Shown: positions 1 to 64,000 of the stretch, in pieces | How positions within the stretch are numbered: the stretch's first letter is position 1 | Layout of the letters: each line of letters starts with the position of its first letter | Assembly: GCA_946544115.1 (NCBI GenBank) | Contig: CAMNLW010000001.1 | Location: 16,392 to 80,391, forward strand | Source: an uncultured Verrucomicrobiota bacterium | Lineage (GTDB): Bacteria; Verrucomicrobiota; Kiritimatiellia; RFP12; UBA1067 | Direction: 5' to 3' | Length of the DNA stretch: 64,000 bases | Made by a program: the position numbers and the translations under genes | Notes under the pieces: generated by a model | Database searches by the model: none | The model's input: only the letters and a program-made list of their open reading frames with translations | What the model was told of the DNA's origin: nothing

Positions 1-446
1 ACGACTACAGCCAGGGGGCGAAGGCCGTCGCGTCGGGCATATATCCCGGGCGCCGGTACGGGGCGCTCAAGCGCGCCGACCGCACTCTCATGTTCGCCGA
101 GCTGCCGACGATCGATCCCGCGACGCGCAGGCGTCTCGACGAGCCGAGCGGCGCCGAGGCCGACTGCACGCTGCAGTACAAAGCGTCGATAAACGGCAAC
201 AGCTACAACTCGTCGTGGAACGGCAAGGCCGAGTCGGTAGGGTTCGTGCACAAGTCGGGCAAGCGCAACTATTGCGCCCATGTCGTCTTTGCCGACGCCC
301 ACACGGAAAAGCTTGTATATTCGGAAGCCGGGCTGAGCCTGCAGGACTTGACGGCAGCGCTCTGCGAGGGGCTTGACGTGGCCTTCGGCAAGCAAGGCTA
401 CCAGCTGGCGAAGGATGCGGACCAGATGGAGGCGAACGACGAATGA
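1..446 (+). CDS. 5'-truncated CDS: C-terminal part of a PVC-type prepilin-like (H-X9-DG-like) protein
   Basis: The frame of ORF 90..446 stays open back to the window edge (DYSQGAKAVASGIYPG...). The tail KRNYCAHVVFADAHTEKL resembles the (N)VLFADGHV tail of prepilin-type H-X9-DG proteins, but here it is DA rather than DG and there is no His at -10. The stop overlaps the next start (ATGA at 443-446). Confidence 0.45.
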   Translation, partial: DYSQGAKAVASGIYPGRRYGALKRADRTLMFAELPTIDPATRRRLDEPSGAEADCTLQYKASINGNSYNSSWNGKAESVGFVHKSGKRNYCAHVVFADAHTEKLVYSEAGLSLQDLTAALCEGLDVAFGKQGYQLAKDADQMEANDE

Positions 447-3400
447 AAGGGGGTTTGGGCATGAGACCGTTGCGTGAGACTTTCGCACTGTCGAAAAAGC
501 TTGCGGCGCTTGCGGCGCTGGCCGCGCTCGGTTTCGTCCCGGCGAGGGCCGACGTGCAGAGCCTTGTCGACGAGGGCAAGATAACGTGGACCGCGGCAGA
601 TGAAGACTGGATCGACGGGGAACTTGTACTTACGTTCAACGACCCGGACGAAGCCGGGACTCTTACATTGCCGGGGCTTACAAGGGCGAGGATACTTGCC
701 GTAGGCGGCGGCGGCGCGGGCGGCGCGGTCGGCACGACATCTAACTCCCGTGGCGCTGGCGGCGGCGGCGGCGGCGGCGGCTTCCTGGAAATCGGCCCGG
801 TCCTGCTTGAAGGCGGCGACTACGATATAACGGTCGGCAAGGGCGGTGATGCCGGTGAATTTATAACAGGCGCCAACATAATCGGCGGCGACGGCTATCC
901 CAGCAAGATTGAAAAAGATTCCGACCTCCTGGTATATGTCGGCGGCGGCGGCGGCGGCGGCGCGGAAAGCGACGGCAACCCCGGTTGCGCAGGCGACGCG
1001 ACCGCCACGCTCGGCACGGCGGGCGGTTCCGGCGGCGGCGGCTCGAAAATGTATGTTTCCAATACAGACTGGGCTAATCATGTCGGCGGCGAGGGCGTTG
1101 GCGGCGGTTATAAAGGCGGTGACGGTAGCGTCAGCAGGTCTGGCGGCGGCGGCGGCGGTGCCGGTGGCGACGGTACTGTAGCCGAGAAAGCAAACGTTGG
1201 AGCGGCCGGCGGCCCGGGCAGAACAAGCTATATCGCGAGCGATGACGGTATCGGCTACGCAGGCGGCGGCGGCAGCGGAACGCGTTCAGCCCTTAGCGCC
1301 AACGTCGGCAAAGGCAGTGATGGCGGCGGCAACGGCGGCGGCGGACAGAAAACCGCAGAAGACGGCGACCCTGGCACCGGCGGCGGCGGCGGCGGCGGTA
1401 CGCAGACCGCGGCGGGCGGCAACGGCGGCAGCGGCGTAGTGATAGTAAGGATTATCGAGTCCATTGACGGCGATCTCGACATTCCCGAGGGGAAGACGCT
1501 CCCCTACAACGGGGAGAACCAGATCGCCGTAAAGGACAGCTTCGCCTATCACTTCGAGGCCGGCAGCGTTACAAACGCCACGGATGTCGGGAATTATTCG
1601 TTTACCGTCACGCCGAACACCGGTTTTAAGTGGAGCGACGATACAGACCGCTCCGTCACCGTTGAATGGTCGATTGTCCAGGCATCGGTAGAGATTCCGA
1701 CGATTCCTGCCGGTCTTGTCTACGACGGCTCGGTGCAGACGGCGGCGGTGGCGACGGCGGCGTATACGCTCACGGGCGAGTCGTTCGCGACAGACGCGGG
1801 AACATACGATTTCACGGCGACGCTTGTAAGCGAGGAGAACTACAAGTGGGCCGATGGCACGACGGCGGCCAAGAGCTTTACATGGACTATCGCCCGGCTT
1901 GAAGTGGAAAAGCCTGCGGGTGTTTCCGGCGTGGAGTATGGCGGCACAAACGTCGCGGCTTACGCCGAAAGCGAATATTATTCGCTCGTAAGCGGTATTC
2001 ACAGCGCGACAAATGCCGGCAACTACGCCTACACGGTTGCGCTCAGCAACCCATCCGGCAAGACCAATCTCGTCTGGAAGGGCGAGTCGGGCGAGGCGGC
2101 GGCGGAACCGCTTACGATTGAATGGTCCATCGCGCCGGTGGCGGTTGACGTGCCCGCCGTGCCGACGGGGCTGGTATATACCGGCAATAACCAGGTTGCG
2201 TTCGAGTCGGGCGAGCACTATCATTTCACCGAAGCGAGCGTAACGAACGCGACGGGCGCCGGGTCGTACCCTTATGAAATAGTCCTCGACAATCCGGCAG
2301 ACGCTACGAACTACGTCTGGAAAGTTTCCCCGCCGTCGAGCGAAAACAGAAGCGGGAACTGGACGATAGCCAAGGCTGCGAACGAGTGCAGCGTAACGCT
2401 GGAGGGCTGGAAGATCGGCGAGACTCCCGAGACGCCTGTAGGAGAGGCAACCTGGGGGGCGGAATCGGCGACGTATACCTACGCCGCTTCGCCGACAGCC
2501 GCAGAGACCGAATGGACGGACGAAGTTCCGTCAACGGCCGGGCAGTGGTATGTAAAGATGACCGTCCCCGAGGCGGAGAACTGGCTCGGCGCCACGGCGA
2601 CGGCGAGTTTCGTGCTGTGGGAAAGCCCGGCGGACGTCTTTCGCAACAGCATAACATATATTGTGCGGGAATCGGGGGTTAAACCTACCGCATTCTGGCA
2701 GTCGGGCGAATTCGCCGATGATGCGGGCAAGCACGGCGGCTATGCGATAACGCTCAACACCGGCAACACAATAAACGACGCGGGCAACATCGTAATCGGC
2801 GACACCGCGACCAAGGGCGCTGGCATTTCCATCGCCTCGGCAGGAAAAACGAAGGCATCGATACTCGTAAAGTACAAGGCGCCCGCTGGCGGCGCCCCTG
2901 CCGCAAACTCTGTGCTGGCGGGTGTTGTCGCAACAGACAACCACCCGATCGGCGCATTCTGCCAGACGGCGGGCGGCACGTCAATGGAGGGCTATTGGTT
3001 AAACGGCACAACGGCGGCCACGGGGTATTCCTTCAAAACGCCGCCGCCAGCCGTGGAGGGCGGTTCAGGATATTTCCTCTTCTGCTACCACTCCGATGCA
3101 AGTAGCGCTGCCGTTACGGACGGAACGGCGTTTTATGCGGGCGATTCGATTGGGAATCTCGTTGGCGGGAATGTGGCCGGCCTGCAGTGGCGTGGCCACA
3201 CTATAAACGAGCTGTCGATCGGCGGGCCTGCATCCGGTGTGACCGTGCCGTGGAAGGGGCTGGAGATCGAGTCAGTTGCTTTGTTCGTCGATGCATGGCT
3301 TACCCCGGACGACATCACGATGAAGAACTTCCAGATACCGGTGAGGATTTCGGAGGACAAGTCCAAAGGTCTTGTCTACAGCGAGCTTGGCAAGGACGGC

Positions 3401-6400
3401 ACAAAGCTTGCATTTGTCGGCGAAGACGGGAGCCTCCTCGCCTATGATGTGGACACATGGAATGTCTCGGGCGAGTCGGTTGTCTGGGTGAACCTCCCGA
3501 CGGCTGCGGTCGGCACCAAGTTCACGATGTACTGGAACATCCGTGACGGACAGATCGCGCCCGGGCCGAAGCCCGAAAAGGTCTGGGCCGACTATGCAGG
3601 CGTCTGGCACTTCAACGAAACGATCACAAGCGCCACCGCCGCGTCAACCGCCTCCAAGGACTCCACTGGCAACGGGCTTGACGCTGTGCCGACACGCGGA
3701 ACAAACACAGGAGACCAACGTACACAGATGGCGAGCACAAGCGGTGTCTTCGGCAACGCCCGCGTCAACTCCACCGGTATGTATACGGGCGGCAACCGCC
3801 TGGTTGTTGACAACTCCGGCGATCTTGAACTTGGCTCGGTGTTTATGTTCTCTGGATGGGTAAAGGTCGGTGGTATAAATGGATCGAATATCATCGTGTC
3901 GCGAAAGGAAGGCTCCAATGACAACAATGGCTGGCAGCTGGGGCTCTGGGGTTCCACCGCCGCAGGCAGCCTTGCGGTCTGGGGGCCTGGCGGCAGCCCT
4001 GTACGGCCGGAGATCTCGTCAACCAGTCTGGCGTCGCTTGGTGATTATTTCTATGTTACTGTAGTATATAACGGCTCCAATCTGGTGGTTATGTACAATG
4101 ACAGTTACTACAACACATATTCGGGACGAACCGCTGTGGCGGATAACGGCCTGCCGCTTGCTTTCGGCGGCGGCTCGGGCAACGGCAGCCAACTGGTCTT
4201 TAACGGCTCGTATGATGAATTCCGAATCAGGAAGGGTCTTGTCGAGACCGACATGGCCAAACTTCGCGATCGCACCAGGGCCGAATATGCGGCGGCGACT
4301 AGCGACAGCTTCCTTTCGCGCGGGCTTGTGGAGCGCGACGGCAAACTTGTCAACTACTGGGTCCGCGAGCCCTCGATCACGCCTACAAACTGGGACGTCG
4401 GCGATAATCCGGCGGACGACGCGCTGGATGTCGGCGAACTCTTCGCAGGCACGGTAACCAACTGGATATACGAGGTGAACGCGCCGACGAACATTTACTC
4501 GAAGATTTCCGAGATTCCCGAGGACAGAACCGGCGTCTTCCGCGCGGTGAGCCGTCCTGTAGAGACCAACCTGTATGAAGATCTCGCCTTCGAGGTGACG
4601 TTCAGAATCAACGCCCACAGCCCCTACAGCAACATCCAGGGCAATGGCGGCGACTCTGGCCGCGTGCTCCTGATGAACAACGATGCAAACAAAGACTTTC
4701 CTATTGACTACCAGAACTGGTATGATGCCGATACCTGGGGCGCCAAGAAGTCAAATACGACAACTTTCTGGCAGATGCTTACAAGCGACGAGTTGACCGA
4801 CAGGACTTTCAATATGAAGGACGGCACAGAGTTCGTCCTCTGGACCGCCAACTACGGGAGCAGGCTTTGGCATCTAATAAACTGCCGTCACGGCAACACT
4901 TTCCCGTACAACAACGACTCGTCGGCGCTGGCGGATGACCAGAACTATCTGCCTTATTCCTCGACCTCTCGTCGTATCACTTCCCATAATGCATTGAACA
5001 TTCGTCGCCGTGACGTCGGTCAGATCGTTATGCGCAATATTGAGGACGCGGCGGTCTATTCGCAGTGCTTCACAAACGGAGTGGGGTCGATATACTTCGA
5101 CGCCGTGAACGGCTGGACGGCCGGCGCCGCCGAGACGGGCGATAACTACAAACTTGTGGTAGAGGTCGCCACAAACGCCCTCCTTTACGGCGAGAGCGTT
5201 CTCCCGACGGATGAAAACTCGTGGGACGAAACTGACGGCGTTACCAACTACTACGCCAACCTCGAAACCACGTGGCACAAAGCAAATGTGATCCCCTATC
5301 TTCGCGACGGAACGGACGACTTCACCCGTCTCGACGCCACGAACGAGCTCGCCCTCGCCGTGAAGAACGGCAAGACGATGAAGAACTTTTACCGCGTCGT
5401 TGTCCCGTTTACGGAGCTGGGCAACGAGGTTTATGCCAAGGCGAGCCACCTGCGCTTCAGGATTCGTCGTACTACGGCTACTGGCGAAAACGCCGATAAG
5501 TCGGGCATGATCCTTCTCGACAATATAATCGTCTCCTATCCGCCGATGAGGGCAGAGCTCGGGACGGCGGGCTTTTACGACGCGGGCGACGCCGCGAAGC
5601 GCGGCAAGACGATGATGGGCTACGAGCTTTCGACCTCCACGCCCTACCCTGCCGCCGGCGACGCGACGCTCAAGGGACGCGCCAAGGCGACGTACATCGT
5701 GAACGAGGGCAATCCGCTCGCCGACACCACCGCTTTCGTCGCGGCGGCGCAGATGTGGTACCGCTGGCGCTACCTCAATCAGCGCTTCGGCGACTGGAAG
5801 TATGTGGACCTCGACCCGATGACATTCGAGTCGGCCCAGACGCTCGACCTCCCGTCCGTCGCAGGCGATGTGGAATATTATTACACCGCCCAGCTGCAGG
5901 CGCCGTTTTACAAGTATGTCGACTACTCCGGCACGAATCTCGGCGTCCCCTACAGCGAAGAGGTGACGGATGTCACGAACAGGCTCGACTCGGCGACGAT
6001 TCTGCCGACTACGGGGACGGACTGGTTCTTCCGCCTAAGGAAGGGCGCGAGCGAATGGGAGGGCGTTTCGGTTGTCGCCCAGGGCGCGCTCACCAACGAA
6101 TACCCGATGGCGCTCATCGAGGATGACATGTGGCGCGCGCTTGTCGTGATCCCGACGAACGCCGAGGGGAACTGCACGTTCACGTTCAAGGGCGTGAACA
6201 AGCTCACTGGCTCGCCTTGGGAGATCAAGGAGAACGTCACGAACTGGGGCGTCGCCGACAGCGCCGACGCGTCGTTCACGCCGCCAGGCAACGGGCTTCT
6301 ACGCGAGGGGGGCGATCCGCTGTCGTTCGAGGTCGACCATATCTCCAACTATCTGGAGGTCAAGATAAGCACGCGCTACCTTACGTGGAGCGTAGCGAGG

Positions 6401-9400
6401 GCGGAGTATCAGGACTTCAACCACTGGAACGACGCCCACACCCCTGCGGAGAACCCGCAGTTCAAGGTCAACGTGCCCACGAACGGCGTCGACGACGTGA
6501 CGATGAAGACATATCCGCTTGCGGACGACATCAAGACATGGAGCGAATTCTCGTCGGGCAACAGCGATTGGGACGAAATATTTTATCTCTCGAACTACAA
6601 CGACCCCGGCTTCCCGAAGGAGGTCGTTTACCAGAGCCATGTAACCCCGGCGCGGTGGGACGGCTACAATCTCTCGTTCGTCTCGACGGAACTCACGAGC
6701 GGTTCTTCAGACGACCAGATGAAGAAGTCCGGCATGGGCGCGAAGCTCATCGGCCAGGGCAGGGGCTCGCTAACCTACACGAAGTCCAACTGCCCCGAGG
6801 GGCTTGAGAAGGTTTCGCTGAGGGCGAGGCTCGGCCAGTCGATGACGTTCGACGGCATAAGCTGGCATCCCGACGCCTGGGGGAAGAAGGACTACATGTT
6901 CTTCGTTCCCGCGACGATGAGCCGTAAATGCAGCAACGACTCGGCGCTCGGCGATATGGCGGTCGGCGCGGCGGTCTCGGTTGTCGGCTACTACAGGCCG
7001 TCGGCCGGCTGCTACGAGTTCAGGGCAGAGCGTCTTTACTCGGGGTCGAACATGAGGCTCTCGCTCTACAAGTGGTCTGTGAACAACGGCACCATGGAGC
7101 CTACGCTCCTTTGCGCGCAGGATTTCAAAGACACGCGCAAGATGTGGTCGAACGATTCCTCTGCCGCGGCCAACACCAAGCTTTATTACGGCATGTTCAT
7201 CTCGCTCGAGAACACGAGCTCGGGTACGCGCATCATCGGCGGCCTTTCGGTAAACGGCAAGGCCGTTGTCGACACGAACCCGGCCTCCAACTTCTCCGGC
7301 GACAGCGGCGGCTTCGGCGGCCTTGTCTACACCGACAGTTCCAATCCTCTCACGCGCGGTGCATACGGCGTGATGTCGAAGGACTGCCCGGCGGAGTTCA
7401 TGGCGCCTGTTTGCTACAAGACGGCGTTTACATCGGGCATCACGACAGGCGGCAACGCTTCGATGGGTCTCGGCGGCCAGTATTTCAACCCGTCCGCAAA
7501 CAAGCTCACGTTCGGCGGGTCCGCCACATTCGACGATCTAAGGGAGTCGCTAAGGGAGGACGAGTGGGAGCTTGTCGCCGGGCGCGCACAGTGCTACACG
7601 AACCTGCTCAACCAGGGCAGCGCCAACTACGCCTGGACGGGCATCCGCACCCCGACGGACATCAAGCAGACGGTCGAGCTGTGGCTGAAGTCGAAGACGG
7701 CTCCCGGCGCGAACTGGGTGAAATACGGCGAGAAGGAGGTTTCGAGCTATGGCTTCACGAGTTCGTTCGACCTGCCGCTCAACATAACCGGCACGTGGGA
7801 CATCAAGCTCACGACCGGCGGCTACAACGCCGATGTCGTCGTCGACGACGTGAAGCAGTACCAGTGGCAGGCGCCCGACCTCGACGGCCTCGAGGCCTAC
7901 AGCGGGCGGTTCATCTACACGCAGGGCGTCGTCGAGACCAACAAGACGCTCAAGGCGAGACAGCTCGTGCTGCAGCCTTCGCGCGGCGTCGCGACCAGGG
8001 CGATGTCGCTGAGATCGCCCATCCTCGGCGGTCTCGGGCGCGTGGCGTTCTCCTACGAGAACGTGGACGCGAACGCCGAGATCTGGGTCCAGGTCGCGAC
8101 GAACTCCGTGAACGGCGCGACGCTTTCGGGCGATGGGGGCTACAACAGGTCCGTCAAGTCCGTCGACCTCGCCGATATCGCCGCCGGGACCGCGACAGAA
8201 CCCGTCGGGACGTGGATAACGCTCGCGAAGTACACGGCGGCGGACCTCGGGACCTCGGGCTCGAAGCCGGTCTACCTCGGCTGGCACAACAACGAGGCCG
8301 ATTCCGTGCGCGGGGTCTTCCGTCTTTACGTGCCGACCAACGTCGTCTCGGCCGCGATCGTCGCCGCGACCAACGAGACGCAGAACACGGCCTACGGGCG
8401 CATCACCATAACCGGCATGACCGTCACCGACGAGCCCGCGCTGTCAGACAGGGCGTGGCGCGGCTGGAACATCCGCACCATCGGCGACGGCGCCGACACC
8501 GAGCGCCGCATGAACATCGACGACTCCTCGCTTCTCGGCGAGGACGGCACGGGCCTCGACTGCGGGCTCAACAATTCGACGGAAGACGTGGTGCCCGTCG
8601 ACGAGATCGTCAAGGTTGAATCGGGCAATCCCGCGATCTACTCGCCGACGTTCAAGTCCTACGGGCAGAAGCGCGGCGTAGGCGCTGTCACGTTCTCGGC
8701 CAGGCTCTACTCCACCAACAACACGCCCGTCACGGCCGGCGCCGGTCTCGTGACGCTCTACGGCTCGACCAGCTCCACAAGCGAGAGGTGGGAAAAGATA
8801 GCTGATTTCAAGATCGACAGCAGCGTCTTCGCCGACTATACGTGGACGGCGTCGAACCAGACCTACGCGGCGGTCAAGCTGGAGGTCCCGACGATCTCCG
8901 GCGAATACGACCGCGTGATTCTCGACGAGGTCACCGTGTCCGAAAAAGTCCAGCCGTCGCTGAGCTTCGTCTACGCGACGCCGTTCCGCCAGAACCTCAT
9001 GTCCAGCGAGCCGATCGCCGATATCGACAGCCCCAGCGAACAGCCGCTGGCGGGCGAGAGCTGGGGCGTGCAGGCCAAGCTGGCGCTCAGACAGCTCGCG
9101 GACGAGATCGACCTTGAAAAGGGCGTTACCGTGACGCTCGCCTACTACTCGGCCGATTCCTACGACGGCCGGCCGCCGGCGGTCTGGGGCTACGGCAACT
9201 GGGAGTCGATAGCCAAGGCGAACGGGAACTACGCGATCCCGCTCAAGCAGGTGGGCGACCCGGCGGACCTCGTATTCCGCTCGGTGGGCGACAGCCCCGA
9301 ATCGCTCGTCCAGCCGTCGTCGCGCGGCGGGGTTGTCGTGCAGTATCAGCTTACGGCCACGTTCTACGGGCGCGACGGCACGGAATACACGCAGACGGTC

Positions 9401-11242
9401 GACAACTGGGAGCAGCCCGACTGGTACTACCCGATCGACCACAACAAGGCGAGCGGCGCGACCGATCCGGCGAGCCCGTCCTACTCGCCCTACACGATTC
9501 TCGACTCGGTCAGCCCGGGCCGCGCGTGGATCAACGAGGTCAACTGGAACGACGGCGCGGGCGCCGACAACGACAACCAGTTCATCGAAGTCTGCGTCCC
9601 CGCGGGCATCGACATGACCGGCTGGTACATAAGGCTCAACGACGGTAACAAGAACCATAATCCGTGGATCATGGCGACCTTCGGCTACGGCAGCATCCAG
9701 GGCTCGGCACAGCGCTCCGAGAAGGGGACGAACGGCTATGAATTCGTAGTCCTGCAGAGCCCCAATACGAGCATGAACAGCGGCGGCATCCGCGACACTT
9801 TCGACGGGCAGGTTCTAAACGCGCCTGCGTGGTACAGCGACGGCATTGACGGCTCTGCGCCGAACGGCGAGCTCAACTACGGCTATCCGTTCCAGTTCGA
9901 GCTTGTGCGGCCCTCGGGCGTTATCGAGCACCAGTTCGTCCTGCAGGGGACCAACCAGTGGTCCGGGACGGACTACGAATACTATTCTTCGGGCGAACAT
10001 CTCACGTCCCAGCTCCAGACGGCCGACGGTTCGCCGCTCCGGTTCTACGCTGGCGAGGAGAAAGACGTGCGCGAGGGCGGCGAGCCCTACGGCTTCGACG
10101 ACCGCAGGTTCGGTTCGTCGGGCGTTACCGGCGACGGCGAGACTCCCGGCGCGACAAACTCCTGGAAGAGCGCGATGATGTTCACGCCGGGCCGCCTCAA
10201 CGAAGGCCAGACGATCCCCGAGAACTGGTTCCTCAGACCGAACGGGACGAACGCGTGGGTCTATCTGATGGTCGAGGGCGGCCATATTTCGCAGAACGTC
10301 GGCGGCAACACCGACAGGTCGGTGATGATCGTCGTGCCGCAGGGTTCCCAGACGAACGTCACCTACTCTGCGACGCCCTGGTACGAGGTCTCGTATATAG
10401 ACACAGACGGCGACAAGGTCTACCACCACACGCCCGGCGAATGGGTCTACTCCTTCACGCCCACCCAGCAGACCTCCTACGTTACCGCGTATGAAGGTCC
10501 GGTGGAGAAGCTCGTGACGGACTTCGGGCTCAAGGAGTCCAACCCCTACACTCCCGCCGTCATCAACTGGCTTGCCGAAAACTATCCCGACAAGACGCCC
10601 GAGGATATCAACGCCGCGATCTACAAGGGTCTCGCGGAGGATTCCGTCGAGCAGCCGCTTACGCTTACCGAGATGTACTGGCTCGACATCGATCCGTTCG
10701 GCGCAGAGCGGCAGTGGTGGCTGAGGGGCAACTTCGTTCAGAACCACAGCGGCGGCACGCTCACGATAACCAACAGGACATATACGAATCTCGCGGGCGA
10801 GACGATCGTCCACACCAACAGGATACTAACGGCCAAGCTCTACATTTCGAACGCGGTCGACAAGGTGGCCCACGCGCCATCCCGGCTGCAGGGCCTCGCG
10901 AACGAGAAGAGCGACGAGTTCTACGGCAGCTGGACGAGCGTTACGTTCCAGGTGACGGCGATGCTGCTTACGGACATGCCGCGCAACAAGGGTTTTCTCA
11001 CGTTCCGTCCGTTCATCTTTGACAAGGATTCGTTCTACCCTGCAGGCGACGAGCACGAGTTCGAGTCGACAATCGAAATCCTCGATCCGTTCTCGAAGGC
11101 GTCGCCCGGCTACGGCTACGGCTGGAGCGACCGCCCCGACCTTGACAAGGACGACGGTTCTCTGTGGCGGTGGGAGATCGGCACGACCAACACCTTCCCC
11201 GTCCAGGTGGAGCGTCTCAAGAAGGAATCGACTTACGATTGA
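443..11242 (+). CDS. giant secreted multidomain protein (3599 aa): glycine-rich domain, MBG-like repeats, LamG-like domain, lamin-tail-like domain
   Basis: One uninterrupted ORF with a signal-like N-terminus (KKLAALAALAALGFVPARA). Domain-like segments seen:
- Poly-Gly blocks at nt ~690-1455, ending GGNGGSGVVIVRI.
- Four repeats with xYxGxxQ...TNAxxxGxY...(E/T/N)W(S/T)I at nt ~1480-2400.
- LamG-like WHFNE..DSTGNGLDA..FMFSGWVKV..YDEFRIRKG at nt ~3600-4240.
- LTD-like AWINEVNWND..NQFIEVCVPAGIDMTGWYIRL at nt ~9520-9765.
Alternative start at 461. Confidence 0.9.
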   Translation: MKGGLGMRPLRETFALSKKLAALAALAALGFVPARADVQSLVDEGKITWTAADEDWIDGELVLTFNDPDEAGTLTLPGLTRARILAVGGGGAGGAVGTTSNSRGAGGGGGGGGFLEIGPVLLEGGDYDITVGKGGDAGEFITGANIIGGDGYPSKIEKDSDLLVYVGGGGGGGAESDGNPGCAGDATATLGTAGGSGGGGSKMYVSNTDWANHVGGEGVGGGYKGGDGSVSRSGGGGGGAGGDGTVAEKANVGAAGGPGRTSYIASDDGIGYAGGGGSGTRSALSANVGKGSDGGGNGGGGQKTAEDGDPGTGGGGGGGTQTAAGGNGGSGVVIVRIIESIDGDLDIPEGKTLPYNGENQIAVKDSFAYHFEAGSVTNATDVGNYSFTVTPNTGFKWSDDTDRSVTVEWSIVQASVEIPTIPAGLVYDGSVQTAAVATAAYTLTGESFATDAGTYDFTATLVSEENYKWADGTTAAKSFTWTIARLEVEKPAGVSGVEYGGTNVAAYAESEYYSLVSGIHSATNAGNYAYTVALSNPSGKTNLVWKGESGEAAAEPLTIEWSIAPVAVDVPAVPTGLVYTGNNQVAFESGEHYHFTEASVTNATGAGSYPYEIVLDNPADATNYVWKVSPPSSENRSGNWTIAKAANECSVTLEGWKIGETPETPVGEATWGAESATYTYAASPTAAETEWTDEVPSTAGQWYVKMTVPEAENWLGATATASFVLWESPADVFRNSITYIVRESGVKPTAFWQSGEFADDAGKHGGYAITLNTGNTINDAGNIVIGDTATKGAGISIASAGKTKASILVKYKAPAGGAPAANSVLAGVVATDNHPIGAFCQTAGGTSMEGYWLNGTTAATGYSFKTPPPAVEGGSGYFLFCYHSDASSAAVTDGTAFYAGDSIGNLVGGNVAGLQWRGHTINELSIGGPASGVTVPWKGLEIESVALFVDAWLTPDDITMKNFQIPVRISEDKSKGLVYSELGKDGTKLAFVGEDGSLLAYDVDTWNVSGESVVWVNLPTAAVGTKFTMYWNIRDGQIAPGPKPEKVWADYAGVWHFNETITSATAASTASKDSTGNGLDAVPTRGTNTGDQRTQMASTSGVFGNARVNSTGMYTGGNRLVVDNSGDLELGSVFMFSGWVKVGGINGSNIIVSRKEGSNDNNGWQLGLWGSTAAGSLAVWGPGGSPVRPEISSTSLASLGDYFYVTVVYNGSNLVVMYNDSYYNTYSGRTAVADNGLPLAFGGGSGNGSQLVFNGSYDEFRIRKGLVETDMAKLRDRTRAEYAAATSDSFLSRGLVERDGKLVNYWVREPSITPTNWDVGDNPADDALDVGELFAGTVTNWIYEVNAPTNIYSKISEIPEDRTGVFRAVSRPVETNLYEDLAFEVTFRINAHSPYSNIQGNGGDSGRVLLMNNDANKDFPIDYQNWYDADTWGAKKSNTTTFWQMLTSDELTDRTFNMKDGTEFVLWTANYGSRLWHLINCRHGNTFPYNNDSSALADDQNYLPYSSTSRRITSHNALNIRRRDVGQIVMRNIEDAAVYSQCFTNGVGSIYFDAVNGWTAGAAETGDNYKLVVEVATNALLYGESVLPTDENSWDETDGVTNYYANLETTWHKANVIPYLRDGTDDFTRLDATNELALAVKNGKTMKNFYRVVVPFTELGNEVYAKASHLRFRIRRTTATGENADKSGMILLDNIIVSYPPMRAELGTAGFYDAGDAAKRGKTMMGYELSTSTPYPAAGDATLKGRAKATYIVNEGNPLADTTAFVAAAQMWYRWRYLNQRFGDWKYVDLDPMTFESAQTLDLPSVAGDVEYYYTAQLQAPFYKYVDYSGTNLGVPYSEEVTDVTNRLDSATILPTTGTDWFFRLRKGASEWEGVSVVAQGALTNEYPMALIEDDMWRALVVIPTNAEGNCTFTFKGVNKLTGSPWEIKENVTNWGVADSADASFTPPGNGLLREGGDPLSFEVDHISNYLEVKISTRYLTWSVARAEYQDFNHWNDAHTPAENPQFKVNVPTNGVDDVTMKTYPLADDIKTWSEFSSGNSDWDEIFYLSNYNDPGFPKEVVYQSHVTPARWDGYNLSFVSTELTSGSSDDQMKKSGMGAKLIGQGRGSLTYTKSNCPEGLEKVSLRARLGQSMTFDGISWHPDAWGKKDYMFFVPATMSRKCSNDSALGDMAVGAAVSVVGYYRPSAGCYEFRAERLYSGSNMRLSLYKWSVNNGTMEPTLLCAQDFKDTRKMWSNDSSAAANTKLYYGMFISLENTSSGTRIIGGLSVNGKAVVDTNPASNFSGDSGGFGGLVYTDSSNPLTRGAYGVMSKDCPAEFMAPVCYKTAFTSGITTGGNASMGLGGQYFNPSANKLTFGGSATFDDLRESLREDEWELVAGRAQCYTNLLNQGSANYAWTGIRTPTDIKQTVELWLKSKTAPGANWVKYGEKEVSSYGFTSSFDLPLNITGTWDIKLTTGGYNADVVVDDVKQYQWQAPDLDGLEAYSGRFIYTQGVVETNKTLKARQLVLQPSRGVATRAMSLRSPILGGLGRVAFSYENVDANAEIWVQVATNSVNGATLSGDGGYNRSVKSVDLADIAAGTATEPVGTWITLAKYTAADLGTSGSKPVYLGWHNNEADSVRGVFRLYVPTNVVSAAIVAATNETQNTAYGRITITGMTVTDEPALSDRAWRGWNIRTIGDGADTERRMNIDDSSLLGEDGTGLDCGLNNSTEDVVPVDEIVKVESGNPAIYSPTFKSYGQKRGVGAVTFSARLYSTNNTPVTAGAGLVTLYGSTSSTSERWEKIADFKIDSSVFADYTWTASNQTYAAVKLEVPTISGEYDRVILDEVTVSEKVQPSLSFVYATPFRQNLMSSEPIADIDSPSEQPLAGESWGVQAKLALRQLADEIDLEKGVTVTLAYYSADSYDGRPPAVWGYGNWESIAKANGNYAIPLKQVGDPADLVFRSVGDSPESLVQPSSRGGVVVQYQLTATFYGRDGTEYTQTVDNWEQPDWYYPIDHNKASGATDPASPSYSPYTILDSVSPGRAWINEVNWNDGAGADNDNQFIEVCVPAGIDMTGWYIRLNDGNKNHNPWIMATFGYGSIQGSAQRSEKGTNGYEFVVLQSPNTSMNSGGIRDTFDGQVLNAPAWYSDGIDGSAPNGELNYGYPFQFELVRPSGVIEHQFVLQGTNQWSGTDYEYYSSGEHLTSQLQTADGSPLRFYAGEEKDVREGGEPYGFDDRRFGSSGVTGDGETPGATNSWKSAMMFTPGRLNEGQTIPENWFLRPNGTNAWVYLMVEGGHISQNVGGNTDRSVMIVVPQGSQTNVTYSATPWYEVSYIDTDGDKVYHHTPGEWVYSFTPTQQTSYVTAYEGPVEKLVTDFGLKESNPYTPAVINWLAENYPDKTPEDINAAIYKGLAEDSVEQPLTLTEMYWLDIDPFGAERQWWLRGNFVQNHSGGTLTITNRTYTNLAGETIVHTNRILTAKLYISNAVDKVAHAPSRLQGLANEKSDEFYGSWTSVTFQVTAMLLTDMPRNKGFLTFRPFIFDKDSFYPAGDEHEFESTIEILDPFSKASPGYGYGWSDRPDLDKDDGSLWRWEIGTTNTFPVQVERLKKESTYD
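758..781 (+). repeat. (GGC)8 in-frame trinucleotide tract (Gly8)
   Basis: Read directly from the sequence; encodes AGGGGGGGGF in the glycine-rich domain. Confidence 0.9.
941..961 (+). repeat. (GGC)7 in-frame trinucleotide tract (Gly7)
   Basis: Read directly from the sequence; encodes YVGGGGGGGAE. Confidence 0.9.
1379..1396 (+). repeat. (GGC)6 in-frame trinucleotide tract
   Basis: Read directly from the sequence; with the following GGT it encodes Gly7. Confidence 0.85.
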
Positions 11243-11258
11243 ACATGGGAGTGATTTT

Positions 11259-11267
11259 TGGTAAACT
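11259..11267 (+). promoter_or_regulatory. candidate extended -10 (TGgTAAACT) upstream of the lipoprotein gene
   Basis: Lies in the 61-nt gap after giant gene 1, 36 nt upstream of ATG 11304. Confidence 0.3.
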
Positions 11268-11303
11268 ACACAATGCTTGACTTGAAGAAAGAGCGATGAC
11301 AAG

Positions 11304-11783
11304 ATGATGAAACGTACGAGACAGGGCCTCGTGGCGTATGCGTTTGCCGCATGCGCTGTGTTGTCGTTTGCGTTTTTGGGCTGCAGCCGCGATGAAGCGG
11401 CGCCGCCTGCGGAGCCTTCCGCCGCGCCTTCCGCGGCGGCCGAGGCCGCTCCGTCTGCCGAGCCGGTGAAGGTCGTGTCCCGCCTCGCAGACCCCGCCTA
11501 CAAGACGGCGCTCGACGGACAGGCGGCCGACAGGGCGGCTCTTCTCAAGACGCGCGACGGCGTGGCGGCGAAGATGCGCGGCATGGTGAACGCCGCGCGC
11601 GCGCGCCTCGCGACCGATGACGAGGCGGCCGTCACCGCCGAGCTGGAGAAGGATCCCGAATGGGCGGGCCTGCGCGCGCGTATCGCCGATTTGAACAAAG
11701 CGCTCGAAGACAACCGCCGCAGGTCTGCCGAGGTCGTGCGCCGCAAGATTTCATCCGAAACCAAGGAAGTCAATTTGAAATGA
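11304..11783 (+). CDS. small lipoprotein (159 aa), Ala/Pro-rich linker plus helical C-terminal part
   Basis: Lipobox-like signal MMKRTRQGLVAYAFAACAVLSFAFLG-C, then a PAEPSAAPSAAAEAAPSAEP linker. It sits between the two giant genes. Its stop overlaps a possible ATG of the next gene (ATGA at 11780-11783). Confidence 0.7.
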   Translation: MMKRTRQGLVAYAFAACAVLSFAFLGCSRDEAAPPAEPSAAPSAAAEAAPSAEPVKVVSRLADPAYKTALDGQAADRAALLKTRDGVAAKMRGMVNAARARLATDDEAAVTAELEKDPEWAGLRARIADLNKALEDNRRRSAEVVRRKISSETKEVNLK

Positions 11784-11794
11784 GGAACGAAGCC

Positions 11795-14700
11795 ATGAAG
11801 AAAAGCAACCTAGCATTCACGCTTGCAGTCGTCATCGCCGCGCTGGCGGCGCCGTTCGGCGCGCGGGCGAACATCGCCTCGATAGAGTCGGTCGCCGACT
11901 CGTCGACAAGCGTCGCGGCATATCCAAACATGAACTCGCCGCTTGTCGCAGGGCAGACGCTCTACGTGCGCCTTCGCATGCTCAACAAGGGGTGGCGTCC
12001 CAACATAAGCGACGGGACAGGCTGGAAGTGGGACAGTGAAGCGTTCACCGAGTCGACGGGCCCGGCCCTCGGTCTCGCGGTCGGCGGCAAGCGCGTCTGG
12101 GCGCCTTATGCCACTACGACGCCCGGCCTTGTCGCGAACGGCGCCGTCAACGGCCCTGTTACCGATCTTTACTTTGCATACAAGGTGCAGCCCGGCGATA
12201 TCGGCAAGACCGTCTGCCTGCTTAGGACGGACTACAAGACCTCCGACAGTTCAAGCGGCGATTTCCTCATCCGCGGCGTAAACGACGGCACGTCAAAGTT
12301 CACGCTTGTCAGCGACGACAGCGATGCCACCGCCGCCGAGTTCAAATACGTCGACCAGGCGACGCAGAGCATCTTGAGCACTTTCATCACGGTCATCACC
12401 TCCACGCGCGAGATAAAGGAGCGCGTCTATGTGCAGGCGGTCGATTTCGACAGCCCGAAGTATACCGACGCCTGGCGCTATGTCGACCAGGGCGCGTACG
12501 AGCCGGTCGACGGACTTGTCCCTACGATCAACTGCAGCGGCGCAGGCGAGAACGAGGCGCTTTATGTGTGGTCCGACGACGAGAGCGTGTGCGTGCCGAT
12601 CGATATAGATCTCAACCCCGCCCGCACGAACGTCGTGGACGGCAAGACGGTTCTTACGATTCCGCTTTCCGGTTCCGCCGAAACCGTGAGGTTCTACCTA
12701 AAGGGCGGCGATGCGGCGGTCGGTTCCACGACAAAGATATACATGAGCCCGGCGGTTCTCGGCAGTTATACAGAAGTCGGCACGAGCATCGAGGAGTCGG
12801 CCGTGGCGACGACGGTCAAGCTCGTGAACAATCCGCCGACCGTTTCGCTCTACTTCAACGAGACGAGCAACGACCCGTTGACCGTCGACTGCCAGACCAA
12901 CTACGCCAAGGCCGCGGCGTGCACGCTCACGGCGAGGCTCTCGAAAGCTGTCGATCATGATGTTACTGTAAACCTCGCCGCCGATCTCGCGGGGAGCGAC
13001 CTCGCCGCGCTGTTCAATGACGACATAATCGGTCTCGGCAGCACCTATCTGAAGGAGGACACGTCCATCACGATTCCCGCCGGTCATCTCTTCGCCAATC
13101 TCAACCTCTACGCGCTCGGCTGGAACGACGACACTGTCGAGAGCGGCATAAACTTCACCATTGCCGGTATCGAGAACGACACGGGCGATGTAACCGTAAG
13201 CGACGACTCGATAAACCTCGTTATAAGCAGGCTCAATCCCGTCATAACGACCGAGCGTCCCACGCTCGACGTCTACAACAAGACCGAGGTCCCCGACGAG
13301 AAGTTCCAGGTCACGGTAGAGGACTGCTATCTGGCCGAGAAGGACTGGGGCGCGTTCACGTTCGACATCATCCCCGATGTCAACAACCCCGACAACAAGC
13401 TTACGGGCGTTCCTGCCGTGCACAAGGGCGGCGGCGTCTTCTCGCTCAAGCCGACATTCGTCATGACGCCCGGCGTCACCTATGACGCGCAGGTGACAGT
13501 CCGTTCGCCCACGGGCACGAGCGGCTCCACGACGTTCTCGCTCATCGTCAAGAAGGCCAAGACGGTCTACGCGACGGCTTCGGCCTCCTCTGCGGACGAG
13601 GGCGGCAAGATAACGGTTTCGTTCAGCCTTTCCGAGAGCTACAACGCCAACACCTGGGCGTTCCTCGTACCGACCTCCGAGAACGCCGAGGAGTTCGTAA
13701 ACGCCAACGGCGCGCCGTTCACCTCGGGCGTGCTTATCGAGGCCGGCGAGACCGACGGCTCCTACACGGTCGATGTAGAGTTCGCCGACGGCGAGAACAA
13801 GCCCGTCACCTTCGAGGCGGTTCTCTCCTCCGAGGAGAACACGCTTACCAGGGTGACGGCCTACAGCCCGAGCAACCTCAAGCCCACCGTTTCGGTGCAG
13901 AACGTCGCGCCGAAGCTCACGAACGCGACATTCAACAACAAGAGGGTTACCGGCGCGACGGTAGCGACGGTTCCGAGGAAGGCGACGATTTCGATGGGCC
14001 TTGTGGCGTTCGACGTCGACGGCGACCTTGACGCTGTCAACACCGACACCTCTCTCGACGGCGTCTACAGCGACGCGAACCGCCAGTTCATGGCGATCTG
14101 GCGCTTCGACGACGGCTCGCCCGACCTCGTCACCTACGGCAATCCCGCCGGTCAGACGGTTTCGCGCGAGTTTACGTCCGACACCGAGGTCTCAATCTAC
14201 CTGAAGGACAAGGACCAGAAGCTTCAGACGGTTCTCGCCGGCGAGCCGGTGAAGACGTTCACGGTTCCCGTGGGCGACGAGCCCGGCGTCAAGATCGCCT
14301 TCTTGAGCGAGTATGACACGGGCGTCTGGAACGAGGACGGCGAGGACGACCATTCTGTCCTGGTGAGCCTCAATCCCGCGCCCGCCGAGGACGTGACAGT
14401 TCAGCTCACCGTTCCGAAGGGCTCCAACGGCGGTTTCCTCAAGTTCATTACCGATGCCGACGTGTCGCTCGTCAGCGAGGATGACGCGGCGATCGTCTAC
14501 AACGTCGCGATCGCGGCGAACCAGTCCTCTCCCGTGCGGCTCGACATCGACGCCATGGACGGCACGTCCACGACGCGCGCGCTCTACATAACCGGCGTCG
14601 TCACGACCGACACCCCGAGCGGCTACGGCGACAAGACCTGGGCAGACTACTACAAGGCCGGCAAGTCGCCCAAGATCCAGATAAAGAACATCGCCCCGAC

Positions 14701-17700
14701 GATCGCCCGCCCGACCGAGGAGCAGGCGGCGATAACCAACACCACCGTCAAGGTATATTCGCCGTTCTCCGTCGACTACCAGATCGGTGAAGAGGTCCGC
14801 GCCGACCTCGACAGGGGTGTGAAGGCCGAGCTTATCGTCGACGGCGACACAATCGCCACCGAGGACGTGACCGACACTCGCAAGCACACTTTCGCCAACA
14901 AGGTCGAGTTCACTTCGGGCGGACTCCACACCGTGACCGTCGTCTTCACCGACAAGGACGGCAACAGCGGCGAGGACGGCGACTCCAGCGAGCCGCGCAC
15001 TATGCTCTATGACGTGCTCTCCACCAAGAACGTGATGGTTGCGGCGCACGGCCCCGGGGCCTCGCGCGTCTCGGCCAACGGCCACTCCGTTCGCTACGCC
15101 AAGGCCAAGGGTCTCGGCGCGGGCCGCGTCGACGGCGAGCAGAACCCGCAGAGCATCAAGTCGTGGGTCTCGACCTACGCGGTCTCGGCCTCCGAATCGG
15201 GGCTCAACATGACGGCTCGCGGCTACCAGGCCGCCGACCCGCTCAATGACACGATCGACGCTTTCGGCAACACGCGCGGCACCGCCGACAGCTTCTCCTA
15301 CACCAACAACGTCGGCGTGGGCATGATGGGTTACGACAGCTTCTTCTACGCGTGGACGTGCAACAACTCCAAGCCGTCCGACGGCATCGAGCTTGCGAGC
15401 GACCTTCTCATAGCCCCAGGTCTCGCGGGAGAGTATGAAATCCCGCTCCAGCCCTACGACAAGGAGAAGACCACCTACGACAACCAGTACTGGGAGGCGA
15501 TCTTCTCGCGCGAATGGCGCAAGACCGACAACCTCGGCGATATAAACGCCGACGGCGTGCCTGATATCTTCGTGGCGCTTTACGACTTCGGCGTGATCAA
15601 CCGCACGACCTCGACGGTTCTTGACGGTGACGACATCGCCCCGCTCAACGACTACAACGAGGACGGCGACTTCTACGGCGCGACCACCAACGCCGAGCAG
15701 AAGTTCACCGCGCGCATGGAGATTCGCGGTCTCCACGACGGCCTCAACTACGGCATGTTCCCCGTTACCGACACTGAAGGATGGATTTCCGAGCTGGAAC
15801 TCGGCCCCGCGGAAAAAGCCGCGCTCGACCGCTGCCTCGCGGCGAAGATCGAAGACGGTTCCTGGACCGGCACCAACGCGTTCGACCTCGCGACGGCGCA
15901 GGGCCAGGCCGATGCGAAAGCCTTCATAACCTGGACGTGGCGCGAATACGTCGAGGGCGACGCCTCCACATGGGGCTTCACCGTCGAGAACCGCACAGAT
16001 CCCACCAAGGAGGATACCGACGGCGACGGAATGCCCGACGGCTACGAGTACTACTGGTGGTACGCCGCAACGATCGGCAGCAAGGACGACGGCACAGGCC
16101 TCGCGACCGGCAAGGCGTTCAACCTCGCCGATCTCGACAACCCGACCGACATATCCCCGGCCGACATCGCCAGGATATACAACCCGAACGCCAGCATCGA
16201 CTGGACCAAGCAGGATACCGATAACGACGGCCTCACCGACTACGAGGAACGCGCCATCGGGACCAATCCCGTCAACTGGGACAGCGACGGCGACGGATTG
16301 AGCGACCTATACGAGGTCATGTGGTCCATCGACCCGCTCAAGAACCAGAACGGTGTCAACGGCGCCATGAACAACGATCAGGACTTCATGGCCTTCGCCG
16401 ACGTCGGGTCGTACACCATCTACAAGCTGGGCAACGGCTCGTGCTATGCGTTCAAGCTGCCGCCGACGGTCGAATCCGGCGAGGGCGGCACTAACACCGT
16501 GCGCGGCGCGTACCTCGCGGTTCTGCCATACAACGGCAAGTACATCCCCGCGACGGAGATGGTCACCGAGAGGCTGCTTGATGGCTCCTACGGCGAATTT
16601 ACATATGTCGACGGCGATGCGACGACAGTAACCTATGGCTCTGTCGCGCTTTACCACTACCAGGTCTACAACCGTTTCGGCTTCGATCCGCGCACCGGCT
16701 GGTGGAAGGATTCCGCCAACGGCACGGTCTCGCGCACGACGCGCTGGCTTGACGGCGGCAGCCCGCTGCAGGCCGGCACGCCGGTGAACACCATGCCGTT
16801 CACCGCGCGCGACGAATTCATGCTCCTCAAGTACCGTTATCTGCTCGGGTTGAGAAATCTTGCCGATGATCAACGCAAGCTCGCTGCCGAGGAGACGACC
16901 ATGGCGGCGATTCTCGCCGGCGGGTGCACCAACCCGAACGCCGTGAAGGACAGCTGGAGCTGGCCCTTCGGCGACAAGGCCGTCAGCTACCCGACGACCC
17001 ACGGCGCCGACACCGACGTCGACGGCGTGCCGGACGGCTGGGAGCTTTATGTAGGCGTCAACCCGAACGTTCCCTTCACGAGCAACAACGAGGGTCTCTA
17101 CAACGTGATTCGCGATACCGACAGAGAAGACGGCCTTGCCCTTCTCGCCGAGTACGCCGGAACCGACACATGCGGCAACTATGACGAGGGCGGCGCGAAC
17201 TGCCCGTCGATATACGCCAACCATCCGAGCGAGGCTTCGGGCTGCATGCCCGGCTGGTTCAACAAGTTCATGCCTACCGATCCGCGCGACGACGATACCG
17301 ACGGCGACGGCATCAAGGACGGACAGGAGGGCCAGAGCTGGAGCGGCATCTACACGATGAACCGCTGGGGCCAGCGCGTGAGCGAAGTCGCCGCGAGGAC
17401 GGTCAAGCACTTCTCGATCTACGGCAGCCCGACCAACGCCGTCTCGCGCTGCATCCAGGGCGGCGGCTACAACCCGTGCACGATCGATACCGATGGCGAC
17501 ATCCTGCCCGACCCGTGGGAGCGCCAGTACGCGGGTCTCCTCTTCCACGGCAACAACATCTCCACGGAGGGCGACTACAAGGTGTTCGGAGTCGCAGGCC
17601 CGCCTTCCTCGGAGTTCTTCGACGACATCCGCGCGGCGGTGACGGCCAACTTCACCACCAACACGTCCGGCTGGCGCGTCCTGATGGGCATGGACGGCAC

Positions 17701-20700
17701 TAAGGCCGACGCGACGGCCAACACGGTCATCGGCGACCCCGATATGGACTGGGACGGCGACGGTCTCCAGAACTGGCAGGAGTACATGGTCCAGGCGATG
17801 CGCCACCTGCGCTATGACGACAGCCGCACGCCTCTCATGGGTATGGACATGCCCGCCGTCGACTATGACGCCGGGACGATCGTGCCCGGCCAGTGGAACG
17901 GCCCCGGGGAGTATCTTAGGATAAGCTACACCGAGCCGCTCGTCGGCTCCCAGATCGACAAGGTCGCCGAGCTCGGCTACAAGAACTTTGCGAAGTATGT
18001 CGAGTCCAACCCCGACTACTTGAGGACCCTCGGCTACTTTGCCGAGCCCCCGAAAGAGTGGGATATCCAGCGTATCGACCGCGGCGAGCTCTACATGCTC
18101 CCGCCGACGGTCGAGCAGGATCGGGTGGCGACGATGGAATACCAGCACCAGAAGTTCGATGTTGATCTTGACGGTCTTCACCTTGTCTGGGATGAGGACG
18201 GTTCGGAATGGGTCGATCCTGTTCCGGTGGTGGATTTGGACACAATCCTCTCCGATGAAGATGCTCTAATCGACATCATTACAAATGCCTATGTGTACGG
18301 GACGGGCAGCGTTTCCAACAACGTCACCTCTACCGGAACTACCTGGTACTACCTTGAGGTCGATGACGAGGACGGCGAGGAATACGCCTACTATGTGACG
18401 CCAAAGTACGAAACGACGTCCCATACCATTAAATCCGTCAGAAAAACAAAGGCCACCGGCTACGTCGGCACCGACCCGCGCCTGTGGGATACCGACTTTG
18501 ACGGCATGGACGATTTCTACGAGCTCTACCACGGCTTGAACCCGCTTCTCGGAAGCATCGGCTCGCTTGCCACGGTTACGAATGCTGAACTCGGCACAAG
18601 CTACACGACGATCGTGGGCGCGCACGATGTAATCGGCAGCACTGTACCGAACGTCAGCGCCTGGCGCAATGCGTGGACAGGCTGGGAGAATACCGACACT
18701 CCGCCTTACGATCCCATCCGATTCCCGTGGATGATGGGCGTTGGCGACTGCGATGCCGACGGCGACGGCCTCAGAAACTATGAGGAAATGTTGCTCTCCG
18801 ACATCACCCAGCCCGGTGCTACCCACACCGACCCGACGCCGCTGTGGATGACCGACAACACCCACGATATCCGCTACGAGCCTGTCGTAACCGCGATCAG
18901 CATCACCAACTACCTCTATACGGCAGACGGCAAGCCGGTTTATGTCAAGGTAAACGGCGAGCGACAGCGCAAGATTCGCGATGTAACCGAGAGCGTGATC
19001 ACCAATTCCATGATTACGCTTGTAAAGGGACCGTCCTACACCCAGCTTTACTATCCGTGCGAGGTATGGCCGCTCATCTGGCTCAACGCGGGCTACAATT
19101 ACATGGCTTCGTTTGAAGTCAACGAGGGCTATGACAGCGATAACGATATGCGCGGCGACCGCCTTGAGCAGATCAAGACCGCCGAGCCTTCGAGCGATCC
19201 GCTGCACTTCGGCGACCCTTCGCGCCGCCAGAGCCTCTGGCTTGGCGGCCAGGACGACCCGGGTCTGGCGATTACCGTCATGCCGGCCGAGCGCGAAACC
19301 AACGGCAACGACCTCTTCAAGCAGTTCACGGTCGAAGCGTGGGCCAAGCCCGAGACGCTCGCCGCAGGCCACGACCAGTGCATCGTGAGCCGCTCCGTCC
19401 TCTACGGCGGCTGGGACATCGAGAACTCCAACACTGTCGTCCGCTGCAACTTCGCGCTCGGCATCGACGCCGACGGCTGCATATACGCCGGCTTTGACGA
19501 TTCTACCGATGGTTCGATTCGCGCCACAGGTTCTAAGCTTGACGACGGCGAGTGGACTCATCTTGCCGCCACCTACGACGGTGAAAAGATAACGCTTTAC
19601 GTGAACGGAATCCCCGTCAAGCGCGACGCAACGGCGAAGATTCCCGCGAACGGTCTCATATCGCTCATTCAGGATCCGCAGTATGATGGAGGCTTCCCCT
19701 ACATCAACTACCGCACCGAGCCCGGTGCTGTGGCTGTTGGCGGCCGTGCGACCGGCCCGGCGGCGTTCGCCTACAACCTTACAGCCAAGGCGACGTCGTG
19801 GAATGAGGTCGCGGACGACTTCTTCGGCGGCTGGGTCGACGAGGTTCGCGTGTGGGACGGCGCCCGCACCGATGCGCAGATTCTCGCCGAGTACAAGACG
19901 CGCTTTGACGCCGACAAGGCCAAGGAGCTGCGCGATGGCATCTATCAGGAATACCGTGAGCGCAGGACGCGCGCCGGAACTGCCGGTGCCGAGCAGATGT
20001 CGGCCGAACTGGTGATGCACTATGACTTCACGACCCTCGGCGGCGCGCCAGAGGCGACCAACGCCCAGCGCATACCGGGCGGCTTCGAGGCGCAGGTTCT
20101 CGACAAGGTTGTCAATCCTTCGACCGGCTCGGCAATCGACCAGTCTGCCATCGAGGTCGGCTGGTGGAGCAAGGTTCAGAACAACGAGGCGGTTGCTTCC
20201 AAGGTCTACACCTCCAAGCACTATGTGCCTTGGATAGAGAACACCGTAGCCCACCTGCCGCCGCTCAGCGGCAGGGTCATGGACAGCGTTTACTGGAACG
20301 AGAACTACGCCGGTTACACCCCGGCATCGTTCCACGGTATCGACTCCTACACCTTCCCGAACTCTATGACGCCTTACAACTGGACCGTCCAGCACGGCGA
20401 GGCGGATTATCTCTGGAAGAAGCTTCGCAAAATCGAGAGTGCCACCAACGAGACGGAGCGCGCCCACGGCGCCATAACCGAGGATTCGCCCTACAGGCGT
20501 CTCAGGTTCGACGTCCGCCACGAGTTCGACGAGGTGACCGACCTTGTCCCGCTCGGCAGCGCCTTCCCGAAGCGTATCTCCGAGGATGACGGCGGCAGCT
20601 GGGACGGCGAGGGCGCCGAGGACGCGTGGTCGATAACGACGCGCGAAGGTCTCGACGGCGACAAGAACGGAGACGGAATCCCCGACTGGTACGACGGTTC

Positions 20701-23638
20701 GACCGAGGACTACATCCGAGACCTCGCGGCCGGTCTCCTGCCCGACGGCTCGAAGCCGAACGATGAATGGGCCGATACGGCCGATCTCGACAATGACGGA
20801 CTTCCCGACTGGTGGGAGAAGCTCTACGACGTCTATGCCGACGGTGCCGACGACGACACAGACCGCGACGGTCTCTCCAACTATCAGGAGTATCTGATAC
20901 GCGAGGTTTACGGTCTTGAAAAGGTCGATCCCGGGCTCGCATACTCCACTGCGGGGCAGAAGGTCACCGACTACTATCTTCGCTACGGCACTCTCTATTA
21001 CGGAGAGCTCTTCGCCGACCACGACCATATCGAGGACTGGTTTGAGGACGAACAGCCCGTGGAGGCCGTCATCGGCGGCAAGCGTCTCGCCAACTACTCG
21101 CGCTTCACGTATGACGCGGCGCGCGATGTCGACGGCTCGGGCTGGAACAATTGGTTGCTTGCTCGCGCCTACATTGAAGGCATGTACACGAGCAACATAG
21201 TCACGGTTGTTACAAACTCCTCCGGCAGGGTTGTCGCGACGACCAATGAAGTGACGGGTTCCACCCTTGCCGACAGGAAGGGCAACCTCGACCCGGCGGT
21301 CGACATCCACGTGTTCTACAACGGCAAAATGGGCAACCTTGGATACGGCAGCACCGTGCATACCATCGCTGTCAAGGTGTGGGGGCTTGACGCGGACGGC
21401 AAGGCCGACCTCAGCCGCTCGCCCGACAAGGTCTGGGGTATGAAGGCCGAAAGCCAGAACGCCCTTGACATGGAGGGGCTTGCCCACGGTTACAGCGCCA
21501 CGCTCGGCAGCGTCCGCCCGGGACGCAGCCTGTTCGTGGCCTATGCCGTGGAGGGCGAGTACGATGATGGTACCGAGATTCCTCCGTACGAAGAAGGTAT
21601 GCCCTACGGCGTCGCCTACGCGACAATCGGCGCGAAGAGCGGCGAAGTCGTCGATATTGAACTGACGGACTTCAATCCTGCGATGATGCGTGTCAACCTC
21701 CCGGAGGCTATTGCGTTGCAGCGTGTCTACGCAGACAGCCTTGCCGCCAAGGACTCCGAGTGGTGGGGCAAGGCGATGACGGCCGGCAGCGCCGAGTGGA
21801 GGACGTACTATTCCGACATGAACGCGGCCTACGAGAGCATGGTCGGGACTGCCGACCGCGGCAAGGGTTCGTGCAGCTGGGCGACGATCCAGCGCGCCGT
21901 GGACTACTGCGGCACGAATCTCGTGTTTGCGTCGTCGAACATAGTCCACGTCTGGGTGGCGCAGCTTCTTCTCAACGGCGAGAAGAATTCCAACGGTCTC
22001 TATTACAAGCCCCTGTTCACCATGGGCGCGGTGGACCTTTCGAAGCACAATGTGCTCACCGAGGCCGATCTTGTGAATTATGGCTATCCCGACCTCGGCT
22101 GGGGTACGGTTGGATCGGCGTATCTTGAGGATCATCCCAACATCTCCTCTCTCACTAGCGCGACATTCGGCTTGATTCTCGAGCGTTCGCCGGTGACCTA
22201 TCCCAACGCCAACAACCTGCTCCTTGTCGAGATGGTGAACCATTACGAGAAGGGTCTGCGCCAGACGGCTATCGCCGACAGGCAGGTTCGCAACTACAGC
22301 GGCCAGCCGACGTTCAGCTGGACCCACGCGAACACGATAGGCAAGGACTACCCGGCCTTCCAGCTCAAGGTCTGGAAGAGTGGCACGGTGGTGTACGATT
22401 CCGGTGTGCAGCCCGCGCCCGTGCGCGACGCGTCCGGCCGCTACAACTGGACGGCGCCTATCTGGGTCGGCTCCATGCTGGCGAGCGGCACGGTGTTCGA
22501 AGGCAACGAGGAGTATGTCTGGGATGCGTCCATGCTTGACGCGAAGTTCACGTCGTTCGGCGGCTCCGCCGGCGCCGGCCAGAAGTTCACGATGCAGGAG
22601 AGCTCGCCGTCTGGCGGAGCAACCGACTATGGTGTGATTCCCGTAAAGGTGAAGTACACCGGCCCGGGCACGGTTTCCACAACTGCGGCCAAGCAGTGCC
22701 TGCGCGTCGAAGCCTATCTCTCCTCCGACTTCAGCGGCACGCCGGTCGGCGTGGGCTTTGTGACCGACGCGGGCGATCTAAAAGATGTAAAGAAGATCAG
22801 CGTCAACGCGCAGGTGACCGGGTTGCCGACATCGAACGAGTACTATCTGCTCGCCTATATCGACACCAACGGCAACGGTGTCCACGACGACTGGGAATCG
22901 TGGGGTTACGCCTGTTACTACATGGATCCGGATCGCGACGACATCTACACGCCGCGCGCCTACAAGCCGGGCAATGCGGCTGCCGTGGAAAACTGCCTGA
23001 TCTATGTCAACGATGCCGACACCAACGGCAACATGGTTCCCGACGTGTGGGAATGGGAGAAGGATGGCAGGCTTGGCGGCGCGACCGCCACCGGCGCGGC
23101 TTCGCTTTCGCCGTACTACTCCTACACGCTTGACGACGCGACGAAGAAGTCTGCCCTCTCGAAGCTCGGCTCCAAGTTCGGCGCTCCCGCGCTCATGAGC
23201 TCGCTTGCGTATGCGACGATGCTCTCGGCGATGCGCTCCGGCGAGCAGCTCACCGCCGAGCAGGCGTTCATCATCACCGGCATCGATGTGACGAAGGTGG
23301 AGGCGTCGCCCAAGGTGTCGATATCCTCGTTCTCGCTTGCGGACGGGATCACGCTGGCGGTCGATCCGTCGGCGACGGTCGACGGCGAGGAGGTTTCGTC
23401 GACCGCCCCGCTCACAATCAAGGTCTACGTGACGCTCTCCGTGCAGTATACTGACAATCTCGCCTCGGCGACATGGACCGAGGCGGCCAGGAAGACCATG
23501 CAGCTTACGCTTGCCTCCGGCGAGCGCAAGATCGGCGCGGACGAACTGACCGATGTCAACGACGCGCTGCGCGAAGCGGTCGCCGAGCATGGTTCCGGCT
23601 GCTACTTCCGCGTGGTGGTCGAAGTCGGTGAAAAGTGA
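11795..23638 (+). CDS. giant secreted Ca-binding adhesin-like protein (~3950 aa): Calx-beta/PKD-like modules, at least 13 TSP3-type DxDxDG repeats, LamG-like domain
   Basis: One uninterrupted ORF (track 11660..23638). I place the start at ATG 11795 (MKKSNLAFTLAVVIAALAAPFGARA, GAGGA 8 nt upstream); ATG 11780 is an alternative. Motifs seen:
- TSP3-like motifs DTDGDGMPDGYE, DTDNDGLTDYEE and DSDGDGLSDLYE at nt ~16010-16330, with more through ~23050.
- LamG-like FTVEAWAKPE..WTHLAATYDGEKITLYVNG..VDEVRVWDGARTDAQI at nt ~19325-19895.
- PKD-like WRFDDGSPD. Confidence 0.9.
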   Translation: MKKSNLAFTLAVVIAALAAPFGARANIASIESVADSSTSVAAYPNMNSPLVAGQTLYVRLRMLNKGWRPNISDGTGWKWDSEAFTESTGPALGLAVGGKRVWAPYATTTPGLVANGAVNGPVTDLYFAYKVQPGDIGKTVCLLRTDYKTSDSSSGDFLIRGVNDGTSKFTLVSDDSDATAAEFKYVDQATQSILSTFITVITSTREIKERVYVQAVDFDSPKYTDAWRYVDQGAYEPVDGLVPTINCSGAGENEALYVWSDDESVCVPIDIDLNPARTNVVDGKTVLTIPLSGSAETVRFYLKGGDAAVGSTTKIYMSPAVLGSYTEVGTSIEESAVATTVKLVNNPPTVSLYFNETSNDPLTVDCQTNYAKAAACTLTARLSKAVDHDVTVNLAADLAGSDLAALFNDDIIGLGSTYLKEDTSITIPAGHLFANLNLYALGWNDDTVESGINFTIAGIENDTGDVTVSDDSINLVISRLNPVITTERPTLDVYNKTEVPDEKFQVTVEDCYLAEKDWGAFTFDIIPDVNNPDNKLTGVPAVHKGGGVFSLKPTFVMTPGVTYDAQVTVRSPTGTSGSTTFSLIVKKAKTVYATASASSADEGGKITVSFSLSESYNANTWAFLVPTSENAEEFVNANGAPFTSGVLIEAGETDGSYTVDVEFADGENKPVTFEAVLSSEENTLTRVTAYSPSNLKPTVSVQNVAPKLTNATFNNKRVTGATVATVPRKATISMGLVAFDVDGDLDAVNTDTSLDGVYSDANRQFMAIWRFDDGSPDLVTYGNPAGQTVSREFTSDTEVSIYLKDKDQKLQTVLAGEPVKTFTVPVGDEPGVKIAFLSEYDTGVWNEDGEDDHSVLVSLNPAPAEDVTVQLTVPKGSNGGFLKFITDADVSLVSEDDAAIVYNVAIAANQSSPVRLDIDAMDGTSTTRALYITGVVTTDTPSGYGDKTWADYYKAGKSPKIQIKNIAPTIARPTEEQAAITNTTVKVYSPFSVDYQIGEEVRADLDRGVKAELIVDGDTIATEDVTDTRKHTFANKVEFTSGGLHTVTVVFTDKDGNSGEDGDSSEPRTMLYDVLSTKNVMVAAHGPGASRVSANGHSVRYAKAKGLGAGRVDGEQNPQSIKSWVSTYAVSASESGLNMTARGYQAADPLNDTIDAFGNTRGTADSFSYTNNVGVGMMGYDSFFYAWTCNNSKPSDGIELASDLLIAPGLAGEYEIPLQPYDKEKTTYDNQYWEAIFSREWRKTDNLGDINADGVPDIFVALYDFGVINRTTSTVLDGDDIAPLNDYNEDGDFYGATTNAEQKFTARMEIRGLHDGLNYGMFPVTDTEGWISELELGPAEKAALDRCLAAKIEDGSWTGTNAFDLATAQGQADAKAFITWTWREYVEGDASTWGFTVENRTDPTKEDTDGDGMPDGYEYYWWYAATIGSKDDGTGLATGKAFNLADLDNPTDISPADIARIYNPNASIDWTKQDTDNDGLTDYEERAIGTNPVNWDSDGDGLSDLYEVMWSIDPLKNQNGVNGAMNNDQDFMAFADVGSYTIYKLGNGSCYAFKLPPTVESGEGGTNTVRGAYLAVLPYNGKYIPATEMVTERLLDGSYGEFTYVDGDATTVTYGSVALYHYQVYNRFGFDPRTGWWKDSANGTVSRTTRWLDGGSPLQAGTPVNTMPFTARDEFMLLKYRYLLGLRNLADDQRKLAAEETTMAAILAGGCTNPNAVKDSWSWPFGDKAVSYPTTHGADTDVDGVPDGWELYVGVNPNVPFTSNNEGLYNVIRDTDREDGLALLAEYAGTDTCGNYDEGGANCPSIYANHPSEASGCMPGWFNKFMPTDPRDDDTDGDGIKDGQEGQSWSGIYTMNRWGQRVSEVAARTVKHFSIYGSPTNAVSRCIQGGGYNPCTIDTDGDILPDPWERQYAGLLFHGNNISTEGDYKVFGVAGPPSSEFFDDIRAAVTANFTTNTSGWRVLMGMDGTKADATANTVIGDPDMDWDGDGLQNWQEYMVQAMRHLRYDDSRTPLMGMDMPAVDYDAGTIVPGQWNGPGEYLRISYTEPLVGSQIDKVAELGYKNFAKYVESNPDYLRTLGYFAEPPKEWDIQRIDRGELYMLPPTVEQDRVATMEYQHQKFDVDLDGLHLVWDEDGSEWVDPVPVVDLDTILSDEDALIDIITNAYVYGTGSVSNNVTSTGTTWYYLEVDDEDGEEYAYYVTPKYETTSHTIKSVRKTKATGYVGTDPRLWDTDFDGMDDFYELYHGLNPLLGSIGSLATVTNAELGTSYTTIVGAHDVIGSTVPNVSAWRNAWTGWENTDTPPYDPIRFPWMMGVGDCDADGDGLRNYEEMLLSDITQPGATHTDPTPLWMTDNTHDIRYEPVVTAISITNYLYTADGKPVYVKVNGERQRKIRDVTESVITNSMITLVKGPSYTQLYYPCEVWPLIWLNAGYNYMASFEVNEGYDSDNDMRGDRLEQIKTAEPSSDPLHFGDPSRRQSLWLGGQDDPGLAITVMPAERETNGNDLFKQFTVEAWAKPETLAAGHDQCIVSRSVLYGGWDIENSNTVVRCNFALGIDADGCIYAGFDDSTDGSIRATGSKLDDGEWTHLAATYDGEKITLYVNGIPVKRDATAKIPANGLISLIQDPQYDGGFPYINYRTEPGAVAVGGRATGPAAFAYNLTAKATSWNEVADDFFGGWVDEVRVWDGARTDAQILAEYKTRFDADKAKELRDGIYQEYRERRTRAGTAGAEQMSAELVMHYDFTTLGGAPEATNAQRIPGGFEAQVLDKVVNPSTGSAIDQSAIEVGWWSKVQNNEAVASKVYTSKHYVPWIENTVAHLPPLSGRVMDSVYWNENYAGYTPASFHGIDSYTFPNSMTPYNWTVQHGEADYLWKKLRKIESATNETERAHGAITEDSPYRRLRFDVRHEFDEVTDLVPLGSAFPKRISEDDGGSWDGEGAEDAWSITTREGLDGDKNGDGIPDWYDGSTEDYIRDLAAGLLPDGSKPNDEWADTADLDNDGLPDWWEKLYDVYADGADDDTDRDGLSNYQEYLIREVYGLEKVDPGLAYSTAGQKVTDYYLRYGTLYYGELFADHDHIEDWFEDEQPVEAVIGGKRLANYSRFTYDAARDVDGSGWNNWLLARAYIEGMYTSNIVTVVTNSSGRVVATTNEVTGSTLADRKGNLDPAVDIHVFYNGKMGNLGYGSTVHTIAVKVWGLDADGKADLSRSPDKVWGMKAESQNALDMEGLAHGYSATLGSVRPGRSLFVAYAVEGEYDDGTEIPPYEEGMPYGVAYATIGAKSGEVVDIELTDFNPAMMRVNLPEAIALQRVYADSLAAKDSEWWGKAMTAGSAEWRTYYSDMNAAYESMVGTADRGKGSCSWATIQRAVDYCGTNLVFASSNIVHVWVAQLLLNGEKNSNGLYYKPLFTMGAVDLSKHNVLTEADLVNYGYPDLGWGTVGSAYLEDHPNISSLTSATFGLILERSPVTYPNANNLLLVEMVNHYEKGLRQTAIADRQVRNYSGQPTFSWTHANTIGKDYPAFQLKVWKSGTVVYDSGVQPAPVRDASGRYNWTAPIWVGSMLASGTVFEGNEEYVWDASMLDAKFTSFGGSAGAGQKFTMQESSPSGGATDYGVIPVKVKYTGPGTVSTTAAKQCLRVEAYLSSDFSGTPVGVGFVTDAGDLKDVKKISVNAQVTGLPTSNEYYLLAYIDTNGNGVHDDWESWGYACYYMDPDRDDIYTPRAYKPGNAAAVENCLIYVNDADTNGNMVPDVWEWEKDGRLGGATATGAASLSPYYSYTLDDATKKSALSKLGSKFGAPALMSSLAYATMLSAMRSGEQLTAEQAFIITGIDVTKVEASPKVSISSFSLADGITLAVDPSATVDGEEVSSTAPLTIKVYVTLSVQYTDNLASATWTEAARKTMQLTLASGERKIGADELTDVNDALREAVAEHGSGCYFRVVVEVGEK

Positions 23639-23675
23639 GGGTCGTCGAAAAAACCGTTCTAAGGAAGACTAGCAA

Positions 23676-24803
23676 ATGAAGAAGGCAATAAGGAAGGTAC
23701 TCGTAATCAACTCCGGGTCGAGCTCGCTCAAATACCAGCTGTTCGACATGGTCAAGGGCGAGCGTCTCGCCAAGGGCCTCGTCGAGCGTATCGGCTGCGG
23801 CGGCCCCAAGGACCATACCGAGGCGCTCAAGAAGGTCGTCGCCGATCTCGGCGAGCCGAAAGACATCGACGCCATCGGCCATCGAGTGCTGCACGGCGCG
23901 GAGGTTTTCAAGGACTCCGTCAAGGTCGACGCGAAGGTTCTCGCCAAGCTTGACAAGCTCGTGAAGTTCGGGCCGCTGCACATGCCTGCCAACATCGGCG
24001 GCATCCGCGCGTGCCAGAAGATATTCAAGGGCGTCCCCAACGTCGCGGTCTTCGACACGGCCTTCCACCAGACCATGCCCGACTGTGCGGCCATGTACGC
24101 CATCGACCCGAAGTACTACAAGAAGATGGGCATACGCAAGTACGGCTTCCACGGCACGAGCCACAAGTTCATCGTCGCCGAGGCCGCGAAGCTGCTCAAG
24201 AAGCCTCTCGCGAAGATAAACCTCGTGACGTGCCACATGGGCAATGGAAGTTCTCTCTCTGCGGTCAAGAACGGGCAGTGCGTCGACACCTCCATGGGTC
24301 TCACCCCGCTAGCCGGCATGGTGATGGGAACGCGCTGCGGCGATATCGACGCGGCGGCCGTCCTCGCCATCATGGAGGCCGAGAAGCTCACTCCCGCCCA
24401 GGCCGACACGCTGCTCAACAAGAAGTCGGGCCTGTTGGCGCTCACGGGTTCCAGCGACTGCCGCGACATCTGCGCCATGGCGGAGAAGGGTGACAAGGCG
24501 GCCGAGCTCGCGCTTGAGATGCTCGCCTACAGGACGGCGCTCTACATCGGCGGCTACAACACCATAATCGGCGGTGCCGACGCCATCATCATGACGGGCG
24601 GCATCGGCGAGAACTCCAGCGAGGTTCGCGAGCGTATCGTGAACCGTCTCGGCGCGCTCGGTATCAAGCTCGACAAGAAGGCAAACGCCGTCCGCGGGAA
24701 GGTCGCGACCATCTCGGCCAAGGGTTCGAAGATACCCGTCATCATCATACCGACGAACGAAGAGCTCGCCATCGCGCAGGACACGGTAGCGGTTCTTGGC
24801 TGA
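23676..24803 (+). CDS. ackA: acetate kinase
   Basis: VLVINSGSSSLKYQLFD, GHRVLHG, FDTAFHQTMP, KYGFHGTSH, CHMGNGSS, GTRCGDID, GGIGENS, IPTNEELAIA. AAGGAAG lies upstream. Confidence 0.93.
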   Translation: MKKAIRKVLVINSGSSSLKYQLFDMVKGERLAKGLVERIGCGGPKDHTEALKKVVADLGEPKDIDAIGHRVLHGAEVFKDSVKVDAKVLAKLDKLVKFGPLHMPANIGGIRACQKIFKGVPNVAVFDTAFHQTMPDCAAMYAIDPKYYKKMGIRKYGFHGTSHKFIVAEAAKLLKKPLAKINLVTCHMGNGSSLSAVKNGQCVDTSMGLTPLAGMVMGTRCGDIDAAAVLAIMEAEKLTPAQADTLLNKKSGLLALTGSSDCRDICAMAEKGDKAAELALEMLAYRTALYIGGYNTIIGGADAIIMTGGIGENSSEVRERIVNRLGALGIKLDKKANAVRGKVATISAKGSKIPVIIIPTNEELAIAQDTVAVLG

Positions 24804-24828
24804 AGAACAAGCAGAAGGAATACGCCAA

Positions 24829-25866
24829 ATGGATGCGATAAAGAACATAATCGAAAAGGCCTCGAAGCTGAACGGCACCGTCGTTCTGCCCGAGGGAATG
24901 GACGCGCGCGTCATCACGGCCGCCTGCGCCTGCGTCGACCGCAAGATCTGCACCCCCGTTGTGCTCGGCACGGCGGAGGAGATCGCCGCGGTCGAGGCCT
25001 CGGCGGGGCTTAGTCTTGCGGAGCGCGGCATCAAGACCGTTGACTACACCCAGGGCGACGCCGAGCTGGAGGCCGCCTATCTTGAGGCGTGGAACGCCAA
25101 GGAGTCGAAGAAGCCTGCGGAGAAGCAGAAGATTATCGATCTTGCCGCCGCCCAGAAGACCCTTCGCACGAAGCGCATCTACTTCGGCGGCATGATGGTG
25201 AAACTCGGCCGCGTCAATGGACTCGTCGCCGGCTCCATCGCCTCCACGGGCGACATGCTGCGCGCGGCGTTCCACACGCTCGGCACCCAGAAGGGTGTGA
25301 AGACCGCGAGTTCCTGCTTCATCATGGATCTCAAGAGGCCGACAGCCTCGGGTGATTCGGTTCTAGCTTTCGGCGACTGCGCCGTGATCCCCAACCCGAC
25401 GGCAGAACAGCTGGTTGACATCGGTCTTGCGACGGCGCAGACCTACCGCGATCTCACGGGCAACGAGCCGCGCGTCGCCTACCTGTCGTTCTCGACGAAG
25501 GGATCGGCGGCGGGCGACCTTGTCGAAAAGGTCCAGAAGGCTGTCGAACTCGCGAAGCCGCGATTTGCCGAGGCCGGGATAAAGATGGACGGCGAGATGC
25601 AGTTCGACGCCGCTATCGTCCCTGCCGTCGGCAGGCTCAAGAACCCCAAGGGCGAGATACAGGGCAATGCCAACGTGTTCATCTTCCCCGACCTGCAGGC
25701 CGGCAACATCGGCTACAAGATTGCTCAGCGCCTCGGCGAGGCGGACGCGATCGGCCCCAATCTGCAGGGTCTCGCGAAGGCGATGAACGATCTTTCCCGC
25801 GGATGCTCCGCCGAAGACATTGTCGGAACCATCTGCGTAACCCTGCTGCAGAGCCAGACAAAGTAA
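24829..25866 (+). CDS. pta: phosphate acetyltransferase (short form)
   Basis: VLPEGMDARVITAA, GLVAGSIASTGDMLR, SSCFIMD, DCAVIPNPTAEQL, SFSTKGSA, ANVFIFPDLQAGNIGYKIAQRLG. The track ORF starts at 24796; ATG 24829 has GAAGGA about 9 nt upstream and gives a typical N-terminus. Confidence 0.9.
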   Translation: MDAIKNIIEKASKLNGTVVLPEGMDARVITAACACVDRKICTPVVLGTAEEIAAVEASAGLSLAERGIKTVDYTQGDAELEAAYLEAWNAKESKKPAEKQKIIDLAAAQKTLRTKRIYFGGMMVKLGRVNGLVAGSIASTGDMLRAAFHTLGTQKGVKTASSCFIMDLKRPTASGDSVLAFGDCAVIPNPTAEQLVDIGLATAQTYRDLTGNEPRVAYLSFSTKGSAAGDLVEKVQKAVELAKPRFAEAGIKMDGEMQFDAAIVPAVGRLKNPKGEIQGNANVFIFPDLQAGNIGYKIAQRLGEADAIGPNLQGLAKAMNDLSRGCSAEDIVGTICVTLLQSQTK

Positions 25867-25873
25867 AGGAAAC

Positions 25874-26878
25874 ATGACCGAGGAAAGGATGATAGCGCGC
25901 GCGAAGGAAGTCTTCGATATCGAGATCGAAGGCCTCCGCCGCACCCGTGACTCCGTCGGCGGCAGTTTCGCCGCCGCGGTGAAGATGATTATCGCCTGCG
26001 CCGCGCAGGGCGGCATAGTCGTCGTTTCGGGCGTCGGCAAGAATCTGCACATCGCCGAAAAGATGAGCGCCATCTTTTCGTCGACGGGCACGCGCTCCAT
26101 CGTTCTCAACCCCGTGCAGGCGATGCACGGCGACCTCGGGATGGTTTCCGCCAAGGATATCCTGATAGCGCTCTCGTTCAGCGGCGAGAGCGACGAGATA
26201 CTTCGTCTCATACCTGCGATACGCCGGCACGGGCTAAAGGTCGTCTCCATGACCGGCCGTCCCGAGTCGACGCTTGCGTCGATGAGCGATGTACACATCG
26301 AGATCCCTTGCGGGAAGGAGGCCTGCCCTTTCGGGATGGCCCCCACGAACTCCACGACCGCCACCATGGCCATGGGCGACGCGCTCGCGATGACGCTTAT
26401 CGACGCGCAGAGGTTCTCTGTCGAGGAGTATGCGATGAATCACCCCGCCGGCGCTATCGGAAGGGCTCTCGTCATGAAGGTGACGGATGTCATGAGAACC
26501 GGCGGTCGTCTCGCGAAGATCGGTTCTTCTGCGACAGTGATGGAGTCGCTGATGGCTATGACCAGGGCCCAGGGCGGCGCGGCGGTCGTCGTCGGCGACG
26601 GCGACCGGCTTGTGGGTATTTTCACTGACGGCGATTTCCGCCGGGTCATGTCGGAGCGTCCCGCCTCCGGGGACGGCGCGGCCTGCACGGTAATGTCCGA
26701 GCCGGTGTCGAAGTACATGACGGTCTCGCCGATGTTCGTGCGCGACGATGTCTATGCGGCGGAGCTCTTGAAGATATTCGAGCGCAAGCGAATCGACGAC
26801 CTGCCTGTGTGCGATGCGGCCGGTCGCGTGGTGGGACTTGTCGACATACAGGACCTGCCGAAGATGAAAGTGATGTGA
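25874..26878 (+). CDS. kpsF: KpsF/GutQ-family arabinose-5-phosphate isomerase (SIS plus tandem CBS domains)
   Basis: SIS motifs VVVSGVGKNLHIAEKMSAIFSSTGT..ALSFSGESDE, followed by two CBS-like segments (VMKVTDVM..., VSKYMTVSP...). The 334-aa length is typical. Confidence 0.88.
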   Translation: MTEERMIARAKEVFDIEIEGLRRTRDSVGGSFAAAVKMIIACAAQGGIVVVSGVGKNLHIAEKMSAIFSSTGTRSIVLNPVQAMHGDLGMVSAKDILIALSFSGESDEILRLIPAIRRHGLKVVSMTGRPESTLASMSDVHIEIPCGKEACPFGMAPTNSTTATMAMGDALAMTLIDAQRFSVEEYAMNHPAGAIGRALVMKVTDVMRTGGRLAKIGSSATVMESLMAMTRAQGGAAVVVGDGDRLVGIFTDGDFRRVMSERPASGDGAACTVMSEPVSKYMTVSPMFVRDDVYAAELLKIFERKRIDDLPVCDAAGRVVGLVDIQDLPKMKVM

Positions 26879-26915
26879 AGCCTGTCAAATGGAACTTAAA
26901 GAAAGGAACGAAAAG

Positions 26916-27662
26916 ATGAACATCAAGAAGACAATGATTTTTGGTATCGCCGCTTTTGCGGCGGCGGCCGCCGTGGCCGCCACGACGACGCGTTCGTCAT
27001 ACGGGAAGAGGGGGGCGAAGGCCGCAGTCGCCGAGGAGTCCGAGGAAGGTCCTGAGGCGGAGGTGAAGATAGAGCGCTTCCCGATGCTCGGGAGGAGCGC
27101 CACCTTGAACGCGCCTTCTCTTTCTGGCGAGTCCACGATCGGCAATGTATTCACCAAGCCCCGCAAATGGATCGTTCTTGAAGCGAAGTATTCTACGTTC
27201 GACAGGATCGTCGACCAGCTTACATTCACCTGGCATGTGCTTCTCGACACGAGCACGGCGACGACCAAGGACAAGGCGGCTCTCGCCAAGCGCGCGCCGT
27301 ACTCGTACTTCTCGCAGACCGTCACCTACGCCAACATCCCCAAGGGCGCGCATGCCGCGAGCGTCTGCCTGCATCCGAGCTATCTTGAGCAGTTCGGCGA
27401 GCCCAAGGCCGTCGGTCTTGTCATCACGGATGCGAACGGCAAGGTTCTCGCCGGCGACTGCGAAAGCGAGATAAAGGGAATAGCCTCCCATCCGAAGTCC
27501 ATCGACATGGCGTTCTGGAACAACGACGAGATCATGAACAAGAAGAACCCGAAATCCGAATCGGGCGACTTGATGATCGAGCGCCGCCAGGGTCTGCAGG
27601 ACCGTTCCAAGACGATATGGGCGCTTGTAAACCCGAACGACTACGAGCTCGTGATACAGTAA
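26916..27662 (+). CDS. secreted hypothetical protein in the position of Amuc_1102-family pilus-like proteins
   Basis: Signal peptide MNIKKTMIFGIAAFAAAAAVAA. The assignment is by position only: it lies immediately upstream of the PilM-like gene, as Amuc_1102 does in Akkermansia. The track ORF starts at 26889; ATG 26916 has AAGGAA upstream. Confidence 0.55.
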   Translation: MNIKKTMIFGIAAFAAAAAVAATTTRSSYGKRGAKAAVAEESEEGPEAEVKIERFPMLGRSATLNAPSLSGESTIGNVFTKPRKWIVLEAKYSTFDRIVDQLTFTWHVLLDTSTATTKDKAALAKRAPYSYFSQTVTYANIPKGAHAASVCLHPSYLEQFGEPKAVGLVITDANGKVLAGDCESEIKGIASHPKSIDMAFWNNDEIMNKKNPKSESGDLMIERRQGLQDRSKTIWALVNPNDYELVIQ

Positions 27663-27686
27663 ACCCAGCAACGCGGCTTCTATCTT

Positions 27687-29318
27687 ATGGCAAAGAAATT
27701 CCTGACTCTAGACATAGGCGCGGCGACTGTCGCCCTTGCCGAGTACGAGAGCGGCGCGAAAGGCGCGCTGACGCTCCTCAACTACGGCACGGCCCAGCTT
27801 TCCGCGCCGCTCGACTCGGGCGATCCGGCGACGATTCTCGTGCCGGCGCTTATGGACATAGTCCGCGAGAAGGGCATCCGTCCCGGTCCTGTGGCGATTT
27901 CGCTTTCGGGGCAGATGGTGTTCCCTCGCTTCACCGCGATACCGGCCGCCGGCGGGCCGGACAGGTTCGAGCAGATGGTTCGCTACGAGATCGAGCAGAA
28001 TGTGCCGTTCCCGATAGACGAGATGGTGTGCGACAGGCAGATCCTGGGCGACACCGAGAACGGCGACAAGGCTGTGATGATTGTCGCGGCGAAGATCGAG
28101 CAGGTTGAGGCCATAACAGACGCCGTCGCCTCGGCGGGATTCCGTCCCGAGCTGGTCGACGTGGCGCCGCTGGCTTTCACCAATGCCGTGAGGGCTTCGA
28201 CCGGCGGCGACACGAGCTGCGCGATACTGCTTGACATAGGAGCCAAGACCACGTCGCTTGTAATAGTGGAGGACGACAAGGTCTACAACCGGTCGATCCC
28301 GATCGGCGGCAAGAACATCACGCGCGATATCTCGCAGGCGCTGGGCTGCACGGCCGAGGAGGCCGAGGCTCTCAAGATCGAGAAGGGATACGTCTCTCTC
28401 GGCGGTGTCGTCGAGGATGAAGACGAGGTTGCCGACCGCATATCGAAGGTATGCCGCGCGATCATGACCCGTCTTCAGGCCGAGATATCGAGGTCGGTCA
28501 ATTTCTACCGCAGCCAGCAGGGCGGCGGCGCGCCGGTGAAACTATACTTGACCGGCGGAACGGCTCTTCTGCCGCAGGTCGACCAGTTTTTCTCGGAGGC
28601 TCTCGGCATCGAAGTCGAATTCTTCAATCCGTTCGACTTCATAGGAGTCGGTTCGGCCGTGGACCAGGAGGCGCTCGGGTCCGACGGCGCTCTTCTCGCG
28701 CCGACGGCGGGTCTTGCGCTTCACATGACCGGCGCGTCGCGCTTTGCTATAAACCTTATACCTCCGTCGATCCTCGCAGCTCGCGCCGAGCGCGCGAAAA
28801 TACCTGTTGTCGCCGCCGCATCGGCGCTTTTTGTCGCCGCGCTCGCGCTCGTTTTCGTCGGCATCGGCCGTCAGTCCGAAGTCCTTGAAGCGCAGTATGA
28901 CGGCGTCGAGGCCAAGGTGAACGTGCTGAAGGGCTTCGAGACGAAGCTCAAGGCCGCAGAGAAAGGTGTTGAGGAGGCGCAGGCCTCCGCCGATGCGATA
29001 AAGGACCTTCTTGCGCGCAGGTATGCAGCTTCGGCCCGCTTGAGCGCCGTGCGCGGAGCCTTGGGACAGGGCATGTGGATCGAGAAGTGGGAGCCGGGCC
29101 GCGTCACCATGCGGGGATGGAAGGACAATCTCGACGTGATGACCGCCATACATGCAGAGCAGCACAACGGCAAAAAGCAGACGGCGTCTGAAATAGTCGT
29201 TGCGAAGCTCAAGGCGAACATCGCGGTCGTTCCCGAATCGGTTCGCATAGCCGATATGACCGCGCTCGGCAAAGATGCCGCGCTCGAGCAGTTCACAGTG
29301 GAGGTTAAGTTCAAATGA
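27687..29318 (+). CDS. PilM/GspL-like actin-fold pilus assembly protein with a C-terminal TM and periplasmic coiled region (Amuc_1101-type)
   Basis: N-terminus FLTLDIGAATVALAEYE, plus ILLDIGAKTTSLVIVED and LYLTGGTALLP (actin-like ATPase motifs as in PilM/FtsA). A TM helix IPVVAAASALFVAALALVFVGIG follows, then a PilN-like tail. Confidence 0.8.
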   Translation: MAKKFLTLDIGAATVALAEYESGAKGALTLLNYGTAQLSAPLDSGDPATILVPALMDIVREKGIRPGPVAISLSGQMVFPRFTAIPAAGGPDRFEQMVRYEIEQNVPFPIDEMVCDRQILGDTENGDKAVMIVAAKIEQVEAITDAVASAGFRPELVDVAPLAFTNAVRASTGGDTSCAILLDIGAKTTSLVIVEDDKVYNRSIPIGGKNITRDISQALGCTAEEAEALKIEKGYVSLGGVVEDEDEVADRISKVCRAIMTRLQAEISRSVNFYRSQQGGGAPVKLYLTGGTALLPQVDQFFSEALGIEVEFFNPFDFIGVGSAVDQEALGSDGALLAPTAGLALHMTGASRFAINLIPPSILAARAERAKIPVVAAASALFVAALALVFVGIGRQSEVLEAQYDGVEAKVNVLKGFETKLKAAEKGVEEAQASADAIKDLLARRYAASARLSAVRGALGQGMWIEKWEPGRVTMRGWKDNLDVMTAIHAEQHNGKKQTASEIVVAKLKANIAVVPESVRIADMTALGKDAALEQFTVEVKFK

Positions 29319-30325
29319 ACAAGTCGAAGATCATACTGGCTTCGGTAGGCGGCGTTGCGCTTACGGCGTCGCTCGTGCTCGCCTATCTGATATGGAGCGC
29401 GATGGCCGACAAGAGCGAGAGGGCGGCCGACCTTGACGGTGCCATCGCAACTGCCGACAGGCTTACAAGGCTTCCCGTGTATCCCGGGCCGGACGGAATA
29501 AAGGCCTACAACGCGAATGCCGAGACCTACAAGACATGGCGCGAAGACGCCGTAAAGATCGCTTCGGCCGGCGACATGGCTTTCGAATCTACGACGCCGC
29601 CGGCGTTCAAGGCGTTTCTTGTCGATGACGCGCGCAGGCTTTCGGCTCTGCCGGGAGCAGTCGACGGGAGGCTGGTCAAAGAGGATTTTCCGTTCGGCTT
29701 TAAAGACTACATAACCGGCGGCGTCTTGCCGGCCCAGGCCGATCTTGCGCGTCTGCAGCGGGAGTGGTATGATGTGTCGACCGTGATCGAGGCGCTTGCA
29801 AAGTGCGGCGTGAGCGAGGTTGTCGACGTGACCATCAAGCCGCCGACCCCGGTCCAGCCCGAGCAGACGGCCAAGAGCAGTAAAAAGAACAAAGGCAAGA
29901 AGCCCACCAAGGTGGAAAACAAGGATCAAGATCCGGTCGTGACGTGCTTCACTGTCGACTTCCGCACGCGTCCGGCAGGACTTGTCAACGCCATCAACGA
30001 GTTCATCACGTCTTCGCGCTTTGTCGTAGTGGACGATTTCTCTTTCACGCGCGAAAAGGACGATATCGCCGAGGCCATCGGCGGCGACGGCAAGAAGCAG
30101 CAGGAGTCGCAGCCTCGCGGCCGCCGCGGCCGCCGCGGCCGTGCGGCCGAGGAGGAAGAGACTCCCAGGCCCGAGGTCGAGAAGGGACAGAGCGTGGTGA
30201 CCGATCCCATGACAGCGTCTCTTTTAAGAGTGTCCATGACATTCTCGGTGTATGATTTCCGTTCGCTTGAGGGCGGCGCGGCGGAAGCCGGCGCAGACGC
30301 GGAGAAATCGGAGGAAGCGAAATGA
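29315..30325 (+). CDS. Amuc_1100-family pilus-like protein (PilO/GspM-position)
   Basis: N-terminal TM helix ILASVGGVALTASLVLAYLIW. Local motifs match my recollection of Akkermansia Amuc_1100:
- TPPAFKAFL vs TPTAFQNEL
- FGFKDY vs LGFQVY
- VIEALAKCGVSEVVDV vs LVNKLAECGLSKFIKV
- FVVVDDFSFTRE vs LFTVNSIRIRNE
ATGA overlaps occur at both ends of the gene. Confidence 0.7.
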   Translation: MNKSKIILASVGGVALTASLVLAYLIWSAMADKSERAADLDGAIATADRLTRLPVYPGPDGIKAYNANAETYKTWREDAVKIASAGDMAFESTTPPAFKAFLVDDARRLSALPGAVDGRLVKEDFPFGFKDYITGGVLPAQADLARLQREWYDVSTVIEALAKCGVSEVVDVTIKPPTPVQPEQTAKSSKKNKGKKPTKVENKDQDPVVTCFTVDFRTRPAGLVNAINEFITSSRFVVVDDFSFTREKDDIAEAIGGDGKKQQESQPRGRRGRRGRAAEEEETPRPEVEKGQSVVTDPMTASLLRVSMTFSVYDFRSLEGGAAEAGADAEKSEEAK

Positions 30326-31434
30326 GTTCACGCATTGGAGGAAATTTCTTTACGGCCCACTACGACTGGATCGTTGCGGGGGTCGCGGTGGTGGCGTTTG
30401 CCTGCGCCGTGGTGTTTTTCACGGGCGCGCTTGAGGAGGACGCCGACGCGCAGACCGCGGCGGCCGTTCGCAGGATAGAGTCGCGCAAGCCCGATGGAAG
30501 CGGCGTGAAGCCTGCCGACATGGAGTGGTATGCGCGGATCACCAAGCTTGCCAAGGCGCCGCTCACCATGAATCCCGTCAATGAAAAAGGCGGCAGTTTC
30601 CTCGCGAGCGACCGTCGCGTGTTCTGCGTAAAGCAGGAATGCCGCGCTCCGATTCCGCCGGCGACGAAGATCTGTCCGTACTGCAACGAACCCCAGCCCG
30701 AGGAGCAGGCGCCGGTCGCGGTGCTCGACGCCGACGGTGACGGCCTGCCGGACGAGTGGGAGCGCAAGTACGGTTTGTCGCCGAGCGATGCTGGCGACGC
30801 CGACGCGGACGCCGACGGCGACGGCTTCACGAACGCCGAGGAATTTGCGGCGGGTACGAATCCGACAGATCGCAACGATCACCCGGACTATCTCGATTCC
30901 ATCAAGATCGCGCTTCCTCTCAAGGAGACGGTGCTGCCTTTCTTCCTGCAGTCGTATCAGAAGAGTCCAGCCGGGATGAGGCTCGACCTCTTCGACCCGA
31001 AGAAGCGCAACGACTACGGAACGCTCGGAAAGTCGTACCTCACGCTCGTCGGCCAGGACGTCGGCGACACTGGCTTCACGGTCAAGAGCTTCGAGAAGAA
31101 GGAGAAGCGCGTCAAGGTCGCCGGCGGCGGCGGCGCGGTGAAATCGGTGGACGTCTCGTACGCAGTCATAGTTCGCAAGAGCGACGGCAAGGAAATAAGG
31201 CTGTCGATCACCGCGCAAGGAAAGCCCAGACGTGTGCCGATCGACGTGCAGGCCCGGCTGCTGTACGAGCGCGGCGAGACGAAGGAGTTCCTGGTGGTGC
31301 CGGGCGATACGATCGACCTAAATGGAACGAAGTATTCAATCAAGGCGATCAACCGCCTGTCCAATGGCGCGTCGGTGACATTCGAGCACTCTACGCTCGG
31401 AACGACGCGGACACTTCAAGCACTTGAATCGTAA
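30322..31434 (+). CDS. membrane protein with a Zn-ribbon-like Cys pairs and TSP3-type Ca-binding repeats (Amuc_1099 position)
   Basis: TM helix WIVAGVAVVAFACAVVFFTG. Cys pairs in CVKQECRAPIPPATKICPYC. DADGDGLPDEWERKYGLSP..DADADGDGFTNAEEFAAGTNPTD. Confidence 0.75.
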   Translation: MSSRIGGNFFTAHYDWIVAGVAVVAFACAVVFFTGALEEDADAQTAAAVRRIESRKPDGSGVKPADMEWYARITKLAKAPLTMNPVNEKGGSFLASDRRVFCVKQECRAPIPPATKICPYCNEPQPEEQAPVAVLDADGDGLPDEWERKYGLSPSDAGDADADADGDGFTNAEEFAAGTNPTDRNDHPDYLDSIKIALPLKETVLPFFLQSYQKSPAGMRLDLFDPKKRNDYGTLGKSYLTLVGQDVGDTGFTVKSFEKKEKRVKVAGGGGAVKSVDVSYAVIVRKSDGKEIRLSITAQGKPRRVPIDVQARLLYERGETKEFLVVPGDTIDLNGTKYSIKAINRLSNGASVTFEHSTLGTTRTLQALES

Positions 31435-31452
31435 CCAAAATTAGAGTATAAT
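31424..31452 (+). promoter_or_regulatory. near-consensus sigma70-type promoter for the secretin gene (TTGAAT-17 nt-TATAAT)
   Basis: The -35 element lies inside the last codons of the upstream gene. The -10 is 35 nt upstream of ATG 31488, with AAGGAG in between. Confidence 0.55.
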
Positions 31453-31487
31453 ACACTCAGACTTTGAACAAGGAGCATGAGATCGTT

Positions 31488-34400
31488 ATGACGAATCTGA
31501 AAAAAACCGCCGCCGTCAGCGTGGCCGCTGCCGTCATTGCCTGCGTACCGTTTGCGTTCGCACAAGACGACCTGGATGACTTGCTGAAAGATCTCGAAAG
31601 CGATCTTGCAGCCGAAACCGCCCCGGCGGAGGCCGTCGCGCCTGCGACAGTTGAAGAGCCTGTCGCCGAGGAACCAACGGCTGAGGAGCCTGTCGCTGAA
31701 GAGCCTGCCGCCGTGGAGCCAGTCGCCGACGAACCTGCACAGGAAGAACCCGCTGCCGAAGAACCCGCGGTCGAGGAACCTGCGCAGGAAGAACCTGCGG
31801 TCGAGGAGCCTGCAACGGAAGAGCCTGCTGTCGTCGCGCCTGCCGCTGAAGAACCGGTTGCGGTTGAACCGGCTGCCGAGGAGCCTGCCGTCGAAGAGCC
31901 TGCTGCGGCCGAACCCGAGCCTGCAGTTGTTGATGCAGGCCCTGTGGCTGTCGCGCCTGTTCCTGCGCCTGCGGCTGCGCCTGTCGATCCCGACGCCGAG
32001 CTTCTGGACAATCTGCGCACTACGGAGCGTCTGCGCCGCGAAGCATATGATGAACAGGCAAAGCGTGAAATCGTTGCTGCCCGCAAGAGCATGTCCGAGG
32101 GCGCTTATGATGACGCCACGCGCGCCTATGGCAATGCGCTCAAGCTTCTCAATGACAGTCCGGCGACCAAGGATCTCCGCCGCGAGTGCGAGCAGGGTAT
32201 TGCCGAGGGGCAGTACCGCCAGGCTCTCGAGGAGGAGCGTCTCGGGCGGCGCGAGAATGCCGTTGAGATGATGGAGAAAGCCAAGGCCCTGCGTCATCCC
32301 AAGGCCCGTCGCCAGCTTGAGGCCTGGAACAAGACGACCGACCCGAACGCCAACAAGACGGCGATCTCCGATGTCCGCCACCGCCGTAACGATGCGGACT
32401 ACAAGGCGCAGCGCGAGAAGAACCGCCGCCACCTGAGGCGCGCGCGCCAGCTCCTGTCGGTAAGGGATATCGACAAGGCTCTTGACGAGTGCGAGCTCGT
32501 GCTTGTGAACGACCCCTACAACCAGGAAGCGATTCGTCTAAGGGGCGCAATCCAGAAGAAGCGCGCGTTGATTCTCAATCAAGAGTTCAATGTGACGCGC
32601 GACGCCATGATCGCCGATGTCGACAAGGCGTGGCGGCCGGTGTATGCGCCAAACGCGCGCCAGCTCGAGGAGTCGGCTTCGTCTACGCTCAAGCGCTCGG
32701 TCGGCGACGATCCCGAGCGTTCGGTGGAACAGTCTATCATCCAGCGCATGAAGGAGATCGTCCTTCCCACGATTTCGTTCAAGCCGCCGGCGACGATTAT
32801 TCAGGCGATTGAAACATTCCGCACCTATTCAAAGGACTTCGACCGCCCCGACATTCCGCTTGAAGAGCGCGGTTTCAACTTTGTCGTGAAGATGCCCGAC
32901 GCGCTTCTTTCCAAAACATCGGAGCAGAGCGCCGACGACTCCGACGATTTCTCGTCGACCGGCGACGAGACCGATTCCAGCCAGGCGGGAGTGCCTATAA
33001 TACCGATGATCACGGCCAACGCCATCAGCTTCTACGACGCGCTCAAGCTTGTGTGCGATTCGGTCGACTACAAGTTCCAGGTAAAGGGGCCTGTCGTAAT
33101 GGTCATGCACAAGGATCAGGCGATCGACGAGATGATCACGCGCCAGTATCCTGTAATGGCCGCCTTCATGGAGAAGATGGATACCGTCTCCAACGATGTA
33201 AAGGAGATGGGGCTCGGCTTCGGCGGCGGCAGGTCCAACAGTCGCGGCGGCGACAGCGAGGAGGAGAACAAGGAGCAGGATTGGAAGGGCGTCTTCTCGG
33301 CTCTTGGTGTCCAGTGGCCCGAAGGCAGCACGATCTTCTATATGAAGGCGACGGGCAAGCTGTATGTCAAGAATACAGAGGAAAACCTTGCCGAACTTGA
33401 AAAGGCGCTTATCGCGCTCAACGCCGAACAGAAGCTTATCGAGATCGAGGCGCGCTTTGTCGAGGTTAGCCAGCAAGACCTCAACTCCCTCGGCTTTGAG
33501 TGGATACTGAACAGCAACTACACCCTCGGCAGCGGCGGCTGGCTCGGTCGCAAGCTCGGCATGAAGAAGGGCGGTTGGGGCGAAGGCTATAAAGCGCAGA
33601 CGCAGCCGATTCCGGTCAAAAACGCAGATGGTACTATTAGTAGTGTTGACACCACAACCTATACTGGCGACGGCAACACCTCGTGGCGCAAGACCGGGCT
33701 TGTCAACGGCACGCCTACGCGTCTTAACAGCGGTATTGCGGGTATTAACTCGATGGGCGGCGAGAACGCCACGTTCGGCGACGTGAACCGCTATCTCTCG
33801 CGCACGGGCAATGCCGTTTCGGGGCAGGACCAGTCGTCCAACGACCAGTTCATGAAGGTGAACGCGTTCCTCGGCTCGGCCGATCTCTCGATGATTCTCC
33901 ATATGCTTTCGCAGCGCACCGACACGGATCTCCTTTCCGCGCCGAAGGTGCTCACGCGCCCGGGTGAGAACGCGGTCATCAAGGTCGTCACCGAGTACAT
34001 CTACCCGACAGACTACAATGTGCAGCTGCAGTCCAGCTCGTCCTCGGGATCCAGTTCGAACGGCGGCAGCCAGTCGGCGATTCTTGCCGTGGTCGAGCCG
34101 GAGCAGTTCGAAACGCGCGAAGTCGGCGTAATCCTCGATGTAACCCCGACGCTCACGGATGACGGCAACTTGATCGACCTCAAGCTTGATACGAAGGTCG
34201 TCGACGAGCCTACATGGAAGAACTACGGTATGAAGATTCCGTATTCCGGCAACAGTTCGTCGCTGCAGAGCTTCGAGGGTATCGGCGAAATCTTCTCGTC
34301 GCTGGCTGAGTTGATCACTGATGTCGGTGGTGAGCTTACGACCAGCACGCGCCAGATGATTGTCGACAACGCTACAAGTTCTGCAATCAGCGCCATGGAT

Positions 34401-34757
34401 TCTCTCTCTGCAACAGGTGAAAAGAACATGACCTATTACGAGGCGCCTATGGAGCAGCCGTTCTTCCACGTTCGCTCGATTGTTTCCTCCGTCTCGATCA
34501 ATCCCGGGTCGACGATTGTCATGGGCGGTCTTATAACCGAGAGCCGTCAGGCTATGGACGACAAGGTTCCGTTCCTCGGCGATCTGCCTTTCGTCGGCAG
34601 GCTCTTCCGCAGCCATGCAGAGCAGACGATCAAGAAGAATCTCCTCATCTTCGTGACGAGCCGTCTTCTCGACGTCCGCGGCCGCGAGGTCGCGGCCGGC
34701 AGTCCCAACGATGGAGAAACGGGCGTCAAGTCAGCGCCTGAGGCTTCGGCGAATTGA
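31488..34757 (+). CDS. secretin (GspD/PilQ family; Amuc_1098-type) with an acidic EEPAx repeat and a helical TPR-like N-terminal region
   Basis: The C-terminal secretin signature is GSTIVMGGLITE...KVPFLGDLPFVGRLFRS...KNLLIFVTSRLL. Signal peptide MTNLKKTAAVSVAAAVIACVPFAFA. The track start is TTG 31464; ATG 31488 has AAGGAG 13 nt upstream. Confidence 0.9.
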   Translation: MTNLKKTAAVSVAAAVIACVPFAFAQDDLDDLLKDLESDLAAETAPAEAVAPATVEEPVAEEPTAEEPVAEEPAAVEPVADEPAQEEPAAEEPAVEEPAQEEPAVEEPATEEPAVVAPAAEEPVAVEPAAEEPAVEEPAAAEPEPAVVDAGPVAVAPVPAPAAAPVDPDAELLDNLRTTERLRREAYDEQAKREIVAARKSMSEGAYDDATRAYGNALKLLNDSPATKDLRRECEQGIAEGQYRQALEEERLGRRENAVEMMEKAKALRHPKARRQLEAWNKTTDPNANKTAISDVRHRRNDADYKAQREKNRRHLRRARQLLSVRDIDKALDECELVLVNDPYNQEAIRLRGAIQKKRALILNQEFNVTRDAMIADVDKAWRPVYAPNARQLEESASSTLKRSVGDDPERSVEQSIIQRMKEIVLPTISFKPPATIIQAIETFRTYSKDFDRPDIPLEERGFNFVVKMPDALLSKTSEQSADDSDDFSSTGDETDSSQAGVPIIPMITANAISFYDALKLVCDSVDYKFQVKGPVVMVMHKDQAIDEMITRQYPVMAAFMEKMDTVSNDVKEMGLGFGGGRSNSRGGDSEEENKEQDWKGVFSALGVQWPEGSTIFYMKATGKLYVKNTEENLAELEKALIALNAEQKLIEIEARFVEVSQQDLNSLGFEWILNSNYTLGSGGWLGRKLGMKKGGWGEGYKAQTQPIPVKNADGTISSVDTTTYTGDGNTSWRKTGLVNGTPTRLNSGIAGINSMGGENATFGDVNRYLSRTGNAVSGQDQSSNDQFMKVNAFLGSADLSMILHMLSQRTDTDLLSAPKVLTRPGENAVIKVVTEYIYPTDYNVQLQSSSSSGSSSNGGSQSAILAVVEPEQFETREVGVILDVTPTLTDDGNLIDLKLDTKVVDEPTWKNYGMKIPYSGNSSSLQSFEGIGEIFSSLAELITDVGGELTTSTRQMIVDNATSSAISAMDSLSATGEKNMTYYEAPMEQPFFHVRSIVSSVSINPGSTIVMGGLITESRQAMDDKVPFLGDLPFVGRLFRSHAEQTIKKNLLIFVTSRLLDVRGREVAAGSPNDGETGVKSAPEASAN
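31653..31922 (+). repeat. 15-nt periodic coding repeat: 18 consecutive EEPAx-type pentapeptides in the secretin
   Basis: EEPVA EEPTA EEPVA EEPAA VEPVA DEPAQ EEPAA EEPAV EEPAQ EEPAV EEPAT EEPAV VAPAA EEPVA VEPAA EEPAV EEPAA AEPEP. Confidence 0.9.
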
Positions 34758-34759
34758 CG

Positions 34760-37354
34760 ATGGTGCGCAAAGTTTCCATACTTTGCATGGTGGCGTCGCT
34801 GCTCTTCTCTTTGAAGGCAGCGACGCCGCTTGTCACACAATACATAGCACCTGTCGATAAACCTACTTGGGAGGACCGCGTACTGACGGGTGAATATGGT
34901 ACTGGTGCAGGTTTCAAATATAGTGCTGTGAAATCGTTATGGGGAGGAAATACATGGTATAATTTTGCGATATTTGTACAAGGTACGGATTTTGCTGATT
35001 CATGTTTTCTTGCATGGTCGAATTGGCTTAGGTTTACGGTGGATGGAAATCAGCTTCCGCTTGATAACCCATACACATGGACCCGTTCTGTTCAATCCAA
35101 AAAGCGGTATCTTTATTATCCGAAATTCAACGCAAGTGGTGCATTTGATAGTTCATCGTCGGCCGGCCACAAAACCGTCAAAACTACCGTAGGAGCGAAC
35201 CTACATCAGTTATTTGATTTGAATGGTTCTGATGCAACTTCTACTGGTGCAGCATACGTGCAGTGCGTCCATACCGACTGGGTTTATAAAGTGACCTTCG
35301 ATGCAAACGGCGGTAGCGGTACTATGGGCAATTTTGTGTTTACGAATTCCGCCGCGCTGCCTGCGAACGCATTCAGCAGAACGGGATATGATTTTTCGAG
35401 ATGGAATACGCGGGATGACGGATCGGGCACGTCCTACGGTGATGAGGCTGAGGTTCAAACGGATATTGATCCTTTACACGCCATCTGGTCTGCGAAGAGT
35501 TACAACATAACATTCTCGGGCGAGGGTGCTACAACCGAAGGAAAGCGCAGCTGCACGGTGAAGTATGACGGGAGTCTTGTTGACATGTCGTCGCCGGATC
35601 TGCCCAAGCGCACGGGATATGAGTTTGGCGGATATTTCTCCAAGCCGGAAGGTAAAGGCAAGCAGTGGTATTCGTCGACAGGGGAAGCCGCCGATGATCC
35701 TTGGAATGTTGCCGGCAATACTACATTATATGCCAATTGGATTGGTGCTGAATATTATGTCACGTATGCTAAAGGCGGCGATGATGTGACGGGAATAATG
35801 GATCGTCAGACTTTCATATATGGTAAGCCGCAGAAGTTGCTTGCGAACAAATACGAGCGTGAAGGCTATAATTTCATCGGATGGTCGGCGCATGAAAATG
35901 CGTATGTTGACTATGTCGATTGTGCGGTGGTAAGCAACCTTACTGACGTAGCCAAGGCAGACATTGTCCTTTATGCCATTTGGGAAAAAATAAAACCGCC
36001 GGAGACGGTTGCTGTAGTGTTTGATGCGAACGGCGGAGTGTTTGCTGCTGAGGCTGCCACCTATGAGCGCAATATCATCCTGGGTGGCAGGTTTGAATCT
36101 CTGCCTATGCCGACAAACGCCAACAATTCTCTGTTCTTTGCCGGCTGGTGGACATCGACAAACCCGGTCGATCGCGTTCAGATACTTTCCACAAACATCG
36201 TCGACGCCGCAATCACCAATCTCTACGCGCGGTGGAAGGCGGTTGTTTCTCCAGATTTGACTTTCAACCTTGCCGACGGCAAAACATTGACAAACGTTAC
36301 AGCCGTCATAGGCGACGAGTTCGGCAGGTGGTTCCTTGATCCTCCGCCGCAATACACTGGCGGTTACAGGCATTTCGGTTGGTACAGGGCAGACGGCAGC
36401 CGCGTTGAAGAGAATGATATCATAGAAGGAGACGAGACGCTGACCGGGCGTTGGACGCTTGGTGCATTCAACGATGCGTGGAACTGCGCGAATGTTCAAT
36501 TTGAAACGAGCGGCGAAAACGTTTCGGGCTGGGCTATGGACGAGACGAACAAGGTCGCGCGAAGCGGTGACGTATCCGGTCTTGGAACTGATGTGGAGGC
36601 AAAATCCTATCTCTTCATGAAGCCGGCGGTTGCAGGAACATTGTCCTTGAAACTTAGAACGTCATGTCTGCCTAAGCTAGATAATCAATGGCTCGCCTGT
36701 CTTGACATCAACAGTGCAACTAATCGTATCGGGGGGCCGGAATCCTGTCGAGACGTAAGCATACCTCTTGACGGCGACGCCACTTTTTATCTGAACTACT
36801 ATCAATTGGGCGGTTACGATAGCGTGGACTATACTGTAGAAGACTGTGCCTGGGCGAGCGACTTCAGCTTTGTGCCCGAAAACCCTCTCTCTGAATGGAC
36901 GGCGCTTGCCGACAAGACGCTTTCGGCGAAGACGGGCGGCTCGGCTCAATGGGTTGTTGCAGACGACGGCGATTCGCTCGTCATAACGAACCTGCCGGAT
37001 GCGCGCTCTGCATGGATCACGCTGGAGACTTCCAAGAGCCGCGCCGGCGTTCTTGAGTTCAAGTGGCGGACAAGCTGCGAGGATGGTTATATCGACACGA
37101 ACGGCGTGTACCAGGTGTGCGACAGGCTGGAGTTCCAGGATGAGCGCGGTGAAAGGACGCTTCGCATTGAAGGCGTGATGTCGGACTGGGAGAGCGTCGT
37201 ATGGACGAACAGCGTCGAGTCGGCTCATACCTTCACATGGCGCTATGTCAAGGACGGCGATGCTTCGGCCGGCGACGACGCGGCCTGGATCAAGGATGTC
37301 AAATGGACTCCTTTCCCGCCGGAGCCGAAACCTTTCCGCGTCCTCATCTGGTGA
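34760..37354 (+). CDS. secreted protein with Listeria-Bacteroides (Flg_new / InlB B-repeat) repeats and two C-terminal jelly-roll-like modules
   Basis: Five to six repeats of the VTFDANGGSGTM..F.R.GY.F.GW type. The C-terminus has two ...FKWRTSCE..D.L.F...W.YVKDG....DDAAWIKDV-like modules. Signal peptide MVRKVSILCMVASLLFSLKA. The track start is TTG 34754, which overlaps the secretin stop. Confidence 0.85.
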   Translation: MVRKVSILCMVASLLFSLKAATPLVTQYIAPVDKPTWEDRVLTGEYGTGAGFKYSAVKSLWGGNTWYNFAIFVQGTDFADSCFLAWSNWLRFTVDGNQLPLDNPYTWTRSVQSKKRYLYYPKFNASGAFDSSSSAGHKTVKTTVGANLHQLFDLNGSDATSTGAAYVQCVHTDWVYKVTFDANGGSGTMGNFVFTNSAALPANAFSRTGYDFSRWNTRDDGSGTSYGDEAEVQTDIDPLHAIWSAKSYNITFSGEGATTEGKRSCTVKYDGSLVDMSSPDLPKRTGYEFGGYFSKPEGKGKQWYSSTGEAADDPWNVAGNTTLYANWIGAEYYVTYAKGGDDVTGIMDRQTFIYGKPQKLLANKYEREGYNFIGWSAHENAYVDYVDCAVVSNLTDVAKADIVLYAIWEKIKPPETVAVVFDANGGVFAAEAATYERNIILGGRFESLPMPTNANNSLFFAGWWTSTNPVDRVQILSTNIVDAAITNLYARWKAVVSPDLTFNLADGKTLTNVTAVIGDEFGRWFLDPPPQYTGGYRHFGWYRADGSRVEENDIIEGDETLTGRWTLGAFNDAWNCANVQFETSGENVSGWAMDETNKVARSGDVSGLGTDVEAKSYLFMKPAVAGTLSLKLRTSCLPKLDNQWLACLDINSATNRIGGPESCRDVSIPLDGDATFYLNYYQLGGYDSVDYTVEDCAWASDFSFVPENPLSEWTALADKTLSAKTGGSAQWVVADDGDSLVITNLPDARSAWITLETSKSRAGVLEFKWRTSCEDGYIDTNGVYQVCDRLEFQDERGERTLRIEGVMSDWESVVWTNSVESAHTFTWRYVKDGDASAGDDAAWIKDVKWTPFPPEPKPFRVLIW

Positions 37355-37365
37355 CGGAGCCGTCG

Positions 37366-37908
37366 ATGAAGCGCGTGGCCATAACGGGCGGCATAGCATG
37401 CGGCAAATCGCTCGTCGCGAAGTATCTGAACGAGATGGGATTCGCGACGGTCGACGCCGATGATATCGCCCACGAGCTCGTTCCTCCAGAGGAGCGCGCG
37501 CGCCTCGCGAAGATCGTGTTTCACGACCCCGCCGCGCGCAAGGCTCTTGAGGCTCGGCTTCATCCGCTCATAAGGCAGCGGCTGCGCGAGCGTATCGCCT
37601 TGGCCGCCCCTGCGCCCGTCATAGCCGTGATCCCTCTCCTCTTCGAAGTGCACTGGGACGAAGATTATGATATAATATGCTGCGTCACGTCGGAGAAGGA
37701 GACGCAAATCTCCCGGATGATGACGACGCGCGGCTACACGCGCGACGAGGCCGAGGCCCGGATAGCGGCGCAGATGCCGCTGAAGGAGAAGGCCGCGAAA
37801 TCCCAATTCGTAATCGCGAACGATGGGTCGCCCGACGACCTGCGCGCGGCGGTTGCGCAGTTTGCGGAATGGCTTGATTCCCAGAGCCACGGCGAGTCTG
37901 AAATCTGA
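37366..37908 (+). CDS. coaE: dephospho-CoA kinase
   Basis: [39 protein letters not shown]. The 180-aa length is typical. The track ORF (37201) extends upstream into the preceding gene. Confidence 0.88.
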
Positions 37909-37996
37909 GAATGAGGCGGGGCCTCGAAACCCCAGACAAACGCCGGGCCGTCGCGGCCCGCGACAAATCAACGATTCGCAAGAAGGAGCGAAAGCA

Positions 37997-39612
37997 ATGT
38001 CAGAAGAACTAGATGTATTCGCCGGCACGACCGCCGCGGCGAAGCAGACCCATCCTGAGGCCGACGCCTCTGCGACCGACGCCGAGGCGCAGCCGTCTCC
38101 CGACACGCCCGCAGATGGCGAGGCGGAATCATCCGGCGCGGGCCGCCAGTACCAGCAGCGCCAGGGAAAGAAGTTCCACAACGGGCGCAAGCAGTACCAG
38201 CGCCAGCAGAAGAACAACTCGCCGATCCGCGGCGCGAACGGCGAAGAATCGGTGAACCCGCTTCTCAATGCGCCGCTGCCTAAAGAGCAGAAGGCTCAGG
38301 AGAACGAGCCGCCCGCGAACCCCAACCGCAACCCCGAGCTGCCCGAGTACCGCCTTGCCGACATCCAGACCTGGCCCGCGCCGCAGATAGTCGAGCGCAT
38401 GATGCCCGGCGCCGATCCCGAGGAGCTCGGCACATACCGCAAGCACGAGCTCATCTTCGCGGCCATAAGGGCGTACCTCAAGAACGGCGGCGCGGTTCTC
38501 GCCTCGGGCTGCCTTGAGATCATGCGAGAGGGCCACGGCTTTCTGAGGTCGGCGAAGAACAACTTTCTCGCCTGCCCGGAGGATGTCTTCGTCACCCAGC
38601 AGCAGATTCGCCGCCACGCCTTGAGAACCGGCGACGTCGTCGAAGGCCCGATACGCGATCCGCGGGACCGCGACCGCTTCTTCTGCCTTGGCGGCGCGAC
38701 GCTCGTGAACGGGAAGGAGCCTTCGGCGGCGGCCCGCGTGATCCACTTCGAAAACCTTACGCCCACCTTCCCGACGAGACGCATCATCCTTGAAACCGCG
38801 CCCGACGAGTTCTCCACGCGTGTCGTCGACATGTTCACGCCCATCGGCTTCGGACAGCGCGGCCTCATCGTCGCGCCGCCGCGCGTCGGCAAGACCGTCC
38901 TTCTCCAGAAGATGGCGAACGCGATAACGGCCAACCATCCTGATGCAATCCTGATCGTCCTTCTCGTGGACGAACGCCCCGAGGAAGTGACCGACATGCA
39001 GCGCAACACCAAGGCGATGGTGCTTTCGTCCACGTTCGACGAAGAGCCCCAGCACCACGTGAACGTCGCTGAAATGGTTATCGAGATGTCGAAGCGCCAG
39101 GTCGAGAACGGCCGCGACGTGGTGATACTTCTCGACTCCATCACTCGTCTCGCGCGCGCCTACAACACCGTCCAGCCGCACTCCGGCAAGATATTGACCG
39201 GCGGTGTCGACGCGCTCGCGCTCCATCGCCCGAAGCGCTTCTTCGGCGCGGCGCGGAACATCGAGGGCGGAGGCTCGCTTACGATCATCGCGACCGGCCT
39301 CGTAGACACAGGCTCGAGGATGGACGAAGTGATCTTTGAAGAGTTCAAGGGAACGGGCAACATGGAACTCGTCCTCGACCGCGGCCTTGCCGACAAGCGG
39401 ATATTCCCGGCGATCGACATCGACAAGTCCGGCACGCGCAAGGAAGACCTCCTGCTCGACCCGCTTGAGCTTGAGAAGACGTGGAACCTCCGCCGCGTCC
39501 TCTCGGACGTCGGCCCCGAGTCCGCGATGAAGAGCGTTCTCAACTCTCTCAAGAAGACGAAGTCCAACCCGGAATTCCTCCTCGCGCTCGACCTCAAGAA
39601 CCTGATGCATTG

Positions 39613-39613
<1 letters not shown>
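37997..39613 (+). CDS. rho: transcription termination factor Rho with a ~117-aa disordered N-terminal extension
   Basis: Near-identical blocks to E. coli Rho: GFGFLRS-like [96 protein letters not shown] lies 8 nt upstream of ATG 37997. Confidence 0.95.
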
Positions 39614-42398
<2,785 letters not shown>

Positions 42399-42402
<4 letters not shown>

Positions 42403-43979
42403 AGACGCTTATCGCCAACGGTACCATTGTGGACGGGACGGGCGCCGCGGCTTTCGCGGGCGACGTTGTCGTCGATGGCGACAGAATCGCCGACGTGCTC
42501 CCGCGCACGCCGCCGCGCGGCTCGTTCGACCGCGTGATCGACGCCTCGGGCTGCCTGGTCACTCCTGGCTTCATCGATGCTCATACGCATTCGGATGCAT
42601 ACCTTGTGATCGAGCCGGACGCACCGTCGAAGACAACCCAGGGCGTGACGACAGAGATCAACGGTCAGTGCGGCGGCTCCGTCGCGCCGCGCTACGGCGA
42701 GGCGCGGCTCTCGGGAGACTGGGCGGCCGTTCTTGGCGACCGCCTCACTTGGCGCTCGCTCGCGGAATACCGAAACGTTCTCGGCGCCGCGAAGCCTGCC
42801 GTGAACACCGTGCAGTTCGTCGGCCACAACACTCTGCGTTCGTCGGTCGTAGGCTACGCGGCGCGCGCCGCGACGCCCGGCGAGGTGGCGCAGATGAAGC
42901 GCCTGCTCGAGGCCTCGCTTGACGAAGGCGGCTGGGGGCTCACCACGGGCCTCATCTACCAGCCGGGCAGATATTCCACGCCGGATGAAGTGCTCGCGCT
43001 CGCGAAGGTAGCGGCGGAGCGCGGCGGATACTACGCGACGCACATGCGGTCGGAAGGCGACAGGATCCTTGAAGCGATAGACGAGGTTCTGGATCTCGTG
43101 CGGGCGACAGGCATCCGCGCCGAGATATCCCACTTGAAGACGAGCGGCCCGAAGAACTGGCACAAGATCGACGCCGTCCTAGACAAGGTCGAATGCGCGG
43201 TTGATGACGGCCTGCTTCTCGGGAGCGACCGCTATCCGTACTGCGCGGCCGGAACAGACCTCGACGTGCTTCTGCCCGACTGGGCGCAGGAGGGCGCCGC
43301 AAAAGCGGAATGCGTGCGGCTGGCCGACGCCGCCGCACGCGAACGCATCGTCCGCGAGATAGACGCCCTCGACCGCGACTGGTCCACTGTCATGATCGGC
43401 GGAACATGGCACGCCGACAGCAGACAGTACAGCGGCAGAACGGTGGCTGAAATCGTCGCCGCACAGTCGGCAGACGGCGGCCGGACGTCCCCCGGCGACG
43501 CGATCTGCCGGATTCTCGCTCTCGACGGATGCAAGACTGGCGCGTTCTTCTTCGGCATGAGCGAAGAGAATCTGGACAAGATATACCGCCGCCCTTGGAT
43601 AGTGCCGGGAAGCGACGCGTCGCTAAGGGCCCCCTGGGGGCCGCTCGGCGCGGACCATCCCCACCCGCGCGCATATGCAACAATGCCCGAATTCTACAGG
43701 CGCGTCCGTGCGCTCGGCTTCACGCGCGAAGAGACGGTCGCGCGGATGACGTCCGTCCCGGCGCGACGCTTCGGCATCCGTGCGCGCGGGGTGGTGGAGA
43801 AGGGTGCGTTCGCCGACATCGTCGTCTGGCGTGAAGATGATTTCAAGGCGAATGCGACCTATCTCAAGCCGCATCAGTTCACCGGCGGCGTGAAGTGCGT
43901 GATGGTCAACGGCGTCGTCCCTTACAAGGACGGGGTTTTCACCGGCGAGCGCGGCGGCCGCTTCCTGGAGCGCGCGTAA
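42399..43979 (+). CDS. N-acyl-D-amino-acid deacylase (D-aminoacylase) family amidohydrolase
   Basis: LIANGTIVDGTGAAAFAGDVVVDGDRI..DASGCLVTPGFIDAHTHSD, and later HMRSEG and ISHLK. The start is uncertain. I chose TTG 42399, which overlaps the uvrA stop and gives MKTLIANG. GTG 42369 and upstream ATGs are alternatives. Confidence 0.75.
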
Positions 43980-44667
43980 GCGCGCCGCCGTTCGAAGCGG
44001 TTTTGCCGCACGTCTTGGCCGCGGCGGGGCATAGGCGGATTATGGGACATCCGTCGCACTTCGGCCGCACAGGGCCGCAGCGCGTCTGGCCGAACGATAC
44101 CAGATGGCTGTTCCAAGTCTTCCAGTATTTGACGGGCAGAATCTTTCGAAGGGCCATCTCGGTGTCGAACGGCGTTCTTGTCTTGACAAGGCCGAGCCTG
44201 TTGCATATACGGTGGACGTGCACGTCCACGCAGATTGCAGGCAGGTCGAATCCCACGGCGACGGTGAGATTGGCCGTTTTGCGTCCGACTCCCGGCAGTT
44301 CGCAAAGCTCCTCGACGGTGTTCGGCAGAACGCCGTCGAATTTTTCTTTCAGCACGTGCGGCAGTTCCTTGAGGTGGCGCGCCTTGTCGTGATAGAAACC
44401 GACGGGGTATATGAGCTTTTCAATCTCGTCCTGCGAGAGGCGTTCAAGGTCGGCCGGTGCAAACCTTTCGCCGCGAGCTTTTGCGAAAAGACGCTGAACG
44501 GCGCCGGTCGTGCACTGGTCCTTCGTCCGCGCCGACAGGATCGTGCCCACGAGCACGCAGAAGGGGTCGTGCGTCTGCGCCTCGATAAGCTCGATAATCG
44601 GCGATGCATGGGCGGCAAACTCCTTCTTAAGCGCCCGATCTACGGCAGGGATGTCATTTACGGTCAT
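43939..44667 (-). CDS. nth: endonuclease III (HhH-GPD with a [4Fe-4S] cluster loop)
   Basis: LPGVGRKTANLTVAVGF..AICVDVHVHRICNRLG. The cluster motif CGPVRPKCDGCPIIRLC has C-x6-C-x2-C-x5-C spacing. This is the only convincing minus-strand gene. Confidence 0.9.
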   Translation of the reverse strand: MTVNDIPAVDRALKKEFAAHASPIIELIEAQTHDPFCVLVGTILSARTKDQCTTGAVQRLFAKARGERFAPADLERLSQDEIEKLIYPVGFYHDKARHLKELPHVLKEKFDGVLPNTVEELCELPGVGRKTANLTVAVGFDLPAICVDVHVHRICNRLGLVKTRTPFDTEMALRKILPVKYWKTWNSHLVSFGQTRCGPVRPKCDGCPIIRLCPAAAKTCGKTASNGGALTRAPGSGRRARR

Positions 44668-44673
44668 GGAAGT

Positions 44674-44682
44674 ATTCTATCA
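44674..44682 (-). promoter_or_regulatory. candidate extended -10 (TGaTAGAAT) for nth, predicting a leaderless mRNA
   Basis: The minus strand reads ATTATGATAGAATacttccATG, so only 6 nt separate the -10 from the nth ATG. Confidence 0.45.
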
Positions 44683-44699
44683 TAATCGCCGCCGCCTCG

Positions 44700-44863
44700 T
44701 AAAGTCCGGGCGAGACTTGCGCAAAGTCTGGGCAAGACTTGGGCAAAGTCTGGGCAAGACTTGGGCAAAGTCTGGGCAAGACTTGGGCAAAGTCTGGGCA
44801 AGACTTGGGCATAAGTCAGGCAGGCTTAGGGTGAAACCCAGGCAGGACTTGGCTAAAGTGCAG
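44700..44863. repeat. tandem 22-bp repeat made of alternating 11-bp half-units, forming phased overlapping palindromes
   Basis: Four perfect copies of GCAAAGTCTGGGCAAGACTTGG at 44721-44808, with degenerate copies at about 44700-44720 and 44809-44863. The cores AAGTCT and AGACTT are reverse complements spaced by GGGCA. Confidence 0.9.
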
Positions 44864-44888
44864 CCGAGAGCCGAGTTCGGACGATTTT

Positions 44889-44897
44889 TGGTATAAT
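44889..44897 (+). promoter_or_regulatory. candidate extended -10 (TGgTATAAT) for rmuC, predicting a leaderless or near-leaderless mRNA
   Basis: TTTTTGGTATAATagaggcgtATG: 8 nt separate the -10 from the ATG. Confidence 0.5.
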
Positions 44898-44905
44898 AGA
44901 GGCGT

Positions 44906-46135
44906 ATGACACAGACTTTACAGATTGTGGTGCTTGCGCTTCTGGTGACGGCGGTCGCCGCGCTCGTCTTCGTCCTCGCCCTCCTGCGTGCCAAGGGCGA
45001 GGCGTGTGAAAGACTTCTCGCCGAGAAGGACGCCGCCTGCGACAAGATGCTCAAGGAGAAGGATGCGGCAGTTGCGCGTCTGGTCGCCGAGAGGGAAAAA
45101 TCCTTCGGACAGGTTGTCGCCACTCTTCGCGAGCAGTTCGCCAATCTCGCCGCCCAGACGCTCAAAGCGCAGGGCGGCGACCTCGCAAAGCTCAACAAGG
45201 ACCAGCTTGAGACCGTGCTGGCGCCTCTGCGCGAGCAGGTCGCGCGTCTGCGCGAATCGACCCTCAAGGCCGAGGCCGACCGCTCCAGCATGAAGTCCGC
45301 CATAGCCGAGAACGTCGGCGCGATCGGCGCGATCGCGGACGAACTCGCCAAGACAGCGTCGGCGCTAGCCTCCAACACGCGCGTGCAGGGGCGCAAGGGC
45401 GAGGATATCCTGGCCGAGAAACTGAGGCAGGCGGGGCTCGAGCTCAACGTGAATTTCTTCCTCCAGGAGGGGACGGGCCGCGAGCGCCCCGACGCACAGG
45501 TGTGCGACACCGAGAACCGCTGGCTGGTGATCGACAGCAAGGTGAGCCTCACGGCGTACATGGAATATGCCTGCGCGAAAAGCGACGACGTCCGCCGCGC
45601 CCGGCTCAAGGCCCATGTGGCGAGCGTAAGGGAGCGCATAAGCGAACTCGCGCGTGTGAAGTATCCGAAGACGCTCGGCGACGAGCATCCCGAGCGCAGC
45701 TACCTGCCGGTGACGGCGATGTTCGTCCCCTACGAGGCGCCCCTTCTGGAGGCGCTGCGCGAGGACGGGTCGCTGTGGCAGTATGCGGCGCAGAACAACG
45801 TCGTCCTCGTGACGCCGCTCACGCTTCTCGCCTACATGCGCCTCGTCTATCTCGCCTGGCAGCATCAGAAGGAGCTCGACAACCAGCATGAGATCGTCAA
45901 CACGGCGCGCGAGCTTCTTACGCGCATGAACGCGTTTCTCATGGCGTTCGAAGGCATAGGCGGCGCGATCGAGAGTCTGCGGCAGGTCTACGCCGACGCC
46001 GGCGCGACACTTGTCGACTCGCCCCGCGCGCAGACCATAGCCAAGGCCGCGAACAGGCTCATAGACCTGCATGTGCGCCTTGAAAGCCGCAAGGGACGGC
46101 GGCTGGAGAAGGCCGCCTGCCTGCAAAGTTGTTAG
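44906..46135 (+). CDS. rmuC: DNA recombination protein RmuC
   Basis: N-terminal TM helix, long coiled coil, then GRKGEDILAEKL..PDAQV...LVIDSKVSLTAY..VTAMFVPYEAPL..VVLVTPLTLLAYM. Confidence 0.88.
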   Translation: MTQTLQIVVLALLVTAVAALVFVLALLRAKGEACERLLAEKDAACDKMLKEKDAAVARLVAEREKSFGQVVATLREQFANLAAQTLKAQGGDLAKLNKDQLETVLAPLREQVARLRESTLKAEADRSSMKSAIAENVGAIGAIADELAKTASALASNTRVQGRKGEDILAEKLRQAGLELNVNFFLQEGTGRERPDAQVCDTENRWLVIDSKVSLTAYMEYACAKSDDVRRARLKAHVASVRERISELARVKYPKTLGDEHPERSYLPVTAMFVPYEAPLLEALREDGSLWQYAAQNNVVLVTPLTLLAYMRLVYLAWQHQKELDNQHEIVNTARELLTRMNAFLMAFEGIGGAIESLRQVYADAGATLVDSPRAQTIAKAANRLIDLHVRLESRKGRRLEKAACLQSC

Positions 46136-46152
46136 CCCCGTAAAATTTCCCC

Positions 46153-46182
46153 TTGCTAACACGGCGGAGATTGTGGTATACT
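46153..46182 (+). promoter_or_regulatory. candidate promoter for the feoA-feoA-feoB operon (TTGCTA-18 nt-TGgTATACT)
   Basis: Lies in the 121-nt gap after rmuC. The predicted leader is ~65 nt and ends in AAGGAGAGGG. Confidence 0.45.
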
Positions 46183-46256
46183 ATGCGCCATGTTAGCCCG
46201 GACTAGCAAAATGAGGCGGGGCGAACACGTTTGAAAGACAAGGAGAGGGAAAGCAA

Positions 46257-46475
46257 ATGCCTTTGGCAATGATGAATGTCGGCGAGAGGGCGCGCGTGAC
46301 GGCGGTCACGGGCGGCGACTCGGTCAAGAAGCATCTGGGGTCGCTCGGGTTCGTGCCGGGCGTCGTGGTGTCGGTCGTGCAGGTCATGGACGGGAGCATG
46401 ATACTCGGCGTGCAGGAGAGCCGCATCGCCGTGAACGAGGATCTTGCGCGCCGCATAATGGTCGAGGCCGCTTGA
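46257..46475 (+). CDS. feoA: FeoA family ferrous iron transport protein
   Basis: 72 aa: VGERARVTAVTGGDSVKKHLGSLGFVPGVVVSVV. AAGGAG lies upstream. Confidence 0.85.
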   Translation: MPLAMMNVGERARVTAVTGGDSVKKHLGSLGFVPGVVVSVVQVMDGSMILGVQESRIAVNEDLARRIMVEAA

Positions 46476-46504
46476 GGATTTACGCAGACAAGGACAAACA
46501 AGCA

Positions 46505-46726
46505 ATGAAAACAATCGGCGACATGAAGATCGGAGAGACGGCGAAGATCGTGCGTCTCAGCGGGGAGGGCGCTGTGAAGCGGCGCATCATGGACATGGGG
46601 CTCACCAAAGGCGCGCAGGTGACCGTTCGCAAGGTCGCCCCGCTAGGCGACCCGATAGAGCTTACGGTGCGCGGCTACGAGCTGTCGATCCGCAAGGACG
46701 AGGCGGCAAAGGTCGAGGTCGAATAG
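46505..46726 (+). CDS. feoA: FeoA family protein (second copy)
   Basis: MKIGETAKIVRLSGEGAVKRRIMDMGLTKGAQVTVRKVAPLGDPIEL. The track start is TTG 46472; I prefer ATG 46505. Confidence 0.8.
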   Translation: MKTIGDMKIGETAKIVRLSGEGAVKRRIMDMGLTKGAQVTVRKVAPLGDPIELTVRGYELSIRKDEAAKVEVE

Positions 46727-46741
46727 GAAAGGAGCGCGGCA

Positions 46742-49126
46742 ATGTCAATCAAGATAGCTCTCGCCGGCAACCCCAATTCGGGCAAGACGACGCTTTTCAA
46801 CGCGCTTACGGGGTCCGACCAGTATGTCGGCAACTGGCCGGGCGTGACGGTCGAAAAGAAAGACGGCATCCTCCAGGGTCGAAAGGACGTCGTCATACAG
46901 GACCTCCCCGGCATCTACTCCCTCTCGCCGTATTCGCTTGAGGAGAAGGTTTCCCGCCGGTTTCTCGTCGAGGAGAACCCCGACGCGATAATAAACATCG
47001 TCGACGGCACGAACATCGAGCGCAACCTGTACCTCTCCACCCAGCTCGCCGAGCTCGGGATCCCGATGGTGATGGCCGTCAACATGATGGACGTCGTCCG
47101 GAAGAACGGCGACAAGATCGACTTCGCCAGGATCGCGAAGGCGCTCAACTGCGAGGTTGTCGGGATAAGCGCCGTAAAGAACGAGGGCGGGCGCGACGCC
47201 GCGATGAAGGCGGTAGAGCTCGCGGAGAAGGGGGCTGCGCGCAAGAGCGAGGTTCCGCACGTCTTCAGCGGCTCGGTAGAGCACGCAATCGCCCACATCG
47301 AGGAGTCGATCCAGGGCAAGGTGAGGAAGTCTGCGATACGCTGGTACGCCATCAAGATATTCGAGCGCGACCGCGAGATCATCAGCGATCTCGGCATCGG
47401 CGTCGGCGACCTGAAGCACATCGAGGAGCACATCCGCGACTGCGAGCGCGAGCTTGACGACGACGCCGAGTCGATCATAACCAGCCAGCGCTACGAGTTC
47501 ATCAAGAACCTCATGGACAAGTCGCTCACCAAGAGCGAAAAGCGCAGGAACAAGGCGACGCTCTCGGACAAGATCGACAAGATCGTGACGAACCGCATTC
47601 TCGCCCTGCCTATTTTCATCCTGTCGCTCTGCGTGATGTGGTGGATAGCTGTTGCGGACGGCGGTCCGGGAACCGTTCTCACCGACTGGGCCAACGACGG
47701 CTTCCTCGGCGACGGATGGCACCTGCCTTTCACAATGCACGAGGTTGACGGCAGAGACTACGAGACCGCGTGCGAAGATTACGCGAAGGCCGAGGCCACG
47801 GTCGCGGCGTGGGAGGCCGGCGAGAAGACCGCGTCCATCGAGGACGAGGAGACCGGCGAGACCGCCGACGAATGGGAGATCGACGAGGCGGCCTACAATG
47901 CGGCCAAGGCTGTCGAAGAGCCCGATCCGTCGGCATACGGCGTCTGGATCCCCGGCATCGGCGCGCTTATCGGCGGCGCTCTTGAAAAGATGGGCGTCAA
48001 TGACACGGTGGCGAGCCTCGTCAACGACGGCGCGTGGGGAGGCGTCGCGACGGTTCTCGGATTCGTGCCGGTGATTTTCGTCGTGTTCCTGTTCCTCTCG
48101 TTCCTCGAGGACTGCGGCTACATGGCGCGCGTGGCGTTCATCATGGACCGCCTCTTCCGCAAGTTCGGACTGTCCGGCAAGAGCTTCATCCCGATGATCG
48201 TAGGCAAGGGCTGCGGCGTGCCGGCCGTGATGGCGGCGAGGACGATCGAGAACAAGCGCGACCAGCGCATGACGATCATCCTCGCGACGTTCATCCCGTG
48301 CGGCGCGAAGACGGTGATCATCGCCATGTTCGCGGCGGTGTTCTTCCGCGAGATGTGGTATGTCGCGCCGCTCATGGACGTTATCGGCATAGCCATAATC
48401 GTCCTCGGCGGCATCGCGCTCAAGAAGTCCAGGGCGTTCGCGGGCGATCCGGCGCCGTTCGTGATGGAGCTTCCCGCCTATCACATGCCGACGCTCTCCG
48501 GCATATGGCACCACACGTGGAACCGCGTGAAGGCCTATATGCTTAAAGCCGGCATGATAATCTTCCCCGCGTGCGTGTTCCTCTGGTTCATCATGAACTA
48601 CGACTTCCACTTCAACCTCGTCGGCGAGGAGGGGATCGACCGGTCGATGCTCGCGACGATGGGCGGCTGGATCGCCTGGCTCTTCGCGCCGCTCGGCTTC
48701 GGCACGTGGCAGGGCGCGGCGGCGTCGGTCTCGGCCGAGATCGCCAAGGAGCAGGCCACGGCCACGCTCGGCCTCGTCGCGGCCGGTTTTGACGGCGCGA
48801 CAACGGCCTCCAACATCACGGCGCTCTTCGGATCGTTCAGCGACTTCCCGAAGCTCGCGGCGATGTCGTTCATGATCTTCAACCTCTTCATTCCGCCCTG
48901 CATGGTGGCGATCGCCGTCACGTTCCGCGAGATGGGGTCGAAGGCGTGGGGCTGGTTCGCTGTAGGCTTCCAGCTTCTGGTAGGCTATGTTCTCGCAATG
49001 TCGGTCTACCAGATAGGAATGTTCTGCGCAGGCGGTTCGTTCGGCGTCTGGACGGCGGTCGCGATACTTGCCGACCTCGTCGCGGCGTGGTTCGTGTTGC
49101 GCCCCGGCCGCAAGGAGGGGAAGTGA
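46742..49126 (+). CDS. feoB: ferrous iron transporter FeoB
   Basis: G-domain IALAGNPNSGKTTLFNALTG..VQDLPGIYSL, followed by a polytopic membrane domain. An acidic insert of ~60 aa lies around nt 47760-47950. Confidence 0.93.
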   Translation: MSIKIALAGNPNSGKTTLFNALTGSDQYVGNWPGVTVEKKDGILQGRKDVVIQDLPGIYSLSPYSLEEKVSRRFLVEENPDAIINIVDGTNIERNLYLSTQLAELGIPMVMAVNMMDVVRKNGDKIDFARIAKALNCEVVGISAVKNEGGRDAAMKAVELAEKGAARKSEVPHVFSGSVEHAIAHIEESIQGKVRKSAIRWYAIKIFERDREIISDLGIGVGDLKHIEEHIRDCERELDDDAESIITSQRYEFIKNLMDKSLTKSEKRRNKATLSDKIDKIVTNRILALPIFILSLCVMWWIAVADGGPGTVLTDWANDGFLGDGWHLPFTMHEVDGRDYETACEDYAKAEATVAAWEAGEKTASIEDEETGETADEWEIDEAAYNAAKAVEEPDPSAYGVWIPGIGALIGGALEKMGVNDTVASLVNDGAWGGVATVLGFVPVIFVVFLFLSFLEDCGYMARVAFIMDRLFRKFGLSGKSFIPMIVGKGCGVPAVMAARTIENKRDQRMTIILATFIPCGAKTVIIAMFAAVFFREMWYVAPLMDVIGIAIIVLGGIALKKSRAFAGDPAPFVMELPAYHMPTLSGIWHHTWNRVKAYMLKAGMIIFPACVFLWFIMNYDFHFNLVGEEGIDRSMLATMGGWIAWLFAPLGFGTWQGAAASVSAEIAKEQATATLGLVAAGFDGATTASNITALFGSFSDFPKLAAMSFMIFNLFIPPCMVAIAVTFREMGSKAWGWFAVGFQLLVGYVLAMSVYQIGMFCAGGSFGVWTAVAILADLVAAWFVLRPGRKEGK

Positions 49127-49127
49127 G

Positions 49128-49313
49128 ATGAACGCGTCTTCGGCGGCAGTCTTCGCCGCGGTGGTGGCGCTCGCCCTCCTCGCCGCATGGCGCACCTTCA
49201 GGAAGGGCGCGCCGTGCGAGTGCGGCGGGAGCCGCAGAATGTGCGCCGGCAAGTGCCGTTCGTGCGCCGGCGGAGACTGCGCCGGGCATTGCGAATGCGG
49301 GCACGACCGCTGA
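49128..49313 (+). CDS. FeoB-associated Cys-rich small membrane protein
   Basis: 61 aa: one TM helix (AAVFAAVVALALLAAW), then CECGGSRRMCAGKCRSCAGGDCAGHCECGH (8 Cys, 2 His). The ATG is 1 nt after the feoB stop. Confidence 0.7.
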   Translation: MNASSAAVFAAVVALALLAAWRTFRKGAPCECGGSRRMCAGKCRSCAGGDCAGHCECGHDR

Positions 49314-49319
49314 ACAATT

Positions 49320-49328
49320 TGATATAAT
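49320..49328 (+). promoter_or_regulatory. candidate extended -10 (TGaTATAAT) for the Cys-rich outer-membrane protein gene
   Basis: Lies 7 nt after the stop of the FeoB-associated gene and 36 nt upstream of ATG 49365. Confidence 0.45.
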
Positions 49329-49364
49329 CGAAAAACCAAACCAAAGAAACCAAGGAGAAAAACA

Positions 49365-50339
49365 ATGACGACAAAACTGATGACGCTGGCTGCGGCACTC
49401 GCCCTCGGATCGAGCCTTTTCGCCGATCCGTGCAAGTGCGGCAAGCCCGAATGCAAGTGCGGCGACGAGTGCAGGTGCACCGCCGAGACATGCAAGTGCG
49501 GATGCGGGACGGATAAAGACGTTCTCGCCGAGGAGGAGGATGACGCGTTCGTCTCCGCCGAGTTCGGCCTCGCGTTCGATTCGAAGTATCTCACCTACGG
49601 TGTGGTCGACGGCAAGGACCCGATCCTCACGCCCGGCGCGACGGTGACGTTCTTCGACACGTTCTACTTCGGCGTCGAGGCGATCTTCGACGTGACGAAG
49701 GGCAACGGCAAGCGCGGCGGCTACGGCAACCGTGCGTTCAAGTACACGACCCTCGACGGCATCGTCGGCGTGACCCGTGACTTCGATCTCGGCGAGACGC
49801 TCGGCGCCCTCTCGGTCGACTTCAACTACATCTACGAGTACATCCCGCGCCACCACGACAGCATGGACGACACGCAGTATCTCAACCTCGAGCTTTCGCT
49901 CGGCGACCTCTGGCTGGAGCCGACGCTCGCCATCGAGCGCGACCTCATGGCCGACGACGGCACCTACGTCAACTTCGAGATCGGTCACGAGTTCGCGCTC
50001 ATCGACGGCGAGAGCGAAGACGACGACCCCGTGCTCGCGTTCCGTCCTTCGGTCGGCCAGGGCTTCGGCAACTCCCAGCGCACGGCCGGCTACTTCGGCG
50101 AGTCGACCGAGGGCTTCGACCATGCGGGTCTTATGGACACGAACATCAAGGGCGAGTTCACGTGGAACATCTGCGAGAACCTCGCGCTCTCGGCCTACGT
50201 CGCCTATTACGACTACCTCTTCGACCGCAACATGCGCCACGCCGCCCGCGACTACAACGGCGGATGGAGCAGCCGCAGCGACAAGTATCGTGATTCGCAC
50301 CAGTTCGTCTGGGGCCTCGCGCTCACTGCCGCATTCTGA
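49365..50339 (+). CDS. putative outer-membrane beta-barrel protein with an N-terminal metallothionein-like Cys cluster
   Basis: Signal peptide ...LGSSLFA-DP, then CKCGKPECKCGDECRCTAETCKCGCG (9 Cys in 25 aa). The rest has alternating amphipathic strands rich in Y/F/G/D and ends in ...WGLALTAAF with a terminal Phe. AAGGAG lies 8 nt upstream. Confidence 0.7.
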   Translation: MTTKLMTLAAALALGSSLFADPCKCGKPECKCGDECRCTAETCKCGCGTDKDVLAEEEDDAFVSAEFGLAFDSKYLTYGVVDGKDPILTPGATVTFFDTFYFGVEAIFDVTKGNGKRGGYGNRAFKYTTLDGIVGVTRDFDLGETLGALSVDFNYIYEYIPRHHDSMDDTQYLNLELSLGDLWLEPTLAIERDLMADDGTYVNFEIGHEFALIDGESEDDDPVLAFRPSVGQGFGNSQRTAGYFGESTEGFDHAGLMDTNIKGEFTWNICENLALSAYVAYYDYLFDRNMRHAARDYNGGWSSRSDKYRDSHQFVWGLALTAAF

Positions 50340-50369
50340 TCTCCAGTCCGGAGAGTTGGTTCCGAGTGG

Positions 50370-50400
50370 GCCGTCCCTGCATTGCGCAGGGGCGGCTTTT
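50370..50400 (+). terminator. rho-independent terminator after the outer-membrane protein gene
   Basis: GCCGTCCCTGC-attgc-GCAGGGGCGGC forms an 11-bp stem with one G-U pair, followed by TTTT. It starts 31 nt after the stop at 50339. Confidence 0.7.
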
Positions 50401-50489
50401 CCTGCGTCTCGCCGCCGCCGCCCGGCAGGGCCTTGCCGGCTTGACGGCCGTCTTGTCAAAGCAAACGCAAGACCTTCCCTGTGAAACTA

Positions 50490-50498
50490 TGGTATAAT
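50490..50498 (+). promoter_or_regulatory. candidate extended -10 (TGgTATAAT) for the PspC-domain gene, predicting a leaderless mRNA
   Basis: CTATGGTATAATattcttcATG: 7 nt separate the -10 from the ATG. Confidence 0.5.
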
Positions 50499-50505
50499 AT
50501 TCTTC

Positions 50506-50715
50506 ATGGACAATCTCTATAGAAGTTCCGACGAAAAGGTCGTCGCCGGGGTGTGCGCAGGTCTTGCGCACAAATTCGATTGCAATGCAAACGGATTGCG
50601 CTGCGTAGTGGTGCTGGTTACGCTGTTTTTGTCCGGCATACCTCTTTTTGTGTATGCCGCGATGTGGATGATTCTCAAGGAACGTCCGACGGCCGGGGGA
50701 GTGATCGACGTGTAA
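50506..50715 (+). CDS. PspC domain-containing membrane protein
   Basis: LYRSSDEKVVAGVCAGLAHKF, followed by a TM helix. Confidence 0.75.
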   Translation: MDNLYRSSDEKVVAGVCAGLAHKFDCNANGLRCVVVLVTLFLSGIPLFVYAAMWMILKERPTAGGVIDV

Positions 50716-50730
50716 ACCGGTCGCCGTGAA

Positions 50731-51666
50731 ATGCTTTTCTGCCTCGTCCACTCGCTGATGCTCTGCGCCGCGCTTGCTTTCGCGGACACGAAAACGCTGG
50801 CCGTCCAGATATGTCTGGACCGCGCGGGATACTCGTGCAACACGATCGACGGACAGTGGGGGCGCAAGTCGCAGTCGGCTCTGGACCGCTACTGCCGCGA
50901 CCGCGGCCTTCCCGTGCCGTCTTCGCCTGAGGCCGCCTGCGACGCGCTCTTCGCGAACGAAAAGAACCTCTTCAAACGCGTCGCCGTGACATCGGCCGAC
51001 ATCGCCTCGCTCGTCGTCATGCCTGCGACGCCAGCCGGGAAAGCAGAGCTGGACCACATGGGCTATTCCTCCATAAAGGAGATGTTCGCCGAGCGCGGGC
51101 ATGTGAGCCGTCGCGCCCTTGAAAGGCTCAATCCCGCCCAGGACTGGTCGAAGGTGAGGCCTGGCGACATGATACTTCTGCCCGATTTCCCGTCCGTCGA
51201 GGAGGAGCTTTCGGCGTGGCCGAGGTCGCGTCCGGGCGCATTGAAGCGTCCGGTAGCCGCGCTCGTGAAGGTTTCGCTGTCACGCTTCGAGATAGAGGTC
51301 TACGACAGGTCTGGCAGGCTGCTCGGGCTTTATCCCTGCTCGATAGCGCGCGACAAGGCGAAACTCCCGCCAAAGGGGGAACTCCGGCTCACGACCCCCG
51401 TCGCGAATCCCAACTACACCTACACCCCCGATCACGTGCCGCCGGGCGCGAAAGCGTCGCGCCACATTCTGCCTGCGGGCCCGCGAAACCCCGTAGGCGT
51501 CGCGTGGCTCGGGCTGGACCTTGCGGGCTACGGCATTCACGGCACGCCCACCCCCGAGACGATCGGCAGCGCCGAGTCGCACGGATGCTTCAGGCTGTCG
51601 AACTGGAACGCGGCGAGGCTCTACGCGCTGTGCCCGGCCGGAACGCGCGTGATCGTCGAGCCGTGA
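50731..51666 (+). CDS. L,D-transpeptidase (YkuD) with an N-terminal peptidoglycan-binding-like domain
   Basis: Catalytic motif GIHGTPTPETIGSAESHGCFRLSNWNA. PG-binding-like GYSCNTIDGQWGRKSQSALDRYCRDRGLP. Signal peptide present. Confidence 0.88.
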   Translation: MLFCLVHSLMLCAALAFADTKTLAVQICLDRAGYSCNTIDGQWGRKSQSALDRYCRDRGLPVPSSPEAACDALFANEKNLFKRVAVTSADIASLVVMPATPAGKAELDHMGYSSIKEMFAERGHVSRRALERLNPAQDWSKVRPGDMILLPDFPSVEEELSAWPRSRPGALKRPVAALVKVSLSRFEIEVYDRSGRLLGLYPCSIARDKAKLPPKGELRLTTPVANPNYTYTPDHVPPGAKASRHILPAGPRNPVGVAWLGLDLAGYGIHGTPTPETIGSAESHGCFRLSNWNAARLYALCPAGTRVIVEP

Positions 51667-51677
51667 TCGAGGAAAGA

Positions 51678-51686
51678 TGATATAAT
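51678..51686 (+). promoter_or_regulatory. candidate extended -10 (TGaTATAAT) for rnd
   Basis: Lies 12 nt after the L,D-transpeptidase stop and 30 nt upstream of ATG 51717. Confidence 0.45.
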
Positions 51687-51716
51687 ACCTTCTCTAGAAA
51701 ACAAGGACAAGTAACG

Positions 51717-52814
51717 ATGGGAGATCTGATTACAACCACCGCCGCGCTTGAGGCGGCATGCGAGAAGGCGAAGAACTGCGGGCATCTTGCGCTGGACACC
51801 GAGTTCGTCTGGCGGCATACGTACCTTCCCCAGCTGGGAATAGTGCAGCTCGGCGCGGACGGCGACTGCCGGGCCGTGGACTGCGCGAAGGGGCTCGACC
51901 CGTCGCCGCTCGGCAGGGCAGTGGCCGATGAAGGCGTGGTGAAGATTCTGCACGACGCCCGCCAGGATCTGGCGCTCGTCAAACGCTATACAGGCGCGAG
52001 CCCGAAGAACGTGTTCGACACGCAACTTGCGGCCGCCTTCGCCGGGTTCGCCTCCGGGCTGGGCCTGCAGAAACTCCTCTTCGAGACGCTCGACGTGGGC
52101 CTCGCCAAGACCGAGACATGCACCGACTGGACGAGGAGGCCGCTTTCCGAGGCGCAGGTTCGCTACGCGCTCGACGACGTGCGCTATCTCGCGGCGCTGA
52201 GGGAGGAGCTTCTGCGCCGCGCGGACGCCCTCGGCACGCGGGCGTGGCTGGAGGAGGAGATGGCGCGCTACAACGAGGAGGCGCTTTACGACGAGTCGGC
52301 GCCGCAGGAGATGTGGCGGCGCGTGAAGCTGCGCAGCGCCAGACCGGGCAGACGCGGTTTCGCCGTGCTGCGGGCGGTCGCCGCGCTGCGCGAGGAGCTC
52401 GCCCGCGAATGGAACCTGCCGCGGGCGTGGCTCGGCTCTGATGAATCGCTCGTCGAGATGGCGGAACGCGGGCGTGTGGGGCGGCTCGTCCACAGACTCG
52501 GCGGCGGCCGCGCGGCGCAGCTTCGCGCGCGCTATGCCGACGCGGTGGCGGCCGCGCTCGAAACTCCCGAGGAGGATTGTCCCGAGGATCCGCGCGTGCA
52601 TTATATAGGAGAGGTGCTTGACGCGGCCGACAAAGCGCTTGAGTGGCTCGAGCGCCGCGCCCCGGAGCTGCACGTCGACCATGCTGTGATCGCGAACCGC
52701 GCGACGGTGACGGCATTCGTGGACAACGTGGCGGACGGGTCCAATCCGCTCGCTCGCGGGTGGCGCTGGGAGGCCGTGGGGCGCGACATGGCCGGTAGAT
52801 TCGGCGTGGACTGA
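51717..52814 (+). CDS. rnd: ribonuclease D (DEDD 3'-5' exonuclease plus HRDC)
   Basis: LALDTEFVWRHTYLPQLGIVQL, KILHDARQDL, Y.ALDDVRYL, and an HRDC-like FAVLRAVAALREELAREWNLPR. Confidence 0.88.
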   Translation: MGDLITTTAALEAACEKAKNCGHLALDTEFVWRHTYLPQLGIVQLGADGDCRAVDCAKGLDPSPLGRAVADEGVVKILHDARQDLALVKRYTGASPKNVFDTQLAAAFAGFASGLGLQKLLFETLDVGLAKTETCTDWTRRPLSEAQVRYALDDVRYLAALREELLRRADALGTRAWLEEEMARYNEEALYDESAPQEMWRRVKLRSARPGRRGFAVLRAVAALREELAREWNLPRAWLGSDESLVEMAERGRVGRLVHRLGGGRAAQLRARYADAVAAALETPEEDCPEDPRVHYIGEVLDAADKALEWLERRAPELHVDHAVIANRATVTAFVDNVADGSNPLARGWRWEAVGRDMAGRFGVD

Positions 52815-52847
52815 TTCATCCGGCAGTAGACACTAAACCGAAGAATG

Positions 52848-52856
52848 TGGTATAAT
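52848..52856 (+). promoter_or_regulatory. candidate extended -10 (TGgTATAAT) for the gspF-pseudopilin operon
   Basis: AATGTGGTATAATtatc, 28 nt upstream of ATG 52885. Confidence 0.5.
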
Positions 52857-52884
52857 TATCACAACACTTGACAAGGGTTGAAAC

Positions 52885-54201
52885 ATGGCGACATTCCAAT
52901 ACATCGCAAAGGACTCCGCAGGCAACGAGACCCGCGGACAGATCGAAGCAGGCGACCGCAGTTCCGCAATCGCGGCGGTCCGCGCCCAGGGGCTGTTCCC
53001 GACGGCACTCGGCGAGGTGAAGTCCGCCCCCGCTGCAGCTGCGGTCGCGCCCGCCAAGGCGAAAAAGGCCAAAGCGCCGGCGAAGAAGTCCGGCGGGCTG
53101 AACAAAGACATCAAGATCAACATCAAGATGCCGTCGTGGATGCGCGGCAAGGTGAACACCAAGGTCCTCACCCAGTTCACGCGCCAGCTCGCGACGCTCG
53201 TCAACGCCGGCCTGCCGCTCATGCGCGGAATCGAGGTATTGAAGCGTCAGATGAAAGACCCCCAGATGGTCGAGGCGCTCGGCGGTATCGCCGACAACAT
53301 CGCCTCGGGCGGAACCTTCTCGGAGGCGCTCACGCAGTACCCGAAGATATTCGACAAACTCTATGTCAACATGGTGAAGGCCGGCGAGGCGGGCGGCGTG
53401 CTTGAAGTCGTCCTCGGGCGTCTGGCGGAGTTTGCCGAGAAATCCGAAAAGATCAAGAACAAGGTGAAGGGCGCGATGATCTATCCTATCGTCGTCCTCT
53501 TCGCGGCCATCGGCATCACGGGCTTCCTGCTCGTCGCGGTCATACCGAAGTTCAAGCAGGTGTTCAACGACATGCTCGGCGGCGCGGCCCTGCCGCCCAT
53601 CACCGAGGCCGTCATGCAGGCTTCCGAGTTCGTGCAGCACAACGGCCTCGTGATAGTCGCGATAGTCGCGGCGATCGTCGTGATAAAGAAGATCGTCGGC
53701 CACACCGAGGCGGGCGCCTACTTCTTCGACGTATGCTCGCTCAAGGCCCCTGTGACGGGAACCCTCGTGCAGCGCACGGCCGTTTCGCGCGTCACGCGAA
53801 CGCTCGGCACGCTGCTCTCCTCGGGCGTGCCGATCCTGCAGTCGCTAGTGATCGTGCGCGACACGACGGGCAACCGCGTCGTCTCGAAAGCGCTCCAGGA
53901 GGTTCATGACGCCGTGAAGGAGGGCGAGGGCATGACCCAGCCGCTGTCGCAGTGCCCCGTGTTTCCGCCGATGGTAGTCTCGATGGTGGAGGTCGGTGAA
54001 GAGACGGGCGCGCTCGCCGACATGCTTACGCGTATCGCCAACACCTACGACGACGAGGTCGACAACGCCGTCGCCGGCATGACCGCCGCGATCGAGCCTG
54101 CGCTCATCATCGTGCTCGCCGTCGTCGTCGGCACGATCGTCATCGCGATGTTCCTGCCGATGATCAAGATCATCTCTTCCGTGTCGGGAGGCGCGGCCTA
54201 A
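52885..54201 (+). CDS. gspF: type II secretion / type IV pilus platform protein (GspF/PilC family)
   Basis: FQYIAKDSAGNETRGQIEA start. Two GspF repeats (FTRQLATLVNAGLPL..., VTRTLGTLLSSGVPIL...) and three TM segments. Confidence 0.9.
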   Translation: MATFQYIAKDSAGNETRGQIEAGDRSSAIAAVRAQGLFPTALGEVKSAPAAAAVAPAKAKKAKAPAKKSGGLNKDIKINIKMPSWMRGKVNTKVLTQFTRQLATLVNAGLPLMRGIEVLKRQMKDPQMVEALGGIADNIASGGTFSEALTQYPKIFDKLYVNMVKAGEAGGVLEVVLGRLAEFAEKSEKIKNKVKGAMIYPIVVLFAAIGITGFLLVAVIPKFKQVFNDMLGGAALPPITEAVMQASEFVQHNGLVIVAIVAAIVVIKKIVGHTEAGAYFFDVCSLKAPVTGTLVQRTAVSRVTRTLGTLLSSGVPILQSLVIVRDTTGNRVVSKALQEVHDAVKEGEGMTQPLSQCPVFPPMVVSMVEVGEETGALADMLTRIANTYDDEVDNAVAGMTAAIEPALIIVLAVVVGTIVIAMFLPMIKIISSVSGGAA

Positions 54202-55353
54202 GTGAAGAAGGCCTTTACACTGGTTGAGCTCATGATCGTGGTCGTGGTGATCGCGATCCTGGCCAGCATAACGTTCAGGATAGCGGGCATCGGGCAGGAT
54301 TCAACCCAGCGCAACCGCACGATCGCCCGCCTCCAGCGCCTTGAAAACGCCATATCCGGCTACTTCGCGGCGTACGGCAGCTACCCGGCCGTTCCGCTGG
54401 AAGGCCGCAGCCGCAACATCTACTACAGGGTGAACGGCTACGGCATCCAGCAGACCGACAGCGAGCCCGATACTTCGCGCCTCGAATGGAAGCGCGTCGA
54501 GGCCGCATGCAGGGCGCAGCCGATCGCGATGTGCTTCCCGTTCGCCTCTTCGCGCCAAGAGTATGTAAGGACGGTCTCCGACGCCCTCAAGGAACTCCAC
54601 AACAGCAGCGACAAAACTTCGGCCTATGCCAAGAACGCGGCGCTCGCCTACGGCTTCGACGCGCTCGACAACCCCGAGACGCTGTCGTCCAAGAAGAACG
54701 AGAGCGACTGGACCCGGCTTCAGATGTTCCAGTTCGGCCTCATGAGCTTCCTCCTGCCGCGCTACCTGCTGATGATGGGTCACTCCAACAACAACGTCTA
54801 CGACAATTTCTCGCAGTGGAGCTCCAACAACCAGCTCCCGTGCAGGTTCGAGACGGGTGTCCCCTACGGCAGCTGGAACGAGCTCAACCAGGATCTCTCC
54901 AAGTCGGCAGAGAAGTGGAAGATCGCCCTCATGCCGTCGCAGGCCGTATGCGCGCGCTGGGTGGCGAACTTCGAGAACATCCTCTCCTGCGAGTCGGACC
55001 TCGTAGTATACGGTGTGCACTTGAAGGGCAGGGAGTATCGCGACGGCGGCAATGTCTCTGCCTACAACCCCTACCCTGTTCTCTACTCCGCCGCCAACAG
55101 CCAGGGCGGCGAGGGAACGAGCGGCAGCCAGCAGTATGCGCTCGACATAATAACCTGCCGCGACGGCTGGTATAACGAGTTCTACTACTACTCGCCGCCG
55201 CCCTACCAGACCTACCGCCTCTGGAGCGCCGGCCCGAACGGAAAGACGTTCCCTCCGTGGATCTCGCCCGAGGAGATAGAAAAGCTCAACGGCTCCGAAA
55301 AGAACACCGTCCGCAACTGGATGGCCGACGACATAGTGCATATGAGGAACTGA
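54202..55353 (+). CDS. prepilin-type N-terminal cleavage/methylation domain protein (383 aa, long pseudopilin)
   Basis: (M)KKAFTLVELMIVVVVIAILASI class III signal with Glu at +5. GTG start directly after the gspF stop, with GGGAGG upstream. Confidence 0.85.
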   Translation: MKKAFTLVELMIVVVVIAILASITFRIAGIGQDSTQRNRTIARLQRLENAISGYFAAYGSYPAVPLEGRSRNIYYRVNGYGIQQTDSEPDTSRLEWKRVEAACRAQPIAMCFPFASSRQEYVRTVSDALKELHNSSDKTSAYAKNAALAYGFDALDNPETLSSKKNESDWTRLQMFQFGLMSFLLPRYLLMMGHSNNNVYDNFSQWSSNNQLPCRFETGVPYGSWNELNQDLSKSAEKWKIALMPSQAVCARWVANFENILSCESDLVVYGVHLKGREYRDGGNVSAYNPYPVLYSAANSQGGEGTSGSQQYALDIITCRDGWYNEFYYYSPPPYQTYRLWSAGPNGKTFPPWISPEEIEKLNGSEKNTVRNWMADDIVHMRN

Positions 55354-55355
55354 TC

Positions 55356-55979
55356 ATGAAAAAAGGTTTTACTCTTGTTGAAATGCTTGTGGTCATGGGT
55401 ATTCTCGCGGTCCTGATGGGAGCGTCCCTCGGCGGATACTCCGCATTCGTGAAGAAAGCCCAGCGCGCGCGCGCCGTGGAGCTTGTCGCCAACGTGCAGA
55501 CCGCGCTGGAAGCCGTGCTGCAGCGCGAAGACGCGTGGCCCCGGGCGCTTCTCGCCGGCAACAACGGCGGCCGCGGCGAGATGACGGCCGAGGTCGGCGC
55601 GGCGCTCGCCAAGCGCGGCGTAATGTCGCTCACCTATAAGAAGACCGAACGCGACGGCGACACGATATACGTCCTCACGGGTCTCGACCAGTGCGGCATC
55701 GTTTCTCCATGGGCCGCCGCCGCCATAAAACGCGCTGCCGCCAACGGATCGGTCAGCGATTCGCTGAGGGTCGCCGAAGGCGGCACCATCGCGGACCATC
55801 GTCTCAGATACGCGATTGACGATGACTACGACGGTGTCACCGACGTCGGCGTGAGCCAGAACGGTTCAGGCTCGTGCAAGGTTCGCGCCAACGCCTGCGT
55901 GTGGTGCTGCGGCATGGACGGCAAGTTCGGCACGAAGGATGATATCTACAGCTGGTCCGCCGGACAGGAGGTGCACTGA
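55356..55979 (+). CDS. GspG-like pseudopilin (207 aa)
   Basis: MKKGFTLVEMLVVMGILAVLMG. The C-terminal GMDGKFGTKDDIYSW resembles the GspG G(A/P)DG..G..DDI..W tail. Confidence 0.85.
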   Translation: MKKGFTLVEMLVVMGILAVLMGASLGGYSAFVKKAQRARAVELVANVQTALEAVLQREDAWPRALLAGNNGGRGEMTAEVGAALAKRGVMSLTYKKTERDGDTIYVLTGLDQCGIVSPWAAAAIKRAAANGSVSDSLRVAEGGTIADHRLRYAIDDDYDGVTDVGVSQNGSGSCKVRANACVWCCGMDGKFGTKDDIYSWSAGQEVH

Positions 55980-56599
55980 TGAAAAAGGGTTTCACGCTTG
56001 TTGAAATGCTCGTCGTGATCGCCGTCATAGGCATTCTGGGCGGGATCGTCACCACGGCGGCCGTCGGCGCGATCAAGAACGGCCGCTCCAAGAGGGCCGA
56101 CGCGATGTGCGTCGCGCTCGAACAGGGAATCGCCGCCTATTACGCGCAGGAGGGAAACTGGCCCGACGCGATCGAGAAAAAGGCGCAGTCGATGGATTCC
56201 GCCACCTACACCTTCACGCCCGACGAGGCCGACAGCATATTCCAGGATGTCGTAGGGTGCGGCTTCGGCAAGGGTCACGCGAGCCACAAGGCGATGCTCG
56301 TCGACGCGACGGCCCTCTTTGTGTGCGACAAGTCGAGCGTCGGCAACCAGCAGCGCGGCTGCTACGACAACCATTCCAACAAGAAAGAGCGAAGAACGTA
56401 CTGCGCCGGCATGGGGTGCCGCAACGGCATCGACTTCTCGGAGGCGACCAAGAAGGGCGGGAAAGTCCGCATACCGTTCTCACAGATGGCGTTCGGCTTT
56501 CAGGGGCCGGAAAACGGCAAGTTCTGCCGGTTCTGGATCACCTATAACGGACAGGCCGATTCGGTCTCGGTTTCAAGACGCGGCCCGGACCTGAACTGA
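55979..56599 (+). CDS. prepilin-type pseudopilin (206 aa)
   Basis: MKKGFTLVEMLVVIAVIGILGGIV. TGATG overlap with the upstream gene. Confidence 0.85.
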   Translation: MKKGFTLVEMLVVIAVIGILGGIVTTAAVGAIKNGRSKRADAMCVALEQGIAAYYAQEGNWPDAIEKKAQSMDSATYTFTPDEADSIFQDVVGCGFGKGHASHKAMLVDATALFVCDKSSVGNQQRGCYDNHSNKKERRTYCAGMGCRNGIDFSEATKKGGKVRIPFSQMAFGFQGPENGKFCRFWITYNGQADSVSVSRRGPDLN

Positions 56600-56612
56600 C
56601 GGAGGCGACTTG

Positions 56613-57431
56613 ATGCGCAAAGGGTTTACATTGCTGGAACTGCTCGTCGTCGTCGGCATCATGGGCATGCTCGGCGTCGCCGCGGCCGGCGGATATTCCG
56701 CGCTTGTGCGCGGCATGAGCGAACGCGGCGCGGTGGCGTCGGCGGCGTCGCTTCTGAGGGCCGCGAAGGAGCGCGCCCAGGTCGACAGGTCCCCGACGGT
56801 CGTCTACTGCTACAACAGGCTCGTCAAGGAACCGACAGGCGTGGACGACAACGGCGTGGTAGTGGGCGTAATGACGGCGGTGCGCCGCGCGGGGCGCATA
56901 ACCTACACGACCGGCGGCGACGTGCTCTATGATGAATTCGCCGACCTCGACCGCAACTACGAATATGAGACGAGCACGACAGACCTCAAGAAGGGCGGCG
57001 GCTTTCGTCTCTTCCGCATAAGCGGCAGAGTCAACAAGATGGAGTATTCCATCGTTTCCGACAGAGTCCTGCGCGACGAGAACAACACCGTGACGGTTTT
57101 TTCCGGCAGCCAGCAGGGCGGCCGCACGAACCTCCTCATGAGCGCTTTCGTGAAGACGGGCGTCACGAGCGCCAACGAGGCCCAGTGGAAGATAGGCGAC
57201 GGCTACGGAATGGAGTTCGCCGAGGTGCAGCTGCCCGACGGTTACATCTTCGGCAAGACAGTTCCGTCCCAGGCGGGGCGCGTGACGGTGGAGAAGGTCG
57301 TGTATTTCGACCCCGACCAGGATTCCACCGAGACGATCGATGTATGGTCCACCAAGCCGAACGCCTCGGGCATGCCGCAGGCGTTCAAGAAGGCCGGTCA
57401 GGCTTCGGCCGACAACGACAAGGGAGTGTAG
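56613..57431 (+). CDS. prepilin-type pseudopilin (272 aa, GspH-like position)
   Basis: MRKGFTLLELLVVVGIMGMLGV. The track start is TTG 56610, one codon upstream. Confidence 0.8.
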   Translation: MRKGFTLLELLVVVGIMGMLGVAAAGGYSALVRGMSERGAVASAASLLRAAKERAQVDRSPTVVYCYNRLVKEPTGVDDNGVVVGVMTAVRRAGRITYTTGGDVLYDEFADLDRNYEYETSTTDLKKGGGFRLFRISGRVNKMEYSIVSDRVLRDENNTVTVFSGSQQGGRTNLLMSAFVKTGVTSANEAQWKIGDGYGMEFAEVQLPDGYIFGKTVPSQAGRVTVEKVVYFDPDQDSTETIDVWSTKPNASGMPQAFKKAGQASADNDKGV

Positions 57432-57433
57432 CG

Positions 57434-58012
57434 ATGAAGTTCATGAAAAACAGGCCTGGCTTTACGCTGCTTGAGGTGAATCTCGCCATATTCATCATGG
57501 CGACCGGCGTGCTTGTTATGTGCGGTCTTTACTCTCTAGGCTTCAGGGAGAACCGCCAGAGCGTCGAGGACGTGGCATCCGCCGCGTTTGCCGACGCCTA
57601 CCTGGGGCCGCTTGTCCAGGGGCTTTCGGCGACGAACATGCCCTGGTCGGCATGGATACAGATCGGCGACTCGCCGTCCAACAGCGACACCACCCGCGTC
57701 GCCGACGGCGTATGGCCGAGCGACGGATGGATGTCTTACGTGCAGCAGGTCGGCACCACGGCCAACTACCGCATAAAGGGAACACCACGCGCCACCGCCG
57801 ACGGCGTGTTCCAGAAAATCCTCTCCAAGGTGCCCTCGCCATACAAGGGGAGCAACCCGGGGCTTCCTTCCGATTACCAGTACGGGTTCGTGGCGACGCG
57901 CTGCGGCGCGACGGTCCAGCTGGCGTTCAGAGCGTCGCGGCGCAAGGAGGCGCTCATGTCACAGCCGCTCTTCGTTTCTGAGGTTCACTTCCAGGGAGAT
58001 CCGGAGAGATGA
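57434..58012 (+). CDS. minor pseudopilin (GspI-like N-terminus, 192 aa)
   Basis: MKFMKNRPGFTLLEVNLAIFIMATGVLVM. The track ORF 57185 extends upstream inside the preceding gene. Confidence 0.8.
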   Translation: MKFMKNRPGFTLLEVNLAIFIMATGVLVMCGLYSLGFRENRQSVEDVASAAFADAYLGPLVQGLSATNMPWSAWIQIGDSPSNSDTTRVADGVWPSDGWMSYVQQVGTTANYRIKGTPRATADGVFQKILSKVPSPYKGSNPGLPSDYQYGFVATRCGATVQLAFRASRRKEALMSQPLFVSEVHFQGDPER

Positions 58013-58521
58013 AAAAGGGCTTTACACTTGTCGAGCTTATGGTGGCGAGCCTCCTGCTCGCGATGCTCGTGACGATTCTTACCATGATGTTCAACCAGTC
58101 GTCCATCGCGTGGCGGACCGGCACGGCAGGCGTCGCCGACCTCAACGAGACGCGCTGGTCGCTCGGCTCCTTCCACGACGTGCGCGACGAGGCTCTGCCG
58201 GGTCTAGGCGACCAGTCTCCCTCGGTCGGCGCGAGCGACAGCAGGACGGTCAAGTACCGCACAATGCCGCTTTGGGATCCGAACGGCGACAACAGACTCC
58301 GCAACAGGCGGGCGTTCAGCATCGAGAACTCCAGCATGAACTGGGGCCACGCGCCGAGCTTTTCGATAAACGACGCCATGACTGCGGCGAAGAAGGCGGT
58401 GTCGGGCGCAGGCAACGGCGGCGGCTCCTCGCTCTTCACCGTCGGCGTGAGGAGCGCCGGGCCCAACAGGACGTTCGGCGACGAGGACGACATAACAACC
58501 TGGCCGGAGGACATCGACTGA
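58009..58521 (+). CDS. minor pseudopilin (GspJ-like N-terminus, 170 aa)
   Basis: MKKGFTLVELMVASLLLAMLVTILTMMFNQSSIAW. ATGA overlap with the upstream gene. Confidence 0.8.
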   Translation: MKKGFTLVELMVASLLLAMLVTILTMMFNQSSIAWRTGTAGVADLNETRWSLGSFHDVRDEALPGLGDQSPSVGASDSRTVKYRTMPLWDPNGDNRLRNRRAFSIENSSMNWGHAPSFSINDAMTAAKKAVSGAGNGGGSSLFTVGVRSAGPNRTFGDEDDITTWPEDID

Positions 58522-59003
58522 TGAAGAAGGCTTTTACACTTGTCGAACTTCTGGTCGTGATCGCGATGATAGCGGTTCTGACCGGCGCCATGACTGTGGC
58601 GGTGAACGGAGCGCGAACGCGCGCGAAGATTTCAAAGGCCACCCAGGAGGCGAAGGAGATGACCAACGCAATCCTCGCCGGCGAGCAGTATGCGCGCGGG
58701 AGGACGCTCGAAGATTACGCCAACGGCTCGTGGGCGGACTGCTCCGAAGGGGCGAAGGCGATGCGTCTCATACTCGGCGGCGAGACGAGCGAAAGCGGCG
58801 AAACCATACCGGTTCTCTTCAACGCCAATCTGTCGCGCGGCTACCAGCTCGACCCGTGGGGCAAGCCCTACCAGTATATGATACAGAAGACGGCGAGCCT
58901 TTCGAGCGACGACGCGACCGGCGGCAAGGTACAGTTCTGCACGGCGCCCGCCCTGCCGAACTTCTTCAGGCTCACAGACAAGGAGCGTAGTTGTGATCGT
59001 TGA
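58521..59003 (+). CDS. gspG: type II secretion major pseudopilin GspG-like (160 aa)
   Basis: MKKAFTLVELLVVIAMIAVLTGA...AKISKATQEAKEM and the conserved DPWGKPYQY core. TGATG overlap with the upstream gene. Confidence 0.85.
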   Translation: MKKAFTLVELLVVIAMIAVLTGAMTVAVNGARTRAKISKATQEAKEMTNAILAGEQYARGRTLEDYANGSWADCSEGAKAMRLILGGETSESGETIPVLFNANLSRGYQLDPWGKPYQYMIQKTASLSSDDATGGKVQFCTAPALPNFFRLTDKERSCDR

Positions 59004-62000
59004 AAAGTCCAGAAAAGGTTCCGCGCTGCTTATCGTAATCGGAATGCTCTCGTTCATGGTCGTCTCGGCCGTGAGCTTCTCGATATACATGCGCCAGAGC
59101 CGCGTGCCCTCGAGCTACCTGCGCCGCGCGTCGTCGTCGCGCTACCTCCTCAAGGCCGCGCTCGCCCACGCGATAGACCGGCTTGACGGCACCTTCGCGA
59201 GCTATGCCGATATAAACGAGCCGTCTCTCGGGAACAGTTCTGTGAACGGACTTGTCGAAGGTGTATATGACGATCCCTACCCGGGCGTAGGCCCGTCGCA
59301 GAGCAATGACAACGACACTTATCACCGACGAAACGGCGACTTTTGGGATCACCGCGTATTCACTCCGTTCGGCATGGTCTCGCCGCTCAAGACAGTATCC
59401 ACCATGACGCTCGAAGGCCTCGCCTACGTTCCGCCGGCCCTCATCAACGAGGCGCGCATCTATTCTCGCCAGACGCGCACAGCCATGTGGCGCAACCTTT
59501 CCTACGACATGGGGCGCTATGCGTTCTCGGCTATAGACGTTTCGGACTGCTTCGACATCAACCGCGTCCGCGCTGGCGAGCGCCGCACATCCGCGCCCGA
59601 CGGCCGCGTCAACCTCTCGTCTCTTTACGACACGAACGGTTCGACGCTAGACCAGAAGCTCAAGCTGTGGGAGAACGACGACATTCCTTTTGTTTCGGTT
59701 GCCGACTTCAACATCGCCGCCGGGCAGAGCCCGTTCACGCCCTTTTACAAGTACATCGGCTCCACCAGCAGCGAAATCTACAGTTCTGGCGACGCCAACA
59801 CAGTTTCCAATGCGCTCTTTATAACCGACACCTGGTTCCCCGCGACGAACAGCACGACATCGGTCAAGCGCTACGACCTGGCAGGGAAAGACCAGCCCTT
59901 CATGCAATATCCAGATACAATGTCTCTAAGGGACATGATAACCGGGACGACCGATTTCTGCAAGATGCTCACCAAGAACATTGGCGTAGGCATCGCCTGC
60001 CTTTACGACTACCTTGATGAAGACAGCTTCCCGATTTCGTTCTGTCTGCCGACGGTCGAAGCGGCTCCTATGATATGCGGTATCGGCCTTCTGCACAACA
60101 ACTCGTTCACCCCCACAGTCGCGGCCGGGAATGACATTGTCGAGGGCGAGTATACGAAGGACAGGCAGAAAGTAAAGTGGAGAGCCACCCCCTACAGACT
60201 GACAAAGCTTGCCGGCGCGATGCTTCTCAACGGAGCAGCGACGTTTCCTTTCAAGCGCCTTGGCGCGAGAGACGGCTATCAGACGTCGTTCACCGGTCGT
60301 GCGCTCGTAAGGATCTTCATGGGACCTCCCTCGATGAAGTGCCGTGTTGCAGGCAACTCGCCGCTTTATCCAACAAAAAACGACTGGAACAACAGCAATC
60401 AGACTGTTGCCGACGGTATGGTTTCCTATGCGGTCGATCTCGACCAGGTCCAGTTTGCCCAGAATATAGAGAAGCAGGATGACGCTGTTAAAAACCTTAC
60501 GGCCCGTCTCACCCTGCAGCAGGTCAACAGCATCGTCTACTGGCTTGTAGAGCAGGAGGGTATGGACGAAGAAGGCAACCGCACGCAATTCGATCCATAT
60601 ATATCGTTCGACGGCTGCGCGGGCGGTCTTGCGCCTCGAGATGCCGACGGAAAGATTGAAAGCTGGTGGACCGCCCAGACCAAAAACCCCGCGCCGACTC
60701 CCGAGCGGCTGCCGACGCAGTCTACCGTAAGCACCGCGCAGTATGTACCGCATATTGCGGTCTGGATGAGGCTTGACAGCGGTTCGGATACGGTGGACAT
60801 CGTTCCTGCCCGTCTTGACGACGACGCTACATGGGGCAGGCGTTCTGTGAACCTTGCAAACCAGGCCGACAAGTTCGGCGGCGCGGGAACCCCGATCCTT
60901 GAGTTCCGCGGCCAGCGGCCTTTTACATATTCTCTTGACAACGACACTGGTATAGCTACGGTTTTGAACGGAACGGCCGAGTCATTTGACAACTGGGCCG
61001 AGTTCTACGCGCCCGACCCTCGCTACAACTATGCGCCCGAGGATTGGTGCCCTTCGAAGGGCAATGGCGCGGTTACAGGCGCCAAATGGCTCGACAGGCT
61101 TGGCGCGAAGGACGGCAGCGGCAGCATCATGGGCAAGAATGGGCGCGACAAGGACATATTCATGTTTGTAAGCGACCAGGAGTACATGCAGTCCATCGGC
61201 GAGCTTGAGTTTCTTCCGCTTCTCGCGGACCTTAACGGCAGCCAGAACTTCTTTGACAACAACTTCCTCGACGCGATGAGTGCCAACTTGAACGGAGCCG
61301 ACTTTGCGTCGCGTACGATACTTAGCGATGGTGACAAGCTCTCGCTCAACGGTCTCGCAAGCCGCGACTTCATGTGGCGCACGTATTCCGCGTATGACGG
61401 CGACCCGATATACGATCTTCGCGACGGCAGTGCTCCGGTGGAGGTTGTGAACGGAACGGGAGACTTCAGGGTGAATCCGTTCTCCAGCGATACGCGTGTT
61501 CTCATGGCGGCGCTCAAGGACACGCCCTTCGACTACTATGTGGCGAGCACCAACAAGACTCTGAACAACACTGTGAACGACAAGCCTGCAAACGCCCAGA
61601 AATATGCGTTTGCACGAGGCTCGACTTATGCCCCGCTCGATGACGACGAGTTGCAGGATCTTGCCTCTGCCATGCGCACGGGCTTTACGGCGTCCGCCAA
61701 GGATGGTCGTTCATGGGAGAGTGCATTTGAAGAACTTGAGTGGTACAGGAATTCTGAATACGGCGACGAACAGCTTTCTCTCTTCGGCGTCGATCTAAAC
61801 AATCCGCTTCACGGTGTCGACCGTAAGTATCTTCATGCGTTCTGGCGCGACTGCTTCCAGAACAGGCAACAGCTGTTCCTGGTGTTCATAAGGGCCGAGC
61901 CTCTTTCGGTCGGCGGTTCCGCCTCGAGCACGGCCGCGAGCTCCCAGCTCGGCGCGCGCGGTGTCGCGCTCGTCTGGCGCGATCCTGCGCCGCCGGTGCG

Positions 62001-62115
62001 CGGCGGGAACCGTCCTTCGCGTCTCGACCTTGTCTCGCGCGAGCAGTGGCGACAGTTCTACCAGAGCTATGCGCCCCACCGCACAAGGGTTCTCTTCTAC
62101 CATCAGTTTGAATGA
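58993..62115 (+). CDS. giant GspK-like protein (1040 aa), putative filament tip/cap protein
   Basis: The N-terminus KGSALLIVIGMLSFMVVSAVSFSIYM...LLKAALAHAIDRL resembles the GspK RGxALLxVL leader, which lacks Glu at +5. GTG start with AAGGAG 7 nt upstream, overlapping gspG by 11 nt. I recognise nothing in the remaining ~950 aa. Confidence 0.8.
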   Translation: MIVEKSRKGSALLIVIGMLSFMVVSAVSFSIYMRQSRVPSSYLRRASSSRYLLKAALAHAIDRLDGTFASYADINEPSLGNSSVNGLVEGVYDDPYPGVGPSQSNDNDTYHRRNGDFWDHRVFTPFGMVSPLKTVSTMTLEGLAYVPPALINEARIYSRQTRTAMWRNLSYDMGRYAFSAIDVSDCFDINRVRAGERRTSAPDGRVNLSSLYDTNGSTLDQKLKLWENDDIPFVSVADFNIAAGQSPFTPFYKYIGSTSSEIYSSGDANTVSNALFITDTWFPATNSTTSVKRYDLAGKDQPFMQYPDTMSLRDMITGTTDFCKMLTKNIGVGIACLYDYLDEDSFPISFCLPTVEAAPMICGIGLLHNNSFTPTVAAGNDIVEGEYTKDRQKVKWRATPYRLTKLAGAMLLNGAATFPFKRLGARDGYQTSFTGRALVRIFMGPPSMKCRVAGNSPLYPTKNDWNNSNQTVADGMVSYAVDLDQVQFAQNIEKQDDAVKNLTARLTLQQVNSIVYWLVEQEGMDEEGNRTQFDPYISFDGCAGGLAPRDADGKIESWWTAQTKNPAPTPERLPTQSTVSTAQYVPHIAVWMRLDSGSDTVDIVPARLDDDATWGRRSVNLANQADKFGGAGTPILEFRGQRPFTYSLDNDTGIATVLNGTAESFDNWAEFYAPDPRYNYAPEDWCPSKGNGAVTGAKWLDRLGAKDGSGSIMGKNGRDKDIFMFVSDQEYMQSIGELEFLPLLADLNGSQNFFDNNFLDAMSANLNGADFASRTILSDGDKLSLNGLASRDFMWRTYSAYDGDPIYDLRDGSAPVEVVNGTGDFRVNPFSSDTRVLMAALKDTPFDYYVASTNKTLNNTVNDKPANAQKYAFARGSTYAPLDDDELQDLASAMRTGFTASAKDGRSWESAFEELEWYRNSEYGDEQLSLFGVDLNNPLHGVDRKYLHAFWRDCFQNRQQLFLVFIRAEPLSVGGSASSTAASSQLGARGVALVWRDPAPPVRGGNRPSRLDLVSREQWRQFYQSYAPHRTRVLFYHQFE

Positions 62116-63578
62116 CGGCCGCGGTGCTCCTTCTGGCCGCCGCGACTGCGGCTGGCGCACTCGGCGGCTTCTCCGAAGGGGCCAGGCGCGAGCTCGAGTC
62201 CCGCATATCATCGACCCTTGCAGAGGCGGGGACTTCTTCTGATGTATCGGGAACGGTTACTTTCGCCAACGGCGACTTCTTTTTCATACAGAGCGGATCA
62301 GACGCTCTCAAGGTTCTCACGCGCGGCCCTGTTCGCGCCGACCCGCCGCCACGTGTAGGCGAAATCGTCGAAGTGTCGGGCCGTCCTGTTCTTGAAGGCG
62401 GGCGTGTCGTGATGTCCGCCGACGCGTGGAAGACCGTCGGCGCCGCAGGTCTCCCCGAGCCTGTAGCCGCCGACGCCGACTCTCTCGTCTACGCAGGCCT
62501 GGCGCCACGCGGTAAGTGGCGAGCCGCATCGCGCGATCCAAACGACGTGAACTGGCGTCGCGTGGAGGTCGTCGGCCGCGCAATGGGGCGCACCGAGAAC
62601 GGCTTTTCGCTCGAGGTAGCCGACGGCCTTCTCATAAGCGTGATGATACGCGACAAGCCTTCTTTCATTGCGAACTGCGAACGTCTCCACCCTAAGGTCT
62701 CGGTTCGCGGCGTCGCCGAACTCTTTCTCGACCAGAGCGCGCTCTTCGGACGCGGCAGATATGTGATAGGTGTCAGGCTCTGTTCGGCTTCGGCCGACGA
62801 CGTGACGCTCCTGCCGGATTTAGGCTACCAGATGCGCCTGCACGAGCGGAGAGTGTCCATCGCGCTGTGGTCTTCGGTCGCGGCGCTTGTTCTCGGTCTC
62901 GGCGCGCTCATGCTGGTTCTTGTTCGCCACCGCCGGGACAGCCACGCGACCGCGATGGTCATGGCCGACCGCAAGCGCATGGCCGACGACCTCCACGACA
63001 CCATCGAGCAGCATCTCGCCGGTGCGGGCATGCTGCTCAAGCTCGCGCGCATGCCTGCGAACAATCTCGCCGAGCGCGCCGACCGCCCCATACGCGAGGC
63101 GCAGGACATCCTCGTGCGGGCAAAGCGTGAAATGCGCGACATCGTATGGGGCCTCAAGAATGACGACATGATGCGAAAGTCGCCGGCCGACATGCTGCGC
63201 GAGATGGCGGCCGACATGACGCGCCAGGGACTCTTCAGGGTGAGGACGCGTCTCGTTGGGCTGCCAGAGCGGATGGAAGGCGGCAGAATACGCGATCTTT
63301 CCCTTATCGTCCGCGAGGCGATCGGCAACGCCGTCCGCCATGGCCGCGCCCGCAAGATAGCGGTGACGTGCGATCCGATAGGCGAGGGCCCCGGCTGGTT
63401 CCTGCGCGTCGCGAACGACGGGCGCCCCTTTGACCGCGCCGCTGCGCCAGGCCCCGCCGAGGGACACTTCGGGCTGGAGGGCATGGCCGAACGCGCGCGC
63501 CGCATAGGCGGCGAGCTTTCATTCTCGCGCAAGGGCAAGTGGACCGTTGTCACGTGTGCCGTGCGCGCGGAAATATGA
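62112..63578 (+). CDS. sensor histidine kinase (HisKA_3 / HATPase_c, NarX-LiaS type) with a periplasmic sensor domain
   Basis: Signal/TM segment, ~230-aa extracytoplasmic part, TM helix VSIALWSSVAALVLGLGALMLVLV, H-box ADDLHDTIEQHLAGAG, N-box REAIGNAVRHG, G-boxes VANDGRPF and GHFGLEGMAERA. ATGA overlap with the upstream gene. Confidence 0.88.
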   Translation: MTAAVLLLAAATAAGALGGFSEGARRELESRISSTLAEAGTSSDVSGTVTFANGDFFFIQSGSDALKVLTRGPVRADPPPRVGEIVEVSGRPVLEGGRVVMSADAWKTVGAAGLPEPVAADADSLVYAGLAPRGKWRAASRDPNDVNWRRVEVVGRAMGRTENGFSLEVADGLLISVMIRDKPSFIANCERLHPKVSVRGVAELFLDQSALFGRGRYVIGVRLCSASADDVTLLPDLGYQMRLHERRVSIALWSSVAALVLGLGALMLVLVRHRRDSHATAMVMADRKRMADDLHDTIEQHLAGAGMLLKLARMPANNLAERADRPIREAQDILVRAKREMRDIVWGLKNDDMMRKSPADMLREMAADMTRQGLFRVRTRLVGLPERMEGGRIRDLSLIVREAIGNAVRHGRARKIAVTCDPIGEGPGWFLRVANDGRPFDRAAAPGPAEGHFGLEGMAERARRIGGELSFSRKGKWTVVTCAVRAEI

Positions 63579-63595
63579 TAAAATACCAACTTCTA

Positions 63596-64000
63596 TGAAC
63601 TGCATCAAAGAGAAACGTCAGCTGTCCGACAACGTCTTCTTCATGAAGATCGACGCTCCGCTAATAGCGCGCGAGCGCAAGGCCGGTCAGTTCATCATAC
63701 TTATGGTCGACGAAGAGGCTGGCGAGCGCATACCGCTCACCATCGCAGACGCCGACGAAACGGCAGGGACGATTTCGATCATCTTCCAGACGGTCGGCGC
63801 CACAACAATGAAGCTTTCGCGCCTTGAGCCGGGCGACAGTCTCGCCGCAGTGCTGGGTCCGCTCGGGCGGCCTACCGACATCCGCGGCGCGAACGGCGAA
63901 AAACCCGGCCACGTGGTATGCGTCGGCGGAGGGATCGGCGTCGCGCCGATGCATCCTATCGCCCAGGCGCTCAAGGCCGCCGGGAACCGCGTCACGATAA
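63596..64000 (+). CDS. nfnA: 3'-truncated CDS: NfnA / sulfide-dihydroorotate dehydrogenase-like FAD/NAD-binding subunit
   Basis: Hand translation: MNCIKEKRQLSDNVFFMKIDAPLIARERKAGQFIILMVDEEAGERIPLTIADADETAGTISIIFQTVGATTMKLSRLEPGDSL..VLGPLGRP..VVCVGGGIGVAPMHPIAQALKAAGNRVTI. This matches the family pattern (ERIPLT.AD, GPLG.P, GGG.G.AP..PIA.ALK..GN). The frame is open to the window end and is not in the ORF track. Confidence 0.8.

What the first reader, a model, noticed from the sequence alone, without database searches (positions are those of the whole stretch)
52885..62115. Type IV-filament/T2SS-like operon with seven prepilin genes, separated from its secretin/PilM module
**Seen in the sequence:**
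- gspF is followed by seven back-to-back genes that each open with a class III signal (KKAFTLVEL, KKGFTLVEM x2, RKGFTLLEL, RPGFTLLEV, KKGFTLVEL, KKAFTLVEL).
- A GspK-like gene follows them.
- Most junctions are 0-2 nt gaps or 1-11 nt overlaps; the largest gap, before the fourth prepilin gene, is 13 nt. The block therefore looks like one translationally coupled unit behind a TGgTATAAT promoter.
- The prepilins are 160-383 aa long.
- Only the seventh carries the GspG core DPWGKPYQY. The second carries the GspG-like tail GMDGKFGTKDDIYSW.
- No GspE-type ATPase, prepilin peptidase, GspC, GspL or GspM lies in the operon.
- The only secretin and PilM/GspL-like genes are about 18 kb upstream (27687-34757), inside a different conserved cluster.

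**Established knowledge:** canonical T2SS operons encode one major (G) and four minor (H, I, J, K) pseudopilins in that order. The TIGRFAM 'Verru_Chthon cassette' families (B, C and D prepilin-like, plus a large protein A) describe a similar unit in Verrucomicrobia whose function is unknown.

**Inference:** this may be a filament system distinct from a textbook T2SS, for example a surface fibre or a secretion piston with extra pilin isoforms.
Basis: partly seen in the sequence, partly recalled or inferred. Interest (0 to 1): 0.75.

Follow-up and report, generated by a model that had tools for sequence, protein, structure and literature searches.

The report
Seven-pilin operon with giant tip protein
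This is a real, tightly packed operon, conserved across gut and rumen Kiritimatiellae, that encodes a platform protein, seven different pilin-like subunits and a 1040-residue cap protein with an exchangeable middle part; it is an uncharacterised variant of the known type IV filament / type II secretion machinery, not a new kind of system.

Summary
gspF/pilC (52885-54201) is followed by seven prepilin genes and a 1040-aa gene (to 62115). Junctions run from -11 to +13 nt, and a TAGACA-18-TGgTATAAT promoter precedes the block.

- **Conservation.** The eight-gene block P1-P7-K keeps the same order and sizes in every one of about 70 related Kiritimatiellae loci with enough flank. gspF adjoins it in about half of them. 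The secretin/PilM module is never within 10 kb.
- **Family assignment.** No protein reaches the curated cut-offs for GspG/H/I/J/K, PilV or Verru_Chthon A-D. Sub-threshold matches and position give a colinear reading: F, G-like (P1), P2, P3, H-like (P4), I/PilV-like (P5), J-like (P6), G-core (P7), K.
- **The K protein.** K resembles GspK only in its first 60-70 residues. Confident AlphaFold models of K and P1 have no neighbour in the PDB.
- **New here.** K is mosaic. In a strain whose other operon proteins are 97-100% identical, K residues 301-800 are only 29-57% identical.
- **Upstream module.** It is homologous to Akkermansia Amuc_1098-1101.

Best reading: these are the fibre subunits of a PVC-type type IV filament, capped by a modular giant K. 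Whether it is an exposed adhesive fibre or a secretion pseudopilus is unresolved. It is a new variant of a known kind, of moderate interest.

The parts
52827..52856 (+). sigma-70-like promoter: TAGACA, 18-nt spacer, TG-extended TATAAT
   Evidence: matches 11 of 12 positions and is the best site in 52600-64000. It lies 29 nt upstream of the gspF ATG.
52885..54201 (+). GspF/PilC platform protein (438 aa)
   Evidence: Pfam T2SSF E = 1.8e-64. NCBIfam GspF scores 383.9 bits against a cut-off of 424; PilC (Thermus) scores 383.1 against 700. The best 120 database clusters are 82-100% identical.
54202..55353 (+). P1: 383-aa prepilin in the gspG position; GspG-like C-terminal sheet plus a large helical insert
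   Evidence: Pfam N_methyl scores 25.8 bits. T2SSG scores 19.3 bits at residues 315-348, just under the gathering score of 21. Many orthologues carry a precomputed PF08334 hit. The AlphaFold model has pLDDT 86.8 and no PDB neighbour.
55356..55979 (+). P2: 207-aa prepilin with a GspG-like calcium-loop tail
   Evidence: Pfam N_methyl scores 32.6 bits. The tail reads GMDGKFGTKDDIYSW. hhalign links its tail to the P6 tail with 94% probability.
55979..56599 (+). P3: 206-aa prepilin
   Evidence: Pfam N_methyl scores 31 bits. It is a separate family, found at the same position in 71 loci.
56613..57431 (+). P4: 272-aa prepilin of the GspH/ComGD/FimU class (sub-threshold)
   Evidence: Of 37 family members, 31 match ComGD (best E = 3.9e-8), 24 match GspH (best 6.3e-8) and 31 match Verru_Chthon D. 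All matches are below the curated cut-offs and cover only the N-terminal part.
57434..58012 (+). P5: 192-aa prepilin of the PilV/GspI class (sub-threshold)
   Evidence: Of 37 family members, 36 match PilV (best E = 3.5e-8), 33 match Verru_Chthon B and 8 match GspI. The N-terminus reads FTLLEVNLAIFIMA.
58009..58521 (+). P6: 170-aa prepilin with a GspJ/PilW-type helix (ELLVASLLL) and a GspG-like calcium-loop tail
   Evidence: Of 37 family members, 33 match Verru_Chthon C (best E = 8.9e-7). The tail aligns to the C-terminus of a GspG structure, 29jd_A, at E = 0.016. The tail motif is present in 54 of 75 orthologues.
58521..59003 (+). P7: 160-aa prepilin, the most GspG-like of the seven (DPWGKPYQY)
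   Evidence: All 37 family members match GspG (best E = 4.9e-13). The window copy scores 31.9 bits over profile positions 1-105 of 134, against a cut-off of 88.85. DPWG is present in 71 of 77 orthologues.
58993..62115 (+). K: 1040-aa protein with a GspK-type N-terminal helix, a novel body and an invariant C-terminal strand
   Evidence: The window copy has no Pfam or NCBIfam hit. Of 26 relatives, 22 match GspK, but only at profile positions 2-65 of 307 and at no more than 23.5 bits. The AlphaFold model has pLDDT 77 and pTM 0.73. Foldseek against PDB and BFVD finds nothing. There are 1062 representative clusters at E <= 1e-3.
59893..61392 (+). Variable, exchangeable middle module of K (about residues 301-800)
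   Evidence: blastn finds no match for this stretch in L087, although the flanks are 98.7% and 94.9% identical. Protein identity here is 29-57%, against 93-100% for residues 1-300. P0005 and P0002 show the same mosaic pattern. This is the least conserved part of the family even though it is confidently folded.
62112..63578 (+). HisKA_3 sensor kinase, probably co-transcribed
   Evidence: Pfam HisKA_3 and HATPase_c. Its ATG overlaps the K stop by 4 nt. A LuxR-type regulator follows 2.3 kb downstream on the identical contig. A similar regulator adjoins the cassette in 12 other loci.
27687..29318 (+). PilM-like protein fused to a TM segment and a periplasmic tail (GspL-like topology); presumed partner module
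   Evidence: Pfam PilM_2 E = 1.6e-41. NCBIfam Amuc_1101_fam scores 401.9 bits against a cut-off of 650. A TM segment lies at residues 372-397.
29315..31434 (+). Amuc_1100-like and Amuc_1099-like bitopic proteins
   Evidence: Amuc_1100_fam scores 57.8 bits against a cut-off of 180. Amuc_1099_fam scores 73.2 bits against a cut-off of 50. Both have N-terminal TM segments.
31464..34757 (+). Secretin (1097 aa), presumed outer-membrane channel for the fibre
   Evidence: Pfam Secretin E = 6.4e-31. Amuc_1098_fam scores 426.7 bits against a cut-off of 750. GspD (123 bits) and PilQ (115 bits) score about equally.

Best explanation
**What it is.** The operon encodes the complete fibre-subunit set of the single type IV filament machine of this Kiritimatiellae bacterium, together with the platform protein GspF/PilC.

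**Shown**
- There are seven distinct prepilins with intact class III signals, followed by a 1040-aa protein with a GspK-type (Glu5-less) N-terminal helix.
- The genes are translationally coupled behind one promoter.
- The gene order is conserved across the class.

**Inferred mechanism**
1. A prepilin peptidase encoded elsewhere cleaves the leaders.
2. P5 (PilV/GspI class), P6 (GspJ/PilW class) and K form the tip 'licensing' trimer. The invariant C-terminal strand of K (TRVLFYHQF-COOH) completes its own pilin-like sheet in cis, as in GspK and CpaL.
3. P4 (GspH class) links this cap to the G-like subunits P7, P1, P2 and P3.
4. A GspE/PilB ATPase encoded elsewhere polymerises these subunits on GspF.
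5. The fibre passes the Amuc_1098-type secretin encoded 18 kb upstream.

**Function I commit to.** K carries a folded ~500-residue middle module that is swapped between otherwise near-identical strains. I therefore think this module is displayed outside the cell on the fibre tip. There it would act as an adhesin or ligand-capture device, for example for glycans or host mucus. I think a purely periplasmic piston head is less likely.
For: - **Gene structure and signals:**
- **Conservation:** the eight-gene order holds in about 71 of 81 loci, and the other ten are cut by contig ends.
- **Class assignment by family-wide sub-threshold HMM preference:** P4 to ComGD/GspH; P5 to PilV/GspI; P6 to Verru_Chthon C, with a J-type 'ELLVAS' helix; P7 to GspG in 37 of 37 members; P1 to the Pfam T2SSG domain; K to the GspK N-terminus in 22 of 26 members.
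- **Ends of K:** its N- and C-terminal parts are the most conserved. The last 10 residues are nearly invariant and are predicted to form a strand.
- **Published model:** a terminal strand is supplied in cis by GspK or CpaL, or in trans by PilY1 or MshQ (bioRxiv 10.64898/2026.02.14.705861).
- **Mosaic K:** the middle is 29-57% identical in a strain whose F, P1-P7 and HK are 97-100% identical. Other alleles show the reverse pattern.
- **No separate tip adhesin:** no PilY1-like gene is present.
- **Partner module:** PilM-N fusion, Amuc_1100-like, Amuc_1099-like and secretin genes lie in the same window.
Against: - No globular domain of any of the eight proteins could be tied to a solved G/H/I/J/K structure, by sequence profile or by fold. 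The class assignments rest on N-terminal helices, short motifs and gene position.
- P7 sits between the putative J and K, whereas I-J-K synteny is usually unbroken.
- No ATPase, peptidase or PilT could be examined, because they lie outside the window and outside every 10-kb flank.
- The functional link to the upstream secretin is only an inference.
- F being followed directly by a G-like gene, the cis strand in K and the GspG signatures are all T2SS-like traits.
- The cultured relative Kiritimatiella glycovorans is described as having a T2SS, with no mention of pili (PMC5148204).
- A variable middle of K could also reflect variation in secreted substrates.
Confidence: 0.5

Rival explanations
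1. It is a type II secretion pseudopilus. The cassette is the gspF-G-H-I-J-K half of the Kiritimatiellae T2SS. The fibre stays periplasmic and pushes folded glycoside hydrolases and sulfatases through the secretin. The giant K is the piston head that contacts the secreted substrates. P1-P3 are accessory pseudopilins.
For: - The block is colinear with gspF-G-H-I-J-K, and F is followed directly by a T2SSG-domain protein.
- GspG signatures are present: DPWG and the calcium-loop tail.
- K has a GspK-type helix and its own terminal strand, and no PilY1 gene is present.
- The F score lies closest to the GspF cut-off.
- The PilM-N fusion has GspL-like topology.
- A T2SS was inferred for Kiritimatiella glycovorans, which secretes many sulfatases (PMC5148204).
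- The cassette often sits beside dnaA, gidA and mnmE, like a housekeeping function.
Against: - No curated Gsp model is met.
- No GspC, GspL or GspM is found by HMM.
- A 115-kDa cap and a 383-aa 'G' subunit are bulky for a periplasmic piston.
- Allelic replacement of 500 residues of K between near-clonal strains is not known for GspK. It is the pattern expected of exposed adhesins.
- The upstream module is the family that NCBI names a type IV pilus complex.
Confidence: 0.3
2. It is only a minor-pilin operon of a retractile type IVa pilus. The major pilin is encoded elsewhere. P4-P7 and K prime assembly as FimU-PilVWX-PilY1 do. The pilus serves twitching, DNA uptake or adhesion.
For: - PilV is the best named match for P5.
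- A PilM-type assembly protein and the Amuc_1098 'type IV pilus' secretin family are present.
- JGI annotates the F orthologues as PilC.
- K has the size of PilY1 or MshQ.
Against: - Four of the seven subunits are G-like or major-pilin-like (P1, P2, P3, P7), and about half of related loci add an eighth. A separate major pilin is therefore not needed.
- In T4aP systems pilC usually sits with pilB, pilD and pilA, not in front of the minor pilins.
- No pilT or pilB was seen in any flank.
- The cultured relatives are described as non-motile; this is my recollection and was not checked here.
Confidence: 0.12
3. The prepilin-like proteins are not fibre subunits. They are membrane-anchored or exported proteins that merely use the prepilin leader, like the large prepilin-like paralogue families of other PVC bacteria. 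K is an unrelated envelope protein.
For: - The globular parts have no detectable similarity to solved pilins.
- PVC genomes are known to carry many prepilin-leader proteins of unknown role; this comes from my own knowledge.
Against: - The fixed order, fixed stoichiometric set and translational coupling with GspF argue for an assembly.
- Each position has its own helix type (G/H-type ELLVV, I-type EVNLA, J-type ELLVAS, K-type without Glu5), exactly as in filament tip complexes.
- The GspG core and calcium-loop motifs are present.
Confidence: 0.08

Closest known systems
Type II secretion pseudopilin operon gspF-G-H-I-J-K (for example the ETEC GspIJK tip complex, PDB 3CI0)
   Same: - The platform gene is followed directly by prepilin genes.
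- G/H-type, I-type, J-type and K-type N-terminal helices occur in that order.
- The GspG DPWG core and calcium-loop motifs are present.
- The K-type subunit lacks Glu5 and ends in its own beta-strand.
- No PilY1 is present.
   Different: - There are seven prepilins instead of four, plus K.
- None passes the curated Gsp HMM cut-offs.
- A G-like gene (P7) sits between J and K.
- P1 is a 383-aa 'G' with a helical insert of unknown fold.
- K is 1040 aa instead of about 320 aa. It shows no GspK-domain match and has a recombining middle module.
- gspC, D, E, L, M and O are not in the operon.
T4aP / MSHA minor-pilin plus tip-adhesin sets (fimU-pilVWX-pilY1; mshDOPQ)
   Same: - A priming set of H/I/J/K-class pilins is followed by a tip protein of about 1000-1200 residues.
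- A PilM-type assembly protein and a secretin are encoded elsewhere.
- The distal part of the tip protein is variable.
   Different: - Here the large protein itself carries the K-type pilin helix. It is one polypeptide, not PilX plus PilY1.
- There is no PilY1 beta-propeller or Neisseria_PilC domain hit.
- The platform gene is in the same operon.
CpaL/TadG of Tad pili (a large minor-pilin-like tip protein with a cis C-terminal strand; bioRxiv 10.64898/2026.02.14.705861)
   Same: - The architecture matches: an N-terminal pilin-like part, a large and probably dispensable middle, and a conserved extreme C-terminal strand.
   Different: - The filament clade differs (no Tad genes here).
- K is about 1040 aa against about 600 aa.
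- No sequence or fold match was found.
- The cis-strand role of K is only an inference here.
Verru_Chthon cassette A-D (TIGR02600, TIGR02598, TIGR02599, TIGR02596)
   Same: - It is found in the PVC superphylum.
- It combines small prepilin-type proteins with one large protein.
- P5, P6 and P4/P7 prefer models B, C and D respectively among the specific models.
   Different: - All scores are far below the cut-offs (for example 23 bits against 256.5 for C) and cover only the N-terminal helix.
- K matches model A in 1 of 26 members, at E = 0.029.
- The cassette here has eight genes, not four.
- The paper library holds no literature on that cassette.
Akkermansia muciniphila Amuc_1098-Amuc_1102 'type IV pili' cluster (applies to the upstream module only)
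   Same: - The window genes at 27687-34757 match, in order, the Amuc_1101 (PilM-like), Amuc_1100, Amuc_1099 and Amuc_1098 (secretin) family models.
   Different: - Only the Amuc_1099 model is passed above its cut-off.
- The secretin is 1097 aa with a Pro-rich N-terminus.
- A Listeria-Bacteroides-repeat protein is appended.
- The pilin genes that partner the Akkermansia cluster are not described in the papers I could read.

Membership tests
Type IV filament prepilins (class III signal) | Short basic leader, Gly-1, Phe+1, Glu+5 and a hydrophobic alpha1-N helix | tested here: met
   Pfam N_methyl is above its gathering score for all seven. TIGR02532 is above its cut-off for six of the seven; P5 had no TIGR02532 hit. 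Every orthologue keeps the motif. The only seven such sites in the window are these genes.
T2SS pseudopilins GspG/H/I/J/K | Score above the NCBIfam equivalog cut-off for TIGR01710, TIGR01708, TIGR01707, TIGR01711 or NF037980 | tested here: not met
   Best window scores: GspG 36.3 and 31.9 bits against a cut-off of 88.85; GspH 28.9 against 80; GspI 13.7 against 44; GspJ 15.1 against 65. K has no hit; its relatives reach at most 23.5 bits against a cut-off of 130.
T2SS pseudopilins GspG/H/I/J/K | Gene order F-G-H-I-J-K | tested here: inconclusive
   The order of helix types and sub-threshold preferences is F, G-like, (P2, P3), H-like, I-like, J-like, (G-core P7), K. This is colinear but carries three extra genes, one of them between J and K.
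T2SS pseudopilins GspG/H/I/J/K | GspK fold: a pilin domain with an inserted alpha-domain, as in PDB 3CI0 | tested here: not met
   Foldseek of the K model (pLDDT 77) against the PDB gives a best E of 5e-3 to an unrelated protein, with TM about 0.04 and no GspK hit. The profile search against PDB sequences finds none. A discontinuous pilin domain could escape Foldseek.
T2SS (whole system) | gspC, D, E, L, M and O encoded together with the pseudopilins | tested here: not met
   None of these is in the operon or within 10 kb downstream. The secretin and the PilM-N fusion lie 18 kb upstream. The ATPase and peptidase are not in the window.
T4aP minor-pilin / PilY1 set | PilV (TIGR02523) above its cut-off, and a separate PilY1/PilC adhesin | tested here: not met
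   P5 scores 20.6 bits against a cut-off of 52.2. Of 37 relatives, 36 match, but below threshold. No PilY1 or Neisseria_PilC domain occurs in any operon protein or in 26 K relatives.
T4aP (whole system) | Retraction ATPase PilT | not testable with these tools
   The rest of the genome is not available. No GspE/PilB/PilT-type Walker-A motif was found in the window, and in the 81 flanks scanned (L001-L081) the only hits to that motif pattern were ClpX. The Pfam gene table shows none on the same-strain contig.
Verru_Chthon cassette A-D | Scores above the cut-offs of TIGR02600, TIGR02598, TIGR02599 and TIGR02596 | tested here: not met
   B scores 21.7 bits against 51.4. C scores 23 against 256.5. 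D scores 28.4 against 70. A gives no hit in the window and E = 0.029 in 1 of 26 relatives.
Large modular tip pilins with a cis C-terminal strand (GspK / CpaL type) | N-terminal pilin-like part and an extreme C-terminal beta-strand that completes its sheet | tested here: inconclusive
   K has a GspK-type helix. Its last residues are invariant and predicted to form strand 1031-1039. Model coordinates could not be inspected and no multimer could be run.
Amuc_1098-1101 pilus-like cluster (upstream module) | NCBIfam equivalog cut-offs for the four families | tested here: inconclusive
   Amuc_1099_fam scores 73.2 bits and passes its cut-off of 50. Amuc_1101 (401.9 against 650), Amuc_1100 (57.8 against 180) and Amuc_1098 (426.7 against 750) do not pass. 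The order and the full-length alignments agree.

The most novel reading that the evidence does not exclude
K is a natural one-polypeptide equivalent of 'PilK plus PilY1'. In this reading, a GspK-type priming pilin carries a cassette-like adhesin module of novel fold inserted between the pilin base and the terminal licensing strand. That module is swapped by recombination. The seven-pilin fibre is a true heteropolymer with several G-like subunits. The Kiritimatiellae/PVC machine would then be an intermediate between T2SS (cis strand, F-G-H-I-J-K operon) and adhesive T4P (large exposed tip), with strain-specific ligand specificity in the gut.
Probability: 0.3. Interest if true: 0.7.

Novelty: new variant of a known kind. 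Interest (0 to 1): 0.5.

Why it matters
- **An unexplained export or adhesion route.** Kiritimatiellae are abundant degraders of sulfated and complex glycans in guts, rumens and sediments. How they export enzymes or attach to substrates is unknown.
- **Probably their only type IV filament fibre set.** This cassette is conserved class-wide and is annotated only as 'hypothetical' or 'prepilin-type'.
- **A test of a recent assembly model.** The giant K subunit offers a natural test of the recently proposed beta-strand 'licensing' model of filament initiation.
- **A possible strain-level determinant.** The recombining middle module of K is a candidate strain-level specificity determinant, for adhesion, phage reception or immune recognition.
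- **A lead for Akkermansia.** The homology of the partner module to the Amuc_1098-1101 cluster suggests that the pilin partners of that much-studied cluster may be of the same kind.

Tried and rejected
- **Profile searches against PDB sequences.** Profiles of K, P1, P4, P5, P6 and P7 gave only N-terminal helix hits plus the calcium-loop of P6.
- **Fold searches.** Foldseek found nothing significant for K against PDB and BFVD, or for P1 against PDB. The weak EpsG hit for P1 (E = 8.5, 55 columns) is not evidence.
- It was redone with database homologues.
- **ATPase motif scan.** A GspE/PilB Walker-A scan of the window and 81 loci hit only ClpX.
- **Looking for gspF away from the cassette.** I searched for gspF copies not next to the cassette, to see whether they sit with an ATPase. 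All four long contigs tried had F followed by the cassette.
- **Literature.** There are no papers on the Verru_Chthon cassette and nothing on Kiritimatiellae pilins. The K. glycovorans supplement that lists its T2SS genes is not held.
- **Amuc_1100-like protein against PDB sequences.** No hit.
- **Recent paralogues.** The idea that the seven prepilins are recent paralogues is rejected. hhalign of the trimmed profiles links only P2 to P6 (tail) and P2 to P3 (the first attempt timed out).
- **Decaying remnant.** This idea is rejected because of the class-wide conservation of order, lengths and motifs.

Full report
**1.

ORF listing and re-translation give the following genes:
- gspF/pilC at 52885-54201
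- seven genes opening with a class III prepilin signal: P1 54202-55353, P2 55356-55979, P3 55979-56599, P4 56613-57431, P5 57434-58012, P6 58009-58521, P7 58521-59003
- a 1040-aa gene at 58993-62115

The junctions are 0, +2, -1, +13, +2, -4, -1 and -11 nt, and each start has a Shine-Dalgarno-like sequence. A TAGACA-18-TG-TATAAT promoter-like site at 52827-52856 is the best in the region.

Pfam N_methyl is passed by all seven prepilins and T2SSF by the first gene. A six-frame scan of all 64 kb for the signal followed by a hydrophobic stretch finds exactly seven sites, all of them these genes. Nothing in the window matches T2SSE, peptidase A24 or GspC/L/M. The only secretin and PilM genes are at 27687-34757.

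**2. It is a conserved, class-wide cassette**

The 1040-aa protein (K) has more than 600 full-length homologues. All lack a Pfam domain, and where they are named they are 'hypothetical protein [Kiritimatiellae bacterium]'. An exhaustive profile search finds 1062 representative clusters at E <= 1e-3 and 421 at E <= 1e-30.

A scan of one genome per species returned 77 loci. Where the records carry a PVC label they are named Kiritimatiellae/Kiritimatiellia, Verrucomicrobia or Lentisphaerae; many of the rest are unlabelled or carry unrelated bin names. Sources named in the record titles are mostly rumen and gut samples.

Assigning ORFs in these loci to the window proteins shows the order P1-P2-P3-P4-P5-P6-P7-K in about 71 of 81 loci. 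The other ten are truncated by contig ends. Gene sizes are conserved too.
- gspF is directly upstream in 39 loci. In the others, unrelated genes precede P1.
- About half of the loci add an eighth prepilin of about 300 aa after K.
- The secretin/PilM module is never within 10 kb.
- No GspE-type ATPase is seen in any flank.

All orthologues of all seven prepilins keep Gly-1, Phe+1 and Glu+5. The seven are distinct families. After the N-terminal helix is removed, hhalign links only the C-terminal tails of P2 and P6 (94% probability) and, weakly, P2 with P3.

**3. What the proteins are**

No window protein reaches a curated NCBIfam cut-off for GspG, H, I, J or K, for PilV, or for Verru_Chthon A-D.

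Scanning every member of each family gives consistent sub-threshold preferences:

| Protein | Best named matches |
|---|---|
| P4 | ComGD 31/37, GspH 24/37, Verru_Chthon D 31/37 |
| P5 | PilV 36/37, Verru_Chthon B 33/37, GspI 8/37 |
| P6 | Verru_Chthon C 33/37; calcium-loop tail like GspG |
| P7 | GspG 37/37, best E = 4.9e-13; DPWG in 71/77 |
| P1 | Pfam T2SSG just under threshold in the window; recorded for many orthologues |
| K | GspK 22/26, but only profile positions 2-65 of 307 |

So the block reads F, G-like, P2, P3, H-like, I-like, J-like, G-core, K. It is colinear with gspF-G-H-I-J-K but carries three extra subunits. These assignments rest on helix type, short motifs and position.

Profile searches against PDB sequences see only the N-terminal helix.

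AlphaFold models were of good quality:
- K has pLDDT 77 and pTM 0.73.
- P1 has pLDDT 86.8 and pTM 0.84.

Neither model has a significant neighbour in the PDB, nor K in BFVD. P1 is predicted as a long alpha1 helix, a helical domain of about 160 residues and a small C-terminal sheet. K is predicted as an N-terminal helix pair, a mixed region, a beta-rich middle (360-604), an irregular region and three C-terminal strands.

**4. K is modular and mosaic (new here)**

Across the family, the N-terminal parts (1-40, 121-200) and the C-terminal part (921-1040) are the most conserved. Residues 361-600 are the least conserved, although they are the most confidently folded. The last residues, TRVLFYHQF, are nearly invariant and are predicted to form a strand.

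A contig from another sample (L087) carries F, P1-P7 and the downstream kinase at 97-100% protein identity to the window. Its K is 93-100% identical over residues 1-300, only 29-57% identical over 301-800, and 100% identical again at 951-1000. blastn finds no match at all for window 59883-61370.

P0005 shows the same pattern. P0002 shows the reverse, with the middle at 91-97% and the ends at 79-89%. The middle module and the base of K therefore have separate histories, which indicates allelic exchange by recombination. By contrast, GspF is 82-100% identical across the best 120 clusters.

**5. The partner module**

The upstream genes match, in order, the NCBIfam models Amuc_1101 (PilM-like), Amuc_1100, Amuc_1099 (above its cut-off) and Amuc_1098 (secretin). 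This is the Akkermansia cluster described as a type IV pili cluster (PMC10688800).

The PilM-like protein carries a TM segment and a periplasmic tail of about 145 residues. It is a PilM-N fusion with GspL-like topology. GspD and PilQ models score equally on the secretin. The machine therefore mixes T2SS-like and T4P-like traits.

**6. Mechanism**

A recent study shows that filament initiation needs a terminal beta-strand that completes the sheet of the K-class minor pilin. The strand is supplied in trans by PilC/PilY1 (and is predicted for MshQ), or in cis by GspK and by the large Tad protein CpaL, whose middle is dispensable (bioRxiv 10.64898/2026.02.14.705861).

K fits the cis architecture. 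It has a K-type helix, a large variable middle and an invariant C-terminal strand, and there is no separate PilY1.

I therefore propose the following:
- P5, P6 and K form the priming cap.
- P4 links the cap to the G-like subunits (P7, P1, P2, P3).
- These subunits are polymerised on GspF by an ATPase encoded elsewhere.
- The fibre passes the Amuc_1098-type secretin.

All of these steps are inferred.

Allelic replacement of a folded 500-residue module in near-clonal backgrounds is what is expected of exposed adhesins or receptors. I therefore favour a tip displayed outside the cell (confidence 0.5) over a purely periplasmic T2SS piston (0.3). The remaining two readings are a minor-pilin-only T4aP operon (0.12) and non-filament prepilin-leader proteins (0.08).

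The T2SS reading keeps real support:
- the gene order;
- the GspG motifs;
- the cis strand;
- the GspL-like fusion;
- the T2SS inferred for Kiritimatiella glycovorans (PMC5148204).

**7. Comparison and novelty**

The thing works like a T2SS or T4P fibre set, but it fails every curated membership test for Gsp, Pil and Verru_Chthon families that I could run. No paper in the library describes it.

It is a new variant of a known kind. The distinguishing features are seven distinct prepilins, a 383-aa G-like subunit of unknown fold, and a giant mosaic K-class cap.

What I could not do:
- inspect model coordinates;
- run multimers;
- see the rest of the genome (ATPases, PilT, peptidase).

Interest is moderate (0.5).

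Noticed in passing
window 62112-63578 and beyond (L086:10001-14407): A HisKA_3 sensor kinase overlaps the K stop by 4 nt. On the 100%-identical contig it is followed by two NfnAB-like oxidoreductase genes and a LuxR/GerE response regulator, at gaps of 16, 3 and -4 nt. The transcription unit may therefore extend about 4.4 kb past K. A LuxR-type regulator also adjoins the cassette in 12 other loci, and some gene calls fuse it to P1 (P0297, P0365).
   Followed up: partly
window 443-11242 and 11660-23638: Two giant + strand ORFs of 3599 and 3992 aa lie upstream of the ackA-pta and secretin clusters. The first has only a Gly_rich_2 Pfam hit; the second was not scanned. They may be surface or secreted proteins.
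   Followed up: partly
window 27687-29318: The PilM-like protein is 543 aa. It has an actin-like domain, a TM segment at residues 372-397 and a periplasmic tail. This is a PilM-PilN fusion with the topology of GspL.
   Followed up: partly
window 34754-37354: An 866-aa protein with Listeria-Bacteroides repeats (Flg_new) starts 4 nt before the secretin stop, so it is probably co-transcribed with the secretin module. The 257-aa ORF at 26889-27662, in front of pilM, has no family match.
   Followed up: no
L082-L085, L001, L003 (relatives): In many relatives the F+cassette block lies next to dnaA, dnaN, gidA (mnmG) and mnmE. That is close to the replication origin, unlike in the window, where rnd and a YkuD transpeptidase precede it. 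About half of the relatives also carry an eighth prepilin of about 300 aa after K, which the window lacks.
   Followed up: partly
loci L006, L007, L017, L025, L027, L028, L040, L068, L080: Species-representative bins carrying this Kiritimatiellae cassette are labelled Gemmiger, Barnesiella, Methanomethylophilaceae, Christensenella, Alistipes, Faecalibacterium, Muribaculaceae, Lachnospiraceae and Anaerovoracaceae. These are most likely mis-binned contigs or mislabelled bins.
   Followed up: no
L045 and L055: Two different K-type loci come from the same MAG (CAMORM01). This may be a second cassette copy or strain mixing in the bin.
   Followed up: no
window 49365-50339: A 324-aa ORF downstream of feoB has a signal peptide and a Cys-rich, metallothionein-like N-terminus (CKCGKPECKCGDECRCTAETCKCGCG). 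It has no Pfam match.
   Followed up: no
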